Positions 1 through 64,000 of a stretch of 64,000 bases of DNA are shown here, piece after piece; the first letter of the stretch is position 1; each line of letters opens with the position of its first letter. Source of the DNA: Dehalococcoidia bacterium (GTDB lineage Bacteria > Chloroflexota > Dehalococcoidia > Lucifugimonadales > Lucifugimonadaceae); the NCBI GenBank assembly GCA_026421215.1, contig JAPKBN010000003.1, positions 45,698-109,697 of the forward strand, read 5' to 3'. A program made the position numbers and the translations under genes. A model generated the notes under the pieces. The model was not told the DNA's origin and ran no database searches. It saw nothing but the letters and a program-made list of their open reading frames with translations.

Positions 1-353
1 GCATCGGCACTCCAGGCGGAGTTCGCATCTTCGGATCGGTCATGCAGGCGATCATGAACGTGATCGACCACGGCATGACTCTTCAGGAAGCGGTAGAAGC
101 ACCGCGTTTGTGGACGCAGGGCCAGGAAGTCGAGCTTGAACAAGAGTTCGGTGAGGGGCCGAGTGCCGGGATGTCCGGGCTTGGCCATCCCGTTCTGCGT
201 GTCGCCAACGTCGCCGGAGGCATGAACGGGATTTTGATTGACCATGAACGTGGCCTGATGACCGGCGCTGCTTGCTGGCGAGCCGATGGGGTCCCGGCAG
301 GCCTGAGCGGCGGCCCGGCCAACTCCAACGCCCGTTTCAACCCACTCGTTTGA
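1..353 (+). CDS. ggt: gamma-glutamyltransferase family protein, C-terminal fragment (5' end outside window)
   Basis: The frame is open from the window edge to TGA at 351-353. The tail ...VIDHGMTLQEAVEAPRLW...GILID...GAACWRADG looks like the GGT small-subunit C-terminus. Confidence 0.7.
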   Translation, partial: IGTPGGVRIFGSVMQAIMNVIDHGMTLQEAVEAPRLWTQGQEVELEQEFGEGPSAGMSGLGHPVLRVANVAGGMNGILIDHERGLMTGAACWRADGVPAGLSGGPANSNARFNPLV

Positions 354-1453
354 TGCCAATGTCGTTTGATTTTCGATGCGTCTCGTGTGGCGCAACACAA
401 CCGGCCCGGATCACCGATCTCGCCTGTGCGTCGTGTAGCTCGGCGATGGACGTGTCGTACGACGAACCGGCCGACGAATACTCGCCTCGCCTCCCACTTG
501 CCCGGATCTCAGAACGGATGTCGCTGGGAGAGGGCAACACGCCGCTGGTGGCTTTGCCGTCGATAGCTCGGTCGCTTGGCATCCAGGGACTGTGGGCCAA
601 ACTGGAGATGATGGCACCGACCGGATCGTTCAAAGACCGCGGGTCTGCCGTCCTGGTTTCTGCCGCGCTGGAGGCCGGGGTTACCGAATTCGTGGAAGAC
701 TCGTCCGGCAACGCCGGCGCATCTTTATCGGCATACGCCGCTGCTGCGGGGATTACAGCGCACGTCTTTTTCCCGGATAGCGCTGCTCAGGGTAAGGTCG
801 ATCAGATCGGAATATTCGGCGCGATCCTGCACCCGACGTCCGGCCCACGACAGGCGGCCACAGACGCCGCTGTGTCGTACGTGGCGGAGCACTCCCTGCC
901 GTATCTGTCTCACAACTTGAGCCCTTACTTCCTTGAAGGAATGAAGTCGTTCTCCTACGAGATAGCGGGTTCCGACGCCGCCTCGATCACCGACATCGTC
1001 GTCCCGGTTGGCAACGGCTCGCTATTGATCGGCATATTCAAAGGATTTGAGGAGTTGAGAGCGTCTGAACGGATCAGTTCGGCCCCGACCCTCCATGCTG
1101 TGCAGGCTTCAGCGGTGCGCCCACTAGTGGCGGCATTGAACGATCAGGAATGGGGGTTTGATGCCGAACTAAAGACCATCGCAAGTGGAATCTCCGTATC
1201 ACAACCGCCTCGCCTGCAGCAGTGCGTGGACGTGATCAGGCTATCCGACGGATCTGCGATCGCTGTTGATGACGACGCGATGCTGCGCTGGCAGCACCGA
1301 CTATCTGCTGAAGCGGGCATTTTTTGCGAGGCAACCTCCGCAGCGGCATTTGCCGGACTGGAGGGGATGGTCGCAAATGGTGCGATCCCAGAGGACGCCC
1401 GTGTGTTGATCCCGATCACCGGGTCAGGTCTGAAAGAACCACTGACGCGATGA
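353..1453 (+). CDS. thrC: threonine synthase-like PLP enzyme with N-terminal Cys4 zinc ribbon
   Basis: The ATG at 353 overlaps the upstream stop (TGATG). It has CVSCG...CASC, GNTPLV and the PLP-lysine motif SFKDRG. The track ORF starting at 272 is an over-extension. Confidence 0.8.
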   Translation: MPMSFDFRCVSCGATQPARITDLACASCSSAMDVSYDEPADEYSPRLPLARISERMSLGEGNTPLVALPSIARSLGIQGLWAKLEMMAPTGSFKDRGSAVLVSAALEAGVTEFVEDSSGNAGASLSAYAAAAGITAHVFFPDSAAQGKVDQIGIFGAILHPTSGPRQAATDAAVSYVAEHSLPYLSHNLSPYFLEGMKSFSYEIAGSDAASITDIVVPVGNGSLLIGIFKGFEELRASERISSAPTLHAVQASAVRPLVAALNDQEWGFDAELKTIASGISVSQPPRLQQCVDVIRLSDGSAIAVDDDAMLRWQHRLSAEAGIFCEATSAAAFAGLEGMVANGAIPEDARVLIPITGSGLKEPLTR

Positions 1454-1506
1454 CCTGATTGCTGCGATCGATGGACCGAAAATCAACTCGATCGCCAATC
1501 AAAACG

Positions 1507-1564
1507 AAAGGAGGCCTCATTGGAGACGACGCAACTCGGACGCACAGGCGTGCAGGTCAGTTGA
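1507..1564 (+). pseudogene. stranded SD + 14 codons resembling an aldo/keto reductase N-terminus
   Basis: AAAGGAGG sits 5 nt before TTG at 1520. The frame reads METTQLGRTGVQVS and then TGA at 1562-1564. The xxLGRTGxxVS pattern is the typical AKR start, and no AKR-like continuation is seen in any frame. Confidence 0.3.
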
Positions 1565-1721
1565 ATCACGAAGGGTGGTTTTTGCAACATATTGAGGACT
1601 CGTCAATGCGTCGTTTGGTCGGATCGTTAAGTTTGATGGGAATTCCGATAGCAGGTGCCCCGAGTTTACGCTGGCGATCCGGATGGGACCGGAGACGCTA
1701 TGGTGCTCACAGGCACCCCCG

Positions 1722-2909
1722 TCACTGCGCCCGCACCTCCTCGAGCGCTTCTCTGAAACCGTTCAGAGAACCCTCCAGCACTCGGTCCGGGACGGAGAAC
1801 GACAGCCGGAAGTAGCCCGGCCCGCCGAATCCGCTTCCCGGCACCACCAGGACCATCTTTTCCTGGAGCGTCCGTACAAACTCCACATCGTCCTCAAGCG
1901 GCGACTTCGGGAACAGGTAGAACGCTCCACCTGGCTTCACGACGTCGTAACCGATATCGGTTAGCGCGTCGTAGATGAAATCACGTTTCTTGCGGTACTC
2001 GGACACGTCCACCGTGACGTCCTGGAGCCCGGCGACCAGACGCTGCATTAGTGCCGGGGCGTTTACGAATCCTAGCGTCCGAAGTGAGAACACCATTGCC
2101 TCCATCATCTCACCCTTGTCGGGGTAGTCTGGGTTGATGGCAATGTAACCGATGCGTTCTCCGGCCAGGCCCAGATCCTTTGAGTGTGAGGAAGCGACGA
2201 TTGTCCGCGGATGATGCTTGAACACGAAGGGATAAGTTTCGTCCGTGTAGATCAACTTGCGGTAAGGCTCGTCCGTGATCAGTGCAATCTCGGTTCCAAA
2301 CCTCCGCTCTGCGTCGCCGATCCGTTTGCCGATTTCGGCAACTACAGATTCCGGATATATCACGCCGGTTGGGTTGTTCGGGGAGTTCATCATGACGGCC
2401 TTGGTACGTGGTGAGATCTTGGCCTCAAGATCGTCCATATCCGGCATGAAGCCATCCTTGAACCCCACGAGCTTGTGAACGCCGTTGTTGTGGCTTACGT
2501 AGTAAACGTACTCCACAAAGAAAGGCGTCAGGATCACCACCTCGTCGCCCGGATCCAACAGCGACCGGAGGATGGTATTTAACGAACTGCTCGCGCCGTT
2601 GGTCATGATGATGTCGCCGCCCTTCAGAGCAGCGCCGGACTCGCGTGCGAGGCTTTTCGCGACAGCGGCGCGTACTTCCGGGAATCCAGGATTCGGCATG
2701 TACCGGTGCGTGTTTGGAGCATCGTCCCGGGCTAGTTCGAGCAGTCGGTCCCTGAACTCCTGGGGCGGTTCGAGCAAGGGATTGCCGAGGCTGAGATCGA
2801 ACACGTTCTCGGCGCCATGTTCCGCCGTCAGCCGAATTCCTTCTTCAAACATCCGGCGGATCCACGATGCTCCTTCTAACTGGCCGCGTACCGCTTCAGA
2901 AACTGCCAT
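1722..2909 (-). CDS. class I/II PLP-dependent aminotransferase (aspartate/alanine aminotransferase-like)
   Basis: 395 aa ORF with the PLP-lysine motif SHSKDLGLAGERIGY and NSPNNPTG. Confidence 0.85.
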   Translation of the reverse strand: MAVSEAVRGQLEGASWIRRMFEEGIRLTAEHGAENVFDLSLGNPLLEPPQEFRDRLLELARDDAPNTHRYMPNPGFPEVRAAVAKSLARESGAALKGGDIIMTNGASSSLNTILRSLLDPGDEVVILTPFFVEYVYYVSHNNGVHKLVGFKDGFMPDMDDLEAKISPRTKAVMMNSPNNPTGVIYPESVVAEIGKRIGDAERRFGTEIALITDEPYRKLIYTDETYPFVFKHHPRTIVASSHSKDLGLAGERIGYIAINPDYPDKGEMMEAMVFSLRTLGFVNAPALMQRLVAGLQDVTVDVSEYRKKRDFIYDALTDIGYDVVKPGGAFYLFPKSPLEDDVEFVRTLQEKMVLVVPGSGFGGPGYFRLSFSVPDRVLEGSLNGFREALEEVRAQ

Positions 2910-3006
2910 CGGTGATCCTTTGCGAGGGTGACTGCGTGTTGCCGTACTTAACCGGAGCGGCGGCTATTATAAGTCTGCCAACCCAATCAACCTCAATGGA
3001 GCCAAG

Positions 3007-4014
3007 ATGCCGTCATCTCCCGGAGAATCGGGTCCGCCATTTGCCGACAGCCTGGCTCTTGTGACCGGCGGCACGGGGATGGTTGGTGGTGCAATTTCAC
3101 GCCTTCTCATAAAACGAGGAGACCGGGTGCGCGTGCTTGTGCGTAGACGATCGATTGCTGCATTGGAACTGGAAGCGCTGGGCGCTGAGATAGTCTTTGG
3201 TGATGTGACCGATATAGCGTCGATGACCGCGGCTATAGGCGGTTGCACCGATGTGTATCACTGTGCGGCGTTGGTTGATCCGTTCCACTGGGATCTGGAC
3301 GACTTCGATCGCATTAACGTGGAAGGCACTCGGAATGTTCTGGACGCGGCACTTACGTCAGGAGTCCGCCGTTTTCTCCACTTAAGTAGCATCGCAGCAC
3401 TAGGCGCAAAACCTGGACTTCGTGCCGATGAATTCACCCAACCGCACGGTCGGTGGAAGCCGGGATACGGCCGCTCAAAGTTCGAGTCAGGTGAACTGGT
3501 CGTCGCCGCGGCTGGTGAACTCCATGCCGTTACGGTCAACCCTGCGATCGTCTTTGGACCGGGAGACCGTCACTTCGTGCAGCTCATCAACGCGTTCGTT
3601 CGTGGCCGTATTCCGGTAATTGCATTCGCCAACCGACCGATGCCGCTTGTGTACGTGGACGACGTGGCCCACGGGAGTCTGTTCGCGTTGGAACGGGGAG
3701 AGAGCGGTCAGCGCTATATTCTCGCCCAACAGACGGTCACGATAGCTGAATTTTTCTTCGAGTTGGCCACTGCTTCGGGCCGTCGCCCTCCGAGGGTGCA
3801 CCTGCCGGACTGGCTGGCAATCCCCGGGGCGTTGGCATGGTCGTTCGCTTCATGGGCGAGACGAAAACGATCGCCGGTCAGCTCGCTCCAGGCTCTGCGC
3901 ATCGGGGCTGCGGAGTTCGACGGTGGGCGCGCCAGCAGAGAACTTGGGCTTGAGTACACGGACTTCCGGGGAGCAGTCGCAGCAACGGTTTCAGCATTGC
4001 TACGGGACGGCTAA
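3007..4014 (+). CDS. NAD-dependent epimerase/dehydratase (extended SDR)
   Basis: Rossmann motif VTGGTGMVGGAI near the N-terminus. At 335 aa it has typical extended-SDR length, with a YGRSK-type active-site region. Confidence 0.8.
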   Translation: MPSSPGESGPPFADSLALVTGGTGMVGGAISRLLIKRGDRVRVLVRRRSIAALELEALGAEIVFGDVTDIASMTAAIGGCTDVYHCAALVDPFHWDLDDFDRINVEGTRNVLDAALTSGVRRFLHLSSIAALGAKPGLRADEFTQPHGRWKPGYGRSKFESGELVVAAAGELHAVTVNPAIVFGPGDRHFVQLINAFVRGRIPVIAFANRPMPLVYVDDVAHGSLFALERGESGQRYILAQQTVTIAEFFFELATASGRRPPRVHLPDWLAIPGALAWSFASWARRKRSPVSSLQALRIGAAEFDGGRASRELGLEYTDFRGAVAATVSALLRDG

Positions 4015-4562
4015 CCTTTGCGGCGGAACCGCCATGGGCGTTGTTTGGCCCGTTGCTTCCCGCGTGAATCTCCGGGGTTATACCCATTGAGCCCGGGTCG
4101 CTTGGGGCGTTCAGGTTTTGCCTTCATCACGACATACGTTCCGGCGATCTTGTCGTGCCATCCCTGGCGTTTAGGGTCGAGCGAAATCCACGCCAACCCC
4201 AATCCGAGAGCTGCGCTTGCGATCAGCCTTCCAACCATCTCTCGGGGTATCGCGACCGCAACCCCCGGCACATGACCATCATCGTCCACGACGATGATGC
4301 CTGCGACCATCTTGCCCGGCGTCTGCCCTTTGATTCCGGTGAAGAGGATCAGATACCCGAGCAGGATGAAAATGTCCTGTGGCGCGGTATTTGATCCGGT
4401 AAATGCGTTGCCGCCGGTCACCCAACGTACCGTCACGATGATAATCAGAAGCAGCCCGATGTCCACAATCGCTGCGTACATACGCCGGAAGGCGTGCGCG
4501 TAAACGAACGGATACGTGGGGCGTTCCGGCGCGCTGTTATCGGATTGGGAAGCCATCACCAA
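4011..4562 (-). CDS. RDD family membrane protein
   Basis: 183 aa with hydrophobic segments and a WHDKIAGTYVV C-terminal motif typical of RDD domains. A basic tail follows. Confidence 0.65.
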   Translation of the reverse strand: MVMASQSDNSAPERPTYPFVYAHAFRRMYAAIVDIGLLLIIIVTVRWVTGGNAFTGSNTAPQDIFILLGYLILFTGIKGQTPGKMVAGIIVVDDDGHVPGVAVAIPREMVGRLIASAALGLGLAWISLDPKRQGWHDKIAGTYVVMKAKPERPKRPGLNGYNPGDSRGKQRAKQRPWRFRRKG

Positions 4563-4738
4563 GAATGATACGCGGATTCGCCGCCGACAGGCGCTTTGCG
4601 TTGACCGGCAATCGCCCCATCTTTACGATGCCTCAACAGGTCAGTTCTGGATAGTTCAGTTTTTGAACAATAGGCTAGATTCCGTGGATTCGTACTCCGG
4701 ATGGATCGGCCTCGCACATTCTTGAGAAAGGACGCTCC

Positions 4739-5506
4739 ATGCGACTAGAGAACAAGGTTGCTCTGATCACCGGCGGCGGCTCCGGCATCGGCGAGGCGTC
4801 TTCCGAGTTGTTCGCCAGAGAAGGAGCGGCGGTCGGTGTCTGCGACCTGAACGCCGATACCGCTGAATCGGTAGCTACACGTATCAAGGACGCGGGCGGC
4901 CGGGCGATCGCGTTGCAAGCGGACGTGACGAGCCGGGCCGATGTGGAAAGAGTTGTTGACGCCATTGTCGGAGAGTTCGGCGGACTGAACATACTGGTCA
5001 ACTCTGCGGGCGTATCTGATCGTGGCGCTCCCGCCGATTACGACACAGACCAGACATGGCAGTGGGTGATGGACATAAACGTGAGTGGCACACTGCTGCC
5101 TTGCCGGATAGGGGTCGAAGCGATGCGGAAATCGGGTGGCGGATCGATTATCAACCTGAGTTCGATTTACGGACTGGTTGGACGCACTGAATGGCTCGGA
5201 GACGGATTCAGCGCGTACGCACATTCCAAGGGCGCTGTGCTTCAGATCACGCGGGACCTTGCGATCAAGACGGCCCGGGAGGGTATACGGGTCAACGCAC
5301 TCTGTCCCGGCTTCGCCCACACGGCGTTGACGGCTGGACTGCGCGACAACCCGGAGCTACTGGCGCGGATGGAAGAGGCACACCCGATGGGTCGGCTCGG
5401 CGAGGCGATCGAGATCGCCAACTGCGCGCTTTTCCTGGCGTCGGATGAGGCATCTTTTGTGACCGGCACGGCGCTGAGTGTGGACGGCGGTTACACGGCT
5501 CAATGA
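4739..5506 (+). CDS. SDR family oxidoreductase (FabG-like)
   Basis: TGGGSGIG cofactor motif and a YAHSK active-site region. 255 aa. Confidence 0.85.
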   Translation: MRLENKVALITGGGSGIGEASSELFAREGAAVGVCDLNADTAESVATRIKDAGGRAIALQADVTSRADVERVVDAIVGEFGGLNILVNSAGVSDRGAPADYDTDQTWQWVMDINVSGTLLPCRIGVEAMRKSGGGSIINLSSIYGLVGRTEWLGDGFSAYAHSKGAVLQITRDLAIKTAREGIRVNALCPGFAHTALTAGLRDNPELLARMEEAHPMGRLGEAIEIANCALFLASDEASFVTGTALSVDGGYTAQ

Positions 5507-5740
5507 CCGGAATCGTCCAGGAACCGACTGCCTACCCGCCCAGTGTCGCTCGGACTCCGCAGATAATGCATCTGATTACCCCGCCATAATTTCGCCGTTA
5601 GTAGAGCGTGAATAGGTCCCCGGTGAGGCCGTCATTCAGCAGTGAGGTCCTTGGTCCCAAGCTCCTTAGGATGACGTGTCTGGTGACCGGGTTGAGTGCC
5701 TACAGCAACTTCAACTTCCCGCCGACCCACCATTGTCCAA

Positions 5741-6859
5741 CTACCCGTACGAAAACCGTGAGGCGTCAAATTCGATCGGGATCGCGTCACGGCCAACGTC
5801 ACCTGTGATCGCCCCCGCCACCATTCGGCCCATCACCGGGCTGAGGAGAATTCCCTTCTTGCCTGCGCCGTTCGCTGCAAACAGACCGTCGTAACCCGGC
5901 AATTCGCCGAGGATAGGCATCTCGTCCGACGACACCGGTCGAAGGCAGGCCGTATGTTGCACGATCTCGGCGCTCTCCAGCGAAGGCGCTAATGCAAGGA
6001 TGCCCGCCATGATCGAATCCCGGGCGGCAGACGTAGGCCTATCATCGAACCCGGCGTCTTCCTCGGTAGATCCGCCCCAGACAAGGCCGTCCGGCTTGCG
6101 TGCGATGTAGTGCCCTCCGATCGAAACCCGGTGGACGAAATCCCGTCCCGGGAATCTCAATCGGAGAATCTCACCCTTTTTGGGTTTCACCGGAAAATGG
6201 GGGAGGCCCTCACTGCCATCTCCAGACCACGGACCAGTTGCCAACACCACAGAGCCGCCGGGAATCTCTGACCCGTTCCCAAGTCGCACACCGGTCACGC
6301 GTTCTTTGTCCCTCAGCAACCCGACCACGTCACCTGGTATATGTGCACCACCGGCGCGCTCAAAAGCCGTTACAAGCGCGAGCGTGTACTTGTACGAATC
6401 GACCTCGAAATGACTCCGTTGCAACAACCCACCGGCCAGTTCACCGGTTAACGAAGGCTCCTCAGAACGGACGCCCGCTGCGTCAAGCAAATCGGCCTCA
6501 AGGTCTTCTTCGGCCTGCCAGGCAAGAGACTTCTGAAGCTTCTTGTACCCAGCCTCGTCTACAGCCAGATCGATCGACCGCACTGCTCGGAGCTCGATAT
6601 CAATCCCGGTGTCGTCTTCCAGCTCAGGTGCCAGCCGTTTATGAAGTGAAATTCCACGCTTGGCGGTCTGCAACACCGGACCTGGAATACCGGCGCCCAT
6701 CGTCGGAAACAGTCCGCCGTACGCAAAACCGCTCGCGTGGCTGGCTATCGAATCGCGCTCGATCATCGTGACGCTTACGCCGCGTTTGACCAGCTCGTAG
6801 GCAACCGAAGCTCCTGCCGCTCCAGCCCCGACGACGATCACATCCGGAGCGTTCCTCAT
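5741..6859 (-). CDS. FAD-dependent oxidoreductase (DAO/glycine oxidase-like)
   Basis: The dinucleotide fold DVIVVGAGAAGASVAYEL comes directly after MRNAP. I chose the start at 6859 because it overlaps the upstream stop as ATGA. The track ORF extends to 6913. Confidence 0.8.
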   Translation of the reverse strand: MRNAPDVIVVGAGAAGASVAYELVKRGVSVTMIERDSIASHASGFAYGGLFPTMGAGIPGPVLQTAKRGISLHKRLAPELEDDTGIDIELRAVRSIDLAVDEAGYKKLQKSLAWQAEEDLEADLLDAAGVRSEEPSLTGELAGGLLQRSHFEVDSYKYTLALVTAFERAGGAHIPGDVVGLLRDKERVTGVRLGNGSEIPGGSVVLATGPWSGDGSEGLPHFPVKPKKGEILRLRFPGRDFVHRVSIGGHYIARKPDGLVWGGSTEEDAGFDDRPTSAARDSIMAGILALAPSLESAEIVQHTACLRPVSSDEMPILGELPGYDGLFAANGAGKKGILLSPVMGRMVAGAITGDVGRDAIPIEFDASRFSYG

Positions 6860-8130
6860 ATGACACCTCGCTCTACACGTGCACCGTCCTGGTAGACATC
6901 GATCACGTCCCATAGTGCCTTTAAATCACGCGAAGGATCCCCGCCAACAATCAGCAAATCGGCCGACCTTCCGGTGGATAAACGACCGGATATATCGCCC
7001 ATGCCGATCGAGTCAGCCGCGCCGGACATGCCCGATGTTAGCGCCTCGGAAGTGGACAAACCCGCGCCCGCTAGCATCAAAACCTCATTAACGAACTCCC
7101 CCGGCGCGTAGTCGCCCCACGGAGAATCGGAGCCAGCGGTCATTCTCACCCCGGCCTCCATCATCTTGCCGCACGCCTCCATACGGTTGTCCAACCCACG
7201 CCTCCGTTGATCAAGCGCCTCTTGCATTACAGGATTATCTTCACCAGCCGATGCCACGCGCTCGGACAATCTCTCTATTCCTGCCTGAACCACGTACAAC
7301 GTCGGGTTCACCCACGCATCCGCTTCAAGAAGCCGATCCACAAGGTCCGGCCGGTATTCATATCGGCCCTGAGCGTCTTCGAAAACGCAGTGGACAATCA
7401 TGTCCACCTCGGCGTCCAGGCAGTTCTGGACGCCCTGTGCAGAGGCGCAGTGGGCGGCGGTGAGCTTGCCGAATCTATGTGCCTCATCTGTTGCTACACG
7501 TAACTCTGCGACGGAGTACGAGGGGAGTAGGGGATTCGAGGTGATTGTGCTGCCACCCGTGGCGACGATCTTGATGTAATCCGCGCCGTCTTTGATTAGT
7601 TGTCGGACCTGTTTGCGGACGCCCTCGGTCCCGTCCGCCTCACCGCCGAAGTACCACATGTGGCCACCGGTGATTGTGACCGGCCGGCCACAGAGCGTCA
7701 TCTTTGGTCCGGCCGCCAGCCCGCGATCTATGCCCTCGCGTAGCGAGAACGTCACTTGGTTCTTCGCGCCGTTCTCACGTATGGAGGTGACGCCGGAATG
7801 GAGAATAGTCCGAGCGTTCTTGATCGCCTGCATGAGCAGGATATCGTCGGACTCCTGGCCGACAACGTCAGATGGCGTACCGTCGCCTGGAGACACTAGG
7901 TGGGTATGGGCATCGACCATACCTGGGAGTATCGAGGCGTCGCCGTAATCGATTATCGTGACCTCGGCCCCGTCTGGAGCGCGGACCTCGGACCGGCTCC
8001 CAACCAGCTCAATTCTGTCCTCGTGGATCAGGACGGCGGCGTCTTCGATGCCGGGGTTGCCCTGTCCGTCCAGAACACGGGAACTGGTTAGCAGCGTGTA
8101 TCGGTTTTCTGTGGAGGGTGTGGAGGCCAT
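6856..8130 (-). CDS. metal-dependent amidohydrolase family protein
   Basis: DAHTHL metal motif, later AHC and GSDSP motifs. 424 aa. Confidence 0.8.
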   Translation of the reverse strand: MASTPSTENRYTLLTSSRVLDGQGNPGIEDAAVLIHEDRIELVGSRSEVRAPDGAEVTIIDYGDASILPGMVDAHTHLVSPGDGTPSDVVGQESDDILLMQAIKNARTILHSGVTSIRENGAKNQVTFSLREGIDRGLAAGPKMTLCGRPVTITGGHMWYFGGEADGTEGVRKQVRQLIKDGADYIKIVATGGSTITSNPLLPSYSVAELRVATDEAHRFGKLTAAHCASAQGVQNCLDAEVDMIVHCVFEDAQGRYEYRPDLVDRLLEADAWVNPTLYVVQAGIERLSERVASAGEDNPVMQEALDQRRRGLDNRMEACGKMMEAGVRMTAGSDSPWGDYAPGEFVNEVLMLAGAGLSTSEALTSGMSGAADSIGMGDISGRLSTGRSADLLIVGGDPSRDLKALWDVIDVYQDGARVERGVI

Positions 8131-8136
8131 GCGTCG

Positions 8137-8757
8137 CTACTCCAGGCTGATTCCCAATTCGTGCAGGTCAGATTCAAGTTGCTTAATAGTGGTGAACTGT
8201 AACGCCTGAATACCGGCCGCTATCGCCGACTCGATGTTCTTCTGGTTATCGTCGATGAACACGATCTGGCTAGGTTCGGCGGAGCATGCATTGATCAGAT
8301 CCCGATAGATTCGCTGATCCGGCTTCATCGATCCGACTTCAAATGACAACACCTTCGGTCCAAACAGGTCGGTCACCGGGACGGATGTACGGATCTCATC
8401 CCAGTGCGCCCCACTTGTGTTGCTACAGCAGCCGAGTTTGAACCGGGGAGCCAGCGCGCGCACGATATCAAACATCGGCTCGTACGGCGTTAAGACCGAA
8501 GTGAATACACCCCGGAACTCGTTGTCGTCCATATCTAGGCCTAGTTCAGAGCGGATCATTTCCGAGTACTCGGCCCAGGTCTGGAAACCTGATTCAAGCG
8601 GCAATTTCCGTTCGGGGGAGAACATGGCTGTATTGACCTTGTCTTCGGCCCGCCCGGTGCGCGCCGAAACGACGCGCACCGCTACCGATTCATCGACCAG
8701 CGTCAGTACCTGGCCCAAGTCGAAAATGACATGGGAGATTCCAGGTGGCAAGGCCAT
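8137..8757 (-). CDS. HAD family hydrolase (subfamily IA-like)
   Basis: VIFDLGQVL N-terminal motif and a FIDDNQKNIESA C-terminal motif. 206 aa. Confidence 0.75.
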   Translation of the reverse strand: MALPPGISHVIFDLGQVLTLVDESVAVRVVSARTGRAEDKVNTAMFSPERKLPLESGFQTWAEYSEMIRSELGLDMDDNEFRGVFTSVLTPYEPMFDIVRALAPRFKLGCCSNTSGAHWDEIRTSVPVTDLFGPKVLSFEVGSMKPDQRIYRDLINACSAEPSQIVFIDDNQKNIESAIAAGIQALQFTTIKQLESDLHELGISLE

Positions 8758-9626
8758 TAGTAGACGACCGGCATTCCTGGCGTCTGGACTTGGATGCTGT
8801 AGACAGAGGTCCGGGACGTGAACACCAGAGTCTTCCGGTCGTCGCCGATAAAGCCCAGGTTTGCCGGCAACTCGGGCGCTTCAATGACGCCGATCTTGGT
8901 GCCGTCGGGCGAGAAGACCCAGCCGCCGCCTGCGCCCGTGCAAAAGACGTTTCCTGCCTCATCTACTTTGACGCCGTCAGGTACTCCATCCACCGGGCCT
9001 TTGGACCCGTACGGAATGTCAGCGAAACGTTCGCCCTTGCCGAGCGAACCATCTGATTTCACCTCGTATACATTCAGGTAAGGGTCGGGCCGGGTATTGG
9101 ACACATATAACTTGCTGCCATCAGTTGACAGAGCCAGACCATTCGGAAATTCGTTTTCGTCTGCTTCCAGGTGCACCTCACCGTCCGGAGCAATTCGATA
9201 CACACCAGCGAAGTCAAGCTGCCGTTTTTCGGGCTTTACGGACCAGGGGGGGTCGGTGAAATATACCGTGCCATCAGGTCGTGCGATCACATCGTTCGGG
9301 GAGTTGAGCCGGAGCTTGTTCCAGCGCTCCGCGATGATCTCGATCCGGCCAGTGTCTTTATTGGTCCGTGTCAGGCGGCGATGACTACCCTCGCACATCA
9401 AGAGATTGCCGTTGTGGTCAAAGGTCAGGCCGTCTCCTGAACCGGTCTCCCTCCGAATAACCTCAGGCTCTTCACCCGGCTTCATCCGCAACAGCAGATT
9501 CGTCCGAATATCGACGAAATAGAGGTAGCCCGAGTCCCAGACCGGACCCTCCGTGAATACGAAACCGGTCGCCATCTGCTCAAACTCTGAGCCGGCTTCG
9601 ATGATGTTGCTGACGTCGCCTGCCAT
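8757..9626 (-). CDS. SMP-30/gluconolactonase/LRE family protein
   Basis: 289 aa beta-propeller-like sequence with repeated PNDV/PDG...YFTD and PNGLA motifs. Its stop overlaps the HAD start (TAATG). Confidence 0.8.
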   Translation of the reverse strand: MAGDVSNIIEAGSEFEQMATGFVFTEGPVWDSGYLYFVDIRTNLLLRMKPGEEPEVIRRETGSGDGLTFDHNGNLLMCEGSHRRLTRTNKDTGRIEIIAERWNKLRLNSPNDVIARPDGTVYFTDPPWSVKPEKRQLDFAGVYRIAPDGEVHLEADENEFPNGLALSTDGSKLYVSNTRPDPYLNVYEVKSDGSLGKGERFADIPYGSKGPVDGVPDGVKVDEAGNVFCTGAGGGWVFSPDGTKIGVIEAPELPANLGFIGDDRKTLVFTSRTSVYSIQVQTPGMPVVY

Positions 9627-9732
9627 TTATCACTCCCGTAGATGATTGTGCGGCTTAAATACGCGGCTGGCCGAACCTACTTTGAAGTGGTGTGCGTGTC
9701 AATCAATCCGGGGTGCCTGAGCGGCCAGAAAT

Positions 9733-11253
9733 CTACGCGTCTGATGTCGGTCCGGCGAACGGGATCTGGACCGTGAAAGTGGTTTCGGAGCCGAAGACGC
9801 TGCTGACTTCCACTTGACCGCCGTGTACCTCGACAAGCCGTTTGACGATTGTGAGTCCCAGTCCGGCCCCGCCGGTCCCGCGGTTACGTGATGGGTCCAC
9901 CCGATAGAATCGGTCGAAAACGTGCGGCAAGTCCTCCGGAGATATGCCGGTTCCGGTGTCGGATACGGAGATGATGGCGGCAACGGTGTGGGTTGTGGGA
10001 CTCACGTTCACGACCACACGTCCGCCGTCTGGAGTGTGTGTGATCGCGTTCTCGATCAAGTTGGATACCACCTGCCTGATGCGTGTCGGATCAAGTCGGG
10101 TGCCGGGCATGCCGACAGAGACCGTAACTTCCAATTTGATCGAACGATCGACGGCGCGTGGCCGGAACGCTTCTGCGGCGTTGCTGACCAACTCGGAGAT
10201 GTCTGCATTTGTCAGTTCGAGGCGCAAATTTCCCGCCTCTACAAGTGCAAGCAAACGTAGGTCTTCTACCAGTGCGCTAAGGTGCTTCGTCTGCGAATAG
10301 ATCGTGTCGACGGTACTCTCATCTGCCTCCAGCACCCCGTCCTTGATCGCCTCAAGATAGCCCTGGATGTTGGTCAACGGGCTTCGCAGTTCGTGTGCGA
10401 TATCCGCGACGAGCCGTCGGCGCTCAGATTCGGCGTCTTCCAGAGCACCGGCCATATCGTTGAAAGCGATTCCCAGATTCCCTAGTTCGCTCCCAGGGTT
10501 CGCATCGACACGCTGCGAAAGATCTCCCCGAGCGACCTCGGAAGCGGCGGCGCTCAAGACATGTACGGGCGCAAGGGCTCGGCGGGTGGTATAGGTCACC
10601 ATGCCGATTCCTGCCGCGGCGGCGGCTAGGCCAGACCAGAGCAAGGACCTATTAAATGCAGAAGCTAGTTCCGAGAGTTGCGGCTCGGCTGCGATTTCGG
10701 TCTGCGCCAGAGGTGGCGGCGGTGGTGAAATCTGGCCGGTCTTGCCTTGGGCGTTCGTCTTTTTGTCGCGTGTAGTCTCGCTCTGTCGTTGGAGATCCTG
10801 ACTCAGCTCACGAATGATGGATGAGCGCGACCCCGGAGGGGCCACAAACCCCTCGCCTGTTTCGATGTAGAAATTGCCCTTCTGTATTCCGGCAACCAGC
10901 AACGGTCGTTGGAAGAACACCTGGGACAGCAGTGGGCTCCGGGTGAAGACGGAATGGGAGTCGCCAACGATACGGCCGGCCTGGTCTTCGATCACGATCC
11001 GCCAGTCGTATAGGCGGGACACCTGTTCAAGCGCGTCCTGAACGCCCTCCCAGTTATCGTTCTTTGAGTACGATTGTGATACCACCTGATCCAGCCGCTC
11101 TGCTCTTGCGATGGATATTTCTTCGCTGAAGGCGGCGATCTTCCGTTCGGTAGTTGCATACGCGAACGCGCTTACGGACAGAAGGGCGCCGCCCAGGATC
11201 AATGTGAACCCCAACGTCAACCTGAATTGGAGGGACTGTGCCCAGCTAGGCAT
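9733..11253 (-). CDS. sensor histidine kinase (2 TM, HAMP, HisKA, HATPase)
   Basis: H-box HELRSPLT, N-box NLIENAITHTP, DTGTGI and GGAGLGL. The start at 11253 overlaps the response regulator stop by 8 nt. The track ORF is extended to 11382. Confidence 0.9.
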   Translation of the reverse strand: MPSWAQSLQFRLTLGFTLILGGALLSVSAFAYATTERKIAAFSEEISIARAERLDQVVSQSYSKNDNWEGVQDALEQVSRLYDWRIVIEDQAGRIVGDSHSVFTRSPLLSQVFFQRPLLVAGIQKGNFYIETGEGFVAPPGSRSSIIRELSQDLQRQSETTRDKKTNAQGKTGQISPPPPPLAQTEIAAEPQLSELASAFNRSLLWSGLAAAAAGIGMVTYTTRRALAPVHVLSAAASEVARGDLSQRVDANPGSELGNLGIAFNDMAGALEDAESERRRLVADIAHELRSPLTNIQGYLEAIKDGVLEADESTVDTIYSQTKHLSALVEDLRLLALVEAGNLRLELTNADISELVSNAAEAFRPRAVDRSIKLEVTVSVGMPGTRLDPTRIRQVVSNLIENAITHTPDGGRVVVNVSPTTHTVAAIISVSDTGTGISPEDLPHVFDRFYRVDPSRNRGTGGAGLGLTIVKRLVEVHGGQVEVSSVFGSETTFTVQIPFAGPTSDA

Positions 11254-11983
11254 CACCAAACCTGTAACCCATCCCGTAAACGGTGTGTACGAACCGCCGT
11301 CCAGTGGACTTTTCCAGTTTCCTACGGATGTTTGAAATATGCGTATCCACAGTGCGGTCCATGCCGTCGTAGGCGTGACCAAGGACCTTCTCGATGATGC
11401 TGTCTCTCGACAATATCTGCCCGCCGGAGATCATCAGATATGAAAGCAAGCGCATCTCGGTTGCGGTGAAGCGGAGCATTTTCCCGTCCACCTTCACCGA
11501 GCCCGCCCGAATATCCACCTCGATCGGACCAAATCTCTGGATCTCCTGATCCTCTTCGGCATCTTCTTTTGGCGACGTGCGCCTGAGTACGGCTCGAATC
11601 CTTGCTGCAAGCTCTCGTGGCGAAAACGGCTTGGTAATGTAATCGTCCGCGCCGCTGTCGAGGCCGGTCAGGCGCTCTGACTCGTCAACACGGGCGGTCA
11701 GCATGATGATCGGCACGTCAGATTCAGCACGGAGTTTTTCGCATACAGCAAGTCCATCCATACTGGGCAGCATCATGTCCAGCACCACAAGCCGTGGGGA
11801 TTCGGTAAGAGCCATCTGAAGTCCGTTTATGCCGTCTCCGGCTTCGATAACGCTGTGGCCGTCGCGCTCGAGATAGAGCCGAATGAGCCGGACCGTGTCG
11901 GGATCGTCCTCGACAATGAGGATTGGCTTTTGTGAGCCGGTGGATTGACTTGAGTTATCCATGACCGTGTGCGGCTGTGCCAT
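11246..11983 (-). CDS. OmpR-family response regulator
   Basis: ILIVEDDPD, the receiver Asp in VVLDMMLP, ITKPF, and a winged-helix tail ending TVYGMGYRF. Confidence 0.9.
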   Translation of the reverse strand: MAQPHTVMDNSSQSTGSQKPILIVEDDPDTVRLIRLYLERDGHSVIEAGDGINGLQMALTESPRLVVLDMMLPSMDGLAVCEKLRAESDVPIIMLTARVDESERLTGLDSGADDYITKPFSPRELAARIRAVLRRTSPKEDAEEDQEIQRFGPIEVDIRAGSVKVDGKMLRFTATEMRLLSYLMISGGQILSRDSIIEKVLGHAYDGMDRTVDTHISNIRRKLEKSTGRRFVHTVYGMGYRFGDA

Positions 11984-12006
11984 ATTGATAACCCTCTTTG
12001 GATGAC

Positions 12007-12783
12007 CTACAGGTTGACCGGATCGGGCTCGTTCGTCGGGTCCAGTGTCTCGGGCGTGAAATCGTGGAAGGGTGGTAATCCCTCTGGGAAGCCGAAGTCG
12101 CGTAAACCCTCATGTGCGACCCCATCCTTTCCTGGTCGGAAGAAGAACTCCGGGACATCGCCTTTGAACTCAAACTTAAAGCCATGTCCGCCAAATCGGA
12201 AGAACCTCCCCCTAAAGGGTGATATGCCATCACGAAACGACGGGGTCCCCTCAAATGCCCTCATGGAGTCCGGTATCAGTTTATCGACCGACTCTGGGCG
12301 TGCGTCGAGCCAAGTTTGAATGGCGTCTGCGTCTTCTTGCGAAAGCTTATCTATCTCAACGAGTCGAGCGAGGTGTTCAGCGCTTACCGATGGGATATCC
12401 GATTTCAGGATTGAAGCCGTGGGATCCAGGCTTCCGCCGTGGAATTTGAAAGCTTTTCGCTTGCCCAACTTGATGCCGTCCAGCGCTACAGGCCGCCCCT
12501 CAAGCCAGTTGCCAATTTCGAGAGCTTCGTCTTCGTTAAGAGTGTAGTTATCGACGAGCGCCTTCAGCGTCTCGGCCTGTTTCTGGTTTTTGAGTTCAGA
12601 TCTCGCCTGTGTGAACGCATCATCAAGCTCGGATCTATCTATGCCGAGGACCGAGGCTACCCTGTCGAGTACCTCACCCCCGTGAACACCGTCCGGGAAA
12701 TCTGCTGAGACCGCGGTCGCTCCAACCACCGCGCCTGTTGCACCAAGGGCAACAACAAGGCTCAATATCCATCGACGTCTCAT
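12007..12783 (-). CDS. secreted hypothetical protein with internal repeats
   Basis: Signal-peptide-like N-terminus MRRRWILSLVVALGATGAVVGATAVSA. Two repeats are visible (LNEDEALEIGNWLEGRP and LSQEDADAIQTWLDARP). It is the first gene of the two-component operon. Confidence 0.6.
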   Translation of the reverse strand: MRRRWILSLVVALGATGAVVGATAVSADFPDGVHGGEVLDRVASVLGIDRSELDDAFTQARSELKNQKQAETLKALVDNYTLNEDEALEIGNWLEGRPVALDGIKLGKRKAFKFHGGSLDPTASILKSDIPSVSAEHLARLVEIDKLSQEDADAIQTWLDARPESVDKLIPDSMRAFEGTPSFRDGISPFRGRFFRFGGHGFKFEFKGDVPEFFFRPGKDGVAHEGLRDFGFPEGLPPFHDFTPETLDPTNEPDPVNL

Positions 12784-13226
12784 CCGTTAAAACTCACTGA
12801 CCGGGCATTTGCCCGCTTTAATTACATTGCTCAACTCTGTTCTACACGTGCAATGTTAAGAAACTTTCAAGTTTTTACGACAATTTGGATCTTGGTTACG
12901 ATTTTAGGTTACTGGACTCTCCTGAGGATGAAACATTTGTTCATCGGCAGGCGTCACTGCATGACGATGGGCACCCAAAAGTAAATTGGTCCTATGGCAT
13001 TCTGATCCAAAAGGAGAACATGTACCTGAGCAAGTATGCGTCAACCCGTCTCGGGCCGCTGCGCGCTGGCAAAAGGTGTCCGGACATGGATCCTAGCGAT
13101 CACGCTGCGTTGGAAAGAGAGCGGGGTGACGCGGGTGTGCTTTTGATAGTGGCCGCACTGGCGTTTCGTCTGGGCGGAGGGTTGTTGGCATCCCGGAATC
13201 GGAGCTGAATCGGAAGCGTTGCTCGA

Positions 13227-14459
13227 TTAAAAGTCCACTAGGTTCCAGGGCTTGCGAGCCGTTATAAACATACGATCTGCCCGACCAAGCGCCCCCACAC
13301 TGTTCTCAATAACTCGACCGGCGCGCGCCAGTTCAGATGGCCGAGACCCGCCCATGTAGATGGACGCAAGATCGCCCGCAGACATGGAGATGTCAGGCTG
13401 CTCGTTGGTTGACGCGCATTCCGCGCCTTTTGGCCCGCCATCGATTCGCCAATTACCGTCATTCCATTTACAAAACGAGTCTTCCACCCGGATAACCAGC
13501 GAACCATCTTCTGAATAGGTTCGGGCCGACAACGCCATCGGCACGTCGATCAACCTCAACCACAATCCGTCATATGAACTGCGTTTGAGCCGTCGCGGAT
13601 CGGACAGCATCCACGGCAGGCCGTCGTCTGTGGTCGCTCCGTGTCCGACGGTGAGTGTGGACGCGAGGTCGATATCAAAACAGAACCGCCATAATGCGGC
13701 CGTGGCCTCGTCATCGGAAGCGACCAACTCGTGAATCTGGACGCTATTGGTTGCATCGCCGGCGGTCACACCGTGCCGAATTCGGTACATCACGTATCCG
13801 GTGGCTACACCGTCAACTTCGTATACGGCATAGAAAAGCGCCGGCGCTCTACTGCGAAGCCCGTCCTGATCCGTGATCGCCGCTTCCCATGCGAGATCGT
13901 CACGCCGGATCATCGCGGGGTACTCCAGCCAGGCCTTCTCAAGGATCGGAGAGAACACTTTCTGGGCGTCTTCTTTATCCAGAAATCTCATCTGTCCTCG
14001 GATGTCAGGGCCATGAGTGAAAGATGTGTGCCGTAGATCGATCTCTCGGTGCTCGTGCGTGACGGCCATGCCGTACCCGTACCGACCGTAGATCACCGAT
14101 TCAGACGCCCAGAGAGCGGCCAACGGGATCTCCCGCTCGTGGTGGGCATCTAACTGCCTCCGCATCATCTCGGTGAGGATTCCGCGCCTCCTGTGCGTGG
14201 GAGACACCGTGACCTCGGTGATACCGCCGACCGGTAGCGTGTTTGCCCCGGGGATTGAGATTTCAAATGTGAAGGAGCTCGATGTTCCGACTATCTGTTC
14301 GCCGTCAAACGCAATGACGCTTTGTTCTGGCTCAAAGGATCGTTTTGCGAAATCCTTAAACCATGGATTGGATTCCGGGTGCGCTGAGAAACCTCGCATC
14401 ACAGCGAAGTCGAACTCGTCGAATTCGTCTAGGGTGATGGGGCGATAGGTGATTGGCAT
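13227..14459 (-). CDS. Eis-like GNAT N-acetyltransferase with SCP2-like C-terminal domain
   Basis: 410 aa with the acetyl-CoA motif VSPTHRRRGILTEMM. Length and layout match Eis/UPF0256-type proteins. Confidence 0.7.
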   Translation of the reverse strand: MPITYRPITLDEFDEFDFAVMRGFSAHPESNPWFKDFAKRSFEPEQSVIAFDGEQIVGTSSSFTFEISIPGANTLPVGGITEVTVSPTHRRRGILTEMMRRQLDAHHEREIPLAALWASESVIYGRYGYGMAVTHEHREIDLRHTSFTHGPDIRGQMRFLDKEDAQKVFSPILEKAWLEYPAMIRRDDLAWEAAITDQDGLRSRAPALFYAVYEVDGVATGYVMYRIRHGVTAGDATNSVQIHELVASDDEATAALWRFCFDIDLASTLTVGHGATTDDGLPWMLSDPRRLKRSSYDGLWLRLIDVPMALSARTYSEDGSLVIRVEDSFCKWNDGNWRIDGGPKGAECASTNEQPDISMSAGDLASIYMGGSRPSELARAGRVIENSVGALGRADRMFITARKPWNLVDF

Positions 14460-14613
14460 GTGGTGACCGGTTCAGCCTACGCAGCTGAATAAAACTAGTT
14501 TAGGAATGGCAAACCGATATTCTACGGCTCGGCAACGCCTGAAAGACCCTTTTGGAGACTTGGTAATGGAGGTGGCGCGCGATAGACGAGTAACGTCCGT
14601 AATTAACCGACCC

Positions 14614-17600
14614 CTACCCCCAGTCCTTCGACTTCAGCATGCTGACATCCGTAGGCACCGGCGTGAGCGTGCGCACGACCACGTTCAACGTCCCTTCTCG
14701 GTGCGACACCACGCCGCTGCACAGCAAAATCGGCTCATGTGCTGTTCGGCGAACCCTCTCGTACACATCCGGCCAGATCACCAGAGGCGCGTGACCCGTC
14801 TCGTCCTCAATCGTGATGAACACCGCCTTTGCGAGCGGCCGCTGGCGACGAATCACCACGCCTGCCACACATATCGGCGTGCCGTCCTGCAGGTCACGGA
14901 TATCTGCGCTTCGCACTAGGTCCGGCGGAAGGTGCGGTCTCAACTTCTCCATCAGGTGAGCGCGTGGATACAGCCCGAGCGTGTTGTACTCGCCCTTCAT
15001 CACGTCCCACTCGGATGCCTCCGGCAATGCCACCATGTCCTGCTCAACCGGAAACTCGAAGGCGAGCTGGCGTCCGACAGGTCGATATCGCAGCCCCACC
15101 TCCCACTTTGTTTCACGCCTGTTCTCGTCGGTGGGAGTCCAGACAGTTCGCTGTTCCCGGACGATAACGTGGGTGGCGGGACTCGACGGCAGGGGCACAG
15201 GACCAGGCACCTCAAGCGCGCCAACCAGCGCTGGAGCCTTTGTTGCTACCGCCCGTGATACAAGCGAATCAAATGTCCCGGCATCCACCAACTTGTCAAG
15301 GGGGCCGTGCCGTACACCGGTGCGCACCATAAAGTCCGAGACAGAGGTAAACGACCCGTGCATCTCGCGTTCCACCAGCACCTGATCGGCCGTCGCAGAG
15401 CGCACAGTCGCTACGTGCGCGAAGCCGAGCCGCAAACGCTCATCATCAATCACAGAGAACTTCCCGCTGCGGTTTGCGTCCGGGTTCAGGACTTGTACGC
15501 CGTGGCGCTTCGCGTCCTCCTTCAGCGTTTCCAGGTTGTAAAACCCCATCGGCTGCTGGTTGAACAACCCGACAAAGAACTCCAGCGGGTAGTAACGCTT
15601 CATCCAGGACATCTGGTAGGCGGTGACGCCGAAGGCAAAAGCGTGTGCCTCCGGAAACTGGAACTCCCCGTGGAATTTGTTGAATATCGTTTCCGCTGCT
15701 TCCGGAGGCACTCCCTTAGCAAGCGCGCCGGTCATGAACTTTTCACGCCAGATGGGGATCAATTCGTGCCGGTTTCGTCGACCGAAGGCACGGCGCATTC
15801 GGTCTCCCTCAGCCGGCGTGAACCCGCCGACGTGGACCGCCAGTTCCATCAACTGGTCCTGATAGAGCGGCACTCCGTATGTACGCTCAAGCGCCGCCTT
15901 CTCAAGTGGATGGTCGTATTGCCAACCCGGTTCTTTGCCGTTGTGCCGTCGGATCAGCATCGATACGCCGTCGTTGACGCCTACGCCGGGGCGGACGGCC
16001 CCGACTTCCCACGCCATCTCGAACAGGTTCTTCGGGCGGATCCGGGGGGTTGTCTGCATCTGGGCGGCGGACTCAACTTGAAATACGCCTACGGTGTCTG
16101 ATCTGTGCAGCATGGCGTACACCTTAGGGTCCTCGAAATCGATGCGCGACAGATCGACACGTTCCTCCGTGCGCTGCTCTATCAGCCTGAGCGCCTCGTT
16201 CATCTGCGATAGCGCGCCAAGTGCCAGGAAATCGATCTTCACAAACCCTGCGTCGTCTGCGCTGTCCTTGTCCCACTGGCAAATGTATCGACCATCGATG
16301 GCGCTGCGCTGGAGAGGGACGGTCTCTGAGAGCGGACGTGCCGAGAGGATCATACCGCCCGGGTGCTGTGCCAGGTACTTCGGGAATCCGCCGAGTTGGA
16401 GGGCGAGTCGAACGAGGTCCTGCCACAACGGCAGGTCTGCACGGTTCCGGTACTCCGGAAGTGACCGCATCTCCACCGGAAGGTCCTTCACACCTGCGTG
16501 CCCATCAACCCGCTTTGTGAGCTTGTCCAGGTCATCTGCAGGCAGCCCGAGGGCCTTCCCGATGTCACGGATGGCGCCCTTGATTCGGTATGTAGAGATC
16601 ATCCCGGTGAGTACAGCGCGATCGTTGCCCCAGCGCTCGTGGACGCGCAGGATTAGCTTCTCCCGGATGTCACGCGGGAAGTCCAGATCGATGTCGGGAG
16701 GGCCGTCCATCTCGGCGTCCGGTATGAAGCGGTCTAGCGTCAATCCGAACTCCAACGGATCAATGTGTGAGAGGCCGATCAGGTATCCAATGAGCATCGC
16801 AACCGAGGACCCGCGCCCACGCCCGGGCGGGTTTTCCTCAAGTGGCAACCCGGGTTCAACGAGGCCGAGGTCTTCCTGGACCTCTCGGGCGATCCTGATG
16901 ATGTCGTAGTACTGGAGTACGAACCCGGCTAGGTTGTGTTTCTCCAGCAGCGCTATCTCCTCATCCAGCCGCTCCCGAATTGGGTCGTTGACTTCGCCGT
17001 ACTTACGGATAGCGGCTTCCTCGCATAGCTTGCGGAGCCATCTGGTCTGGGTGTGGCCTTCGGGCACGTCATAGTCCGGGAAGTCGTACACCTTTTCGGA
17101 TGTGAGATCGAAATCACATCGGTCGGCTATGCGGACCGTGTTCTCGATCGCTTCCGGGTACGCTGTGAACAACGACGCCATCTCGTCAGGCGGTTTCAGG
17201 TAGAACTGATCGTTGGCACGCCGCTCCCGGTGCGTTTCTTCGAGCGATTTGTTGTGCTGGATGGCGACGAGGATGTCGTTCAGGTGGCTGCGCTCACGGA
17301 GGTGGTAGTGGGCGTTGTTGGTGGCGACGATGGGTATACCGAGGTCTGAACCGATGTCCGCCATGAGCCGGTTGCGCTCGGTGTCGTCGAGCACCAGATT
17401 TTGCTGTAACTCAAGGAAGAAATTGTTCGCACCGAACCAGTCCCGGTACTGAGCACTCAGCCGCCGGGCCTCGCTCAGCCTTCCTGCAAGAACGAGTTCG
17501 GAGATCTCGCCGTGACGACAGCCTGAAAGGCAGATCACCCCGCTTGCGTGGTCTTTGAGCAGAGAGGGGGTGAGCGCTGGAAGGACACCGTTTGGGCCGG

Positions 17601-18120
17601 GCCGCTCGGGCGGGTCCATATGCGCCCGCGTGGTGAGCTTGCATATGTTTTTATAACCCTCTGCGTTCTCCGCAAGCAGGGTCAGATGGTGGCCACTCGC
17701 AAGTGTGATCTCGACCCCGATGATCGGCTTGATCCCAACGCCCTTCGCCGCCTGGGCAAACTCCATCACCCCGCACAGGTTGTCGTGATCCGTAATGGCG
17801 AGGGCACGCATGCCAAGCGCCTGCGCCTCTATCAACAGCTCCGAGGTACGGGAAGCGCCCTCTTTGAACGAGTAGTTTGAGTGGCAATGCAGCTCGGCGT
17901 AGGAGGATGAGCGAGGTTCAAGGGTTTCTTTAACACGCGCCTTAGCCTCACGAGCACGAACGCTAGAAGTACGCCGCTTCTCCAACCTCGGAGAACTATC
18001 AACAGATCTCGAGCTAATCTGCTCAGCAATCTCAGCCGCATCACATGGCCCACCTGGCGCTATATCCAGATCGCGATAATTCCCGGCTCGGCTCCGATGT
18101 TCCTTTTTACGTCTTGGCAT
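14614..18120 (-). CDS. dnaE2: error-prone DNA polymerase III alpha-like subunit DnaE2 (ImuC)
   Basis: PHP motif YAELHCHSNYSF and palm motifs GRGSSVAMLIGYLIGLSHIDP and PDIDLDF. It lies directly downstream of imuB. About 75 aa precede the PHP domain, so the true start may be internal. Confidence 0.9.
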   Translation of the reverse strand: MPRRKKEHRSRAGNYRDLDIAPGGPCDAAEIAEQISSRSVDSSPRLEKRRTSSVRAREAKARVKETLEPRSSSYAELHCHSNYSFKEGASRTSELLIEAQALGMRALAITDHDNLCGVMEFAQAAKGVGIKPIIGVEITLASGHHLTLLAENAEGYKNICKLTTRAHMDPPERPGPNGVLPALTPSLLKDHASGVICLSGCRHGEISELVLAGRLSEARRLSAQYRDWFGANNFFLELQQNLVLDDTERNRLMADIGSDLGIPIVATNNAHYHLRERSHLNDILVAIQHNKSLEETHRERRANDQFYLKPPDEMASLFTAYPEAIENTVRIADRCDFDLTSEKVYDFPDYDVPEGHTQTRWLRKLCEEAAIRKYGEVNDPIRERLDEEIALLEKHNLAGFVLQYYDIIRIAREVQEDLGLVEPGLPLEENPPGRGRGSSVAMLIGYLIGLSHIDPLEFGLTLDRFIPDAEMDGPPDIDLDFPRDIREKLILRVHERWGNDRAVLTGMISTYRIKGAIRDIGKALGLPADDLDKLTKRVDGHAGVKDLPVEMRSLPEYRNRADLPLWQDLVRLALQLGGFPKYLAQHPGGMILSARPLSETVPLQRSAIDGRYICQWDKDSADDAGFVKIDFLALGALSQMNEALRLIEQRTEERVDLSRIDFEDPKVYAMLHRSDTVGVFQVESAAQMQTTPRIRPKNLFEMAWEVGAVRPGVGVNDGVSMLIRRHNGKEPGWQYDHPLEKAALERTYGVPLYQDQLMELAVHVGGFTPAEGDRMRRAFGRRNRHELIPIWREKFMTGALAKGVPPEAAETIFNKFHGEFQFPEAHAFAFGVTAYQMSWMKRYYPLEFFVGLFNQQPMGFYNLETLKEDAKRHGVQVLNPDANRSGKFSVIDDERLRLGFAHVATVRSATADQVLVEREMHGSFTSVSDFMVRTGVRHGPLDKLVDAGTFDSLVSRAVATKAPALVGALEVPGPVPLPSSPATHVIVREQRTVWTPTDENRRETKWEVGLRYRPVGRQLAFEFPVEQDMVALPEASEWDVMKGEYNTLGLYPRAHLMEKLRPHLPPDLVRSADIRDLQDGTPICVAGVVIRRQRPLAKAVFITIEDETGHAPLVIWPDVYERVRRTAHEPILLCSGVVSHREGTLNVVVRTLTPVPTDVSMLKSKDWG

Positions 18121-18153
18121 TTAGATGGCTGCTGTCTCTAGAAACACAACCCC

Positions 18154-18441
18154 TCACTGCCGGAACCAGCCATCGACTACCAGATCGTGGAACAGCGTTA
18201 CCGGGCGGCCGTCGGATAAGCGGGTATGGAAATACACCCGCTCTATCTCCTTATCCGGTCCCCGCCACCATTCGTCGTTGATCTTCCACATGTCCTCGAT
18301 AGCGACCACCCTATTCAGCTTGCCCCTAACAGAGACCGACGACGGCATCCCGCGTTCGTCTGCGTTCACCGTCACCTGAGTCGGGGTGTTTAAGGGCTTA
18401 ATCGCACTAGCGCGTGCCTTCGTTCCGGAATTCGGGACCAT
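18154..18441 (-). CDS. imuB: ImuB C-terminal-domain ORF (a separate polypeptide or a frameshifted 3' part of imuB)
   Basis: ...NDEWWRGPDKEIERVYFHTRLSDGRPVTLFHDLVVDGWFRQ matches my recollection of the conserved ImuB tail (WW...R.YF...DG...F.D...WF). The ATG at 18441 has an AAGGGAG SD 8 nt upstream. Its frame differs from the 18390-19577 ORF and overlaps it. Confidence 0.55.
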   Translation of the reverse strand: MVPNSGTKARASAIKPLNTPTQVTVNADERGMPSSVSVRGKLNRVVAIEDMWKINDEWWRGPDKEIERVYFHTRLSDGRPVTLFHDLVVDGWFRQ

Positions 18442-19577
18442 GGCTCTAACTCCCTTACCTGATAGACCGGCGGGGTTGTGTCCAGCCGTGCCTCTAGTTG
18501 ATTCACCGCTTCCTGCAACTTCTGATCTCGACGGACCTCTGCCCACAGGGACTCCTGGCGACCGGCCTCGCCGGTCAGCCGGGAAAGCGTCAGGCGTATG
18601 TCCTCTATCGGCCCCGGCAGCGCCAGATCATGCAGCTTAGATTTAATAGAAAACAGGGCCTTCGTCGGTGACCCGGCAGGCTCCTTGAACGCCACGCGCA
18701 TCGTCCACGGCGATCGACGCAGGACACTCGCCTCCAACTTTGCTTCCCGTGCATACCGGCGTGCGAGTTGTGGGTGGGTGTACGCACGTGACAGGAGGCT
18801 TTCGATCGCTGGGAGGATCGCCGTCATGCTTACCGTGGCGTCGGGGAATTCCAAGTATTCCGAAACGGTCTCTTCCGTCCGATGTGCCACGAGAGGCCGC
18901 TGGTCGATGCCGTTCGAGAGGTCTGACATCAGCGTCCCGTCGTTGCCAAATTGCGCTTGCATTGCGCCCGGCGGCAGCGCTGCGATGTCTCCCATCGTGT
19001 GCAAGCCGAATCCATGTAGTTGTGTGGTCAGCTTGAAATCCACAGGCAACAGCTCAACCGGAAGCTTCGTGAGGAACCGGCCTGGTTCGCCCGTTATCTT
19101 GAGTCCGCGCCCCGATGAACTGGCCGATGCCGCAACGTACGCCAGCCACTTGTTTTCGCCAACACCGATGCGGGCGTCGAACTGGTTCACGGCGTTGGAC
19201 AGCGCCCGGACTACATGGGCGTCGTCGCCGTACAGCCGGTCGAGCCCCCAGATGCCGATGTATGCACGGCCGAGCCCGTAACTATCGGCTCTTTCAGTGT
19301 CCGGCTCCACGTCGGGACAGCGCGCCTCAAGCCCGACTAGGACCTCGCCGAACGTGCGCCCATACAGAGGCATATCCGGTTCCAGTAGAAGCACATCCTT
19401 GCGGGCGATAGCCAGCGCCTCGCTGAGCGGCATACCCCTGCTCATCTTTGGGCCAAGCTCGGGCGACCAGTCGAGTACCGACTGCGCACCTTTGCTGGCG
19501 TTCGCACCGTTTTCTCCAACGATGATCGCTGGACGATCGACCAGTTCAGGCCGCCTCATTAACTCCACCTGCCACAT
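18390..19577 (-). CDS. imuB: ImuB-like Y-family polymerase homolog, N-terminal and middle part
   Basis: 395 aa with DinB-like N-terminal context. It sits upstream of dnaE2. Conserved-looking residues (AAIACVHIPNF) continue upstream of the first ATG, so the 5' end is uncertain. Confidence 0.75.
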   Translation of the reverse strand: MWQVELMRRPELVDRPAIIVGENGANASKGAQSVLDWSPELGPKMSRGMPLSEALAIARKDVLLLEPDMPLYGRTFGEVLVGLEARCPDVEPDTERADSYGLGRAYIGIWGLDRLYGDDAHVVRALSNAVNQFDARIGVGENKWLAYVAASASSSGRGLKITGEPGRFLTKLPVELLPVDFKLTTQLHGFGLHTMGDIAALPPGAMQAQFGNDGTLMSDLSNGIDQRPLVAHRTEETVSEYLEFPDATVSMTAILPAIESLLSRAYTHPQLARRYAREAKLEASVLRRSPWTMRVAFKEPAGSPTKALFSIKSKLHDLALPGPIEDIRLTLSRLTGEAGRQESLWAEVRRDQKLQEAVNQLEARLDTTPPVYQVRELEPWSRIPERRHALVRLSP

Positions 19578-19736
19578 GAAGTTGGGGATGTGGACGCAAG
19601 CTATGGCTGCGCGTTTTCTATCAGGGGTTGGTATTAGATCAATCCCCCCTGTGCTGCATTCTCCTGCTGTTGTGCTTTCACTCCACCCCCCAGAGTTACT
19701 CAGAGCGGTGTGTTGATATCACCGCTAGAGATATAT

Positions 19737-19752
19737 TAGAACGGTTGTTCTA
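19737..19752. promoter_or_regulatory. LexA (SOS) box of the GAAC-N4-GTTC type
   Basis: TAGAACGGTTGTTCTA has perfect 6-nt inverted arms. It lies 160 nt upstream of the imuB ATG and is embedded in AT-rich -10-like sequence (TAATAT on the minus strand). Confidence 0.7.
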
Positions 19753-19860
19753 ATAATCAAGCGATGCTTGGCGGAAGAAGAGATTGATTAGAGGGTCCCG
19801 ATCGTCCACACCTCTTAGGTGCAAGAATTACTGTTCGCCCTCTGGTGGGATTGGAAAGCC

Positions 19861-20550
19861 TTAAAAATCCAATCCTATTGTCCTGGTCAGGTATTCCACC
19901 ATCGGGGATACGCTGTAGCAGGCATCTGTGTACTCGTCTAGGAAATCAGGTGAACATATCTCATCATCTGTAAATGACGACCAGGCGATAAAATCTTTGC
20001 GTTTTATCTCGTCGATTTCCGGGTGCTCAGGGTCGAATCCACGAGGTGCGCGAACCAGCGATTCACCGGTAACATCCCATCGGTGTTTAAACTCATCGCG
20101 AGAGGTGGCATCACGCCATCCGGATGGGCTTATTGCTATCGCTCCACGCACCTTTGCCAGTTCGTCACGCCCCGGCTTCCAGATTCCCGCCGCCGCTCCA
20201 GAACCACCTGGCTTCAGGTGTAAATAGAAACCTGGTGCGTGAGCGTCGCCAGCACGTTCATGCCGAAACTGGATACCGGCGTTAGTTTTGTATGGACTCT
20301 TATCCTTCGAAAACCGTACGTCACGATGGATGCGGAACATCGATCCTCCAACGAGTCTCGGATCGGCCGCGAACGAAAAACTGATCCCGGATAGGCGCGG
20401 CGCAAAGTCTGTGATGAACTTTACGATAGGATCACGCACATCGCGAAGGTATCGCTCGCGTTGGTCCTTGAACCATTCGCGATCATTATTTAGATCTAGC
20501 TCACCGAAGAAGTCGAAAAGGGCATGGGTGAAGTGTGGCTCGCCTGACAT
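19861..20550 (-). CDS. DUF2461 (TIGR02453-like) family protein
   Basis: FFGELDLNNDREWFKDQRERY and HRDVRFSKDKSPYKTN motifs. 229 aa. Confidence 0.8.
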   Translation of the reverse strand: MSGEPHFTHALFDFFGELDLNNDREWFKDQRERYLRDVRDPIVKFITDFAPRLSGISFSFAADPRLVGGSMFRIHRDVRFSKDKSPYKTNAGIQFRHERAGDAHAPGFYLHLKPGGSGAAAGIWKPGRDELAKVRGAIAISPSGWRDATSRDEFKHRWDVTGESLVRAPRGFDPEHPEIDEIKRKDFIAWSSFTDDEICSPDFLDEYTDACYSVSPMVEYLTRTIGLDF

Positions 20551-20752
20551 AAGCGCAGTTTAATACGACTGGCGAAAATCCTTTGACATATGTGAACCGG
20601 AGAAACAGTGTTTCGGTCATAAGTTGCAACAACCTCGCCAGTAGATTCAAAACGGTTCAAGCGCGAGACTGCGCCGCGTGTGCCGCAACAGCCGATGGTT
20701 GAAACAACGGCTTGTAACAATCGTGCCCAATAAAATTCCAAGGAGTGCCACA

Positions 20753-21901
20753 ATGGCAGTGCCCGGCTGGGGAGACATCTATGACGAGCTCGGTGTCACG
20801 CCCGTAATTAACGCCATAGGTTCGGTGACGCTACTGGGTGGGTCGCAGACATCCCCAACTGTCAGGGACGCAATGGAGCGTGCCAACTCGGCATACGTAC
20901 CGCTGCCAGAGTTGGAGAACAAGGCCGGCGGTTTGATCGCTGACATGTTAGGCGTCGAGTCCGCCTATATAACCTCGGGGGCAGCATCCGCGCTTGTGCT
21001 TTCAACCGCCGCCGCTATGGCGCGAGACAATGATGATTTCGTTGCGCAGCTTCCGGACACGACTGGAATGGCGGACGAAATCCTTATCCAGAAAAAGCAG
21101 CGCTATCACTACGATCGCACGCTGAACTTCGCCGGTGCGAAACTGATCGAATACGGCACCGATGAAGGCACGTCCGAGGAAGATCTTGAAGCGTCGATCA
21201 ACGATAAGACTGCGGCGCTTCACTATGTCGCAAACGAGAAGATAAAAGACCCGTCAGTCCTCACAATCGAGCAAGTAATTGCGATCGCCAAAAAGCACGA
21301 CCTTCCGGTGATCGTGGACGCCGCTGGCCAGGTGTACCCGACGGAGAACATGGGTAAGTACGCCAAGCTAGGGGCTGACATGGTGGCCTACGGAACCAAG
21401 TACATCGGTACACCGCACTCGGCGGGCATGGTTGTCGGCTCAAAGATTTGGATCGACCGTGTCCGTCTAAACAGCTTTATCTCATTTGAAGAGCGGAGGG
21501 TCCGCGGAATCGGCCGACCCCAGAAGATCGACCGACAGGAGATCGTCGGCGTGGCCGCAGCTGTGCGTGAGTGGCTGACGATGAACCACGAAGAGCGCAT
21601 CACCAAACTGGATGTCAAACTGACACATATCGAGCGCGCCATTACCGGAATTCCGGGAGTAAAGGTAGAGGCCGATCGCGACCCGACCGGCGCATCCGTG
21701 TTTAACCTTTTCCTGACCATCGACGAGAAAGTTTGCGGCATTTCGGAGGACGGAGTCGTCGCGCAGTTAAAGGACGGAGATCCGCCGATCTGGACCCGGG
21801 TGAACCCCTACTTCGGCGGTATGCAGGTGGGCATGGTCGGACTGAACGACGGCGAGGAACAGCTCGTGGCGGAGCGGCTAGTGGCGGCGTTGAAGGGATA
21901 A
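20753..21901 (+). CDS. SelA-fold PLP-dependent enzyme (DgaE-like)
   Basis: AAGGAG SD before the ATG at 20753. The sequence has GVTPVINAIGSVTLLGGS and a probable PLP lysine in YGTKYIGTPHSAG. The track ORF is extended to 20678. Confidence 0.65.
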   Translation: MAVPGWGDIYDELGVTPVINAIGSVTLLGGSQTSPTVRDAMERANSAYVPLPELENKAGGLIADMLGVESAYITSGAASALVLSTAAAMARDNDDFVAQLPDTTGMADEILIQKKQRYHYDRTLNFAGAKLIEYGTDEGTSEEDLEASINDKTAALHYVANEKIKDPSVLTIEQVIAIAKKHDLPVIVDAAGQVYPTENMGKYAKLGADMVAYGTKYIGTPHSAGMVVGSKIWIDRVRLNSFISFEERRVRGIGRPQKIDRQEIVGVAAAVREWLTMNHEERITKLDVKLTHIERAITGIPGVKVEADRDPTGASVFNLFLTIDEKVCGISEDGVVAQLKDGDPPIWTRVNPYFGGMQVGMVGLNDGEEQLVAERLVAALKG

Positions 21902-21906
21902 GGCCA

Positions 21907-21947
21907 ATCCCTTCTCCCAGCGAGAGAAGGCGAGGATGAGGGAGAAG
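21907..21947. repeat. REP-like palindromic intergenic element (copy 1)
   Basis: CCTTCTC (21910-21916) and GAGAAGG (21924-21930) form a stem, followed by CGAGGATGAGGG. It sits just after a stop codon and is related to the element at 25611-25640. Confidence 0.5.
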
Positions 21948-21988
21948 TCTCTAACGCGTCCGCAATCTACGTGACCTCTAGAGGCCCT

Positions 21989-22022
21989 CGCCCGTGTCCT
22001 GAGGTTCCTCGAAGCACGGGCG
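21989..22022. terminator. hairpin between convergent genes
   Basis: CGCCCGTG...CACGGGCG gives an 8-bp stem with an 18-nt loop. It lies between the SelA-like gene (+) and the CBS gene (-). There is no clear U-tract. Confidence 0.3.
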
Positions 22023-22050
22023 GAGCGAGCGGCGCCCCCACGGACTAAAT

Positions 22051-22467
22051 CTAGGTAACTGGGCGCTGCCAGCCACCCAGCAGATCGCGTGTGAGTTGCT
22101 CCATGACTCGCGACAGGTTGGCGTAGGTCACTATCCCGACCATCACGCCTGAATCGTCGACCACAGGTAGTCGGCTGACTCCGCGCTCTGCCATGACACG
22201 CGCTGCGTCCACGGCCTCCATATCGACGCGCCCCGTGTGCACCGGGCTACTCATGTGCCTGAACACCGGGCAGTCGTGCGGATCGTGGCCTGCTCCAAGA
22301 CAGCCTGCGATCATGTCCCAGGTCGTTAGGATGCCTTCAACAGCGTCGCCTCGCATCACGACAAGCGACCCGACCGAAAGCTCCCGCATCTGGGCAGCAG
22401 CGTTCACAATCGACTGTTCCGAGCCGATCGTATATACCGTGCTGGTCATCAGATCCCTGAGCTTCAT
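22051..22467 (-). CDS. CBS domain pair protein
   Basis: 138 aa with two CBS-like repeats (MTSTVYTIG...GSLVVM and ...GVSRLPVVDDSGVMVGIVT). Confidence 0.8.
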   Translation of the reverse strand: MKLRDLMTSTVYTIGSEQSIVNAAAQMRELSVGSLVVMRGDAVEGILTTWDMIAGCLGAGHDPHDCPVFRHMSSPVHTGRVDMEAVDAARVMAERGVSRLPVVDDSGVMVGIVTYANLSRVMEQLTRDLLGGWQRPVT

Positions 22468-22810
22468 CAGCCTTACCTCCTCGTCGACGGCGCCTTCGCA
22501 CCTGGTGGGCCTACATCCCTATTCTAGTGATTATCGGCGAACGACTTTTCGACTGGCCTGTTTTGAGAGTCTAATTTCCGCGGCAACAGCCAGTTCGAAA
22601 CCCCCATGCAGATTGAGAAGTGCCATCCCGGTAGACCCCGAATACATGGAATACGTGATGGAGATGATTCAGCCGCTCGGCAATGTAACTCCATCGCATG
22701 AACGATCTCAGGCCGATTTGGCGCTTGCCAGGACAACCCGGTATACAGTTACGCCCGCACAAGTGAATCAATGAGGCATCGGAATGCCTGGCTGATCGGG
22801 GAGATGTACT

Positions 22811-23608
22811 TTGGATCTCGAACTCAACGGAAAAACTGCGATCGTCACCGGCGGCAGTCGTGGCATTGGTAAGGCCATCGCACGGGAACTGGCGATTGAA
22901 GGCGTAGACGTGGTCATCGCGTCACGAGGCAAGGAAGCGCTTGAGGCGACCGCCACCGAACTGGCTGCGGAGACCGGGCGGCGCATCATACCGATCACCG
23001 TCGATACCAGCGAAGACGATTCGGTGAAGTCGATGGTCGCGCAGGCAAACGAGGCGCTCGGACACATCGACATTCTGGTCAACAACGCGGCCGTTGTCGG
23101 AGGTGGTGCGGTTCCGACTCTGGCGGAGACTACGAAGGATCACCTGTGGGCTGACATGAACGTCAAGGTCATGGGCTACCTTCGAGGAGCACAAGCCGTC
23201 GCTCCGCTCATGCAGGCGCAGGGCTGGGGCCGCATCATCAACATTTCTGGCATGGCCGCCCGAAACGCGGGCTCTACCATCGGCAGCATGCGCAATGTAT
23301 CAGTCGTGGCGATGACGAAAAACCTGGCGAATCTGCTCGGCCCGGACGGCATCAACGTGACCGTTGTTCACCCCGGCGCCACGAAGACGGAGCGGACCGT
23401 CAGCGTCGTCACTGACCGTGCTGCTGCGGAGGGCGTGTCGGAGGCGGAGATCGAGGCAAAGATGGACAGCGTGAATTCGATAAAGCACCTGGTCGATGCG
23501 CGCGAAATCGCATATGTCGTTACCTTCCTGGCTTCCCCGCGGTCGATCGCAATAAACGGCGATGTCATCGCAGCGGCTGGCGGCCTGGGCACAGCGATCC
23601 ACTACTGA
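22811..23608 (+). CDS. SDR family oxidoreductase
   Basis: TTG start, then TGGSRGIGKAIA and NNAA motifs. 265 aa. Confidence 0.85.
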   Translation: MDLELNGKTAIVTGGSRGIGKAIARELAIEGVDVVIASRGKEALEATATELAAETGRRIIPITVDTSEDDSVKSMVAQANEALGHIDILVNNAAVVGGGAVPTLAETTKDHLWADMNVKVMGYLRGAQAVAPLMQAQGWGRIINISGMAARNAGSTIGSMRNVSVVAMTKNLANLLGPDGINVTVVHPGATKTERTVSVVTDRAAAEGVSEAEIEAKMDSVNSIKHLVDAREIAYVVTFLASPRSIAINGDVIAAAGGLGTAIHY

Positions 23609-23629
23609 TCTGAAAGAAAGACCCCACAA

Positions 23630-24091
23630 ATGCGGATCGCCATAGGAGGGGATCACGCCGGATTCCCGATGAAGGCTCCGGTAGTGGACCTGCTTCAATC
23701 ATGGGGCCACGACGTCGTCGACCACGGGACGAACAGCACAGAGCCAGTCGATTTCCCGGACATAGCGCGGATCGTCTGCGGCGACGTCAAGTCGGGTAGG
23801 GCAGACCGCGGGATCATGGTGTGTGGCACCGGCGTCGGCGCCGCCATCGCAGCCAACAAAATCCCAGGGATACGCGCCTCTCTGAGCCACGACACGTATT
23901 CGGCGCACCAGGGCGTCGAACATGACGATGTGAACGTGATCTGCCTCGGGGCTCAGATAATCGGCCTGAACCTCGCCGAAGAGATACTCAAAGCGTTCCT
24001 GGACGCGAAGTTCAGCACCGAAGACCACTTTCGCAGGCGCGTGGAGAAGCTGGGCGAGTTAGAGCGAGACGCGGCCCGAGAACTGGGTTGA
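23630..24091 (+). CDS. rpiB: ribose-5-phosphate isomerase B (RpiB/LacA/LacB family)
   Basis: MRIAIGGDHAGF and CGTGVGAAIAANKIPGIRA motifs. 153 aa. Confidence 0.9.
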   Translation: MRIAIGGDHAGFPMKAPVVDLLQSWGHDVVDHGTNSTEPVDFPDIARIVCGDVKSGRADRGIMVCGTGVGAAIAANKIPGIRASLSHDTYSAHQGVEHDDVNVICLGAQIIGLNLAEEILKAFLDAKFSTEDHFRRRVEKLGELERDAARELG

Positions 24092-24098
24092 TTGGGCT

Positions 24099-24594
24099 TT
24101 AGTTCCCGACCGGTAGCGCGAGTAAGTTGGCGATGAGATCGTCGATCTCGCCATTTCCCCAATTGCCCGTCACGTTGTGCGTTGTCCTGGATTACAACAC
24201 CTGGTCAAGTGTGTTCGCAATCCCTTCGTGGGGCGTGGCGTGGTGAGCCAGAGTCAGCACAGACTCGGCGTATCGAACATCGTCCCGAGCTCGTGGGAGT
24301 TCTTCTCCGGCGCCGGGTCTCCAGTTTCCACATCCTGTATCTCTCCGTCTAAGAATGTCTTCTGGATGTGACACTCGGCGCATCCAAGCGCCTGAAACGC
24401 CTGCTCTCCAGCCGCAAACGCGCCCGGTTTTGTCTCGTACCCGGAGACTCGCCAGATGCCAGGTTGATCGCCCTCAGCGCGCCGCTCCTAAACACGGTGA
24501 TAAACGCCGTTACCCCGTCATTCACAACGCTATGCCAATGCAAATCGGCCCATGACGTTTCTCGTGCAACACGACTGGAAGTTATAGAACCCAC
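24099..24594 (-). pseudogene. decayed C-terminal half of a c-type cytochrome (di-heme peroxidase/MauG-like)
   Basis: Minus-strand pieces lie in three frames. One has GEQAFQALGCAECH (CXXCH) ...FDTPSL. The next has LAHHATPHEGIANTLDQVL followed by an in-frame TAA at 24192-24194. Then comes ...GNGEIDDLIANLLALPVGN and a stop at 24099-24101. There is no start codon and no N-terminal half. Confidence 0.5.
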
Positions 24595-24705
24595 TGGAGC
24601 TAATTAGTCGTCGTCCAATATTCCCCGCGAGATCCACGCCTGCGTTATCCTCCCCGCAGTTTTCCATTCAAATCTCAATCGCCCGTAACGTCAGGAGCCG
24701 CCCAG

Positions 24706-25563
24706 ATGCCGTTCGCGAAGATCATCTCCGAGACGACGCCCGAAGGGGTGCTCATCCTCACGATGAACGACCCGGACACGCTCAACGCGCTTGGTGAGCC
24801 GCTTATGCCGGAGCTTGAGTCGGAAGTCGATCGGTTCGCCGCAGATAACGATCTTCGAGTTCTGGTGATAACCGGGTCGGGCAGGGCGTTTTCTTCTGGA
24901 GCGAATGTCCGTGGGTTCCAGCGTCGCATCAACGACGCCGAGACCGCAGCCGAAGCAGTTCCCGAGCCACGGGCTACATCCTGGGAAGAACTGGACCCGG
25001 ATTACACTGCGCGTGAGGCGTTAGGTCAGAAGTCTGGACCAGCGATCGTGCCAAAGCTTCACAACCTCCACAAGCCGTCGTTCGCTGCCGTCAACGGCCA
25101 TGCCTACGGCCTCGGTTGCGGCATAGCGATTTCTTGCGATATCAGAATCGCCGGCGAGAGCGCACGATTTAACGAGGCATTTATCCGTAACGGCCTCGTC
25201 CCGGCGGATGGCTCGGCATGGCAATTGCCAAAACTAGTCGGCATGGCGAACGCCCTCTGGATGCAGTACTCGGGCGACCCGATCGACGGCCAGGAAGCGT
25301 ACCGAATAGGTCTTGCCAACAAAGTCGTGCCGGACGACAAACTGATGGAGACAACGCTCGAGATGGCCACCAAACTGGCCCGCGGGCCAGTCTACGCAAT
25401 GGGCATCGTGAAGCAGTTGATCCACCAGGCCTACCAGCAGGACCTTGCCGAGCACCTTCCTCTGGCGTCACGTGGACAGGACTTGACCCGCACTACCTTC
25501 GACCACAAAGAAGGCGTCGCCGCCTTCCTGGAGAAGCGAAAACCCGAGTTCCGTGGCCACTAA
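24706..25563 (+). CDS. enoyl-CoA hydratase/isomerase (crotonase) family protein
   Basis: 285 aa with VITGSGRAFSSGANV and AAVNGHAYGLGCGIA oxyanion-hole regions. Confidence 0.85.
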   Translation: MPFAKIISETTPEGVLILTMNDPDTLNALGEPLMPELESEVDRFAADNDLRVLVITGSGRAFSSGANVRGFQRRINDAETAAEAVPEPRATSWEELDPDYTAREALGQKSGPAIVPKLHNLHKPSFAAVNGHAYGLGCGIAISCDIRIAGESARFNEAFIRNGLVPADGSAWQLPKLVGMANALWMQYSGDPIDGQEAYRIGLANKVVPDDKLMETTLEMATKLARGPVYAMGIVKQLIHQAYQQDLAEHLPLASRGQDLTRTTFDHKEGVAAFLEKRKPEFRGH

Positions 25564-25610
25564 GGAGGGCTGTAGAAGGAGGGATTCGACTTACGGAACG
25601 TCTTCCTCGG

Positions 25611-25640
25611 CCTAACCCTCTCCCACTGGGAGAGGGAGCT
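25611..25640. repeat. REP-like palindromic intergenic element (copy 2)
   Basis: CCCTCTCCC (25616-25624) ACT GGGAGAGGG (25628-25636) gives a 9-bp stem. The core CCCTyCTCCCA..GrGAGArGG is shared with 21907-21947. Confidence 0.5.
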
Positions 25641-25688
25641 TCCGAGATCGTTATAAGCGCCAGGATAGCCCGAGGAGGATTGAGCAGC

Positions 25689-26969
25689 ATGCCCGGACCG
25701 TTGGATGGCGTTCGCGTCCTGGAGTTCTCACAGATCGTAGCGTTGCCGTTCAACGGTGCGATCATGTCCGACCTGGGTGCCGAAGTGATAAAGGTTGAAC
25801 CCCTCACAGGCGACCCACACCGCAACCGCGGCACCGTTATGCCAAACGAAGGGAAGCGATTTCAGTCGTTGAATCGTGGCAAGCAAAGTGTCGCTGTCAA
25901 TCTTCGTGATCCGCGTGGACTCGCCTTCATTCACAAGGTCGTTCAGACCGTCGACATTGTGACCATAAACTTCCGGCCTGGCGTATCGAAGCGTCTTGGC
26001 ATCGATTACGAAACGCTCAAAAAGCTCAACCCCGGGCTTATCTACTGTGAGATTACTGGTTTTGGGAATCGGGGGCCTATGGGTGATCGCGGCGGCACAG
26101 ATATCGTTGCCAATGGCTACAGCGGCCTCATGATGGCCGATCAAAAAGTCGACGAGCACGGTCAGCCTGCCAACATAAGCGCCATCTCACTGGCTGATTA
26201 CTGCGCCGGATTTTCGGCGACTGTCGGCATTACGTCAGCGTTGTATCACCGGGCGATAACTGGCCAGGGACAAAAGATCGAGACGTCTCTTCTTCAGGCC
26301 GCGATAGCAGTGCAGGACACCGTTGTCATGCGGGAGCCGGTGCACGACGCCACACTACGAGACCCAATGGTTACGGAGATCTTAGAGCTTAGGAAACAGG
26401 GCGCCGGCTACTCTGAGGTCCAGGATGCTTACCGAAGAGGCCGGGGAGCGTCCCGCGTTGCTTCAAGGGCGTACTACTCCACCTACCAGGTGAAGGACGG
26501 ATCGATGGTGCTCGGCGCGCTTACTCCCGCGAACCGAGCTGCCGCCCGAACTGTTCTCGGGATCGCATACGATCCGAGTGATGAGCCCGATTTTGACGAG
26601 TCGCAGCAACAAAGCATGGACCAGGCGACCGCGCTGCATGCCGAGATGCGGTCGACCCTGCGGACTCGCACACTGGAGGACTGGCTTGAGGCGTTTACAA
26701 ACGCCGGCGTCCCGGTAGCGCCGGTCAATATGCCCGAGGAAATGTCGGATGACCCACAGGTCGAGGCGATGGGCTTCATGCGGGACCTGGAACACCCACT
26801 CTTTGGCCCACAGCGACTGGCAGGCCCTGTGGTCTCAATGTCCGAGACTCCGACCGATATCCGAGGTGTCTCCCCGGGATTGGGCACCGACACAGAGTCC
26901 GTAATGCTGGCGGTAGGGATGTCAGAGGAAGACATAAAGGAACTCCGCCAGGACGGCGTGATTCTGTAG
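25689..26969 (+). CDS. CaiB/BaiF family III CoA-transferase
   Basis: MPGPLDGVRVLEFSQIVALPFNGAIMSDLGAEVIKVEP N-terminus. The track ORF from 25218 is an artefactual extension through the intergenic repeat. Confidence 0.85.
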   Translation: MPGPLDGVRVLEFSQIVALPFNGAIMSDLGAEVIKVEPLTGDPHRNRGTVMPNEGKRFQSLNRGKQSVAVNLRDPRGLAFIHKVVQTVDIVTINFRPGVSKRLGIDYETLKKLNPGLIYCEITGFGNRGPMGDRGGTDIVANGYSGLMMADQKVDEHGQPANISAISLADYCAGFSATVGITSALYHRAITGQGQKIETSLLQAAIAVQDTVVMREPVHDATLRDPMVTEILELRKQGAGYSEVQDAYRRGRGASRVASRAYYSTYQVKDGSMVLGALTPANRAAARTVLGIAYDPSDEPDFDESQQQSMDQATALHAEMRSTLRTRTLEDWLEAFTNAGVPVAPVNMPEEMSDDPQVEAMGFMRDLEHPLFGPQRLAGPVVSMSETPTDIRGVSPGLGTDTESVMLAVGMSEEDIKELRQDGVIL

Positions 26970-27216
26970 GGACCTTCAGGTTGTCCATGCACCTTCTCTT
27001 GATGGGACCTATGTTCTTGTCGCAGGGTACGTTTTTTTTGCGACTTGGATTGTCACTTAGAACGCCGTAGGGGAAAGATAGAACATAAACGCGGCGGAAC
27101 GATGGCCGGGAGATTCCTCGCGTGCCGACTTCGGAATGACAGATTACTCGCATCAACCCCATATGGACGGCGCTAGCTCTGCCCGTCGCCCGCCTTTCAA
27201 AGATCTCAGAAAACCA

Positions 27217-27248
27217 GAAAGAGGGCCGATTCACATCGACCCTCTTTC
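27217..27248 (-). terminator. putative terminator hairpin of the minus-strand operon
   Basis: GAAAGAGGG (27217-27225) pairs with CCCTCTTTC (27240-27248). It lies 22 nt downstream of the DUF1501 stop and is followed on the minus strand by TGGTTTTCT. Confidence 0.45.
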
Positions 27249-27269
27249 ATCGTTGCTCTAAGAGTGGAT

Positions 27270-28418
27270 TTACACGGCCACAGCGAACGGCGAAATCTTC
27301 TCAAAATTCCCGCCAACAATCTCCTGCGCGTCCAGTCCCAGCCAGTCTTCCAGCAGGTCCGTGTAAAGGCCACGGAAATCAAAATTGTATTGCAGGTCGC
27401 CCTCCATCAACCGGCCCACGTCCAGGGACGGGTACTCGGAGTAGTGACCGCCTTTGACTGAATCTCCGATTACGAACGAAACGCCACCGGAGCCGTGGTC
27501 GGTTCCATTGCCGTTGTCCTTGACTCGACGACCGAACTCGGAGAACACGAGGATTGTGACCTCCGGGCCGAGATCGTGCTCTTCGAGGTCCTGATAGAAG
27601 GCGCGAAGCCCTGTCGAAACCTCTTCCCACAGGCCTCTCTGTAACGAGAGTTCATTGGTGTGCGTGTCCCAACCGCCGGACGTCGTGTAAAAGACACGGG
27701 TGCCGAGGTCCGCAAAGTGAACCTGTGCGACGCCCTTTAGGGCCTTTGCGATCGGGTTGTCGGGGTACTCCACCGTCGACTCGTACATCTTCGGTGCCTG
27801 CTTGAGGATGTCGGCGCCCTTTAGTGCGTCCAAACCAGTCTTGCCCAGATAGTCCATCACCATGCCGCTGCCGACGCCTGGCGTGTAGATGCGACTGAAG
27901 GCGGTCAATGCCTTCTCACGCTGCTCTGCTCCAGACATGCCGGTCAGCAGCCCGTAGTCGTCCAGATTGCCGACCGAGGCCACAGGGACGCCAGGGGCCG
28001 CTAGGGCGCGTGGCAGGCCATTGCCGAAGTTAACGGCGGTCACCACGTTTGATCCTGTCGGGTCCAATTGGCGAACGGCCTGACCAAGCCAGCCCTCATC
28101 ACCGACCCTGTCCGGGGTCGCGGTGTGCCAGATGTCCATCGATCGAAAGTGTGACCGGCTGGGGGTCGGGTAGCCAATGCCGTGAATGATGGCGACGCGA
28201 TCCTGATCGTAAAGCTCTTTGAACGCGCCCATGCCGGGGTTAAGTCCCAGGCCATTGTCCAGAGGAATCACGTCTTCCTCGGTGATCCTGACACCCGACC
28301 GCACGTCCTGATACATGGGATCTTCCCACGGAACGACGCAGTTCAGGTAGTCGTTACCACCTGAAAGCTGGACAATTACCAGCACCTTTTCTCTCTGCTC
28401 TGCCATCGTTTCCTCCAT
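27270..28418 (-). CDS. DUF1501 (sulfatase/alkaline-phosphatase-like) protein without signal peptide
   Basis: VIVQLSGGNDYLN near the N-terminus and a GNGTDHGSGG motif. 382 aa. No RR motif or hydrophobic leader is visible. Confidence 0.85.
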   Translation of the reverse strand: MEETMAEQREKVLVIVQLSGGNDYLNCVVPWEDPMYQDVRSGVRITEEDVIPLDNGLGLNPGMGAFKELYDQDRVAIIHGIGYPTPSRSHFRSMDIWHTATPDRVGDEGWLGQAVRQLDPTGSNVVTAVNFGNGLPRALAAPGVPVASVGNLDDYGLLTGMSGAEQREKALTAFSRIYTPGVGSGMVMDYLGKTGLDALKGADILKQAPKMYESTVEYPDNPIAKALKGVAQVHFADLGTRVFYTTSGGWDTHTNELSLQRGLWEEVSTGLRAFYQDLEEHDLGPEVTILVFSEFGRRVKDNGNGTDHGSGGVSFVIGDSVKGGHYSEYPSLDVGRLMEGDLQYNFDFRGLYTDLLEDWLGLDAQEIVGGNFEKISPFAVAV

Positions 28419-28505
28419 CTGGACCCGTTTGCGTCAGGGTTGTCCCGGCCATCTCTGGTGACCGGATGACATCGTAGCGCCGTTGTCGGATTGGCGCATT
28501 AGTTT

Positions 28506-29522
28506 TTAGACAATTTCAAATATCTGGAATCGGTGTCTGGCGGTTTCTAACACGAGTAACCGGTCATCGCCATATGTCGTCACCGCAACTGGTACCCAGA
28601 AATAGGGTTCAGTGCGGGCCGAAACTTCGTAAGGTTCATCGACATCCAACTTGGGGTAGGGGTTGAATACCTCGCGAGCGATCTTCTCGTCCTTGTTGGC
28701 GTTGATGTAATCAGCCGCCCACGGAGACAATCCAGCTTCACCGAGAACGATCGTCTGGAAGTTCCAGTCCTTGTCGAACACCTGCACACGTTGATTCTGC
28801 CAGTCGGCCACATAAATGAAACCGTCGTCATCCACGGCGACCGAAGAAGGCCGATTGAACTGACCATCTCCGTCTCCGGACTCTCCGTGCGCGTCGATGA
28901 ACACGCCGTCTTCTTCAAAGCGCTGGATCCTGTCGTTGCGCCAATCGGCTACGTAGATCCTTCCGTCCGAGGCGGTGGTGATGCCCCAGGGATAGTTGAA
29001 CTGGCCTTTGGCCGATCCTTCAGAACCAAACGAATCGATATATTCGCCGTCCACTGTGTACCGCTGGATGCGGTGATTCTTGTGGTCGACAACAAGCAGA
29101 TTGCCATTGGCGTCAAATGCCAATCCTGAAGGGCCATCAAACTCGTTTGGCCCGGAGCCGGCGGTTCCCCAGTGGCTCACGTAGTTGTTTTCCGAGTCGA
29201 AGATGGTGATCCGCTGCATCTTTTCGTCGGCTAGGAACAGACGATCACTGGAGTCGATCGCAATGGCGGTACCCCATTGCATCTCACCGTCGCCGGTTCC
29301 GTATCCGGAAAACTCGCCGTGCCAGTTGTGGTCGATGTCCGTGACGCTGATGCCCGTTCCGGCGAGGGACCCTTGTCCGCTGCGACTCAAGACAAAGATG
29401 AGCCCATCTTTTCGGACAGCGAAGTCGACAGGAAAATGGTAGCCGCGACCACCCTGGGCGGCGCCGAAGCCGTTGGTGTCTATGTACTTCAGTTGTCTTT
29501 GTTTCCGTATTTCAGTCGTCAT
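28506..29522 (-). CDS. NHL-repeat beta-propeller protein (copy A)
   Basis: Repeated F..P.G.A.D..G...V.D..N.RIQ.F units. There is a GGAG SD 8 nt before the ATG at 29522. It is a paralog of 31126-32139. Confidence 0.8.
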   Translation of the reverse strand: MTTEIRKQRQLKYIDTNGFGAAQGGRGYHFPVDFAVRKDGLIFVLSRSGQGSLAGTGISVTDIDHNWHGEFSGYGTGDGEMQWGTAIAIDSSDRLFLADEKMQRITIFDSENNYVSHWGTAGSGPNEFDGPSGLAFDANGNLLVVDHKNHRIQRYTVDGEYIDSFGSEGSAKGQFNYPWGITTASDGRIYVADWRNDRIQRFEEDGVFIDAHGESGDGDGQFNRPSSVAVDDDGFIYVADWQNQRVQVFDKDWNFQTIVLGEAGLSPWAADYINANKDEKIAREVFNPYPKLDVDEPYEVSARTEPYFWVPVAVTTYGDDRLLVLETARHRFQIFEIV

Positions 29523-29564
29523 TGGATTACTCCGTGTGCCGCTTCTGGCGCCACTGCACACATA

Positions 29565-31010
29565 TCAGGCAAGTTGGTACTCGCGGGTGGAGACGATCAG
29601 TTGGAGCAGGGAAGTGATCTTGCCCGCCCCATCCTCGGTCGACGGATCGACATCACCTTGCTCACGCACAAAGGCCAAGAGACCATTGAGTGTGCCGTCT
29701 TCCACGCGCAGACGGCCCACCAGTCCAAGACAATCTTCCACCAGCGCTTCGGGCTCGACATTTCCTGACGGATGACGGTCCGCTATGCGGCTGACGATGG
29801 CTTTAACGCCCCTCTTGTCGGGATCACCGATTGTATCGCTGGCGAAATTAATCCGCTGGACCATAGAGCCGGTGCTAATCCAGTCATCTCCGCCCATCCA
29901 TCCCTCAACACTTGTCGGGCCAAGAAGCTGCTGTCCCATGTAGTTGCAGGCAGCGGTGGCCTTGTAAACGTCATCTGTCGGCCAGTCAAAATCACCGGCC
30001 AGGCGCAGGGTGCCAACTACGACCTCTGCCGGACTCTTGATTCTTGCGAACCGTTTAGTTTCAGACTTGAAAATGTCTGACTCAAACATCGCTCGTAGCA
30101 TGGCCCCGATGCTGTAATCATTTGCGAAGTAAGCGTCGACCATCAATTGAATGGCCTCCGGATCCTTGGGTCCTTCAAACGGCCACTGCGGAACGGGAAG
30201 TTCGTCGGCCACGAAGTGGTGATACAGGTGGCGAGCAATGAACTGTGGAGTCGCCGGGTTCTTGCAGATGATGTCGATGACATCTTCGCCCGTGAAGTTT
30301 CCGGTCTCGCCAAGGAACGTTTTCTCGCCATCGTCGTGATCCGACTCGTCGTACTCAAACTGCCATGCGATGTAGCCGTACGGCCGGAGCGTGTTGTTCC
30401 GCATCTTTGTCGACATGTACGGCATATTGGCGATCGTCCAACCTGTGAACGCCCGCGCACACTCTTTAACGTCATCTTCCGTGTAGTTGCCCACGCCCAT
30501 AGCGAACAACTCGAGAATTTCACGGCCGTAGTTCTCGTTGATGTTGTCCTTGTGATTGTCCTGGTTGTCCAGCCACAGGATCATCGCCGGGTCTTTGGAT
30601 AGCTGTATGAGAAGTTCACGGAAGCTGCCAAGGCCGTACTTACGGAACATGTCTATCTGGCTGATCATGACCTTGCCCTGGATCACCTTCGTCTGTCCCG
30701 TGGCGAACACACGGTGCCAGAACAGGGCGATCTTTTCTTCGAATGGTGTCTTGGTGGTCACCAGCCTGTACATCCAGAACGAGCCAGATGATGGCGGAAT
30801 GCGCAGGTCGTTATGGTCTGCGTGATACCGGCGAATCAGGTCAACAGGCAACGGATCTGCGTCACCCGGGTTGAACAGCTGATCAAGCGTTCCTTCGTAG
30901 CCGAGCTCGCCGGCTTCCTCAAGTTCTCCGGGGGTCGATCCGAACCCTGTACGGCGCAACAAATGCGCAATTAGATCAAGTTCGGTTCCAATATTCGTAG
31001 CGGTAGCCAT
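29565..31010 (-). CDS. DUF1800 family protein (copy A)
   Basis: LIAHLLRRTGFG, FWHRVFATG, ILWLDNQDN and ENYGREILELF motifs. There is a GGAGG SD 7 nt before the ATG at 31010. The track ORF is extended to 31088. Confidence 0.85.
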   Translation of the reverse strand: MATATNIGTELDLIAHLLRRTGFGSTPGELEEAGELGYEGTLDQLFNPGDADPLPVDLIRRYHADHNDLRIPPSSGSFWMYRLVTTKTPFEEKIALFWHRVFATGQTKVIQGKVMISQIDMFRKYGLGSFRELLIQLSKDPAMILWLDNQDNHKDNINENYGREILELFAMGVGNYTEDDVKECARAFTGWTIANMPYMSTKMRNNTLRPYGYIAWQFEYDESDHDDGEKTFLGETGNFTGEDVIDIICKNPATPQFIARHLYHHFVADELPVPQWPFEGPKDPEAIQLMVDAYFANDYSIGAMLRAMFESDIFKSETKRFARIKSPAEVVVGTLRLAGDFDWPTDDVYKATAACNYMGQQLLGPTSVEGWMGGDDWISTGSMVQRINFASDTIGDPDKRGVKAIVSRIADRHPSGNVEPEALVEDCLGLVGRLRVEDGTLNGLLAFVREQGDVDPSTEDGAGKITSLLQLIVSTREYQLA

Positions 31011-31125
31011 GTAACAGCCTCCAGATGTTGTGCTGGATTGTACCGTGAACGCGATAACCTTCAAACCATCGCTAGACAATCGGTTCAAGTGTGCATGTCC
31101 GTGCTTACGAAAGCAGTCGCCCGGA

Positions 31126-32139
31126 CTAGACCTTCTCGTACACTTGGAATCGGTGTCGGCCGGTCTCTAGGATCAAGATCCGGGTGTCGTCGTACAAAGC
31201 GATCGATACCGGGTCCCAGAAGTAGGGCTCCGTCCGGGCCGATACCTCGTGCGGATCGTTCACATCAAGCTCCGGATAAGGGTCGAAGGTGGAGCGTGCT
31301 TCCTTTTCGTCGGCATTGGCGTCGATGTACTCGGCCGCCCACTTGGACAGCTCGCCCGCGCCGCGGATGCTTGTCTGGAAGTTCCAGTCCTTGTCGAAAG
31401 CCTGGACGCGCTGGTTGCCCCAGTCGGCGACAAAGATGTTCCCATCGTCGTCAACAGCGACGTTTGCCGGCCGGTTGAACTGGCCTTGGCCATGTCCGGT
31501 GGTGCCGCAGGCGTCGATAAATTTACCCTCGTGGGTGAACCGCTGGATGCGATCATTGCGCCAGTCTGCGATGTAAATCACACCGTCCGGCGCAACCGTG
31601 ACGCCCCAAGGGAAGCTGAACTCGCCATTTCCATCACCCGCGGAACCGAATGAATTCAGATACTTACCGTCCGGCGTGTAGCGCTGGATGCGCTGATTCT
31701 TATCATCCACCACGAGAAGATTTCCGTCACGGTCAAAAGCTATGCCAGACGGTCCGTCGAACTCGCCCTCGCCGGACCCCTCGGTCCCCCAGTGAGATTC
31801 GTAGTTGTGGTCGGCATCGAAGATGGTGATGCGGTGAAGCGCTTCGTCAGCCATGAACAGTCGGTCGCTGGCGTCGAAAGCGATCGCCGTCGCGGAGATG
31901 AACTGCCCGGGCGCGATCCCGCGACTGGAGATCTCTTCGAACCAGTTGTGGTCGATATCGGTGATTTTGATGCCGTTGCCGCCCTGAATCGCGTCGCCGC
32001 GGCTCAGGACGTATATCCGGCCGTCACTTCGCACCGCGAGATCCACAGGAAGGTAGTACCCGCGCCCGCCCTGTGCTGCGCCGAATCCGTTTGTGTCGCG
32101 GTACTCGAGGCCAAGCCTGGCCCCAGTTTCGGTTGCCAT
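31126..32139 (-). CDS. NHL-repeat beta-propeller protein (copy B)
   Basis: 337 aa with the same repeat architecture and C-terminal tail as copy A. A GGAG SD lies upstream. Confidence 0.8.
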   Translation of the reverse strand: MATETGARLGLEYRDTNGFGAAQGGRGYYLPVDLAVRSDGRIYVLSRGDAIQGGNGIKITDIDHNWFEEISSRGIAPGQFISATAIAFDASDRLFMADEALHRITIFDADHNYESHWGTEGSGEGEFDGPSGIAFDRDGNLLVVDDKNQRIQRYTPDGKYLNSFGSAGDGNGEFSFPWGVTVAPDGVIYIADWRNDRIQRFTHEGKFIDACGTTGHGQGQFNRPANVAVDDDGNIFVADWGNQRVQAFDKDWNFQTSIRGAGELSKWAAEYIDANADEKEARSTFDPYPELDVNDPHEVSARTEPYFWDPVSIALYDDTRILILETGRHRFQVYEKV

Positions 32140-32201
32140 AATTCAACTACTCCGTAACGACCCTGCCTGACCCTGGATGGGATGAGGACTCGGCCTCAGG
32201 A

Positions 32202-33674
32202 TTAGACCAACTGGTACTCGCGGGTCGAGACGATCAACTGAAGGACCGAAACGATCTTGTCCACTCCATCATCGGTGCGGGGGTCGATGTCGCCCTGTTC
32301 CCTTGCGTACGTGACGATCCCTTCCTTAGTGTCGTCCTCGACCCTGAGAGAACCGACAAGTTCCAGGCACTCATCCACCAGCGCTTTGGGTGTTACAAGT
32401 CCTCGAGGGTGACGGTCAGAAATCTGATTGATGATCGATTTGATGCCCTTTTTGGTGGGATCACCGACCGTGGCGCTGGCGAAGTTGATCCGTTGCACCA
32501 TCGAACCGGTGCTTATCCAGTCATCGCCGCCCATCCAACCCTCGACGCTCACCGGTGCCAACAACGCCTGCCCCATAAAGCCGCAGGCGGCGGTCGCTTT
32601 GAAGATATCGGCGGTCGGCCAGTCAAAGCCGCCGGCGAGTCGCAATGTTCCAACCACAAGCTCGACGGGGCTCTTGATGCGGGCGTACTGAGTGGCTTCT
32701 GACTTGAACATCTCGGACTCGAAGACCGCCCGCAACATGGCGCCGATGCTGTAGTTGTCGGCGAAGTAGGCGTCGACCATCAGCTCGATCGCTCCCGGAT
32801 CCTTCGGACCCTCGAACGGCCACTGCGGCACGGGGAGCTCGTCGGCGATGAAGTGATGGTACAAGTGGCGTGCTATGAAGCGTGCTGTGGCTGGGTTCTT
32901 ACAGATGATGTCGATGATGTCATCGCCGTTGAAGTTGCCAGTCTCACCCAGGAACGTCTTCTCACCCTCATCGTGATCTTCAGGGTCGAACTTGTACTGC
33001 CAGGCGACGTATCCGTACGGGCGCAACGTGTTGTTGCGCATCCTGATCGACATGTACGGCATGTTCGCGATCGTCCAGCCGGTAAAAGCTCGTGAGCATT
33101 CTTTGATGTCTTGCTCTGAATAGTTGCCGACGCCCATGGCGAACAATTCGAGGATTTCTCGTCCGTAGTTCTCGTTGATGTTGTCCTTGTGATTGTCCTG
33201 GTTGTCCAGCCACAAGATCATCGCCGGGTTCTGGGAGAGCTGGACGAGCAGGTCTCGGAAACTGCCAAGACCGAACTGCCTGAACATCTCGATTTGGGTG
33301 AGCATCACTTTGCCCTGAATCAACTTGGTCTGACCAGTGGCAAAGATGCGATGCCAGAACAGCGCGATTTTCTCTTCAAACGGCGTTTTCGTGGTCGACA
33401 TCCGGTACATCCAGACCGATCCCGACGACGGAGCGATCTGTGTAATCGACTGGTCGGGATGGTACCTACGGATGATGTCCGAAGGCATCGACTCCGGGTC
33501 GCCAGGGTTGAAAAGAAGGTCGAGCGTCCCCTGATAACCGAGATCGCCGGCAGCCTGAAGCTCTTCCCACGTTGCGCCAAACCCTGCGCGTCGCAACAGA
33601 TGGGCGATCAGCTCGATGTCGGTTCCGGATCTTGCGGCGGTAGTCAAGGTCAACGTCTCCCAGGCTTCACCCAA
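32202..33674 (-). CDS. DUF1800 family protein (copy B)
   Basis: Same motifs as copy A. The likely true start is the TTG at 33647, which has GGGAG 9 nt upstream and gives MTTAARSGTDIELIAHLLRR, parallel to copy A. Confidence 0.85.
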   Translation of the reverse strand: MGEAWETLTLTTAARSGTDIELIAHLLRRAGFGATWEELQAAGDLGYQGTLDLLFNPGDPESMPSDIIRRYHPDQSITQIAPSSGSVWMYRMSTTKTPFEEKIALFWHRIFATGQTKLIQGKVMLTQIEMFRQFGLGSFRDLLVQLSQNPAMILWLDNQDNHKDNINENYGREILELFAMGVGNYSEQDIKECSRAFTGWTIANMPYMSIRMRNNTLRPYGYVAWQYKFDPEDHDEGEKTFLGETGNFNGDDIIDIICKNPATARFIARHLYHHFIADELPVPQWPFEGPKDPGAIELMVDAYFADNYSIGAMLRAVFESEMFKSEATQYARIKSPVELVVGTLRLAGGFDWPTADIFKATAACGFMGQALLAPVSVEGWMGGDDWISTGSMVQRINFASATVGDPTKKGIKSIINQISDRHPRGLVTPKALVDECLELVGSLRVEDDTKEGIVTYAREQGDIDPRTDDGVDKIVSVLQLIVSTREYQLV

Positions 33675-33767
33675 ATGAGTTAGTGGGGTGGGCGGATTGT
33701 AACGGTTGGCCGGGAAGCTTCAAACCCATGTCACCTCCGACGGGCATCGGGTGAAATAGTCAAATTA

Positions 33768-34937
33768 CTAGGGACCTGTTCCGTTGCTTGAGTCAGATCT
33801 CAAGGTCGGATCGTAATCGGCGACCAGATCGGCTAGTTTCCGGCGGTGATATTTAGGGTCACCAAGTGAGTGGTATAGAGAACGCGAAAGCTGTGTGAAA
33901 AGCGATAGGCCGTACTCCCGCATGACGCCCACGCCGGCGTGTACTTCATGCGCGTAGTTGGTCGCCTGAACGAACCCCTCGCTGGTGACAGCCTTCGCGA
34001 GATGCACCGAAATTTCCTGGTCCGGCCTGTGTGCGTCGATCTTCCACAGCGCCTCGTAGGTGGTCCAGCGCGCTGAGTCAAGGTGGTTTACAAGTTGAAC
34101 GATGTGGTTCTGGACGTGCTGAAATCGACCGATCAGCTGTCCGAACTGAACTCGCTCACGGCTGTACTCAACAGACATGTCGTAAACGGCCTGGGAACCG
34201 CCAACTTTGAATGCGCAAAGGATCGGTGTGGAGTGCCGCAGCGCCGCCTCGAAACCGCTCAGCGCAGAGGCCGATCCTCCAAGCAGTGCGTCACCAGGGA
34301 CGTCGACGTTATCGAAGGTCACTTCGCATTCTGTAGTGAGGAAGCCTTCGATCCGCCGAATAGATACGCCAGGAAGCGATGTGTCCACCATCAAGAAACC
34401 TATATCGGTGGGATTGTCGCCGGTACGCACCGCTGTGATCAGGTAGTCTGCCGTGAAGGCGTCGTACACAAACAGTTTGGTGCCGTTCAGCCCGTAGCTA
34501 TTCCTACGACGCTCGATCTTCAGTTGAATCCCGTCAACTCCCCACGCCCAGTCCGGCTCTGTAATCGCGAGCGCAACTACACTCTCACCGCTGGCGATCT
34601 TCGGCAGATATTCCGACCTCTGGGGCGGATCGCCGAGCGCTAGCAATGTGTGCGCTGCCAGTACGCCGGACGAGAAGAATGGACCCGGGACCGGCCCATA
34701 TCCAAGCGCCTCATACACGACCGCTGTGTCGGTGAGGCTGCTACCGCTTCCGCCGTACTCCTCCGGGATCACCATGCCAAGCCATCCGATTTCGGCGGCC
34801 TTGCTCCAGGTGTCCCGTGAGTAACCTTCTTCGGTCTGTACGAGCTCGATGATCGCCTCACGAGGGGACTCGTGGGTGATGAAGTCCTCGACTCCGGACT
34901 TCAGTAGCTGCTGCGTTTCTGTGAGTGAAAGATCCAT
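33768..34937 (-). CDS. acyl-CoA dehydrogenase family protein
   Basis: 389 aa with ACAD N-terminal, middle and C-terminal layout (GWLGMVIPEEYGG, GTKLFV). Confidence 0.85.
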   Translation of the reverse strand: MDLSLTETQQLLKSGVEDFITHESPREAIIELVQTEEGYSRDTWSKAAEIGWLGMVIPEEYGGSGSSLTDTAVVYEALGYGPVPGPFFSSGVLAAHTLLALGDPPQRSEYLPKIASGESVVALAITEPDWAWGVDGIQLKIERRRNSYGLNGTKLFVYDAFTADYLITAVRTGDNPTDIGFLMVDTSLPGVSIRRIEGFLTTECEVTFDNVDVPGDALLGGSASALSGFEAALRHSTPILCAFKVGGSQAVYDMSVEYSRERVQFGQLIGRFQHVQNHIVQLVNHLDSARWTTYEALWKIDAHRPDQEISVHLAKAVTSEGFVQATNYAHEVHAGVGVMREYGLSLFTQLSRSLYHSLGDPKYHRRKLADLVADYDPTLRSDSSNGTGP

Positions 34938-35011
34938 GGATGTTGAAACTGGCTTTCTTCAGGCGGTTTGAGGCTGGGCGAAGTATCGAAAATAAGCTGG
35001 CATATACCCGC

Positions 35012-36229
35012 TTATTCAGCCGTTTTGCCTGCCTTCTCCCGGACCTTCCTACCTATGCCGATACGGCGGGCCATGATCACCTTCTGGATGTCGGCGGTCG
35101 CTCCCGGGTGGAGGTCGACGATGCTGGACTTCATGAAAGAGTCCAGCTGCCCGCCAGACGTGTCCCAACGAGGGTCGTTGGTCAGAGCATAAGGGCCGAC
35201 CAGCTCCATGATTGACTCCGCGGTCGCTAGGTGGGCCATCTTCCGGAAGTAAGAAGCCTGCGGGCCCTCGTACGTCATCTCGATATGAGAGCGGTTCATC
35301 CAGAAATTCCGGAGATCGAATAGTCGGGCGACCTCCGTCCTGATGAACACATCGGCAAGCCGGTCCCGGACATCGCTGTCCTCCAGAATCGGGTTCCCAC
35401 CCTTCTTGAGGCCCATCGCGCGCTGTCGAGCACGGTCAAACCATCGGTTACGCCCAATACGGCCGCCGGAGCCATGTTCAAGCTCGAGGTGAGTGGTGGC
35501 GACCTTCCAACCGTTGTTCACGCCGCCGACAAGGTTTGATCCAGGAACCCGAACGTTGTCAAAGAAGATCGTGTTCTTATGCCCGCGTCCCGGTCCGCCG
35601 CCTTCGTCGCCCATCAAGTCCATAGGCGTGATGGTGATACCGGGAGAATCCGCCGGTATCAGGAACCAGCTCAAGTTCTCGTGGCGCTTGCCTTCGGGGT
35701 CGGTGCGGGTGATAGTCCAGAGATAGTCAGCACCGTGGGTGCCGCCGACATAGATCTTCTGGCCGTTCACTATGTAGTCGTCGCCATCCTGAACCGCCTC
35801 GGTTTGCGTTCCAGCTAGGTCGGAACCAGCCTCTGGCCCTGTGAGCAACTGCCATGTAACGACCTCGCCCGTGAAGATAGGCGGCAGCATCCGGGTCTTC
35901 TGCTCGTCTGTGCCCCACACAAGGATCGATGCGCCACCGAGAGTTCCTCCTGTGTCGTAATAGGGCGGAATTCCAAGATCGTACGCGTCGATCTCTTCGC
36001 CGATCACGATGGCGTTGTCGACCGACAGACCGCCGCCGCCGTACTCCACTGGTGCGGTCGGCCTTAACCAGCCAAGTTTGCCCAACTGACGGCCGAACTC
36101 TCGGTACTTCGGGTAGTTCTCGTCAGAGTCGGAATCTCCCTCGATCACAGGAACGTGCTCTGCTAGCCATGAACGGACCTCCTCACGAAAGGCTTCCTGT
36201 TCAGCCGTGTAGGCGGGCTCAAAATCCAA
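35012..36229 (-). CDS. acyl-CoA dehydrogenase family protein
   Basis: 405 aa with GWLRPTAPVEYGGGG and VNGQKIYVGG motifs typical of ACADs. Confidence 0.85.
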   Translation of the reverse strand: MDFEPAYTAEQEAFREEVRSWLAEHVPVIEGDSDSDENYPKYREFGRQLGKLGWLRPTAPVEYGGGGLSVDNAIVIGEEIDAYDLGIPPYYDTGGTLGGASILVWGTDEQKTRMLPPIFTGEVVTWQLLTGPEAGSDLAGTQTEAVQDGDDYIVNGQKIYVGGTHGADYLWTITRTDPEGKRHENLSWFLIPADSPGITITPMDLMGDEGGGPGRGHKNTIFFDNVRVPGSNLVGGVNNGWKVATTHLELEHGSGGRIGRNRWFDRARQRAMGLKKGGNPILEDSDVRDRLADVFIRTEVARLFDLRNFWMNRSHIEMTYEGPQASYFRKMAHLATAESIMELVGPYALTNDPRWDTSGGQLDSFMKSSIVDLHPGATADIQKVIMARRIGIGRKVREKAGKTAE

Positions 36230-36381
36230 AATTTACTCTCCGCTACTCTCAAGGGCGTACGGTCATGGCCCAAACAAGACTCAATCGGGAGTGTACAGCA
36301 GGCTCCGGGACAAATATGGCTGAGTTCTACCCGGAATCAAGGCCATCTATTAATGCCAAGATCTCGAGTGCTGTCGCTAGC

Positions 36382-37920
36382 TTATTTACCGTTTTTGATG
36401 AAGTCGGCGACGCGTTCGCCAACCATGATGATCGTGGCATTCGTGTTGGCGCGGATGCAGTCCGGCATTACCGAGCCATCTGCCAAGCGAAGGCCCTCAA
36501 CGCCTCGCACACGACAGTACTGATCCAGAACCGCCATTTCGTCCGAATCTGGACCCATCTTCGCTGTCCCAGAGATATGGTGCATCGTCTCTACGTTGCG
36601 CATCATCCACGCATCTAACGTTTCATCCGTCACAAGATCGGCTGGCGCCGGGTCTATAAGGGCGCCGATGATCGGCTCGAACGCTTTGTGTTCCGAAAGG
36701 CGAAGATTCAATCGCACTCCATCACGCAAACGTTTTATGTCGGACGGATCGTCCAAGAAGTTGTAATTGAGGGATGGTTGGACAGACACATCGGGGGAAG
36801 TAAGTCGTAGTTCTCCCGAAGACTTCGCTAGATAAAGCCCGGCGCTCATCACAATTAGCCTTTCGGGAGAGTTCCAGCGCATGACCGTTATCATGTCGTT
36901 GCGCTGGTTCGAGTCCGTCGCCGTGTACCGGAGAGCGACTTTCTGTGGTCCGATATCGGTGCCGGGCATCTGGAAGTCATCTTTCGCGTTCCAGCGCGTG
37001 TGAACCGTGACGTGATCCCGTAGGTTCTGCCCCACCCCGGGGGAGTCTAGGACAACTGGTATGTCAAACTTGCGAAGGTGTGCAGCGGGCCCGATGCCGG
37101 ACAGCATCAGCAACTGAGGACTAGCAATTGGGCCAGCAGACAAAATTATCTCGTTGCCTGTAACGGTGAAGGTCTCCCCCCCAGATTCCACCACCACCCC
37201 GGATGCGCGTTGGCCGTCGAAAATGACCTTATGAGCCGTACAGTTCGGTCTGATGGTGAGGTTGATGCGGTGCCGCGCCTGCGACAGGTAACCAATGCTG
37301 GTGCTCCACCGGATGTCGTTGGGATTGTTCAAGGGTAGAGGGCCGATGCCGGTGGAATCCGGATCGTTGTGATCTGGGCTGTTGGCAAAACCAGCGTCCC
37401 GGCAAGCGTCAGTGAATGCCGCCTGGTCGTTCATCAATTCATCCGGCATGAAGCGACGAACCATGATCGGCCCGTCGTTGCCGTGGTAGTCGCCGGAATA
37501 ATTAGTGTCGGTCTCTATCTTGTTCAAGTAGGGGAATACCTTCTCGTACGCCCACTCTTGGTTGCCCCGTGATGCCCAGTCGTCGAAATCTTCAGGTAAG
37601 CCACGCAGAAAAACGGATCCATTGATGGCACTTGTTCCGCCAGTGACGCGCCCTCGTGGGACACGCATGGGAGGGGCTGTGGCTGTTGCGGTGCCGGTGA
37701 ACTGCCAGTCGTGGTCTCCGCCTACAGCAGAGTTGAGGCCGATTCCAAGGTCTGTCCCGGTGCCGTGATTGAATTTGACGTCGTCTGGAAGTGAGTCGAC
37801 GTTCGGGTAATCCGGCCCGGCTTCCAGTAGCAAAACGCTACGGTTCGGGTCTTCTGAAAGTCTTGTCGCAACAGTCGCGCCGCCGGAGCCAGATCCAACA
37901 ACGATGACGTCATAATTCAC
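36382..37920 (-). CDS. GMC family oxidoreductase (choline dehydrogenase-like)
   Basis: YDVIVVGSGSGGATVATRLSED FAD fold and a GMC C-terminal signature (HISGTAKMGPDSD...ADGSVMP). 512 aa. Confidence 0.9.
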   Translation of the reverse strand: MNYDVIVVGSGSGGATVATRLSEDPNRSVLLLEAGPDYPNVDSLPDDVKFNHGTGTDLGIGLNSAVGGDHDWQFTGTATATAPPMRVPRGRVTGGTSAINGSVFLRGLPEDFDDWASRGNQEWAYEKVFPYLNKIETDTNYSGDYHGNDGPIMVRRFMPDELMNDQAAFTDACRDAGFANSPDHNDPDSTGIGPLPLNNPNDIRWSTSIGYLSQARHRINLTIRPNCTAHKVIFDGQRASGVVVESGGETFTVTGNEIILSAGPIASPQLLMLSGIGPAAHLRKFDIPVVLDSPGVGQNLRDHVTVHTRWNAKDDFQMPGTDIGPQKVALRYTATDSNQRNDMITVMRWNSPERLIVMSAGLYLAKSSGELRLTSPDVSVQPSLNYNFLDDPSDIKRLRDGVRLNLRLSEHKAFEPIIGALIDPAPADLVTDETLDAWMMRNVETMHHISGTAKMGPDSDEMAVLDQYCRVRGVEGLRLADGSVMPDCIRANTNATIIMVGERVADFIKNGK

Positions 37921-38097
37921 GCCGGTTCTCCCTGATCAAACTCTGGATAACTCAACCCAATGGTCTCTAAACCTAGTGGTAAATAAAATGGAAGTATGAG
38001 CACGCGGCGAACAAGGATAGTCGCTATCGGAGTCGTGTGTAGGGACGAAGGAAATTCGAACTAGCGCAAGGCATTGATCGTTTCGATGTCGCATGTT

Positions 38098-38374
38098 CTA
38101 ACAGTCTCCCTTGATGAAATCAGCTACGCGCTTGCCGATCATGATGACCGTGGCGTTTATGTTTGCTCGCACGCAGTAGGGCATAACAGACGCGTCCGCT
38201 ACTCGAAGTCCGTTGACGCCCTTAACACGGCAGTAATGGCCAATTTCAGCTGACTTGTCGGAATCCGGCCCCAGCTTTCAGAAGTAGAACGCTGCGACTC
38301 GGGTCCTCCGATAGCCTTGCAGCGACGGTTGCCCCGCCGGATTCAGCTCCGACGACTACGACGTCATACTTCAA
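38098..38374 (-). pseudogene. internally deleted remnant of a second GMC oxidoreductase
   Basis: The N-terminal piece MKYDVVVVGAESGGATVAARLSEDPSRSVLLLKAG abuts the C-terminal piece KLGPDSDKSAEIGHYCRVKGVNGLRVADASVMPYCVRANINATVIMIGKRVADFIKGDC. The pieces are 1 nt out of frame, and about 1.25 kb of the gene is missing. Confidence 0.7.
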
Positions 38375-38477
38375 ATTAAATCCTTCTGCTCGACCTCTAG
38401 ACACCCTGAGGGGAAGGTCGCTAACCGTCGGGTAGGCGACGCGAGATGAACACTTAGTGAATAGCCAGTCACACTGG

Positions 38478-40016
38478 TTACTTCGGGGCCGTATCCCCTA
38501 CTACACGCACTCGTACCCGAAGTGCGTCGCCGGGTACGTATGAAAGTGGCAAATCTTCCACCTCCACGACGGATAATGTTGCTGAATCGGCGCCCGCTAG
38601 GACGGTACGTTTTTTGGCTAATTCCGTTGCCGCCTCGATAGATGCCGTGCGACCCATCTCGGTGAAGACCTGATCTACTTCGCCACTTACCTGGGCGATT
38701 GCAGCCCCAACCGCGTTAGCGACCCCACGATGTTCGACCTGGATGACTTCGGAAATCCCAGATAGTTGGTCCGGAACTAGAAATGCAGCTCCGCCGACCG
38801 CGATCAGTGGAACTGGGTTGGCATCAACCTTCATCCTGTCAACGGCCTCACCGACCATCTCAGCTATTCGACTCATGGCTGTGTCCTGCACCGATGGTTC
38901 TAGAGATTCCACGGCAGTAGTATCGCCAAATTTGATTAAACCAGCCGCTGAGGCAACGTCTGTGGCAGTCAACGTATCGCCGCCAAACACAAGCGCTTCT
39001 GTGGTGATCCGGTGTCCGACGCTGACCGGCCCAATCGAAGAACCGCCTACTTGCACGACAGAACCTCCTCCAAGTCCCACTGAAAGCAGGTCTGGCATTC
39101 GGAAAAGCGTGCGGACTCCGCCGATTTCGACTACGTTATTGGCCTCACGAGGGAAACCTGCTTGTAGCACCCCTACGTCCGTGGTGGTGCCACCCACATC
39201 GATAACAATTCCGTCGTTGAGCCCCGTCAAAAAAGCTGCTCCCCGCATGCTGTTCGTCGGTCCGGATGCGAAGCTGTAAATAGGGAACTCTGCGGCGAAT
39301 TCGGCCCGCATCACGGTGCCGTCGTTTTGCGTCATATAGAGCGGCGCTTGTATGCCACTTTGGCCAAGCGCCGTTGTGAAAGCGCGAGTGGTTTTACGGG
39401 CAAGATCGATGATGCAGGCATTCAGGAGGGTGGCGTTCTCACGCTCTAGCAGACCAATGCGTCCGAGATCGTGAGAGAGTGTGATGTCCACTCCTGGGCA
39501 TTCCTGTCGGACTATCTCGCCTGCAGCCTCTTCACACTCCGCCGTCAATGGCGAAAAGACGCTTGCTATACCGACGGACGTGATACCGGAGTCAGCGATC
39601 TCCCGTGCCGCTTTTCGCATTTCGTCGGCGTCGAAATCGACAAGAGGGCGCCCATCATATTCGTGTCCACCTTCGATCATGAATACGCGTCCACGAACGA
39701 TCCTCGCAAGATCATTGGGCCAGTCCACAAATGGCGGAAGAGATGCACTTGCAGGAAGACCGATACGTACGGCGGCGACAGGTTTCAGATCGCGTCTTTG
39801 TATCACGGCGTTGGTGAAATGCGTGGTTCCGATCATCACGGCATCGATTTCCCCGGGACCTTCATCCATCCCGGACACAAGATCCTTCAGGGCATTCAAA
39901 ATACCGCCGGTGACATCCTCTGTGGTTGGCGTTTTGACCCCGACAACCACAGAGTCATCTTGAATCAAGACAGCGTCCGTGTTAGTTCCCCCGACATCTA
40001 TTCCGATACGCCTCAT
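38478..40016 (-). CDS. hydantoinase/oxoprolinase (HyuA-like, ASKHA fold) family protein
   Basis: MRRIGIDVGGTNTDAVL N-terminus and a second IDVGGTTTDVG motif. 512 aa. The start overlaps the DUF917 stop (ATGA). Confidence 0.8.
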   Translation of the reverse strand: MRRIGIDVGGTNTDAVLIQDDSVVVGVKTPTTEDVTGGILNALKDLVSGMDEGPGEIDAVMIGTTHFTNAVIQRRDLKPVAAVRIGLPASASLPPFVDWPNDLARIVRGRVFMIEGGHEYDGRPLVDFDADEMRKAAREIADSGITSVGIASVFSPLTAECEEAAGEIVRQECPGVDITLSHDLGRIGLLERENATLLNACIIDLARKTTRAFTTALGQSGIQAPLYMTQNDGTVMRAEFAAEFPIYSFASGPTNSMRGAAFLTGLNDGIVIDVGGTTTDVGVLQAGFPREANNVVEIGGVRTLFRMPDLLSVGLGGGSVVQVGGSSIGPVSVGHRITTEALVFGGDTLTATDVASAAGLIKFGDTTAVESLEPSVQDTAMSRIAEMVGEAVDRMKVDANPVPLIAVGGAAFLVPDQLSGISEVIQVEHRGVANAVGAAIAQVSGEVDQVFTEMGRTASIEAATELAKKRTVLAGADSATLSVVEVEDLPLSYVPGDALRVRVRVVGDTAPK

Positions 40017-41110
40017 GTTTGAGCTCCGTCAGCAAACACAGACCTGAACTCCATATCGTATCCAAACGCCCGCGGCCCAACGTTTTGGAGGCCACGCTCG
40101 GAGGTCAATATCGACGCCGCGGGCAGGGCTATCACGGAGACCCGCTGACCGTAACGAAGGGTCTCCGTGCCGATCGCCTCGCCGGATAGTGTGTCCATCA
40201 CGCAGATAATCTCCGGCACCGTGGCCGCTGGTTTACCGTCCAGGAGGCCGATGATGAATTCGTTCTGAAATTCCAACCGAAACTCGTGGTCGGCGTCCTC
40301 ATCAAGCCCATCGATCGCGGCCGAGCCGCGCAGGAATCCCTCGGTGGCCCGTCTGTCTATATCCGTGATCTTCCCGCGGAACAGCAGTATTCCGCCTTCT
40401 TGATCCAGTGCCGCCGCCACCGGGTCTTCATGTGCGGCACGGGCGGCCTCGACGGCGTGACCGAGTTCGATGGCCCTTGTTGTCGTGTAGAGAATGCCCC
40501 AGTCCTTGACCTCTTTGCCGGAACGGGGCGCTTTGCATGTAGAGGCCACCGAACCCACTTCGGTACAGATCTTCCGACTGATCCGCTCCATCCACTTCCA
40601 GCTTGCGGCTCGGGCGACGATCGTCTCGTTATCCCGGATGTCGGCCAAGCAGAGCGGGAACATCTGGAGGTCTCCAATGGCAAAACTTGTCATCTGCGCT
40701 TCCGGAAACGCCCGCCCCATCGAGTCAGCATCGACCACCGGAAGCCCCGTCACGGCCGACACCATGAGGGGCTGCAGGGCGTTGCCGCCGCCGATTTCCA
40801 GAGACATGACGGCGTTGAACTTGCGTCCGAGGTACTCCTCCATCATCCGCACGGGCTTGGCGGCGAAATCAGGATCCCGCAATCGCTCCTGGCCAACCAG
40901 AGGCGCTCCCATGCTGGAAACGACCGCTACGAGATCGTCATCGCCCAGTGTCATCGGATCGATCAGTGTGACTCGCTTGCCCGCCTTGTACATCTCTCGC
41001 ATGTTCAGATACGAGTAGTAAGGGCTTCCGCCGCCGCCTGCGCCAAGGATCCACGCGCCGGTGGAGAGAGCGGTCAGTTCGGCGGTCTCAATTTCCCTGG
41101 AATCAACCAT
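40013..41110 (-). CDS. DUF917 family protein
   Basis: GAWILGAGGGGSPY and EIGGGNALQPL motifs. The start at 41110 overlaps the crotonase stop by 8 nt. The track ORF is extended to 41314. Confidence 0.75.
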   Translation of the reverse strand: MVDSREIETAELTALSTGAWILGAGGGGSPYYSYLNMREMYKAGKRVTLIDPMTLGDDDLVAVVSSMGAPLVGQERLRDPDFAAKPVRMMEEYLGRKFNAVMSLEIGGGNALQPLMVSAVTGLPVVDADSMGRAFPEAQMTSFAIGDLQMFPLCLADIRDNETIVARAASWKWMERISRKICTEVGSVASTCKAPRSGKEVKDWGILYTTTRAIELGHAVEAARAAHEDPVAAALDQEGGILLFRGKITDIDRRATEGFLRGSAAIDGLDEDADHEFRLEFQNEFIIGLLDGKPAATVPEIICVMDTLSGEAIGTETLRYGQRVSVIALPAASILTSERGLQNVGPRAFGYDMEFRSVFADGAQT

Positions 41111-41960
41111 TCGACTCTGACTCGTTTCGTTTCGATGCTTGAAGCGCCTCATAGTTGTCGAACGCCCGCTGGACCATCGGCCGTCGTCTTCCTTCTGGCT
41201 TCTGCAGGGCGTATCCCGGGTCGCTTTCACCAAGTGAGCTGAGGTTGAAGAGCGGGAAGGCGCCCTGGATGTGCTGGGTGAAGCCCTGAGCGTCCTGCAT
41301 TTGATTGATCGCAAGTTTGATCATCCGCAACTGGAACGGATCGTTCGCTGCCACGCGCGCTGCATATGCCATCGACTCGTCTTCAAGTTTCTCCTTCGGA
41401 AACACCCGGTTCACGTAGCCAAGCTCCAACGCTTCCTGAGCGTCCACGAACCGACTCTCAAACAGGATCTCGCGGGCCTTGCGGTGGTGCATCTCCCAAG
41501 GCACCGAGAAGTACTGGAAGTTGGCCGGGAGAAACATGGCGTCTTCAGCGGCAAACACCACGTCCATCGCTGACGAGATGATCCATCCAGCGAAGATACA
41601 GTAACCCTGTACGGCGGCGATGGTGGGCTTGGGAAGATTGCGCCAGCGTAAGGACTTATCGATGTTTTGGTCGAACCCCCGCCTGTACTTGCCTCGGAGC
41701 CCCTCCTCGATAGGACGCAGTTCACGGTCCGCCATCTCTTCCGGTGTTCCCAGATCGTGGCCTGCCGAGAAGTGGTCGCCTGCGCCCGCAAGGACTATCG
41801 CCCCGATACTGTCGTCCTCGCCCGCATACCCGAAAGCGTGGTCCAGCTCTTCCAACAGGATACGGCTCTGAGCGTTGCGGTAACTCTGCCGATTGAGAAC
41901 GATCCGAGCAACCCGCCCGTGCTGCTCGTAAAGGATCTGTTTGTAGTCGCTGGGTGGCAT
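41103..41960 (-). CDS. enoyl-CoA hydratase/isomerase (crotonase) family protein
   Basis: 285 aa with VLAGAGDHFSAGHDLG and AAVQGYCIFAGW regions. Confidence 0.85.
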   Translation of the reverse strand: MPPSDYKQILYEQHGRVARIVLNRQSYRNAQSRILLEELDHAFGYAGEDDSIGAIVLAGAGDHFSAGHDLGTPEEMADRELRPIEEGLRGKYRRGFDQNIDKSLRWRNLPKPTIAAVQGYCIFAGWIISSAMDVVFAAEDAMFLPANFQYFSVPWEMHHRKAREILFESRFVDAQEALELGYVNRVFPKEKLEDESMAYAARVAANDPFQLRMIKLAINQMQDAQGFTQHIQGAFPLFNLSSLGESDPGYALQKPEGRRRPMVQRAFDNYEALQASKRNESESNG

Positions 41961-41993
41961 GAATGCGCTCCCGCACTTGTTGATTAACTTTGT

Positions 41994-43250
41994 TTAAGAA
42001 GGCCCTGCGCCGGTGATGCGGCGATTAACTAGATCCGCGTATTCGTCTTCTTCGAGGCCAAGCAATCGTTCAAGCACTTCCTGCGTGTGTTGACCTTGCA
42101 GGGGTGCGTGACGGCTCACCATCACCGGAGTGCCGGAGAACTGCACCGGTATCCCGGAATGCGGGTGAGTCCCGGCTTCCGGGTGATCGATTTCTACGAT
42201 GAAGCCGCGCTCGCGGAGTGTCTCGTCATCGGCAACCTCATGGGCGTCCAGCACCGGCGCCGCGATTACACCCGCGTTCGATAAGCGTTCCGCAAGGTCG
42301 TCACGTTTGTGACCGCCAACCCATGCGTTGATCTCAGCATCAAGCGCGTCTTCATTCGCTTTTCGGGCGGCGTTGTTCGAGAACCGGATTTCTTCGAGCC
42401 AGCCGTTCCCACCGGCGACCCCACACAGAGTCATCCACTGGCTCTCCGTCTCTGCGGCCAGTGCGAGCCACTTATCGTCGGCCGTCGCGTAGATGCCGTG
42501 CGGGGCGAATGTCATATGCCGATTGCCGCGGCGACCACGTACATTCCCGGTCATGCGCTCCTCAAGCAGTGCATCGCCGATGAATGCCAGGCTGGATTCC
42601 TGCATCGATAGATCGACGTACTGGCCCTCGCCGGTCATCTCACGGTGCATCAACGCCGTGACGATTCCGGCGAATCCGTTCAACCCGGCTGCGGCGTCCG
42701 GGTACATCTGCCCGGAGTTGAGCGGAGGACCGTCTTCGTAGCCCAGTAAGGAGGACATCCCAGAAATCGGCTCGATGGTGCCACCGATCCCGGGGACATC
42801 CCGCCACGGTCCGTTATTTCCGAAGGCCGAGAGGCTGCATACGATGATGTCCGACTTGATTTGGCGCAGCGCTTCGTATTCGATCCCCAGATTGCTTAGC
42901 ACGCGCGGCGCAAAATTCTCAGCCACGAAGTCCGCCAGCGGGACGAGGCGTTTGAAAATATCTACGCCTTCCGGGTCTGTCAGATCCAGCGTGATGCACT
43001 GTTTATTTAGATTGACAGAGTTGTAGAGAGGATTGACGTTCCACGGATGCTGGTCTGCGGCGGCTCCGGGAGCATCCGCCACTGTGTCTGGGATCGGCCG
43101 GTCGTAGGAGCCGCGCCATGAATCCGGCCGGCCGTGAAATTCCACCTGGATGATCTCTGCCCCGAGCATTCCCAGCAGCTGTGTCGCGTACGACCCGGCC
43201 CAGGCCTGAGTCAGAACGATGCCCCGATATCCTGTCAGGGGACCACTCAT
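41994..43250 (-). CDS. CaiB/BaiF family III CoA-transferase
   Basis: 418 aa with a family III N-terminal pattern (GIVLTQAWAGSYATQLLGMLGAEIIQVE). The start overlaps the upstream stop (ATGA). Confidence 0.85.
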   Translation of the reverse strand: MSGPLTGYRGIVLTQAWAGSYATQLLGMLGAEIIQVEFHGRPDSWRGSYDRPIPDTVADAPGAAADQHPWNVNPLYNSVNLNKQCITLDLTDPEGVDIFKRLVPLADFVAENFAPRVLSNLGIEYEALRQIKSDIIVCSLSAFGNNGPWRDVPGIGGTIEPISGMSSLLGYEDGPPLNSGQMYPDAAAGLNGFAGIVTALMHREMTGEGQYVDLSMQESSLAFIGDALLEERMTGNVRGRRGNRHMTFAPHGIYATADDKWLALAAETESQWMTLCGVAGGNGWLEEIRFSNNAARKANEDALDAEINAWVGGHKRDDLAERLSNAGVIAAPVLDAHEVADDETLRERGFIVEIDHPEAGTHPHSGIPVQFSGTPVMVSRHAPLQGQHTQEVLERLLGLEEDEYADLVNRRITGAGPS

Positions 43251-44431
43251 CGAGCCACCCCGGATGCGAGAAGAGCATCGATAACGGACTGACTAAGACC
43301 GGCGAAATCGCGCAACACCTCCGCCGTGTGATCCCCCGGACCCGGTGCCCCCTGATTTAGATGCGCCGGCGTTGCGCTCATCTGGAACGCAGGGCCGGGG
43401 TGCTGTGGGCCACTGTTTTCCGGGGTGCGAAAGAACCCCCGTTCCTTCAGGTGCACGTTTTCAGACAACTCGTCGGTTTCGAGCACCGGTCCGGCGATCA
43501 CACGCAACGCTGCCAGAGTGTCGAATAGGTCCATCTTGTTCCACTGCGCAAGCTTCTCTTGGGCACGGTCTACGTACTCGTCGGCATGCTCCTTCCGATA
43601 CCAACTCGTGCCCCAGCGAGGGTCCTTTGCCAGGTCGTCCAATCCCAGAACGTTCATAGCGTCACGCCAGAAATGCGGACGACTGATGGTGAGGGCGAAG
43701 TGGCCGTCTTTGACCGGCACCGGACCAGTGGACATATCCACTTTCGTCTTCCTGGGTTGCGGCTCACGCTGATACTGGCTGGTCAGTAGGGCAGGACCAA
43801 ATGTTGAAGTCATCACCTCAAGCTCAGACACATCAATCAACTGTCCAAGAAAGGGGTTCTGATTGCAACGTGCGAGAAGAGTGCTCACGATCGAGGCGTA
43901 TGCAATCGTTCCGGCGCAGTAGGACGACTGGAGCCCGCTCGGCTTTAGCGGCGGCTTACCCGCAAGCCCGTTGATCGAAGCCCAACCGGACAGGGCTGCG
44001 GTGGTGAGATCGTTGCCGGGGTGTTTGGATCGCGCTCCGGTTGATCCATGCGGCGTGATCGAGCAAATGACTATTCCTGGATTCAGTTGCAGCAGAGAGT
44101 TGAAGTCGAGTCCAAAGGTTTCCATCTCGGCCCGCGTCCCGGAGCACACCAACACGTCGGCACCCGCCACGGCCGCCCGAACCGCCGAGATGCCATCTGA
44201 TGACTTGAACTCTAAGATGGCCGAACGCCGATCGGCAAGGACGTACTCGGCGATCACGCTGTTCCCGGTGTCGTCGAACGGCCCCAGACGCCGCACAGGA
44301 TGGCCGTCAGCATCCTCGAAGAGCGCCACGTCCGCTCCGAAATCGGCCAGCATTCGGACGCACCATGCGGCAGATACGGAGGTCGAAAGGTCGATCACCC
44401 GTATTCCGTGCAATGCCGAGTTCGTAATCAT
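43247..44431 (-). CDS. CaiB/BaiF family III CoA-transferase
   Basis: 394 aa with GIRVIDLSTSVSAAWCVRMLADFGADV. Confidence 0.85.
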   Translation of the reverse strand: MITNSALHGIRVIDLSTSVSAAWCVRMLADFGADVALFEDADGHPVRRLGPFDDTGNSVIAEYVLADRRSAILEFKSSDGISAVRAAVAGADVLVCSGTRAEMETFGLDFNSLLQLNPGIVICSITPHGSTGARSKHPGNDLTTAALSGWASINGLAGKPPLKPSGLQSSYCAGTIAYASIVSTLLARCNQNPFLGQLIDVSELEVMTSTFGPALLTSQYQREPQPRKTKVDMSTGPVPVKDGHFALTISRPHFWRDAMNVLGLDDLAKDPRWGTSWYRKEHADEYVDRAQEKLAQWNKMDLFDTLAALRVIAGPVLETDELSENVHLKERGFFRTPENSGPQHPGPAFQMSATPAHLNQGAPGPGDHTAEVLRDFAGLSQSVIDALLASGVAR

Positions 44432-44462
44432 CGGGCCTTCCGGGCCGTATGCCAGTGCGTTT

Positions 44463-45266
44463 CTAAACCTGCCAGTTCGGATAAGCGTGCCGGGATATGA
44501 CCGACATTCCGGCGTCTACAGACAGTACGTGTCCCGTTATCCAGCGGGCATCGTCGCTCGCCAGGAACAGGGCGGCGTTGCCTACGTCCCACGCCGTGCC
44601 TTCGGTCCCGAGCATCGTGGAGTTTCGTCGATGCTGTCGCATATCTGAGTCCAATCGGTACTCAACCATCGGCGTGAAAACGACTCCCGGCGCAACGCAG
44701 TTGACCCGGATTCCCTCTCGCCCATGATCGCCCGCCATGGCAATAGTCAGTCCGATAACCGCCGCTTTTGAGGTCGTATAAGCGGCGTCTCCGATAGCCT
44801 CGATACCGGCCCCAGAGGAGATGTTTACGATCGACCCGCCGCCGGTCTCGATCATGCGCGGGATGGCGTGCCGGGAGGTGAGCACCATGCTTCGGACATT
44901 GGTGCTCTGCACTTTGTCCCAATCGTCCATATCGATCTCAGGCACCGTTTTGCGGAGGCTGATGCCGACGTTGTTATCCAGCACATCTAGCCGGCCGTAG
45001 CGCTCCACGGCGGTGTCCACCATGGACTTGCAGTCTTCCTCGTTTGTGACGTCCGCCTGGAACGTACTGGCGATCCCACCCTCGGCCTCGATCATGGCGA
45101 GCGTCTCTTCTGTGCGCTCAATTTGCGCATCTACGAGTAGAACGCTTGCGCCCTCGCGTGCAAAAAGCACGGCGGTCGCCTTGCCGTTGCCGACGCCCGG
45201 CCCCCGAGAGCCCGCGCCTGTCACGATCGCGACCTTCCCTTCAAGCCGCCCTAAACGTTCAGCCAT
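44463..45266 (-). CDS. SDR family oxidoreductase
   Basis: VTGAGSRGPGVGNG cofactor region and a YTTSK active site. I prefer the second ATG (45266) because AGGAGA lies 8 nt upstream. The track start is 45284. Confidence 0.85.
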   Translation of the reverse strand: MAERLGRLEGKVAIVTGAGSRGPGVGNGKATAVLFAREGASVLLVDAQIERTEETLAMIEAEGGIASTFQADVTNEEDCKSMVDTAVERYGRLDVLDNNVGISLRKTVPEIDMDDWDKVQSTNVRSMVLTSRHAIPRMIETGGGSIVNISSGAGIEAIGDAAYTTSKAAVIGLTIAMAGDHGREGIRVNCVAPGVVFTPMVEYRLDSDMRQHRRNSTMLGTEGTAWDVGNAALFLASDDARWITGHVLSVDAGMSVISRHAYPNWQV

Positions 45267-45300
45267 GTATCTATCTCCTGCCATCTAGAATTGCGCCAGA

Positions 45301-45648
45301 TCAGTCAAGCGTCACGAAGATACTACGGCGCATCTCGCCGTTAACCGCTCGGCTGATGTGGCCGTGGCCGTGCGTGTCTTCCGCGAGCAAAATTTCTCCC
45401 GCCGGGATCAAGCGTTTAGAGCCGTCTCCGACCTCGATCTCCACCCCCCCGGATAGGTTGATTATGTATTGCCGACGGGGAGCCGTGTGAAAGTCTAGAT
45501 CGTAATCGGGACTGGTCTCTCTGAAGATGATTTTCGTAACGTCCTGCGGCTCGGAGAGTGCACCGGTCACTGTTGGGCTGAGTTTGATATCAAGGTCCTC
45601 GAAGTGGGATTCGTCATCATCACCTGTGTAAACGCGTGTGATCTTCAT
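45301..45648 (-). CDS. cupin-like small protein
   Basis: 115 aa. The beta-rich sequence has a HTAP...GGVEIEV...GHGH pattern suggestive of a cupin metal site. Confidence 0.55.
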   Translation of the reverse strand: MKITRVYTGDDDESHFEDLDIKLSPTVTGALSEPQDVTKIIFRETSPDYDLDFHTAPRRQYIINLSGGVEIEVGDGSKRLIPAGEILLAEDTHGHGHISRAVNGEMRRSIFVTLD

Positions 45649-45703
45649 TGAACTAATTATTCCTTCCAGTTAGTAATCGAAGCCCCCTCTCCCAACTAAA
45701 ACC

Positions 45704-46510
45704 TCATACAGGCTCTACAGCCGCCAATCGCGTCTTCGTAGCCTCATCCGCAAACCGATCTACCGCTTCTACGTCGTTGAAGATGCCGCCGGTGCATGAA
45801 TCGACCGTCTGCATCGCAAGCAACGTGGCCGCTTCGACATAGCTGTCGGGCGGAGGCATCTTGTTGTGCGGAGTGCCGCCACCGACCTGGCCTGGAGCGC
45901 GCCCGAAACGGATGCCGGGGGTGTCAATACCGCCAACCGGTTTCAGGGCGTTCACCACAATTCCGTCGTCCTTCATATCGTTCGCAAGCCCTCGCGTCAT
46001 CGCCTCGATCGCAAGCTTAGTGGCACCGTAGTGCGAGAGACCGCGATCCGCCGCTACCGATGAGATGTTGATGATGTTGCCGCTCTTCTGCTCCACCATC
46101 GCAGGCAGCACAGCACGCGAGCAGTGGAAGGGGCCGTGGACGTTAATCTTGAACTCTAGTTCCCAGTGCCGTGGCTGGATGGTGTTGATGTATCCGGGCG
46201 GTTGCACCGCTGCGTTGTTCATCAGAATGTCGATACGACCGTATTTGGCCAGAACGGTGTCGACCATCCCCTGGATTGACTCCACATCGCCGACGTTGCA
46301 GACCACAGCAAACGCTTCTCCGCCTTCTTCTTCGATCATGCGTACGGTGTCGTGTATGGTGCCCGGAAGTCGCGGATCCCGTTCCTGCTCAGTCCGTGCT
46401 GCGACGATCACCTTTGCTCCTTCTCTGGCGTATTGCATGGCGCAGTACTGACCAAGGCCCCGGCTCGCACCGGTCACGATGGCGATTTTTCCGTCTAGTC
46501 TTCCGGCCAT
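45704..46510 (-). CDS. SDR family oxidoreductase
   Basis: VTGASRGLG, NNAA and YGATK motifs. 268 aa. Confidence 0.85.
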   Translation of the reverse strand: MAGRLDGKIAIVTGASRGLGQYCAMQYAREGAKVIVAARTEQERDPRLPGTIHDTVRMIEEEGGEAFAVVCNVGDVESIQGMVDTVLAKYGRIDILMNNAAVQPPGYINTIQPRHWELEFKINVHGPFHCSRAVLPAMVEQKSGNIINISSVAADRGLSHYGATKLAIEAMTRGLANDMKDDGIVVNALKPVGGIDTPGIRFGRAPGQVGGGTPHNKMPPPDSYVEAATLLAMQTVDSCTGGIFNDVEAVDRFADEATKTRLAAVEPV

Positions 46511-46574
46511 ATCTTTCTCCCGTTATTGAGTTTCCTGAATGGTGTCGGACAGTGTCACCGTCCGCGAATTTCGT

Positions 46575-47531
46575 TCACTTGGTAAAGGGCATAACTTCCG
46601 TCGCGAAGCGCTCCATCCGACCCAATGTCTCGTCCGGCGTCGAACCGGTAAGCCCGACGATCAGATGTCGCACGCCAAGTGATTCAAATTCACGTATGTC
46701 GGCGACGATCTGGTCAGGTGTTCCGGTGAACACCATCCGTACGCCATCACGTCCGCTCTTCTCTCCACGATCGTCATACCAGCCTGCGCTATACCCGAAG
46801 TCGATCGACGCCGGGTCTCTTCCGGCCTCTTCGGCGTGTCTGCGCACGGTTGCAATACCTTCGGCGAGTCGTTCGGGTGTGTCCATAGGGAAGGCGGGGT
46901 TACTGCCGATTGGATACCAGGCGTCGCCAAGCTGACCGGCGCGTCTTAACGCAGGTGGGCTCTCTCCTCCGACCCAGATCGGTGGGTGGGGATCCTGTAT
47001 TGGCTTCGGGTAGAAGCTCATTCCTGAAATCTGGGCGTACGTCCCGTTGTACTCCGGCGTGTCGCTCGTCCACATCTCCTTGAAGATCCCGATGTACTCG
47101 TTGGCGACGGAACCACGATGTTCGTACGGCGCCGTGCCCAATGCCTCAAACTCTTCCTGCATCCAGCCAGCACCGACCCCGACGATCAGCCGACCCCGTG
47201 ACAAAACGTCCAAGGAGGCCAGTATCTTTGCCGCCAGCACCGGAGGCCGGTGGGGTAGGACCATCACCGATGTCATGACCTTGATGGTGGAGGTGTGGGC
47301 GGCGAGGAACATCGCCACCGTTAGCTGCTCTAGGCACTCACCGGCATCAACCCCGGAGAACGCGCCGTCCTCGCTGTACGGGTAGATCGATTGCACTTCC
47401 TTCGGGATTATGACGTGATCGGACACCGTCACGACGTCGAATCCCAGTGATTCTCCGTGCTTGACCTGGCGTTCCAGGAACTCCGGCGCGGCTGCGTCAC
47501 CACGCATCGCAACTCCGAATCCAAACTCCAT
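46575..47531 (-). CDS. LLM class (luciferase-like) oxidoreductase, probably F420-dependent
   Basis: 318 aa TIM-barrel LLM pattern (GFDVVTVSDH, GRLIVGVGAGW). Confidence 0.8.
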   Translation of the reverse strand: MEFGFGVAMRGDAAAPEFLERQVKHGESLGFDVVTVSDHVIIPKEVQSIYPYSEDGAFSGVDAGECLEQLTVAMFLAAHTSTIKVMTSVMVLPHRPPVLAAKILASLDVLSRGRLIVGVGAGWMQEEFEALGTAPYEHRGSVANEYIGIFKEMWTSDTPEYNGTYAQISGMSFYPKPIQDPHPPIWVGGESPPALRRAGQLGDAWYPIGSNPAFPMDTPERLAEGIATVRRHAEEAGRDPASIDFGYSAGWYDDRGEKSGRDGVRMVFTGTPDQIVADIREFESLGVRHLIVGLTGSTPDETLGRMERFATEVMPFTK

Positions 47532-47649
47532 ATAGATGGCTCCTCAAGTCTGAAAATGTGTGCCGGTGCGAGTGATCGTCGATCACAGATTGGCGGAAGC
47601 ATAACCCGGCTTCCGACATCTGGGGGGTCTGGAACACTACAGGATGGTG

Positions 47650-48801
47650 TTATGCGTAGGGATTGGCCCCATCCGAAGTAACCTCCGCTGCGATCAAAGC
47701 GTCGATCTCGGCCTCTGTGCGACCCAGTTCGCCAAGAATCGGACGTGTATGTTGTCCTGCGAGTGGGGGGCCGAAAGTCGCTCCGCGTCCTGCGCCTGAA
47801 AATACGATCGGCGTGTTGATAGCCCGTAGCGAACCATCCAGCGGGTCATCGGTTTCAACGATCATCCCGCGCTCGGCGAAATAGGGGTGCTCAACGGCAT
47901 CCCGCATCGACTTTGACACGCCATAAGGCGCGCCAGCCGCCTCAAGACCTGCCGCCGCATCCGACGCAGTGTGCTCGCCCACCCATGCCCCCACGAGCGA
48001 ATTCGCTTCGTCCGGCGATTCCGGCATGGTCACTCCGGAATGTCCCAGACCTTCGGCTATCCGCTCCCAGTTGCGTGCCCCGCCAATGTTGATCGTCATA
48101 TGACCGTCTTTGGCCACGTGCAGCGGATGCCGGAACGGCTTCCAGTCGTCGACCCCGCCGCTGCTAAGCGGAGCCGCCGCGACCTCGTTCAGCATGGATA
48201 GCTGGGCGTCCATTAGGGAGACATCGACCCGCTGTCCCTGCCCAGTGTTTTCGCGATCGTATAGAGCCGCCAGAATCCCCGAAAAACACGATAGGCCCGC
48301 CGCCATATCCGCGATGGTGATGCCCGGGGCAAAAGGTTCACTGGTTCCAGCAGCCTGCTGTTGCACCCACAGCCACCCGGCCTCGGCGTGCGCCGTCGCG
48401 CCGTACGCACGTCGGTGCGCGTATGTCCCGGATTGGCCGAACCCTGAGATAGACGCGAACACCAGTCGAGGGTGATCTCCCTTCAGATCGTCGTACCCGA
48501 GTCCCAGGCGGTCCATGACGCCGGGGGAAAAGTTCTCCACCATGACATCTGCCAGCGCCACAAGTTCGTGCGCGACCTTGATACCTTCAGGATGTTTCAG
48601 GTCGAGTGTGATGGATCTCTTGCCCATGTTGTTGCCAGCGCTTCCGGATGTACGCGTCCTGGGAGACTCCGGGATGGCGTCAATCTTCAAGACGTTCGCT
48701 CCCATATCGGCCAGCATCCGGGTGCAGTAGGGCCCGGCGATCACTCTTGTGAAATCCAGGACATTAACGCCTTCAAGAATCCGTCGGCCGTTCATGCTCA
48801 A
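47650..48801 (-). CDS. CaiB/BaiF family III CoA-transferase
   Basis: GVNVLDFTRVIAGPYCTRMLADMGANVLKID. 383 aa. Confidence 0.85.
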   Translation of the reverse strand: MSMNGRRILEGVNVLDFTRVIAGPYCTRMLADMGANVLKIDAIPESPRTRTSGSAGNNMGKRSITLDLKHPEGIKVAHELVALADVMVENFSPGVMDRLGLGYDDLKGDHPRLVFASISGFGQSGTYAHRRAYGATAHAEAGWLWVQQQAAGTSEPFAPGITIADMAAGLSCFSGILAALYDRENTGQGQRVDVSLMDAQLSMLNEVAAAPLSSGGVDDWKPFRHPLHVAKDGHMTINIGGARNWERIAEGLGHSGVTMPESPDEANSLVGAWVGEHTASDAAAGLEAAGAPYGVSKSMRDAVEHPYFAERGMIVETDDPLDGSLRAINTPIVFSGAGRGATFGPPLAGQHTRPILGELGRTEAEIDALIAAEVTSDGANPYA

Positions 48802-48986
48802 CCTCTCGCCAACGCCAGTGGCGGTTATATTTTGATGTCTGATATTGCCCGTACTGGGCCTCAGATGAAGTATCGGGTGTTAGCGATTGCCTGTCATCAG
48901 ACGACCTGAACCTGATCGCCACTTACAGACGGCTACCTTCGGGTGCAAAATGGTCCAGGTTGAAAGCTAATTCATGAAAGTGATCG

Positions 48987-49952
48987 ATGACGCAATCATC
49001 AGGAAACGGCAGGTCCGGCGTCCTCGCACTGGCCGGGGGCGTTGGCGGGGCGAAACTGGCGGTCGGGTTGGCCAGAATTCTCAAGCCGGACGCCCTAACG
49101 ATAGTTGTGAATACAGGTGATGATGAGACCTTTTACGGCCTGCATATATCGCCCGATATCGACACCGTCACATACTCCCTGGCTGGCCTGGCAAACCCCG
49201 ATACGGGCTGGGGTTTTGCAGGCGACACGTTCAACGCGCTCGAAACGTTGAAAACGCTTGGCGCAGACACCTGGTTTGGGCTCGGCGATCACGACTTCGC
49301 ACTGCACCTCCGCCGCACAGACATGCTGCGAAGCGGAATGACACTTTCAGAGGTCACACTTGATCTGGCGGGACGGATGGGCGTGCGCCATCCGGTCCTG
49401 CCCATGAGCGACCAGCCGGTCAGGACCATTATTAAATCGACCGATGGCGAAATGTCGTTTCAGGAGTACTTTGTGCATCGCAGGTCGGAGCCAGAAGTGA
49501 TCGGACTAAGGTTCGATGGGGCTGATTCCGCGAACGCATCTCCGATGTTTCAGAGGGCACTTGAGAACGCAGAAGCGATTGTATTTTGCCCGTCCAACCC
49601 GTTCCTCAGCGTCGACCCCATACTGGCGTTGCCGGACGTGAGGGAGATGATTGTCGCTTCGGACGTGCCCCGGGTGATAGTAAGCCCGATAATTGGTGGT
49701 AGGGCGGTCAAAGGCCCAGCGGCACGGATATTTGAGACGTTTGCGCACAAGCCGCCGAGCGCACTGGCCGTGGCCGAGCACTATGAAGGAATCGCGACGC
49801 ATTTCGTGATGGATAACGAGGATGAGGCAAGCCGTGACGCCGTTGAGGCCCTCGGATACCAAGTCCTTGTGACAGAGACTCTCATGATTGAAGACACACA
49901 CAAGATCGCCCTGTCGACGGCCGTATGCAAAATGGCCGGGGTGTCGATCTGA
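48987..49952 (+). CDS. cofD: 2-phospho-L-lactate transferase (F420 biosynthesis)
   Basis: LAGGVGGAKLAVGL, VVNTGDD and SPDIDTVTYSLAG motifs. 321 aa. Confidence 0.85.
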   Translation: MTQSSGNGRSGVLALAGGVGGAKLAVGLARILKPDALTIVVNTGDDETFYGLHISPDIDTVTYSLAGLANPDTGWGFAGDTFNALETLKTLGADTWFGLGDHDFALHLRRTDMLRSGMTLSEVTLDLAGRMGVRHPVLPMSDQPVRTIIKSTDGEMSFQEYFVHRRSEPEVIGLRFDGADSANASPMFQRALENAEAIVFCPSNPFLSVDPILALPDVREMIVASDVPRVIVSPIIGGRAVKGPAARIFETFAHKPPSALAVAEHYEGIATHFVMDNEDEASRDAVEALGYQVLVTETLMIEDTHKIALSTAVCKMAGVSI

Positions 49953-49960
49953 GTTCGGAT

Positions 49961-50683
49961 ATGGATCAGGGGCGGATCAGGGCGATAGTGCCTATGAAGC
50001 CGATCACCGAGGGGAAATCGCGCTTGGCCCCGATGCTGAATTCGGATCAACGGGCGCTGTTGTCATTAGCTATGTTGATACGCGTACTCGGTGTAGTCGC
50101 TGCTACACCGGGGATTAAAGACGTAGTTGTATACGGTGGCGACGATGCTGTCCGACGGGCCTGTGAGCGGGATGGAGCCGGTTGGTTGCCCGATCCCGGA
50201 CTTGGGCTGAACGGATGCCTGGCCACTGGATTCTCGGACGCCATCGATGAGGGATCTACCCACGGCATGTTCCTCCCGGCTGATATACCGCTTGTCACCG
50301 CTGAAGCTTTATCTATCTTGATCGAGGCTGGCCAGGACAAGCAGCTGGTCATCGCCCCGGACCTGGCAAATGACGGTACAAACGCGTTACTGGTAGACCT
50401 GTCTACAACCTTTCCAACCTTGCTTGGCGAGGCTAGTTTTGATCGACATATCGATCAGGCAAGGCAACTCGGTATCAATTACGTCGATCACCGCCCCGAG
50501 AGTTTCAGGTTAGAACTCGGGCTGGACATAGATACCGCTCCTGATATGGAACTGCTCATAGATTTAGTGCCAGCTCTCTGGGCCGATCTTCGGCGTGAAA
50601 TCCAGGTGGCCGGACTCGAAGCATTACTGCCAGGAAATCCCGGCGATTCAGTAAAAGAACCAGTAGAAGAAGGAACTGAATGA
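49961..50683 (+). CDS. cofC: 2-phospho-L-lactate guanylyltransferase (CofC/FbiD)
   Basis: RAIVPMKPITEGKSRLAP N-terminal motif, directly after cofD. The start could be 49961 or 49925. Confidence 0.75.
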   Translation: MDQGRIRAIVPMKPITEGKSRLAPMLNSDQRALLSLAMLIRVLGVVAATPGIKDVVVYGGDDAVRRACERDGAGWLPDPGLGLNGCLATGFSDAIDEGSTHGMFLPADIPLVTAEALSILIEAGQDKQLVIAPDLANDGTNALLVDLSTTFPTLLGEASFDRHIDQARQLGINYVDHRPESFRLELGLDIDTAPDMELLIDLVPALWADLRREIQVAGLEALLPGNPGDSVKEPVEEGTE

Positions 50684-51645
50684 CAGGTGATGGACCATTG
50701 TTGGGAATCGTTCTTCCCACCCGCGGGGTAGTTCTGGCCGGTGGTGACTCCCCAGACGCAGGACTTATCGTAAAAATGGCGCGCCTCGCAGAAGATGCCG
50801 GGGTCGATTCGGTGTGGGTTGGAGACAGCCTCGTTGCCAAGCCTCGCCTGGAGCCACTGACCGCCCTGGCCGCAGTGGCCGCATCTACCTCAAGAGTCCG
50901 GATGGGTACGTCTGTGCTACTGGCTGCACTGCGCCACCCTGTTTTACTTGCGCAGACGGCCGCAACGGTGGATCAGTTATCAGAAGGTCGGCTGACATTA
51001 GCAATGGGTGTAGGCGGCGCTTTTACCGATGCACAACAGAACGAATGGGCGACCGCCGGCGTTGAAAAACGGACCCGCGCAACTCGGGTGGAAGAGATTG
51101 TCGAGGTCATGCGCGGGCTGTGGTCCGGCGACCCCGTTACGTTCCACGGCCAGCACTTCGATTTCGATGATGTGAGTCTCGGCTACCGCCCTTATCAACG
51201 CCCCGGCGTACCGATCCTATTGGCGACTCACTCCGGAGACGGCCGGGATCGGCAACCGGCACGTGCGGCTAGGCTTTCGGACGGGATAATCTCGATTTCA
51301 GACAGCCCGGAAGAGTTTGCATCTGTAAGGGCTAGGGTCGCCGAGGAGGCCGTAGCTATCTGCCGATCGCCGGACGAGCTGCGGTCGGTCTACTACATGA
51401 CCGTCAACCTGGACCCGGACGCCGCTCGCGGCAAAGAAGAAGGCGTGCGCTGGGTGACGGACTACTACGGCCTGAACTTCTGGGGCGACCGTTGGGGACC
51501 ATACGGCGACACCGAGGGTGTTATCGAACGCATACGGAAGTTCGCCGCCGCGGGTGCCGACGAAGTGATCGTGCGGTTCGCGTCATACGACCAGCCGCGG
51601 CAGATGGAGCAGTTTGCAAAGCGAGTGCTTCCAGCATTCCGCTAA
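50680..51645 (+). CDS. LLM class F420-dependent oxidoreductase
   Basis: The ATG overlaps the cofC stop (ATGA at 50680-50683). LLM pattern GVDSVWVGDS and GRLTLAMGVGG. 321 aa. Confidence 0.8.
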   Translation: MTGDGPLLGIVLPTRGVVLAGGDSPDAGLIVKMARLAEDAGVDSVWVGDSLVAKPRLEPLTALAAVAASTSRVRMGTSVLLAALRHPVLLAQTAATVDQLSEGRLTLAMGVGGAFTDAQQNEWATAGVEKRTRATRVEEIVEVMRGLWSGDPVTFHGQHFDFDDVSLGYRPYQRPGVPILLATHSGDGRDRQPARAARLSDGIISISDSPEEFASVRARVAEEAVAICRSPDELRSVYYMTVNLDPDAARGKEEGVRWVTDYYGLNFWGDRWGPYGDTEGVIERIRKFAAAGADEVIVRFASYDQPRQMEQFAKRVLPAFR

Positions 51646-51707
51646 CTGGAGAGCACGCTGAAGAGCCAAATCGTCTGGACGGTTGAGACTGGTAGGCTGT
51701 CTGGGGC

Positions 51708-52037
51708 CTATACGCCCCCTTGAACACGCTCGGTATGATGGATGCCACAGCCACAGTTTTGGCAGAGCGTACCTAATAGAGCAGGGTCGACCTGGTTCGG
51801 GCATTCGCAGGCATCACAATGACACCATGGCCAGCGATTATCTATGGTGGCGCCATCAAGCGCAGATTTCAGATCGCAAGCGATGTCGTGATAGCCGGTA
51901 GACCTGGCGGCGGCACAGGATGGACAGCATGCGTCGCCATGAGGCGTCAGCCCTTCCCATTCAAGCCGTCGAACAACAGCGAGCAAATGGGAAAACGCCT
52001 CGTTTTGCCTGTTACCGGGGGGCTGGTCTTCTGTCAC
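51708..52037 (-). CDS. hypothetical Cys-rich small protein (11 Cys in 109 aa)
   Basis: GTG-start ORF with CCPSC, WCHCDACECP and CQNCGCGIHH clusters. I recognise no family. It lies in an AT-richer orphan region, so its coding status is uncertain. Confidence 0.3.
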   Translation of the reverse strand: MTEDQPPGNRQNEAFSHLLAVVRRLEWEGLTPHGDACCPSCAAARSTGYHDIACDLKSALDGATIDNRWPWCHCDACECPNQVDPALLGTLCQNCGCGIHHTERVQGGV

Positions 52038-52601
52038 CTGCAGCCTCGTGTCCCATGTTCTGTGGGAGCGAACCCACGACCTGATGAGCCACTACGGCTC
52101 ATGATGGTCTGATTGTAATTGAAACCTGTTCAGTTTCCGGTGCGCAGCAGGTGGTGATTGGGTACTTTTTACCGAACTCTCCCATGTCGCCCTGTGAGCG
52201 CTTCTGCCACTTTTCGGTCTAGGAATTGGCCGTTCCACTGGCCTGCCTGCCGCCATCCTGTTCGCCATCCAGACATTTGGGCCTGATAGTGACCGCCGCT
52301 TGATCTTGTTCTCCAACGCCATCAGAGCATCTGGCAGAGCCATCGCCCATTCTTCGCACAGGCGGCTGCATTCATTACTCCGAATACGATATGCACTCGG
52401 AGTAAAAAGTAATGAAAACTCTGTCCGGCGGATAACAAGGTTCTTAGCGTTCCATCTGATGATTGGATCGTCACCAGTGAGTCGCCCACTTCGAGTTGCG
52501 GCCAATACACATACTCAGAACAGTTACTCTTGGCACGCGAAAATCCCCAGAGATCACATATTCGGCCCGTGACACCACGGTAGAAGCGGGCATATGTCGC
52601 T

Positions 52602-52991
52602 ATGACAATGTGGCGACTTACAGAGGAATCGAGACCTCGGACAGCAATGACAGCAGTGCCACAAAAAGAACCTGTCGTCTGCGCTCGCTGTGGTCGCGAC
52701 CTGGGCAGCACCGCTTACGAGATGTTGTTGAATGCGACTCGGGCCCCGCATTGTCTGCGTTGCGCTTTGGAGTTTCGGCCGATGCTGAAACGCTCCCTGG
52801 CTGTGTCTCTAATCGTCGGCACCGTGCTTGTGGCGATCAACCAGGGTGACTTTATCCTCTCGGGCAACTTCCAGATCGCAATGGTCTGGAAAATCCCGCT
52901 GACCTACGCCGTGCCGTTCATCGTCACGACGCTAGGAGGCCTGCTGAATGCGCGGACGGTGACCGCGCGTCCAGCAGACACAAAGGGCTAA
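52602..52991 (+). CDS. NrtS-like small membrane protein with N-terminal zinc-ribbon-like extension
   Basis: The C-terminal half LAVSLIVGTVLVAINQGD...KIPLTYAVPFIVTTLGG resembles NrtS-type proteins. The N-terminal half carries CARCG...HCLRCA. The start is uncertain between 52602 and 52647. Confidence 0.5.
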   Translation: MTMWRLTEESRPRTAMTAVPQKEPVVCARCGRDLGSTAYEMLLNATRAPHCLRCALEFRPMLKRSLAVSLIVGTVLVAINQGDFILSGNFQIAMVWKIPLTYAVPFIVTTLGGLLNARTVTARPADTKG

Positions 52992-53102
52992 TCGCTAAAC
53001 CTCCGAACCCAACCTAAGGGCGGCGCTTGCACTACCCTCAGTGGCACGCGTGTAGTTACTTCTCGGTGAAAAGGGCACGAGTTCCACAAAGACCGCCCAT
53101 CC

Positions 53103-54266
53103 CTAGTCTGCGGACACCTCTGCCGGCGCGTCCACGTAGTGGGGCATCACTTCTTCTGTGAACAGGCGGATAGATCGCATAGCCTCGTCTGACGTGATGC
53201 TTCCCCACTGGAACGAACACACGTAGTAGTTCGCACCGCTCTGGACGTATTCGTCAAGATACTCTCGCATCGAAGCCGGAGAACCGGCCATCGCAACGCC
53301 ACCGAGCCTGCCAGGGTTCTGTGTCGTGTGGCTGGAGTCAAACTTCTCAATTTCGGCATCGATGTCACGTCGCAACTCGCGAGCCGGTGCGTTTGCCGGA
53401 CGGTTTCCAACGAAACCAAAGCCCTGACCGTCTTTAGTTGACATGAACCGGTCAAGACCACGGCGTTCTGCCTCAATACGACGGGGAGCCGCCAGGTTGT
53501 ATCGATATTGCTCCCAGGCCGGTTTGGCGATAGCAATGGCTTCCTCGTCCGTTTCGGCCAGTACCATATGTACAGTCAAACCGATCTTCGGTTCTTTTCC
53601 GTGGATCGTGAGAGCGCCCTTGCCCTGGTGCTCCTCCCACTTCTCCTTGTATCGTTTTGCTTCTGGGCCGATGCTGTCCAGTGATCCGACGATGATCGTG
53701 TCCATGCCGTTGATAGCAGCAGTTTCCGCGTTCCGCATGTACCACATTGGTGGGTATGGCTTCTGAACCGAGTGCATGAACATCGGAAGGTCGTCGAAGT
53801 TGTAAACATTTCCTTGGAAATTCAGGCGGTCATTCGACAGTCCGTTCTGGATTACCGCTAGCGTCTCCTGGTAGCGCTCGTAGTTGGACTCTGCGGTGGC
53901 CTCCTGCCCCCAGAAAAATGCCTCCATTTCACCACCGCGCCCTACACCTATCTCCATTCTTCCGTTGGAAAGGGTATCCACCATGCTGATCTCCTCGATC
54001 AACCTGAGTGGGTGATGCAGTGGAAGGACGTAAACGCAGGGCGCTAGATGGATTTTTGTCGTGCGTTGAGAAGCTGCGGCGAGGAACACGTTCTGGGATG
54101 GGGCGAGGCTGTGAATGGCCGGAGTGTGATGCTCGGCGAGGTGGTAACAGTAAAAGCCGGCACGATCCATATATTCGATCTGTTTTAGACGCTTCTCATA
54201 CGTCTCCGTAAGGGGCTTGCCTTCTTCTGGTTCAATGTGGTCGAAAACTCCGAATTGAAGACCCAT
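53103..54266 (-). CDS. LLM class flavin-dependent oxidoreductase
   Basis: 387 aa with MGLQFGVFDH, YHLAEHH and GRMEIGVGRGG luciferase-like motifs. Confidence 0.8.
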   Translation of the reverse strand: MGLQFGVFDHIEPEEGKPLTETYEKRLKQIEYMDRAGFYCYHLAEHHTPAIHSLAPSQNVFLAAASQRTTKIHLAPCVYVLPLHHPLRLIEEISMVDTLSNGRMEIGVGRGGEMEAFFWGQEATAESNYERYQETLAVIQNGLSNDRLNFQGNVYNFDDLPMFMHSVQKPYPPMWYMRNAETAAINGMDTIIVGSLDSIGPEAKRYKEKWEEHQGKGALTIHGKEPKIGLTVHMVLAETDEEAIAIAKPAWEQYRYNLAAPRRIEAERRGLDRFMSTKDGQGFGFVGNRPANAPARELRRDIDAEIEKFDSSHTTQNPGRLGGVAMAGSPASMREYLDEYVQSGANYYVCSFQWGSITSDEAMRSIRLFTEEVMPHYVDAPAEVSAD

Positions 54267-54358
54267 CCGTTGAGTACGTCCTTTAACTAATCTGATTAGG
54301 CTTGTACCTAATGTACATGAGTGGTATCAGGGATTCTAGCCTGTAATGGATTTCGAAC

Positions 54359-55156
54359 CTAGTCCGCGGCTGCGACGACCGCCGCCCGGGCGTACCTCTT
54401 GAGGAACAACGCCATCGAATCGGCGATGGGGCCGCTGTACATATCTTCACGGTCAAACACGTGGTCCTGACCGGAGTACAACTGCAAATCAACGGGCACA
54501 CCGGCGGCCTCCAACGCATCGAACATTCGGACCGTACGCCGATAGTCGACGCGGACATCGCCTGTTCCGTGCACAAGCAGAGTCGGCGGGAAATCGGGAT
54601 TGGCGTATGAGATCGGGCTGGCGTCGAGAAGAGCTACTTCTGTCACGCCGTCTGGGAACAGCTGGGACAGATCGTTCTTTTCCGCTGTGGCAAGTAGATC
54701 CACCACCGGGTATACACCGATCGCAGTTGCGAGAGCGCTGCTGACGTCCTCGAAATAGGGGGGCTCAAGGTCGGAAGAGTTCGGCGTCCCAGCGGCCAGA
54801 AGCGCCAGATGCCCGCCTGCGGAGCTCCCACCGGCGCTGATCCGGTCCGGATCGACGCCCAGCCGGTCGGCCGAATCTCGCATCCACCGGATGATCGTCT
54901 TCACATCCTGGAGCGGCGCCGGCCACGGGGCCTCGGTCATCACCCGGTACTCGCCAGCGATGCAGACCACGCCGCGCTCAGCCATCTTGATCCCGTAGCG
55001 GTCTTTCATGTCCCCACGGTTCTTTGTCCGCCACGAACCACCAGGCAGGAACAGCAGGGCAGGAGCGAGTCCGTGGGTCTTCGCCGGACGAAACACGTCA
55101 ACCAGGAGGCCGGAATCGCCAACAGGGACGTTTTCTTCGATAAGTACGTCAGTCAA
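54359..55156 (-). CDS. alpha/beta hydrolase (esterase/lipase, HSL-like)
   Basis: LFLPGGSW oxyanion region and the nucleophile elbow GGSSAGG. 265 aa. Confidence 0.8.
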   Translation of the reverse strand: MTDVLIEENVPVGDSGLLVDVFRPAKTHGLAPALLFLPGGSWRTKNRGDMKDRYGIKMAERGVVCIAGEYRVMTEAPWPAPLQDVKTIIRWMRDSADRLGVDPDRISAGGSSAGGHLALLAAGTPNSSDLEPPYFEDVSSALATAIGVYPVVDLLATAEKNDLSQLFPDGVTEVALLDASPISYANPDFPPTLLVHGTGDVRVDYRRTVRMFDALEAAGVPVDLQLYSGQDHVFDREDMYSGPIADSMALFLKRYARAAVVAAAD

Positions 55157-55273
55157 TTGGAATTCCTCCCACGTGTTTTACGGGTATCGCCTGTTATTTC
55201 AGAAGCTACCGTAAAACACCATCAGGCCGCAGCGCGTTATTCACGGCGTTGCGGCCTGATGGGTTTCAGCTCA

Positions 55274-57835
55274 TTAATCAGCTAGAGCGTTAAGTGCGGC
55301 AGCCTGTCCGGATAGCCGTTGCCCGCGCTCATCCGCAAACCGTTTTACGCCTGCGAAGATTGATTCCGGGTCCAGGTGCGCCTCCGCAATAACGTCAGAC
55401 TCGCTACCACCGGTCAGCCATTCGTCGCTGTGGTCTGACACCAAAGAGTACTCGTCGGTCAAGGGGCCGAGGTTTTTCACGGGCCACACGCGATGCGTGC
55501 CCGTGCTGACAACCATCATGTCGTAGAGAGACTCCGGAGGAAGCACCGAGTTCCGGTAAGACTCAGGTTGACGGTCAAATAACGCCTCGCTGATCGATGC
55601 GATCACCTTCACGTTCACCCCGGCCTCTTCGAGTCTTGAGAGGACCGAAACCAGGTTCACCGTGGAGGAAGATCCCTGCACCAGCACATATCCGCCCTTG
55701 GGTTTCGATGGGTCGAAGTCCCGGATCACGTAAAGGCCCTTGGCGGCGGCGTTGATGTCGGTATCCGCAAATGTGGTCCGGTCCGCAACTGCGAAGTCAG
55801 GCCGTGCGACCTCGAGAACGATTATGTTGACCTTTGGGTCACGTGCTGCGATCTCTGCGGCTGCAAAGTAGCCCGGGGCCACATCGTTGTAATCCCAGAA
55901 GCTCAAGCGAATCACCTGGCCCCGAGGGAACAGATCCCACACCTGTGGCGAGAAGATCCCGAAGTGAGTCCGAGCGTCCGCCGCCGTCTCCGGGCCGGAA
56001 TGACCGGCAAGGATGTTCAGCACGCCAACCCGGAACGGGCTGTCCTGGGCCTGCTGGCTCCAGACACGCGCCGGAAGGTACATGAGGGGCGTGAACGCTC
56101 CGTACGTGCCACTGATGGCCCAAACACCTGCATGCTTGTCCGGGTCGAGCGACGCCGACTGACTTACCAGTCCTATAGCAGTGGAAGCGTTCCCAGCCTC
56201 TTGAATGGCAGCCTTGAGTCGTGAACCGGCCGGGTTGGTGACCGGATCAAAGTGACCCCAAATCGACCCGCCTTCAACGTTGATGGATTCAGCAAGGTCG
56301 GCCGCTGCAATGATGAATTTGTTTTCGGTGACGTAGTTCATCCACTTGATGATCTCGGAAATTGCTCGTCGAGTGCCGCGGACATTGCCCGGCTCCTCGT
56401 AGAGCTTGATAGCGACCTCTTTCTCCTCGCCAGAGAAGGGGTTCTTGGCTGTAACGGTCTGGGCTTCCCGCGGGAGGCTGTCGACCGCGAGCCTTGTGTC
56501 CTGGAACGGATCTGTCCTGTTGTCAGTCTTCAGAGGTAGATTATCGTCGACGGATTCTCCGATCTCGACCATTCGCTCCGCAAGCCAATCGCCAAGTCCG
56601 TTTTGTTCCAACACGGACATACAAACATCCATATTGGTCTTGAGTTGGATCAGGCGCTCCCTCTCGTCCGCGGGTGGGCCGTCATGGATCCCCTGGAACT
56701 CCACGCCGTACTTCTTCTCAAATGTCGATGCCAGAGCCTGGAAGTAGTCGCCGTTCATCGGGAAGCCCCATGGGTGGCTTGCGTGATCGATGATCTGGTT
56801 CTCGCTTCCGACCAGCCCATTCTCTGCCCCGGGCCACCACCCTTTCACGGTCGGTCCGACTAGGATCATTGGGCGGTCGTCGTCCGGGTCCCAGTCTTCC
56901 ATCGTCTTGAAGGCGCCGACGACCTGGTTGTATTTGTTGGCGTCCTGTACCGACAGCACGTTCCAACCGTAGGAAGACCATTGGTCTTCGATGCGGTAAC
57001 CGTCGTACTGGGACTTGATGACGCTGCCGACCAGCTCATCGTCGATTCCGGCGTTATTGAAGGACAACAGGAGACGAAGGCGTTTGCCGACCTGCTGCGC
57101 CACTGCCTGCGTCTTGAGTTCCTGTGAGTGGCCGGACGTCAGGGCGAACTCGCCCTCGATCGCCATGATTTTGAGAGAGTCTGGGGCGCCCACCATGTCC
57201 CAGAATGCGGCTTTGCCGGCCATCGTCGCGATTCCGACACCCGAAGGTCCACCGTTCACGTCGTTTGTAAGGTCCGTAGTCTCGGCATGGCCTGAGAGTG
57301 CGCGGATCCCGCGTAAGCCTGCCTGGCCCATGAGCGCGTGGTCTTCAAGGTTGTGTTCACGCAGCATGGTGCTGAGCGCGCCTGCGCCGCGGCGGAAGCC
57401 AAGCGCGTCGATCGGGAGCATCGCTACATTGGGGTCGGCGTGGTATCGGCTATCGCCGGTTGCCGCTTCTTTGCGGGCCAACGCCTCGCCCTGGATCATC
57501 CAGAGCGCGTACAACACCGGGGCGTTGTGTCCACCGGCCAGCATGAATCGGTCGGAGAACGGGTGCTTGGGACGGCGGTAGTCGTATCTAAGCCCTCCGA
57601 GTTCCGGACCGATCAGGTGAGCAGCCACCGTGTACGGCGTGTACGCGAGAGGGCCTCCAAAGTGGCCGGTTTGTGCGTAGTTGCACATGACGGTCAGGGT
57701 CATCGCCGTAAGGAATCCGATATCTTCAAGACGTCCGCGATCGAAGTCCGGTAGATCGACCACGGTTTCCGTAGCGGAACGCGAAAGCGACAGGTTCATT
57801 ACCGTCGCGCTTGAACTGCCGTTCATCCCTGCCAT
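55274..57835 (-). CDS. thiamine-diphosphate enzyme of the transketolase / E1-like fold (atypical, 853 aa)
   Basis: GHFGGPLAYTPY and LAGGHNAPVLYALW match the transketolase N-terminal pattern. NGGPSGVGIA and a divergent ThDP-Mg region IEGEF...SFNNAG follow, then Pyr and C-terminal-like domains. Confidence 0.7.
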   Translation of the reverse strand: MAGMNGSSSATVMNLSLSRSATETVVDLPDFDRGRLEDIGFLTAMTLTVMCNYAQTGHFGGPLAYTPYTVAAHLIGPELGGLRYDYRRPKHPFSDRFMLAGGHNAPVLYALWMIQGEALARKEAATGDSRYHADPNVAMLPIDALGFRRGAGALSTMLREHNLEDHALMGQAGLRGIRALSGHAETTDLTNDVNGGPSGVGIATMAGKAAFWDMVGAPDSLKIMAIEGEFALTSGHSQELKTQAVAQQVGKRLRLLLSFNNAGIDDELVGSVIKSQYDGYRIEDQWSSYGWNVLSVQDANKYNQVVGAFKTMEDWDPDDDRPMILVGPTVKGWWPGAENGLVGSENQIIDHASHPWGFPMNGDYFQALASTFEKKYGVEFQGIHDGPPADERERLIQLKTNMDVCMSVLEQNGLGDWLAERMVEIGESVDDNLPLKTDNRTDPFQDTRLAVDSLPREAQTVTAKNPFSGEEKEVAIKLYEEPGNVRGTRRAISEIIKWMNYVTENKFIIAAADLAESINVEGGSIWGHFDPVTNPAGSRLKAAIQEAGNASTAIGLVSQSASLDPDKHAGVWAISGTYGAFTPLMYLPARVWSQQAQDSPFRVGVLNILAGHSGPETAADARTHFGIFSPQVWDLFPRGQVIRLSFWDYNDVAPGYFAAAEIAARDPKVNIIVLEVARPDFAVADRTTFADTDINAAAKGLYVIRDFDPSKPKGGYVLVQGSSSTVNLVSVLSRLEEAGVNVKVIASISEALFDRQPESYRNSVLPPESLYDMMVVSTGTHRVWPVKNLGPLTDEYSLVSDHSDEWLTGGSESDVIAEAHLDPESIFAGVKRFADERGQRLSGQAAALNALAD

Positions 57836-58190
57836 TCATTATCTCCTGAGTATTCCTGATCATGCCGATATGAGGTTCGGCAGAATATCCTGCCGTTGGT
57901 TAACGTTGGGAGGCCGACGCGGCAATTCCAGACCGAAACACATCTCAAGATGCCAGAAACGACCCGAACCACCGCGGGGCCACCATAGAGTGGACGTTAA
58001 ATGCGCGCGAGGCAAGTGCTTGAGGCAACTTTGGGTGCCTGATCTATTCGGGCCGACCTCAAGATGGGGTGTACGATGCCCCGGCTTATACGCGAAAATC
58101 CCGAATTATCGTCAGGCAACATCATGTATGCCAGGAGAAGTTCGGGGTGATATCCGATTCCCGCTGTACGATGATTAATTCGAGGGATAC

Positions 58191-59021
58191 ATGGCAACGA
58201 GCGCAACAATTGGAAATTTTCAAGTCACGGCACTGGTAGATCTGATCCCGCCACCACGGGATGTCTCGGCGATCTACCCGGATGTACCGGCCGATGACTG
58301 GGGTCCATACCAGGAGTTCGCTCTGGAGAACGGTATGTGGCAGACGCAGTTCTGCGCTTTCCTGATAAAAGCAATCAACGGTAATGGCCCGATCGTGCTG
58401 GTGGACACGGCGATGGGACCGGGCGAAGAGCCGGGAAAACTTCTTGAAGAGCTGGCCGCAAACGGCGTAGAGCCGGCTGACATATCGGCTGTCGTTACGA
58501 CGCACCCGCACGGCGATCATGTTGGTTGGAACGTTTCGTACGATGGCGACACCCCGAGAGCTACCTTCCCGAACGCTCGATACATGCTTGCCCGCTCAGA
58601 CTGGGACCACTGGACCAGTGACGAAATAGCGCCAAACGTTCCCGCGATCGGTAAGTCGGTCCAACCGCTGGAAGGGCTTGGAGTACTGCATCTAGTCGAC
58701 GGTGAGGAAGAGGTCGCTCCCGGCGTTAAGATACTTCCGGCCAACGGCCACACGCCGGGGCACCAGGTCGTAGTGGTCGAATCCAACGGTGAGACAGGTG
58801 TGATCATCGGCGATCTGGTCCATAACGTCGCACAGGTCACGGAGACCGAATGGTGCCCGATGTTTGACTGGAACCAGGACATGGCACGTGCGTCACGGCG
58901 TGACATTCTTGGCCGGGCCGCGGGCGGCAGTTGGACGGTGTTTGCCGGGCACCTCAAAATTGGAGCCAACATCGGCAAAGTAAGCGGCTCGGGCGATCGG
59001 TTCACTTGGCAATCTGTATAG
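58191..59021 (+). CDS. MBL-fold metallo-hydrolase
   Basis: THPHGDHVG (HxHxDH) and a later GHTPGH motif. 276 aa. Confidence 0.85.
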   Translation: MATSATIGNFQVTALVDLIPPPRDVSAIYPDVPADDWGPYQEFALENGMWQTQFCAFLIKAINGNGPIVLVDTAMGPGEEPGKLLEELAANGVEPADISAVVTTHPHGDHVGWNVSYDGDTPRATFPNARYMLARSDWDHWTSDEIAPNVPAIGKSVQPLEGLGVLHLVDGEEEVAPGVKILPANGHTPGHQVVVVESNGETGVIIGDLVHNVAQVTETEWCPMFDWNQDMARASRRDILGRAAGGSWTVFAGHLKIGANIGKVSGSGDRFTWQSV

Positions 59022-59052
59022 CGATAAGGTTTCCTCAGACAACCGCTGACGG

Positions 59053-59766
59053 ATGTCCAATTTGACCCAGAATCAACTCAAATTGCTCCACACATCTGAT
59101 CTGCACCTTGGAAGCGACATCTACCCGGATGATGCGATTCGTGGATTTGAACAGGTCCTGCAGCTCAGCCGGCAACACTCGGTGGACGGCGTCATAGTGG
59201 CGGGGGATCTGTTCGACAACAGGGGCGTCGCTCCCGAGTTGGTTTCGGACGTTTTCGCGCGCTTTAGCGAGCTCGGCCGTCCGGTCGTCGTGGTGCCCGG
59301 CAACCACGACACGTTTTTGATGAACGGGTCATTCGATAGCTCCACCTTGGGGGAAGACGTCCACGTGTTGCTGGAACGTGGAGGCGAGACCCTCGACATA
59401 GACTCGATCGGCCTTTCCGTATGGGGAGAGCCTGTCTACGACCACAGCCCGGAATTCAGGCCGATGGGCGCACTCAAGCCCCGTTCTTCCGAGAATTGGT
59501 ACGTCGGAATCGCACACGGGCTCGTGACCAACAACGATCCCTATAACGAGTACAGCTCCAAGATTACGTTTGATGAACTGGCGGGAGCCGATTGCGACTA
59601 CGTGGCCCTGGGTCACGTCCATGTTTTCCGTGAAGTCACAAGCGGAGACGGCGCTCCCGCGTTTTACAGTGGAGCGCCGTCGGGTGGGAATTCACCTACA
59701 TTAGCCATCGTGACTCTGGATCCCATCGCAGGCGTCTCCGTACAGGCGATTCAACTCAAGCGATAA
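59053..59766 (+). CDS. metallophosphoesterase (short SbcD/Mre11-like)
   Basis: LLHTSDLHLG, VAGDLFD, PGNHD and GHVH motifs. 237 aa. No SbcC-like partner is nearby. Confidence 0.8.
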   Translation: MSNLTQNQLKLLHTSDLHLGSDIYPDDAIRGFEQVLQLSRQHSVDGVIVAGDLFDNRGVAPELVSDVFARFSELGRPVVVVPGNHDTFLMNGSFDSSTLGEDVHVLLERGGETLDIDSIGLSVWGEPVYDHSPEFRPMGALKPRSSENWYVGIAHGLVTNNDPYNEYSSKITFDELAGADCDYVALGHVHVFREVTSGDGAPAFYSGAPSGGNSPTLAIVTLDPIAGVSVQAIQLKR

Positions 59767-59920
59767 GAATTCGGGGGTCCAGCATACCCACGGGTACACT
59801 AAACGGTTTACGCAGACCATTTTTGAGTCGCTCCGATATGCACGATTTGCGATGCGAGGATCGTCCACCGACATCCTGTGTCTAGCGGGGGCGTTCCATA
59901 GGTTCATTGGGAGACAACGA

Positions 59921-61456
59921 GTGGCCTCATCGTTAATACGTGGTAAATATGTCGTGTGCCGGGCGCTTGGCGATGACGCGAGCGAAATCATCACCGACGG
60001 CGCTGTATTCCAGCGCGACGGGGAGATTATCGAGATCGGCCGGTACGATGATCTCAAGGCGCGCCACCAACCGGATGAGGTGATCGGCGGCCCGGGATTC
60101 ATCGTCATCCCAGGGCTGATCAATGCCCACCACCATTCCGGATTGACACCCTTCCAGCTCGGCTCCCCAGACCTGCCGCTGGAGACATGGATAACGACCA
60201 AGTTCGGGCAACGTGACGTCGATCCGTACCTGGACACGCTTTACTGCGCCATTCAGATGATCGAATCCGGGATCACCACGGTGATGCACAATCACGCCCT
60301 TCGCTCGGCACCGGAGGGAGTATCGCTGGACGACTGGGGCGGTAGCCTTGTCGCCGCATACGAGGCGTCAGGAATGCGGGCGGCGTTTTCCTTCTTCAAC
60401 CGCGACCAGAACCACCTTGTTTACGAAGACAACGACGGTTTTCTAAACACACTGCCCATAGCGCTTGTCACTCAGATCAATGATGTATTTCCGTTCAGCC
60501 CGATATCGTCGGCAGATCACCTCGACCTGACGGAGGAGTTGATTAAACGTAATCAATCTGACCGGATCCACATCTTCATCAGCGCACATAACGTGCACTG
60601 GTGCTCGGATGAGATGTTGGCCGATGTAAAGGCGTTCGGCAAACAGCACGAGACCGGGATTCACATCCATGTCCAGGAGACCATTTACCAGAAAATGTAC
60701 GGCAACCTGCACTGGGGGACGACACCGCTGGCGCACCTCAACGACCTGGGGTTTCTCGGGCCCGAGGTCTCGATCGCTCACGGCACGTGGTTGACCGATT
60801 CTGATATCGATCTCATGGTCGAAACGGGAACGATGCTGTGTCACAACCCCAGCTCAAACCTGCGACTTGGCAGCGGCGTGGCACCGATCAACCGGCTGCT
60901 GGCCCGAGGCGTCGAAGTGGCGATCGGTATCGACGAGGCCGGGATAAACGACGACAACGATCTTCTCCAGGAGATGCGACTGGCGCAAAAGATCCACCGG
61001 GAGCCGGGCGTCGGCGTGCCGAGCCCGTCTTCGCACAGGATTTTCGACATGGCGACTCGGGCCGGTGCCGAGGTGACTTTCTTTGGCAATGAGGTCGGCA
61101 CGCTGGAGGTTGGCAAACGCGCCGATATCGTTCTGCTGGATCTATCGCGCATTTCAGAGCCGTATCTGGACCCGGACACAAACATCGTGGACGTTATCGT
61201 GTACCGGGGGAAGGGCGAGGACGTGGATACCGTGATCGTGGACGGCGAAGTGCTGTTGAAGGAACGAGAATTGACGCGAGTGAACAAGGCCGATGTTCAC
61301 GCAGAACTAAAGGCGTCGCTTTCCCAACCCCTGAAATCGCATGAGTTGAACCGTGCGGCGCTGAGCAGTGCACTACTCCCGCACGTCAATCAGTGGTTCG
61401 CAAACTGGGAACTAGAACAATCTGGTCCCCACTACCGATACAACGCCCGCGGCTAA
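59921..61456 (+). CDS. amidohydrolase family protein (aminohydrolase/chlorohydrolase-like)
   Basis: GLINAHHH metal motif, later HVQE and HGT motifs. I prefer the GTG at 59921 because GGGAGA lies upstream. The track ORF starts at 59852. Confidence 0.8.
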   Translation: MASSLIRGKYVVCRALGDDASEIITDGAVFQRDGEIIEIGRYDDLKARHQPDEVIGGPGFIVIPGLINAHHHSGLTPFQLGSPDLPLETWITTKFGQRDVDPYLDTLYCAIQMIESGITTVMHNHALRSAPEGVSLDDWGGSLVAAYEASGMRAAFSFFNRDQNHLVYEDNDGFLNTLPIALVTQINDVFPFSPISSADHLDLTEELIKRNQSDRIHIFISAHNVHWCSDEMLADVKAFGKQHETGIHIHVQETIYQKMYGNLHWGTTPLAHLNDLGFLGPEVSIAHGTWLTDSDIDLMVETGTMLCHNPSSNLRLGSGVAPINRLLARGVEVAIGIDEAGINDDNDLLQEMRLAQKIHREPGVGVPSPSSHRIFDMATRAGAEVTFFGNEVGTLEVGKRADIVLLDLSRISEPYLDPDTNIVDVIVYRGKGEDVDTVIVDGEVLLKERELTRVNKADVHAELKASLSQPLKSHELNRAALSSALLPHVNQWFANWELEQSGPHYRYNARG

Positions 61457-61490
61457 CCACAACCTTAAAACAAGCCCCGGTGCTAGCCGG

Positions 61491-62669
61491 CTAGGTGGCC
61501 CGTTCTTCCAGCCACTCCAGGTTGATCTCCAGACCCAGTCCCGGCGCGTCGGACGGCGTCACGTAGCCGTCTTTGATGACTGCAGTCCCCGGAAGTAACA
61601 CCATCTCCTCCAGAGGCACTCCGGGAGGCGCCACCCCTTCCGATTTCTCGGCCCACATAACTGCCGGCATGGCCATCGCGAGATGCTGTCCCCAAGGGTA
61701 GCTAGAACTGGCGTGTGGGATGACTGTAATCCCGTGTGCCTCTGCAAGGTGACAAATCTTGACCGCGGCAGTGATTCCTCCAACCCACGATAGGTCTGGC
61801 TGGAAAATATCGACCAGGCCGTGAGTCGCCGCCAGTGCAAACGGGTGTATCGAGTACCAGTGCTCGCCGGTGGCCAGCGTCTGAAACGGGATCCGCTCCC
61901 GGACACGGAAATAGCTGTCCATATCCTCGGGAATCAGATAATCCTCTAGCCACTTGATCCGATACGGCCTTAACGCCTCGGCGATACGTACGGCGTAATC
62001 GGTGTTGAACGACATCCATGCGTCGAGAGCGATCTCTACTTCGTCGCCAACCTGTTCCCTCGTAGCGGCGACTAGCTCCTCAGTTTTCTTGATGCCGTCC
62101 AGCCCATCCTCGGGCCCGGCCCGCTGGAACAGTTTCACCGCTTTAAAGCCAAGCTCCAGGAACCAGTCAATGCTGTGCTCGGTGCCGTACGAAATGTCCG
62201 TGTTGGATGCGTAGACGAAAATCTTTTCCTTCTGCGGCCCGCCGAGCAGCTCGTACACAGGCAATCCCAGAATCTTGCCCTTGAGGTCCCATAGCGCCTG
62301 GTCAACCGCGCTTATGGCGAAACTGGCGAGTCCGGCGCTGCTGTAAGGGGCCGAAGCGCGTTGCATCAGGTCCCAGAGCCGTTCCGTTGCCATCACGTTG
62401 CCGCCCTCGACCACCTGGGAGAGGTGATCGTTGATGATGCTGACGGTCGGACCGCTGTGGAGTGTCATTCCAAATCCCCAGGTCCCATCTTCTGCGGTGA
62501 CCACACAGGCAGTTCGCTTCCACGTCGCTGACCAGTCGTCACGAGTCAATTCTGGATACCGACGCATCGGGCTGACAAAGCCATCACCCGGCAGTTGTGG
62601 GACCCGAGGAGTGGTCTTGATCGGGGGTCTGACATCGATTTCGACGGCGCGAACGGACTTGATTTTCAT
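61491..62669 (-). CDS. enolase superfamily dehydratase (mandelate racemase/muconate lactonizing family)
   Basis: MKIKSVRAVEIDV N-terminus with barrel-domain acid residues (IALDAW, WLEDY, ATGEH). The start at 62669 is preferred over the track start at 62762. Confidence 0.85.
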   Translation of the reverse strand: MKIKSVRAVEIDVRPPIKTTPRVPQLPGDGFVSPMRRYPELTRDDWSATWKRTACVVTAEDGTWGFGMTLHSGPTVSIINDHLSQVVEGGNVMATERLWDLMQRASAPYSSAGLASFAISAVDQALWDLKGKILGLPVYELLGGPQKEKIFVYASNTDISYGTEHSIDWFLELGFKAVKLFQRAGPEDGLDGIKKTEELVAATREQVGDEVEIALDAWMSFNTDYAVRIAEALRPYRIKWLEDYLIPEDMDSYFRVRERIPFQTLATGEHWYSIHPFALAATHGLVDIFQPDLSWVGGITAAVKICHLAEAHGITVIPHASSSYPWGQHLAMAMPAVMWAEKSEGVAPPGVPLEEMVLLPGTAVIKDGYVTPSDAPGLGLEINLEWLEERAT

Positions 62670-62902
62670 GTTGCGGCTTACTCCTGTTGTGGCGATGCGG
62701 ATGCTGCTCGGCGCCGGAATTCTATGCCGACACGGGCGTTCGTGCGCTACATTCGCGGCCATCTGTCCTAGAAACCCCGAAGAGAGGAAGGGCTAACATG
62801 ATTTCTGTTACCGCTTCAAGGGGGACGAAGAGTTCTTCGTGCTGGCCTTAAGAAGGGGATGCGATCAAGGACGCCGTTACTTGATCGACAACTCTGCGCC
62901 GA

Positions 62903-63796
62903 CTAGATTAGCCCGGCGATTTGCATTGCTGCTCGAATAACCTCACGGCCGGCGTCCGTCACCGGTGGGTTTGGCGACCTAGGTGATCCTCCGTCGTAAC
63001 CTAAAATATCGAGCGCCGCTTTAATGCCGGCGGCCCCGCGATCTAGAATCTGGTGATCGGCTTCCATAATCCGGGTCTGAATCTCCTGAGCTGCAGCCAG
63101 ATCGCCCTTCATGACACTTGAGATGATCTCATGGCACTCGGTGGGAGCCACATTCCCAAACATGAGACAGGCCCCGTTTGCGCCTATAGCGCTCATCGCA
63201 AGCAAGAGGACGCCGTTACCCAACCAGAACGGCTTTTCGGTCGTCACGAAATTGCGCACCCGGGCTTCAAATCGAACGTTCCCGGAGGCGATGTATCCAA
63301 ACACGTTGTCGATATCGACAAGATCGCCAATAACTTCGGCAGGGGCACCAACCGGCTGGGAGCCGCCGTGGAATGCCCCCGGTGCCATCTGGTGGATGAT
63401 GACCACCGGTGCAGGTACGCGGGGCACGACCTGTTCAAAGTATTCGCTTACGTTGGGCGTAAGCCTCGGAATCCGTATACGTATCATCTCGGCCCCGGCC
63501 TCAACCAGTGCCTCGGCCGTACGAATCGAATCCGTTATGGATGAACTATCGACTCCGCCAACGATGAACTTATCGCCCCCACGTGCGGCGTTCACGGTGC
63601 GGACAATTTCCATCCGTTCGCCCTCTGAAAGAAACTGCTCTTCGCCGTTCTCAGAGTTCAACACGAACCCGGAAAGCGGCGTCTTCAGCCACCTCTCAAC
63701 GTTGCGTTCGATAGCGTCGTGGTCCACCGAATCATCGGCCTTGAACGGCGTGGGACTGGGCGCGACAACAATCGGATTGGTAGTTGGGATGGACAT
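62903..63796 (-). CDS. DHDPS/NAL-fold (DapA-like) family protein, atypical active site
   Basis: TPF...VDHDAIERNVERWL...GFVLNSENGEEQFLSEGER fits the DapA family pattern. Where family members carry G-I-K, this protein reads GYIASGN. Confidence 0.75.
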   Translation of the reverse strand: MSIPTTNPIVVAPSPTPFKADDSVDHDAIERNVERWLKTPLSGFVLNSENGEEQFLSEGERMEIVRTVNAARGGDKFIVGGVDSSSITDSIRTAEALVEAGAEMIRIRIPRLTPNVSEYFEQVVPRVPAPVVIIHQMAPGAFHGGSQPVGAPAEVIGDLVDIDNVFGYIASGNVRFEARVRNFVTTEKPFWLGNGVLLLAMSAIGANGACLMFGNVAPTECHEIISSVMKGDLAAAQEIQTRIMEADHQILDRGAAGIKAALDILGYDGGSPRSPNPPVTDAGREVIRAAMQIAGLI

Positions 63797-63944
63797 TCGG
63801 TGATTGTTCTCGAACAGGTAGGGGTAGGGATAGGTTGGCCGGCGAAACGGAAGTGTCTACCCAACCTTCGTCGTGCCAAACCGAACGGCATCACATGGCC
63901 AGCATCGATATAAGAAGCTCAGTGATCCCGAATAAAATGAAAAA

Positions 63945-64000
63945 TGGCGCCCCCGGAGGGAATTGAACCCCCGACCAACTGCTTAGAAGGCAGCTGCTCT
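63945..64000 (-). tRNA. tRNA-Arg (anticodon UCU), 3' portion; 5' end outside window
   Basis: The reverse complement reads ...AGAGCA GCTGC CTTCTAA GCAGT TGGTC GGGGG TTCAATT CCCTC CGGGGGC G CCA. This gives canonical anticodon and T arms, anticodon TCT and an encoded CCA. Confidence 0.85.

Follow-up and report, generated by a model that had tools for sequence, protein, structure and literature searches.

The DUF1800/DUF1501 gene pair (PF08811 and PF07394) is known, widespread and normally exported. In a Dehalococcoidia bacterium (contig JAPKBN010000003.1) it is found in a signal-less form with a constant third gene, encoding a beta-propeller. The same form is seen in SAR202 bacteria of the deep ocean and in Entotheonella, a symbiont of sponges. 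The question raised by this locus is whether it represents a system of its own and, if so, where and how its proteins might act. The original prediction, a cytoplasmic three-component variant with the propeller as dedicated partner, is supported by the absence of signals across a whole clade and by the synteny of the NHL genes, the cytoplasmic location being deduced from missing signals and cytoplasmic-type neighbour genes. We consider that the locus encodes a conserved three-protein module, most likely cytoplasmic and derived from the exported pair, with a catalytic DUF1501 protein and a DUF1800-NHL adaptor; we give this reading as a whole about an even chance (roughly 0.5). A literature search for functional studies of DUF1800 and DUF1501 found none, and no member with a demonstrated activity.

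The window, i.e. the whole stretch of 64,000 nucleotides analysed, contains five minus-strand ORFs in the order DUF1800, NHL, DUF1800, NHL and DUF1501 (Table 1). Their coordinates confirmed the co-directional arrangement proposed earlier, with gaps of 62, 115, 42 and 87 nt when the starts then preferred are used. For DUF1800_A the TTG is the most likely start, as it yields the length of copy B and of the homologues. The DUF1501 start originally chosen, ATG 28418, lacks a Shine-Dalgarno sequence; ATG 28406 is more likely, with GGAGG 5 nt upstream and a product as long as the closest homologues. Upstream of the longest possible starts of the five genes an in-frame stop is reached after 1, 1, 5, 15 and 26 codons, leaving no space for a Tat or Sec signal (for DUF1800_A the stop is at 33720-33722). 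The claim that all five N-termini are devoid of a signal thus withstood the search for upstream alternative starts. The two DUF1800 proteins share 75% identity over 481 aa, and NHL_B is a paralogue of NHL_A (65% identity). The regions upstream of both DUF1800 genes align across a promoter-like element with identical hexamers and spacing; two such sites were found in the region against 2.7 expected by chance, which is no excess. The DUF1800-NHL unit and its upstream promoter-like region appear to have been duplicated in tandem, so that two DUF1800-NHL pairs may serve one DUF1501.

Table 1. Features of the cluster (positions in the window)
Feature	Position	Strand	Details
Promoter-like site upstream of DUF1800_A	33696..33723	-	TTGAAG-16-TACAAT
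DUF1800_A	32202..33647	-	481 aa from TTG 33647 (most likely start); alternative starts 33653, 33674
NHL_A	31126..32139	-	six-bladed NHL beta-propeller; 337 aa; stop one codon upstream of ATG
NHL_A insert between blades 5 and 6	31225..31386	-	WNFQTSIRGAGELSKWAAEYIDANADEKEARSTFDPYPELDVNDPHEVSARTEP; 54 residues, 252-305, conserved; coordinates checked by translation
NHL_A sixth blade, degenerate	31138..31218	-	WDPVSIALYDDTRILILETGRHRFQVY; residues 308-334; blade pattern common to blades 2-5
Promoter-like site upstream of DUF1800_B	31037..31064	-	TTGAAG-16-TACAAT
DUF1800_B	29565..31010	-	481 aa from ATG 31010; GGAGG 7 nt upstream of ATG
NHL_B	28506..29522	-	338 aa from ATG 29522; GGAG 7 nt upstream of ATG
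NHL_B insert	28605-28766	-	same insert and sixth blade as NHL_A
DUF1501, signal-less	27270..28406	-	378 aa from ATG 28406 (more likely start); in-frame stop 28434-28436
DUF1501 motif GGND16-19	28350-28361	-	invariant in clade; translation-checked
DUF1501 motif R84-S85-H86	28149-28157	-	invariant in clade; translation-checked
DUF1501 motif D247-T-H249	27660-27668	-	invariant in clade; translation-checked
DUF1501 motif GTDHG301-305	27492-27506	-	invariant in clade; translation-checked
Terminator-like hairpin, candidate	27217..27248	-	just 3' of DUF1501 stop codon; 14-bp stem, 7 G-C pairs, then T-rich tail; consensus match

The conservation of the cluster was examined in 82 mapped loci, located in other genomes by means of the propeller, and at least 589 loci were confirmed in species-representative genomes. 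Most of the 82 belong to Dehalococcoidia/SAR202 and a few to Entotheonella, Entotheonella factor encoding the same trio (L085 and L089); among the 80 loci listed, several pairs share one assembly (e.g. L043 with L057, L022 with L071). The neighbourhood survey bore out the prediction: DUF1800 lies directly upstream of NHL in 78 of 82 loci (a contig end cuts three of the four exceptions), with a median gap of 59 nt, and DUF1501 is within the cluster in 66. The trio is kept together in three different gene orders; the arrangement is DUF1800-NHL-DUF1501 in 37 loci and DUF1501-DUF1800-NHL in 20, and 7 loci have two DUF1800-NHL pairs with one DUF1501. In 13 loci DUF1800-NHL is found without DUF1501 within 8 kb and may therefore act alone. 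No fourth conserved family emerged from the 82 loci, the next commonest neighbour occurring in 16. Pairwise identities of 55 triads correlate strongly, with Pearson coefficients, inflated by shared descent, of 0.95 (DUF1800/NHL), 0.94 (DUF1800/DUF1501) and 0.91 (NHL/DUF1501), which suggests that the three genes are inherited as one unit. Synteny and co-divergence also suggest that the three proteins may interact physically.

The missing signal proved to be a property of the clade. In the 82 loci the maximal N-terminal extension that could precede the first conserved motif amounts to a median of 15 residues for DUF1800, 17 for NHL and 13 for DUF1501, no hydrophobic stretch was found in these extensions in any of the three families, and the N-termini are short and polar throughout. 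As a control we used 72 loci with distant DUF1501 relatives (33-44% identity). These carry 39-195 extra N-terminal residues, and an RRxFL-type twin-arginine motif is present in 66 of the 72. DUF1800 adjoins DUF1501 in this set wherever the contig reaches, and an NHL-like gene accompanies only one of the 72 Tat-type pairs, 3 kb away. The control set includes eight signal-less loci; all lack the Tat motif and six have an NHL gene, the remaining two being contig-limited. A twin-arginine leader of roughly 40-80 residues, kept in the nearest relatives, has thus been lost in one DUF1501 clade, comprising Dehalococcoidia/SAR202 and Entotheonella, and essentially only in this clade is the pair accompanied by a gene for a dedicated NHL propeller, usually directly after DUF1800. 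The propeller has 335-341 residues and a family-specific 54-residue insert ahead of the last blade.

The clade otherwise resembles the canonical Tat-dependent pair. The same two families are co-directional and co-inherited; PF08811 is matched along its full length, positions 1-419 of 419, by both DUF1800_A (E 8.5e-102) and DUF1800_B (E 3.7e-103), and the present DUF1501 aligns end to end with its Tat-type relatives, in which GGND, RSH, DTH and GTDHG are identical. The differences are the missing leader, the third gene, usually placed between the other two, the capacity of the DUF1800-NHL unit for duplication and a diverged N-terminal half of DUF1501, because of which PF07394 is matched only over model positions 201-335 (E 1.1e-22; score 81 bits, cut-off 27). 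The signal-less state of DUF1800, also noted earlier, is real but not unusual, since in most partners of Tat-bearing DUF1501 proteins the HLLRR motif is likewise preceded by just 10-35 polar residues; canonical DUF1800 is therefore probably exported bound to Tat-tagged DUF1501.

The AlphaFold2 model of DUF1501 (pLDDT 76, weak around residues 295-303) resembles members of the alkaline-phosphatase superfamily (S1 sulfatases, LtaS-type transferases, YejM/PbgA), with matches to sulfatases, LtaS and YejM at E 1e-6 to 1e-4 and modest TM-scores of 0.37-0.47; sequence similarity to any solved structure is undetectable. In this model the N-terminal Asp and, in GTDHG, the D-H pair occupy positions typical of the superfamily, and a nucleophile-like Ser follows the second core strand. 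The protein lacks the C/S-x-P-x-R formylglycine motif and has Y-P-x-P-x-R-S-H-F instead. Fold and motif conservation make DUF1501 a probable metal-dependent ester hydrolase. As the catalytic subunit of the module, a hydrolase or transferase, it would use Ser85 as nucleophile, with one metal ion held by Asp19, Asp303 and His304 and a possible second by Asp247 and His249, and its substrate would be an ester of phosphate, phosphonate or sulfate. DUF1800 would be its obligate helical partner, a dependence absent in the characterised alkaline-phosphatase enzymes, and the propeller would bind DUF1800 to form a substrate-recognition or adaptor unit. The probable substrate is a small organic ester, imported or made intracellularly during the catabolism of dissolved organic matter. 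The cluster is flanked in the window by genes for acyl-CoA dehydrogenases, a CoA-transferase and an enoyl-CoA hydratase, and at locus L087 by those for aldolases, a dehydrogenase and an aminotransferase. At 16 loci the flanks include Opp/Dpp-type ABC importer genes, which in about six lie immediately upstream in the same direction; such neighbours are weak evidence because these genes are abundant throughout SAR202 genomes.

A comparable organisation is known from the DUF1501 modules of Planctomycetes/Verrucomicrobia, with PSCyt1/PSCyt2/PSD1 and in some cases a PSCyt1/WD40 protein, whose families are likewise greatly expanded and diversified within these genomes (PMC3542564). There also DUF1501 has a large partner and the most complex clusters include a beta-propeller protein. 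Those modules differ, however, in having signal peptides or Tat motifs, in their cytochrome-c-type domains and in a propeller that is WD40 rather than NHL; Pfam searches revealed no heme-binding motif or PSCyt/PSD match in the proteins studied here.

Both propellers match NHL (PF01436; E 5e-32 for NHL_A, 2.4e-36 for NHL_B), and the homologues of NHL_A, each about 335-341 aa long, align from end to end. They share six blades and the D-x-x-N-x-R-I-Q signature with other NHL-repeat propellers, both the TRIM71/Brat/Thin domains and the enzyme-type Vgb lyase, peptidyl-hydroxyglycine lyase and SMP-30, from which they differ in being stand-alone, in a conserved N-terminal GFxAxxGGRG motif, an invariant ADWRNDRIQ in blade 4 and the insert before blade 6, and in an obligate DUF1800 linkage seen in the gene neighbourhood. 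The conserved non-NHL tail of the original prediction has to be divided: residues 252-305 do form a conserved insert, with W267, Y271, D277, E278, A281, R282, P287, D292, E298, R302 and E304 family-invariant in NHL_A and no match in a Pfam search, whereas residues 308-334 fit the blade pattern and align with all 28 positions of the NHL model, although weakly (E 0.024; 15.1 bits where the cut-off is 20). For ScyF the propellers score 162 and 155 bits, below its cut-off of 350.

The propeller might itself be an enzyme, a lyase or lactonase like Vgb, peptidyl-hydroxyglycine lyase or SMP-30/gluconolactonase, working with DUF1800 while DUF1501 is optional or accessory. The 13 loci without DUF1501 would fit this, as would locus L087, where the DUF1800-NHL pair sits inside a catabolic operon flanked by aldolases, a dehydrogenase and an aminotransferase, and of the three links that between DUF1800 and NHL is the closest, in gap and in identity correlation. 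Both propellers also exceed the Pfam SGL cut-off (45 and 42.5 against 26.3 bits) and weakly match Vgb_lyase, but these matches overlap much stronger NHL matches within the same six-bladed group. The closest solved relatives (TRIM71, Brat, Thin; a PDB search with the family profile matched the NHL domains of TRIM71 at E 1e-87) are binding domains, not enzymes, most of the invariant residues are the structural NHL signature, and it is DUF1501 that is the most conserved of the three families (mean pairwise identity 0.63), with a full catalytic-type residue set. We regard an enzymatic propeller as unlikely.

Equally doubtful is a non-catalytic binding, scaffold or compartment complex, for instance of intracellular vesicles or in metal or mineral handling. 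It is hinted at by two DUF1800 proteins, W4LJC4 and W4LDN1, among the 15 most abundant in the arsenic/barium-mineralising vesicle fraction of Entotheonella (PMC12981691); Entotheonella factor encodes the same trio. These two are placed as DUF1800 only, however, the one signal-less NHL-linked member identified in Entotheonella factor being W4LMW5. The AlphaFold2 model of DUF1800_A is all-helical (pLDDT 79) and matches no PDB fold (best E 0.2). An invariant acidic loop in the family (LDNQDNH...INENYGRE) would also fit such a complex, as would its sole partial fold matches, which are to EF-hands, though these are not significant (E above 2). So would YejM, a non-catalytic superfamily member found among the DUF1501 fold matches. 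DUF1501, however, unlike typical pseudo-enzymes, retains every catalytic-type residue, and several diverged copies per genome together with the tandem duplication resemble the expansion of a catabolic enzyme family.

The system could also work outside the cytoplasm like the canonical pair, its proteins still being exported, either together with a partner that is encoded elsewhere and carries a Tat or Sec signal (hitch-hiking) or by a non-classical route, with which a missing N-terminal signal is compatible. Hitch-hiking is plausible in the DUF1800 family, as its canonical members mostly have no signal of their own and are presumably co-exported with DUF1501. We nevertheless hold continued export to be improbable, more so than the two preceding alternatives: the signal is absent from all three conserved proteins in about 80 loci, the leader has gone from the whole clade and not sporadically, no fourth conserved gene was found as a possible carrier, and the neighbour genes encode cytoplasmic enzymes. 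An exported protein of a related locus, the family-5 solute-binding protein of L007, does have a normal signal with a lipobox. Finally, bacteria commonly have NHL-repeat proteins and SAR202 genomes contain many paralogues, but the idea of the NHL genes as unrelated neighbours, in a gene-order accident of one lineage, is effectively refuted by the synteny and control-set surveys, in which NHL is missing from 71 of the 72 canonical pairs and adjoins DUF1800 in 78 of 82 loci, in three gene orders and two lineages, with the three families co-diverging.

The cluster in the window belongs to a conserved three-gene module (the trio) composed of DUF1800, an NHL propeller and DUF1501, which is signal-less throughout its clade, is derived from the Tat-type DUF1800/DUF1501 pair and has the propeller as its dedicated partner. 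In the window it consists of five co-directional ORFs on the minus strand, designated in order of transcription DUF1800_A, NHL_A, DUF1800_B, NHL_B and DUF1501, whose likely true starts were chosen using Shine-Dalgarno sequences and homologue lengths. The family assignments of the original prediction were borne out by Pfam and its intergenic gaps of 62, 115, 42 and 87 nt were reproduced, the last one increasing to 99 nt if DUF1501 starts at ATG 28406. The paralogues are 75% identical for DUF1800 and 65% identical for NHL. The regions upstream of the two DUF1800 genes can be aligned, with promoter-like hexamers and spacing identical in both, which suggests that the DUF1800-NHL unit was duplicated along with its upstream region. 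The total of promoter-like sites in the region is not above chance. Rfam and tRNA scans found nothing inside or close to the cluster. At the end of the window Rfam recognizes a partial tRNA gene, for which ARAGORN makes no call because the gene is truncated.

Features of the window and of related loci (L numbers, loci mapped in other genomes or contigs)
Feature	Sequence	Position	Strand	Remarks
DUF1800_A ORF	window	32202-33674	minus	likely start TTG 33647, 481 aa
NHL_A ORF	window	31126-32139	minus	likely start ATG 32139
Insert of NHL_A	window	31225-31386		family-specific, 54 residues
DUF1800_B ORF	window	29565-31088	minus	likely start ATG 31010, 481 aa
NHL_B ORF	window	28506-29561	minus	likely start ATG 29522
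DUF1501 ORF	window	27270-28418	minus	likely start ATG 28406, 378 aa, GGAGG 5 nt upstream
Promoter-like TTGAAG-16-TACAAT	window	33696-33723	minus	upstream of DUF1800_A; consensus match only
Promoter-like TTGAAG-16-TACAAT	window	31037-31064	minus	upstream of DUF1800_B; consensus match only
Terminator-like hairpin	window	27217-27248	minus	14-bp, 3' of DUF1501; consensus match only
Cluster flanks	window	23630-37920		
Over-extended mechanical ORF	window	25218-26969	plus	family III CoA-transferase match starts ~25695 (MPGPLDGVRV...)
Partial tRNA gene	window	63948-64000	minus	cut by window end; Rfam RF00005, 39 bits
Solute-binding protein and two permease genes	L007, L014, L018, L024, L026, L030	~2200-6450 each		
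PaREP1 gene(s)	L012	8993-9346		
PaREP1 gene(s)	L022	9023-9755		
PaREP1 gene(s)	L025	9878-10234		
PaREP1 gene(s)	L028	9023-9385		
FKBP-type isomerase gene	L085	7453-7884		Entotheonella
FKBP-type isomerase gene	L086	341-772		Entotheonella
FKBP-type isomerase gene	L089	8453-8884		Entotheonella
DUF1800-NHL pair	L087	7561-10020		

When one genome per species was scanned with the NHL protein, at least 589 loci were confirmed. The 80 loci listed comprise 76 from Dehalococcoidia/Chloroflexota/SAR202, three from Candidatus Entotheonella and one from a bacterium, and the closest among the matches listed is a Dehalococcoidia MAG with 97% identity. These matches place the window in a Dehalococcoidia genome of the SAR202 type. 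SAR202 are described in publications as belonging to the most abundant deep-ocean bacteria, and Entotheonella is a metabolically talented sponge symbiont. More than 2,295 relatives of the NHL protein were found at E up to 1e-10; the best 120 of these are 335-350 aa long, align over their full length with at least 51% identity and, where names are given, belong to Chloroflexi or Dehalococcoidia.

The three families were mapped by tblastn on 82 non-redundant loci. The most frequent layout was DUF1800-NHL-DUF1501 (37 loci), followed by DUF1501-DUF1800-NHL (20 loci), DUF1800-NHL only (13 loci) and DUF1501-[DUF1800-NHL]x2 (5 loci). The layout of the window, [DUF1800-NHL]x2-DUF1501, was found in two (L001 and L006) and DUF1800-NHL-NHL in one, and four were without DUF1800, three of them cut by a contig end. 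The conservation of the NHL gene beside its two partners, on which the original prediction depended, was thereby confirmed: DUF1800 lies directly before NHL in 78 of the 82 loci, with a median gap of 59 nt, and DUF1501 is part of the cluster in 66. Pairwise identities within the 55 complete triads are strongly correlated (Pearson 0.95 for DUF1800/NHL, 0.94 for DUF1800/DUF1501 and 0.91 for NHL/DUF1501). Judged from these identities, the trio is inherited as one unit, and this three-way co-inheritance signal argues for a physical complex.

When every in-frame start and the nearest upstream stop were listed, no upstream start restoring a Tat or Sec signal was found in the window, as expected for the signal-less cluster originally proposed. 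The in-frame stop above the longest start lies at 1 codon for both NHL genes, 5 for DUF1501, 15 for DUF1800_A and 26 for DUF1800_B. The Tat signal typical of DUF1501 is absent from the protein of the window, in which the first conserved motif is preceded by 12 residues only (15 with the alternative ATG 28418) and a stop lies 5 codons above the first ATG, and the DUF1501 N-termini are short and polar throughout the alignment of the clade. With the longest ORF extensions, the residues preceding the first conserved motif in the clade loci number 15 (DUF1800), 17 (NHL) and 13 (DUF1501) in the median, and none of these extensions contains a hydrophobic stretch. A first hydrophobicity threshold (Kyte-Doolittle >1.6 over 15 residues) proved too strict, as Tat signals score 1.1-2.2 in positive controls, and the conclusion that signals are lacking was based on N-terminal length and the RR motif instead. 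Cryptic export of the trio proteins is an alternative that carries real weight.

The control survey comprised eighty metagenome loci and was seeded with Tat-type DUF1501. In 72 of them DUF1501 is 33-44% identical to that of the window; a Tat motif is present in 66 of these 72, DUF1800 lies immediately upstream of DUF1501 wherever the contig allows, and a single locus has an NHL-like gene, which is partial and 3 kb off. The DUF1501 proteins of the other eight loci are 52-60% identical to that of the window, have 4-14 residues before GGND and no Tat motif, and an NHL gene adjoins in six of them, the remaining two being limited by contig ends. Loss of the signal is thus coupled with NHL linkage; the survey had been put forward with the original prediction as a refutation test for the NHL linkage, and its outcome favours that linkage. 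Three of the signal-less loci (L162, L164 and L168) show a third gene order, DUF1800-DUF1501-NHL, and belong to a more divergent subgroup (NHL 34-41% and DUF1800 45-48% identical to those of the window), so that the trio extends past the lineages that the genome survey had sampled.

Among known systems the Tat-dependent DUF1800/DUF1501 pair, itself uncharacterised, comes closest; its two genes are directly adjacent, without an NHL gene in 71 of 72 loci. In contrast, the NHL gene lies between DUF1800 and DUF1501 in the window and in 37 + 2 related loci, and flanks them in the other orders. In the control loci (L090-L169), canonical DUF1800 usually lacks a signal and has only 10-35 polar residues ahead of the HLLRR motif (e.g. 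L096, L097, L106, L113, L120), and a long Tat-like leader of its own occurs in a minority (e.g. L095, L101, L102, L104, L105, L108, L150). The usual lack of a signal suggests that canonical DUF1800 is often exported by hitch-hiking, bound to Tat-tagged DUF1501; this agrees with a published account in which canonical DUF1501 depends on Tat and shares an operon with DUF1800 (PMC5122149), and the signal-less clade supports the same route. A looser parallel is offered by the DUF1501 modules of Planctomycetes and Verrucomicrobia, some of which also encode a propeller protein, there of the WD40 type (PMC3542564). Literature searches on DUF1800, DUF1501 and SAR202 NHL repeats yielded neither a functional study nor an account of the trio, and nothing could be learned from mentions of DUF1800/DUF1501 in a transcriptome of Emiliania huxleyi and in a correlation study of marine metagenomes. 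The signal-less, NHL-linked form is a variant of the known pair that was not found in the literature searched.

DUF1501 of the window matches PF07394 with 81.2 bits (cut-off 27), the match being limited to the C-terminal part of the model (positions 201-335); its alignment with Tat-type family members (33-44% identity) spans the whole protein. With this DUF1501 as query, 13,135 relatives were found among 1.84 billion cluster representatives (50%-identity clusters). The signal-less group falls into very few of these clusters. The relatives that follow (33-44% identity) are 390-460 aa long and begin to align at about their residue 40-80, their extra N-terminal residues being textbook twin-arginine leaders, e.g. 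MNPKLSRRDLLRHGATFIAVGIAAPGW. With an AlphaFold2 model of DUF1501 (pLDDT 76, pTM 0.82), Foldseek retrieved carrageenan, choline and steroid sulfatases, LtaS and YejM (E 8.6e-7 to 1e-4, TM 0.37-0.47), which points to a predicted alkaline-phosphatase/sulfatase-type fold with conserved metal-site motifs; a sequence search of solved structures gave no match at all. The residues D19 (GGND, after strand 1), R84-S85-H86 (after the second core strand), D247-x-H249 and D303-H304 (GTDHG) are invariant and, in the model, fall where the alkaline-phosphatase superfamily puts its metal ligands and nucleophile. These motifs are also kept in Tat-type relatives, so the chemistry of signal-less and Tat-type DUF1501 is probably the same. 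An S1 formylglycine sulfatase was rejected: no Pfam Sulfatase match was obtained even at E up to 10, and the loop reads G-Y-P-x-P-x-R-S-H-F, with Cys/Ser missing at the position required by the formylglycine motif C/S-x-P-x-R.

Both DUF1800 proteins match PF08811 over model positions 1-419 of 419 (342 and 346 bits, cut-off 26.1, E ~1e-102), and their structural model is all-helical (pLDDT 79, pTM 0.83). Comparison with solved structures by sequence gave nothing significant (best E 0.42), and a fold search of the PDB with the model gave no match at E up to 0.001. The top fold matches were unrelated helical membrane proteins with TM below 0.17, and EF-hand matches, with E above 2, were not significant.

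The propellers score 122 and 109 bits against the NHL model PF01436 (E 5e-32 and 2.4e-36), with three repeats individually scored. A pattern search gave five blades per propeller, to which blade 1 was added by eye; the sixth blade is weak. Together the blades are predicted to form a six-bladed propeller. The family profile matches the NHL domains of TRIM71, Thin and Brat in the PDB, up to E 1e-87. The C-terminal tail had been regarded as non-NHL; this does not apply to the last blade, which lies inside it (WDPVSIALYDDTRILILETGRHRFQVY), but holds for a 54-residue insert between blades 5 and 6. The tail alone aligns with all 28 positions of the NHL model at E 0.024, below threshold. The insert is conserved as strongly as the propeller core, with W267, Y271, D277, E278, R282, E298, R302 and E304 invariant in 25 sequences of identity down to 52%. 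SMP-30/gluconolactonase (PF08450) also matches, with 45 and 42.5 bits (cut-off 26.3), overlapping the much stronger NHL matches. That the propeller itself is the enzyme is a rival explanation of real weight. ScyF (NF035926) was rejected, since its 161.7 and 155.2 bits (cut-off 350) come from the propeller repeats only, and the propeller ends in ...QVYEKV without the PEP-CTERM anchor of ScyF; the matches to ScyF, ScyE, Vgb and CIS12, all far below their cut-offs, reflect generic NHL similarity. NCBIfam contains no DUF1800 or DUF1501 model. Comparison of DUF1800, DUF1501 and the NHL tail with Pfam at a permissive threshold (E up to 10) gave known families only and no link to PSD1/PSCyt, sulfatase or others. 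None of the three protein types matched a PADLOC defence model at E up to 0.01, and the idea of an anti-phage defence system was therefore dropped.

We know of no function demonstrated for any DUF1800/DUF1501 pair. The reading we prefer is that the module probably acts in the cytoplasm, where the three proteins would form a complex, with DUF1501 as a metal-dependent ester hydrolase or transferase and DUF1800-NHL, which duplicates as a unit and is at times found alone, as a specificity or adaptor pair; the substrate would be an organic ester, imported or produced internally. A more novel reading, at a probability of roughly one in five, is that the trio is a hitherto unrecognised cytoplasmic enzyme complex in which a single catalytic subunit, the alkaline-phosphatase-fold DUF1501, would be programmed by interchangeable DUF1800-NHL specificity pairs, whose spread and duplication in SAR202 would provide a modular way of stripping phosphate, phosphonate or sulfate from imported recalcitrant organics. 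A non-catalytic or vesicle-associated complex also has real weight: two DUF1800 proteins (W4LJC4 and W4LDN1), possible members of this subfamily, are listed as abundant in the proteome of the arsenic/barium vesicle fraction of Entotheonella (PMC12981691), and Entotheonella factor encodes the trio. The cytoplasmic enzyme complex, if real, would offer an experimentally tractable entry to the function of the entire DUF1800/DUF1501 superfamily, of which the Planctomycete modules with their huge expansion are a part, because no export is needed, and a hydrolase would represent an unrecognised enzyme family in marine organic phosphorus or sulfur turnover. DUF1800/DUF1501 pairs are very common, with more than 13,000 relatives of this DUF1501 among 50%-identity cluster representatives, and the clade is a natural experiment in which the export signal has gone and a dedicated third partner has been gained. 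The signal-free version should lend itself better to laboratory expression and assays, and is of interest to those studying SAR202, Entotheonella and protein families of unknown function.

Clustering of all ORFs revealed no transporter, regulator or maturase travelling with the trio in more than 16 of the 82 loci. Opp/Dpp-type ABC permeases and luciferase-like monooxygenases are the next commonest neighbours, each seen in 15-16 loci only. In seven loci the permeases are joined by a family-5 solute-binding protein, and in about six the ABC genes stand directly upstream of the trio in the same orientation. Such importer genes may point to a substrate that is imported. Genes of the enolase superfamily and of the Gfo/Idh/MocA type were met less often. 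In L007 and the five loci listed with it, two Opp/Dpp-type permease genes and the gene of a family-5 solute-binding protein that has a lipobox and a normal signal stand directly upstream in the same direction, and a Gfo/Idh/MocA oxidoreductase gene lies downstream of the trio.

PaREP1 genes (PF05942, ~120 aa) are inserted between NHL and DUF1501 in several relatives (those in the table), resulting in larger gaps there. In Entotheonella (two assemblies and one sequencing-run contig) the gene of an FKBP-type peptidyl-prolyl isomerase is directly upstream of the trio. DUF1800-NHL without DUF1501 within 8-9 kb was seen in L087 and 12 more loci (e.g. L009, L039, L041, L044, L046, L055, L074). The pair of L087 sits among FAA-hydrolase, HpcH aldolase, aminotransferase IV, DHDPS-family and luciferase-like genes, its flanks including aldolases, a dehydrogenase and an aminotransferase. 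The flanks in the window encode an RpiB-like protein, an enoyl-CoA hydratase, a CoA-transferase III, two acyl-CoA dehydrogenases and a GMC oxidoreductase, a catabolic setting like that of SAR202. Of these genes, the nearest to the cluster (both acyl-CoA dehydrogenases, CoA-transferase and enoyl-CoA hydratase) recur in the 82%-identical relative L001 but not in more distant loci. The first 160 codons of the over-extended ORF in the table run, in a different frame, across the end of the enoyl-CoA hydratase gene.
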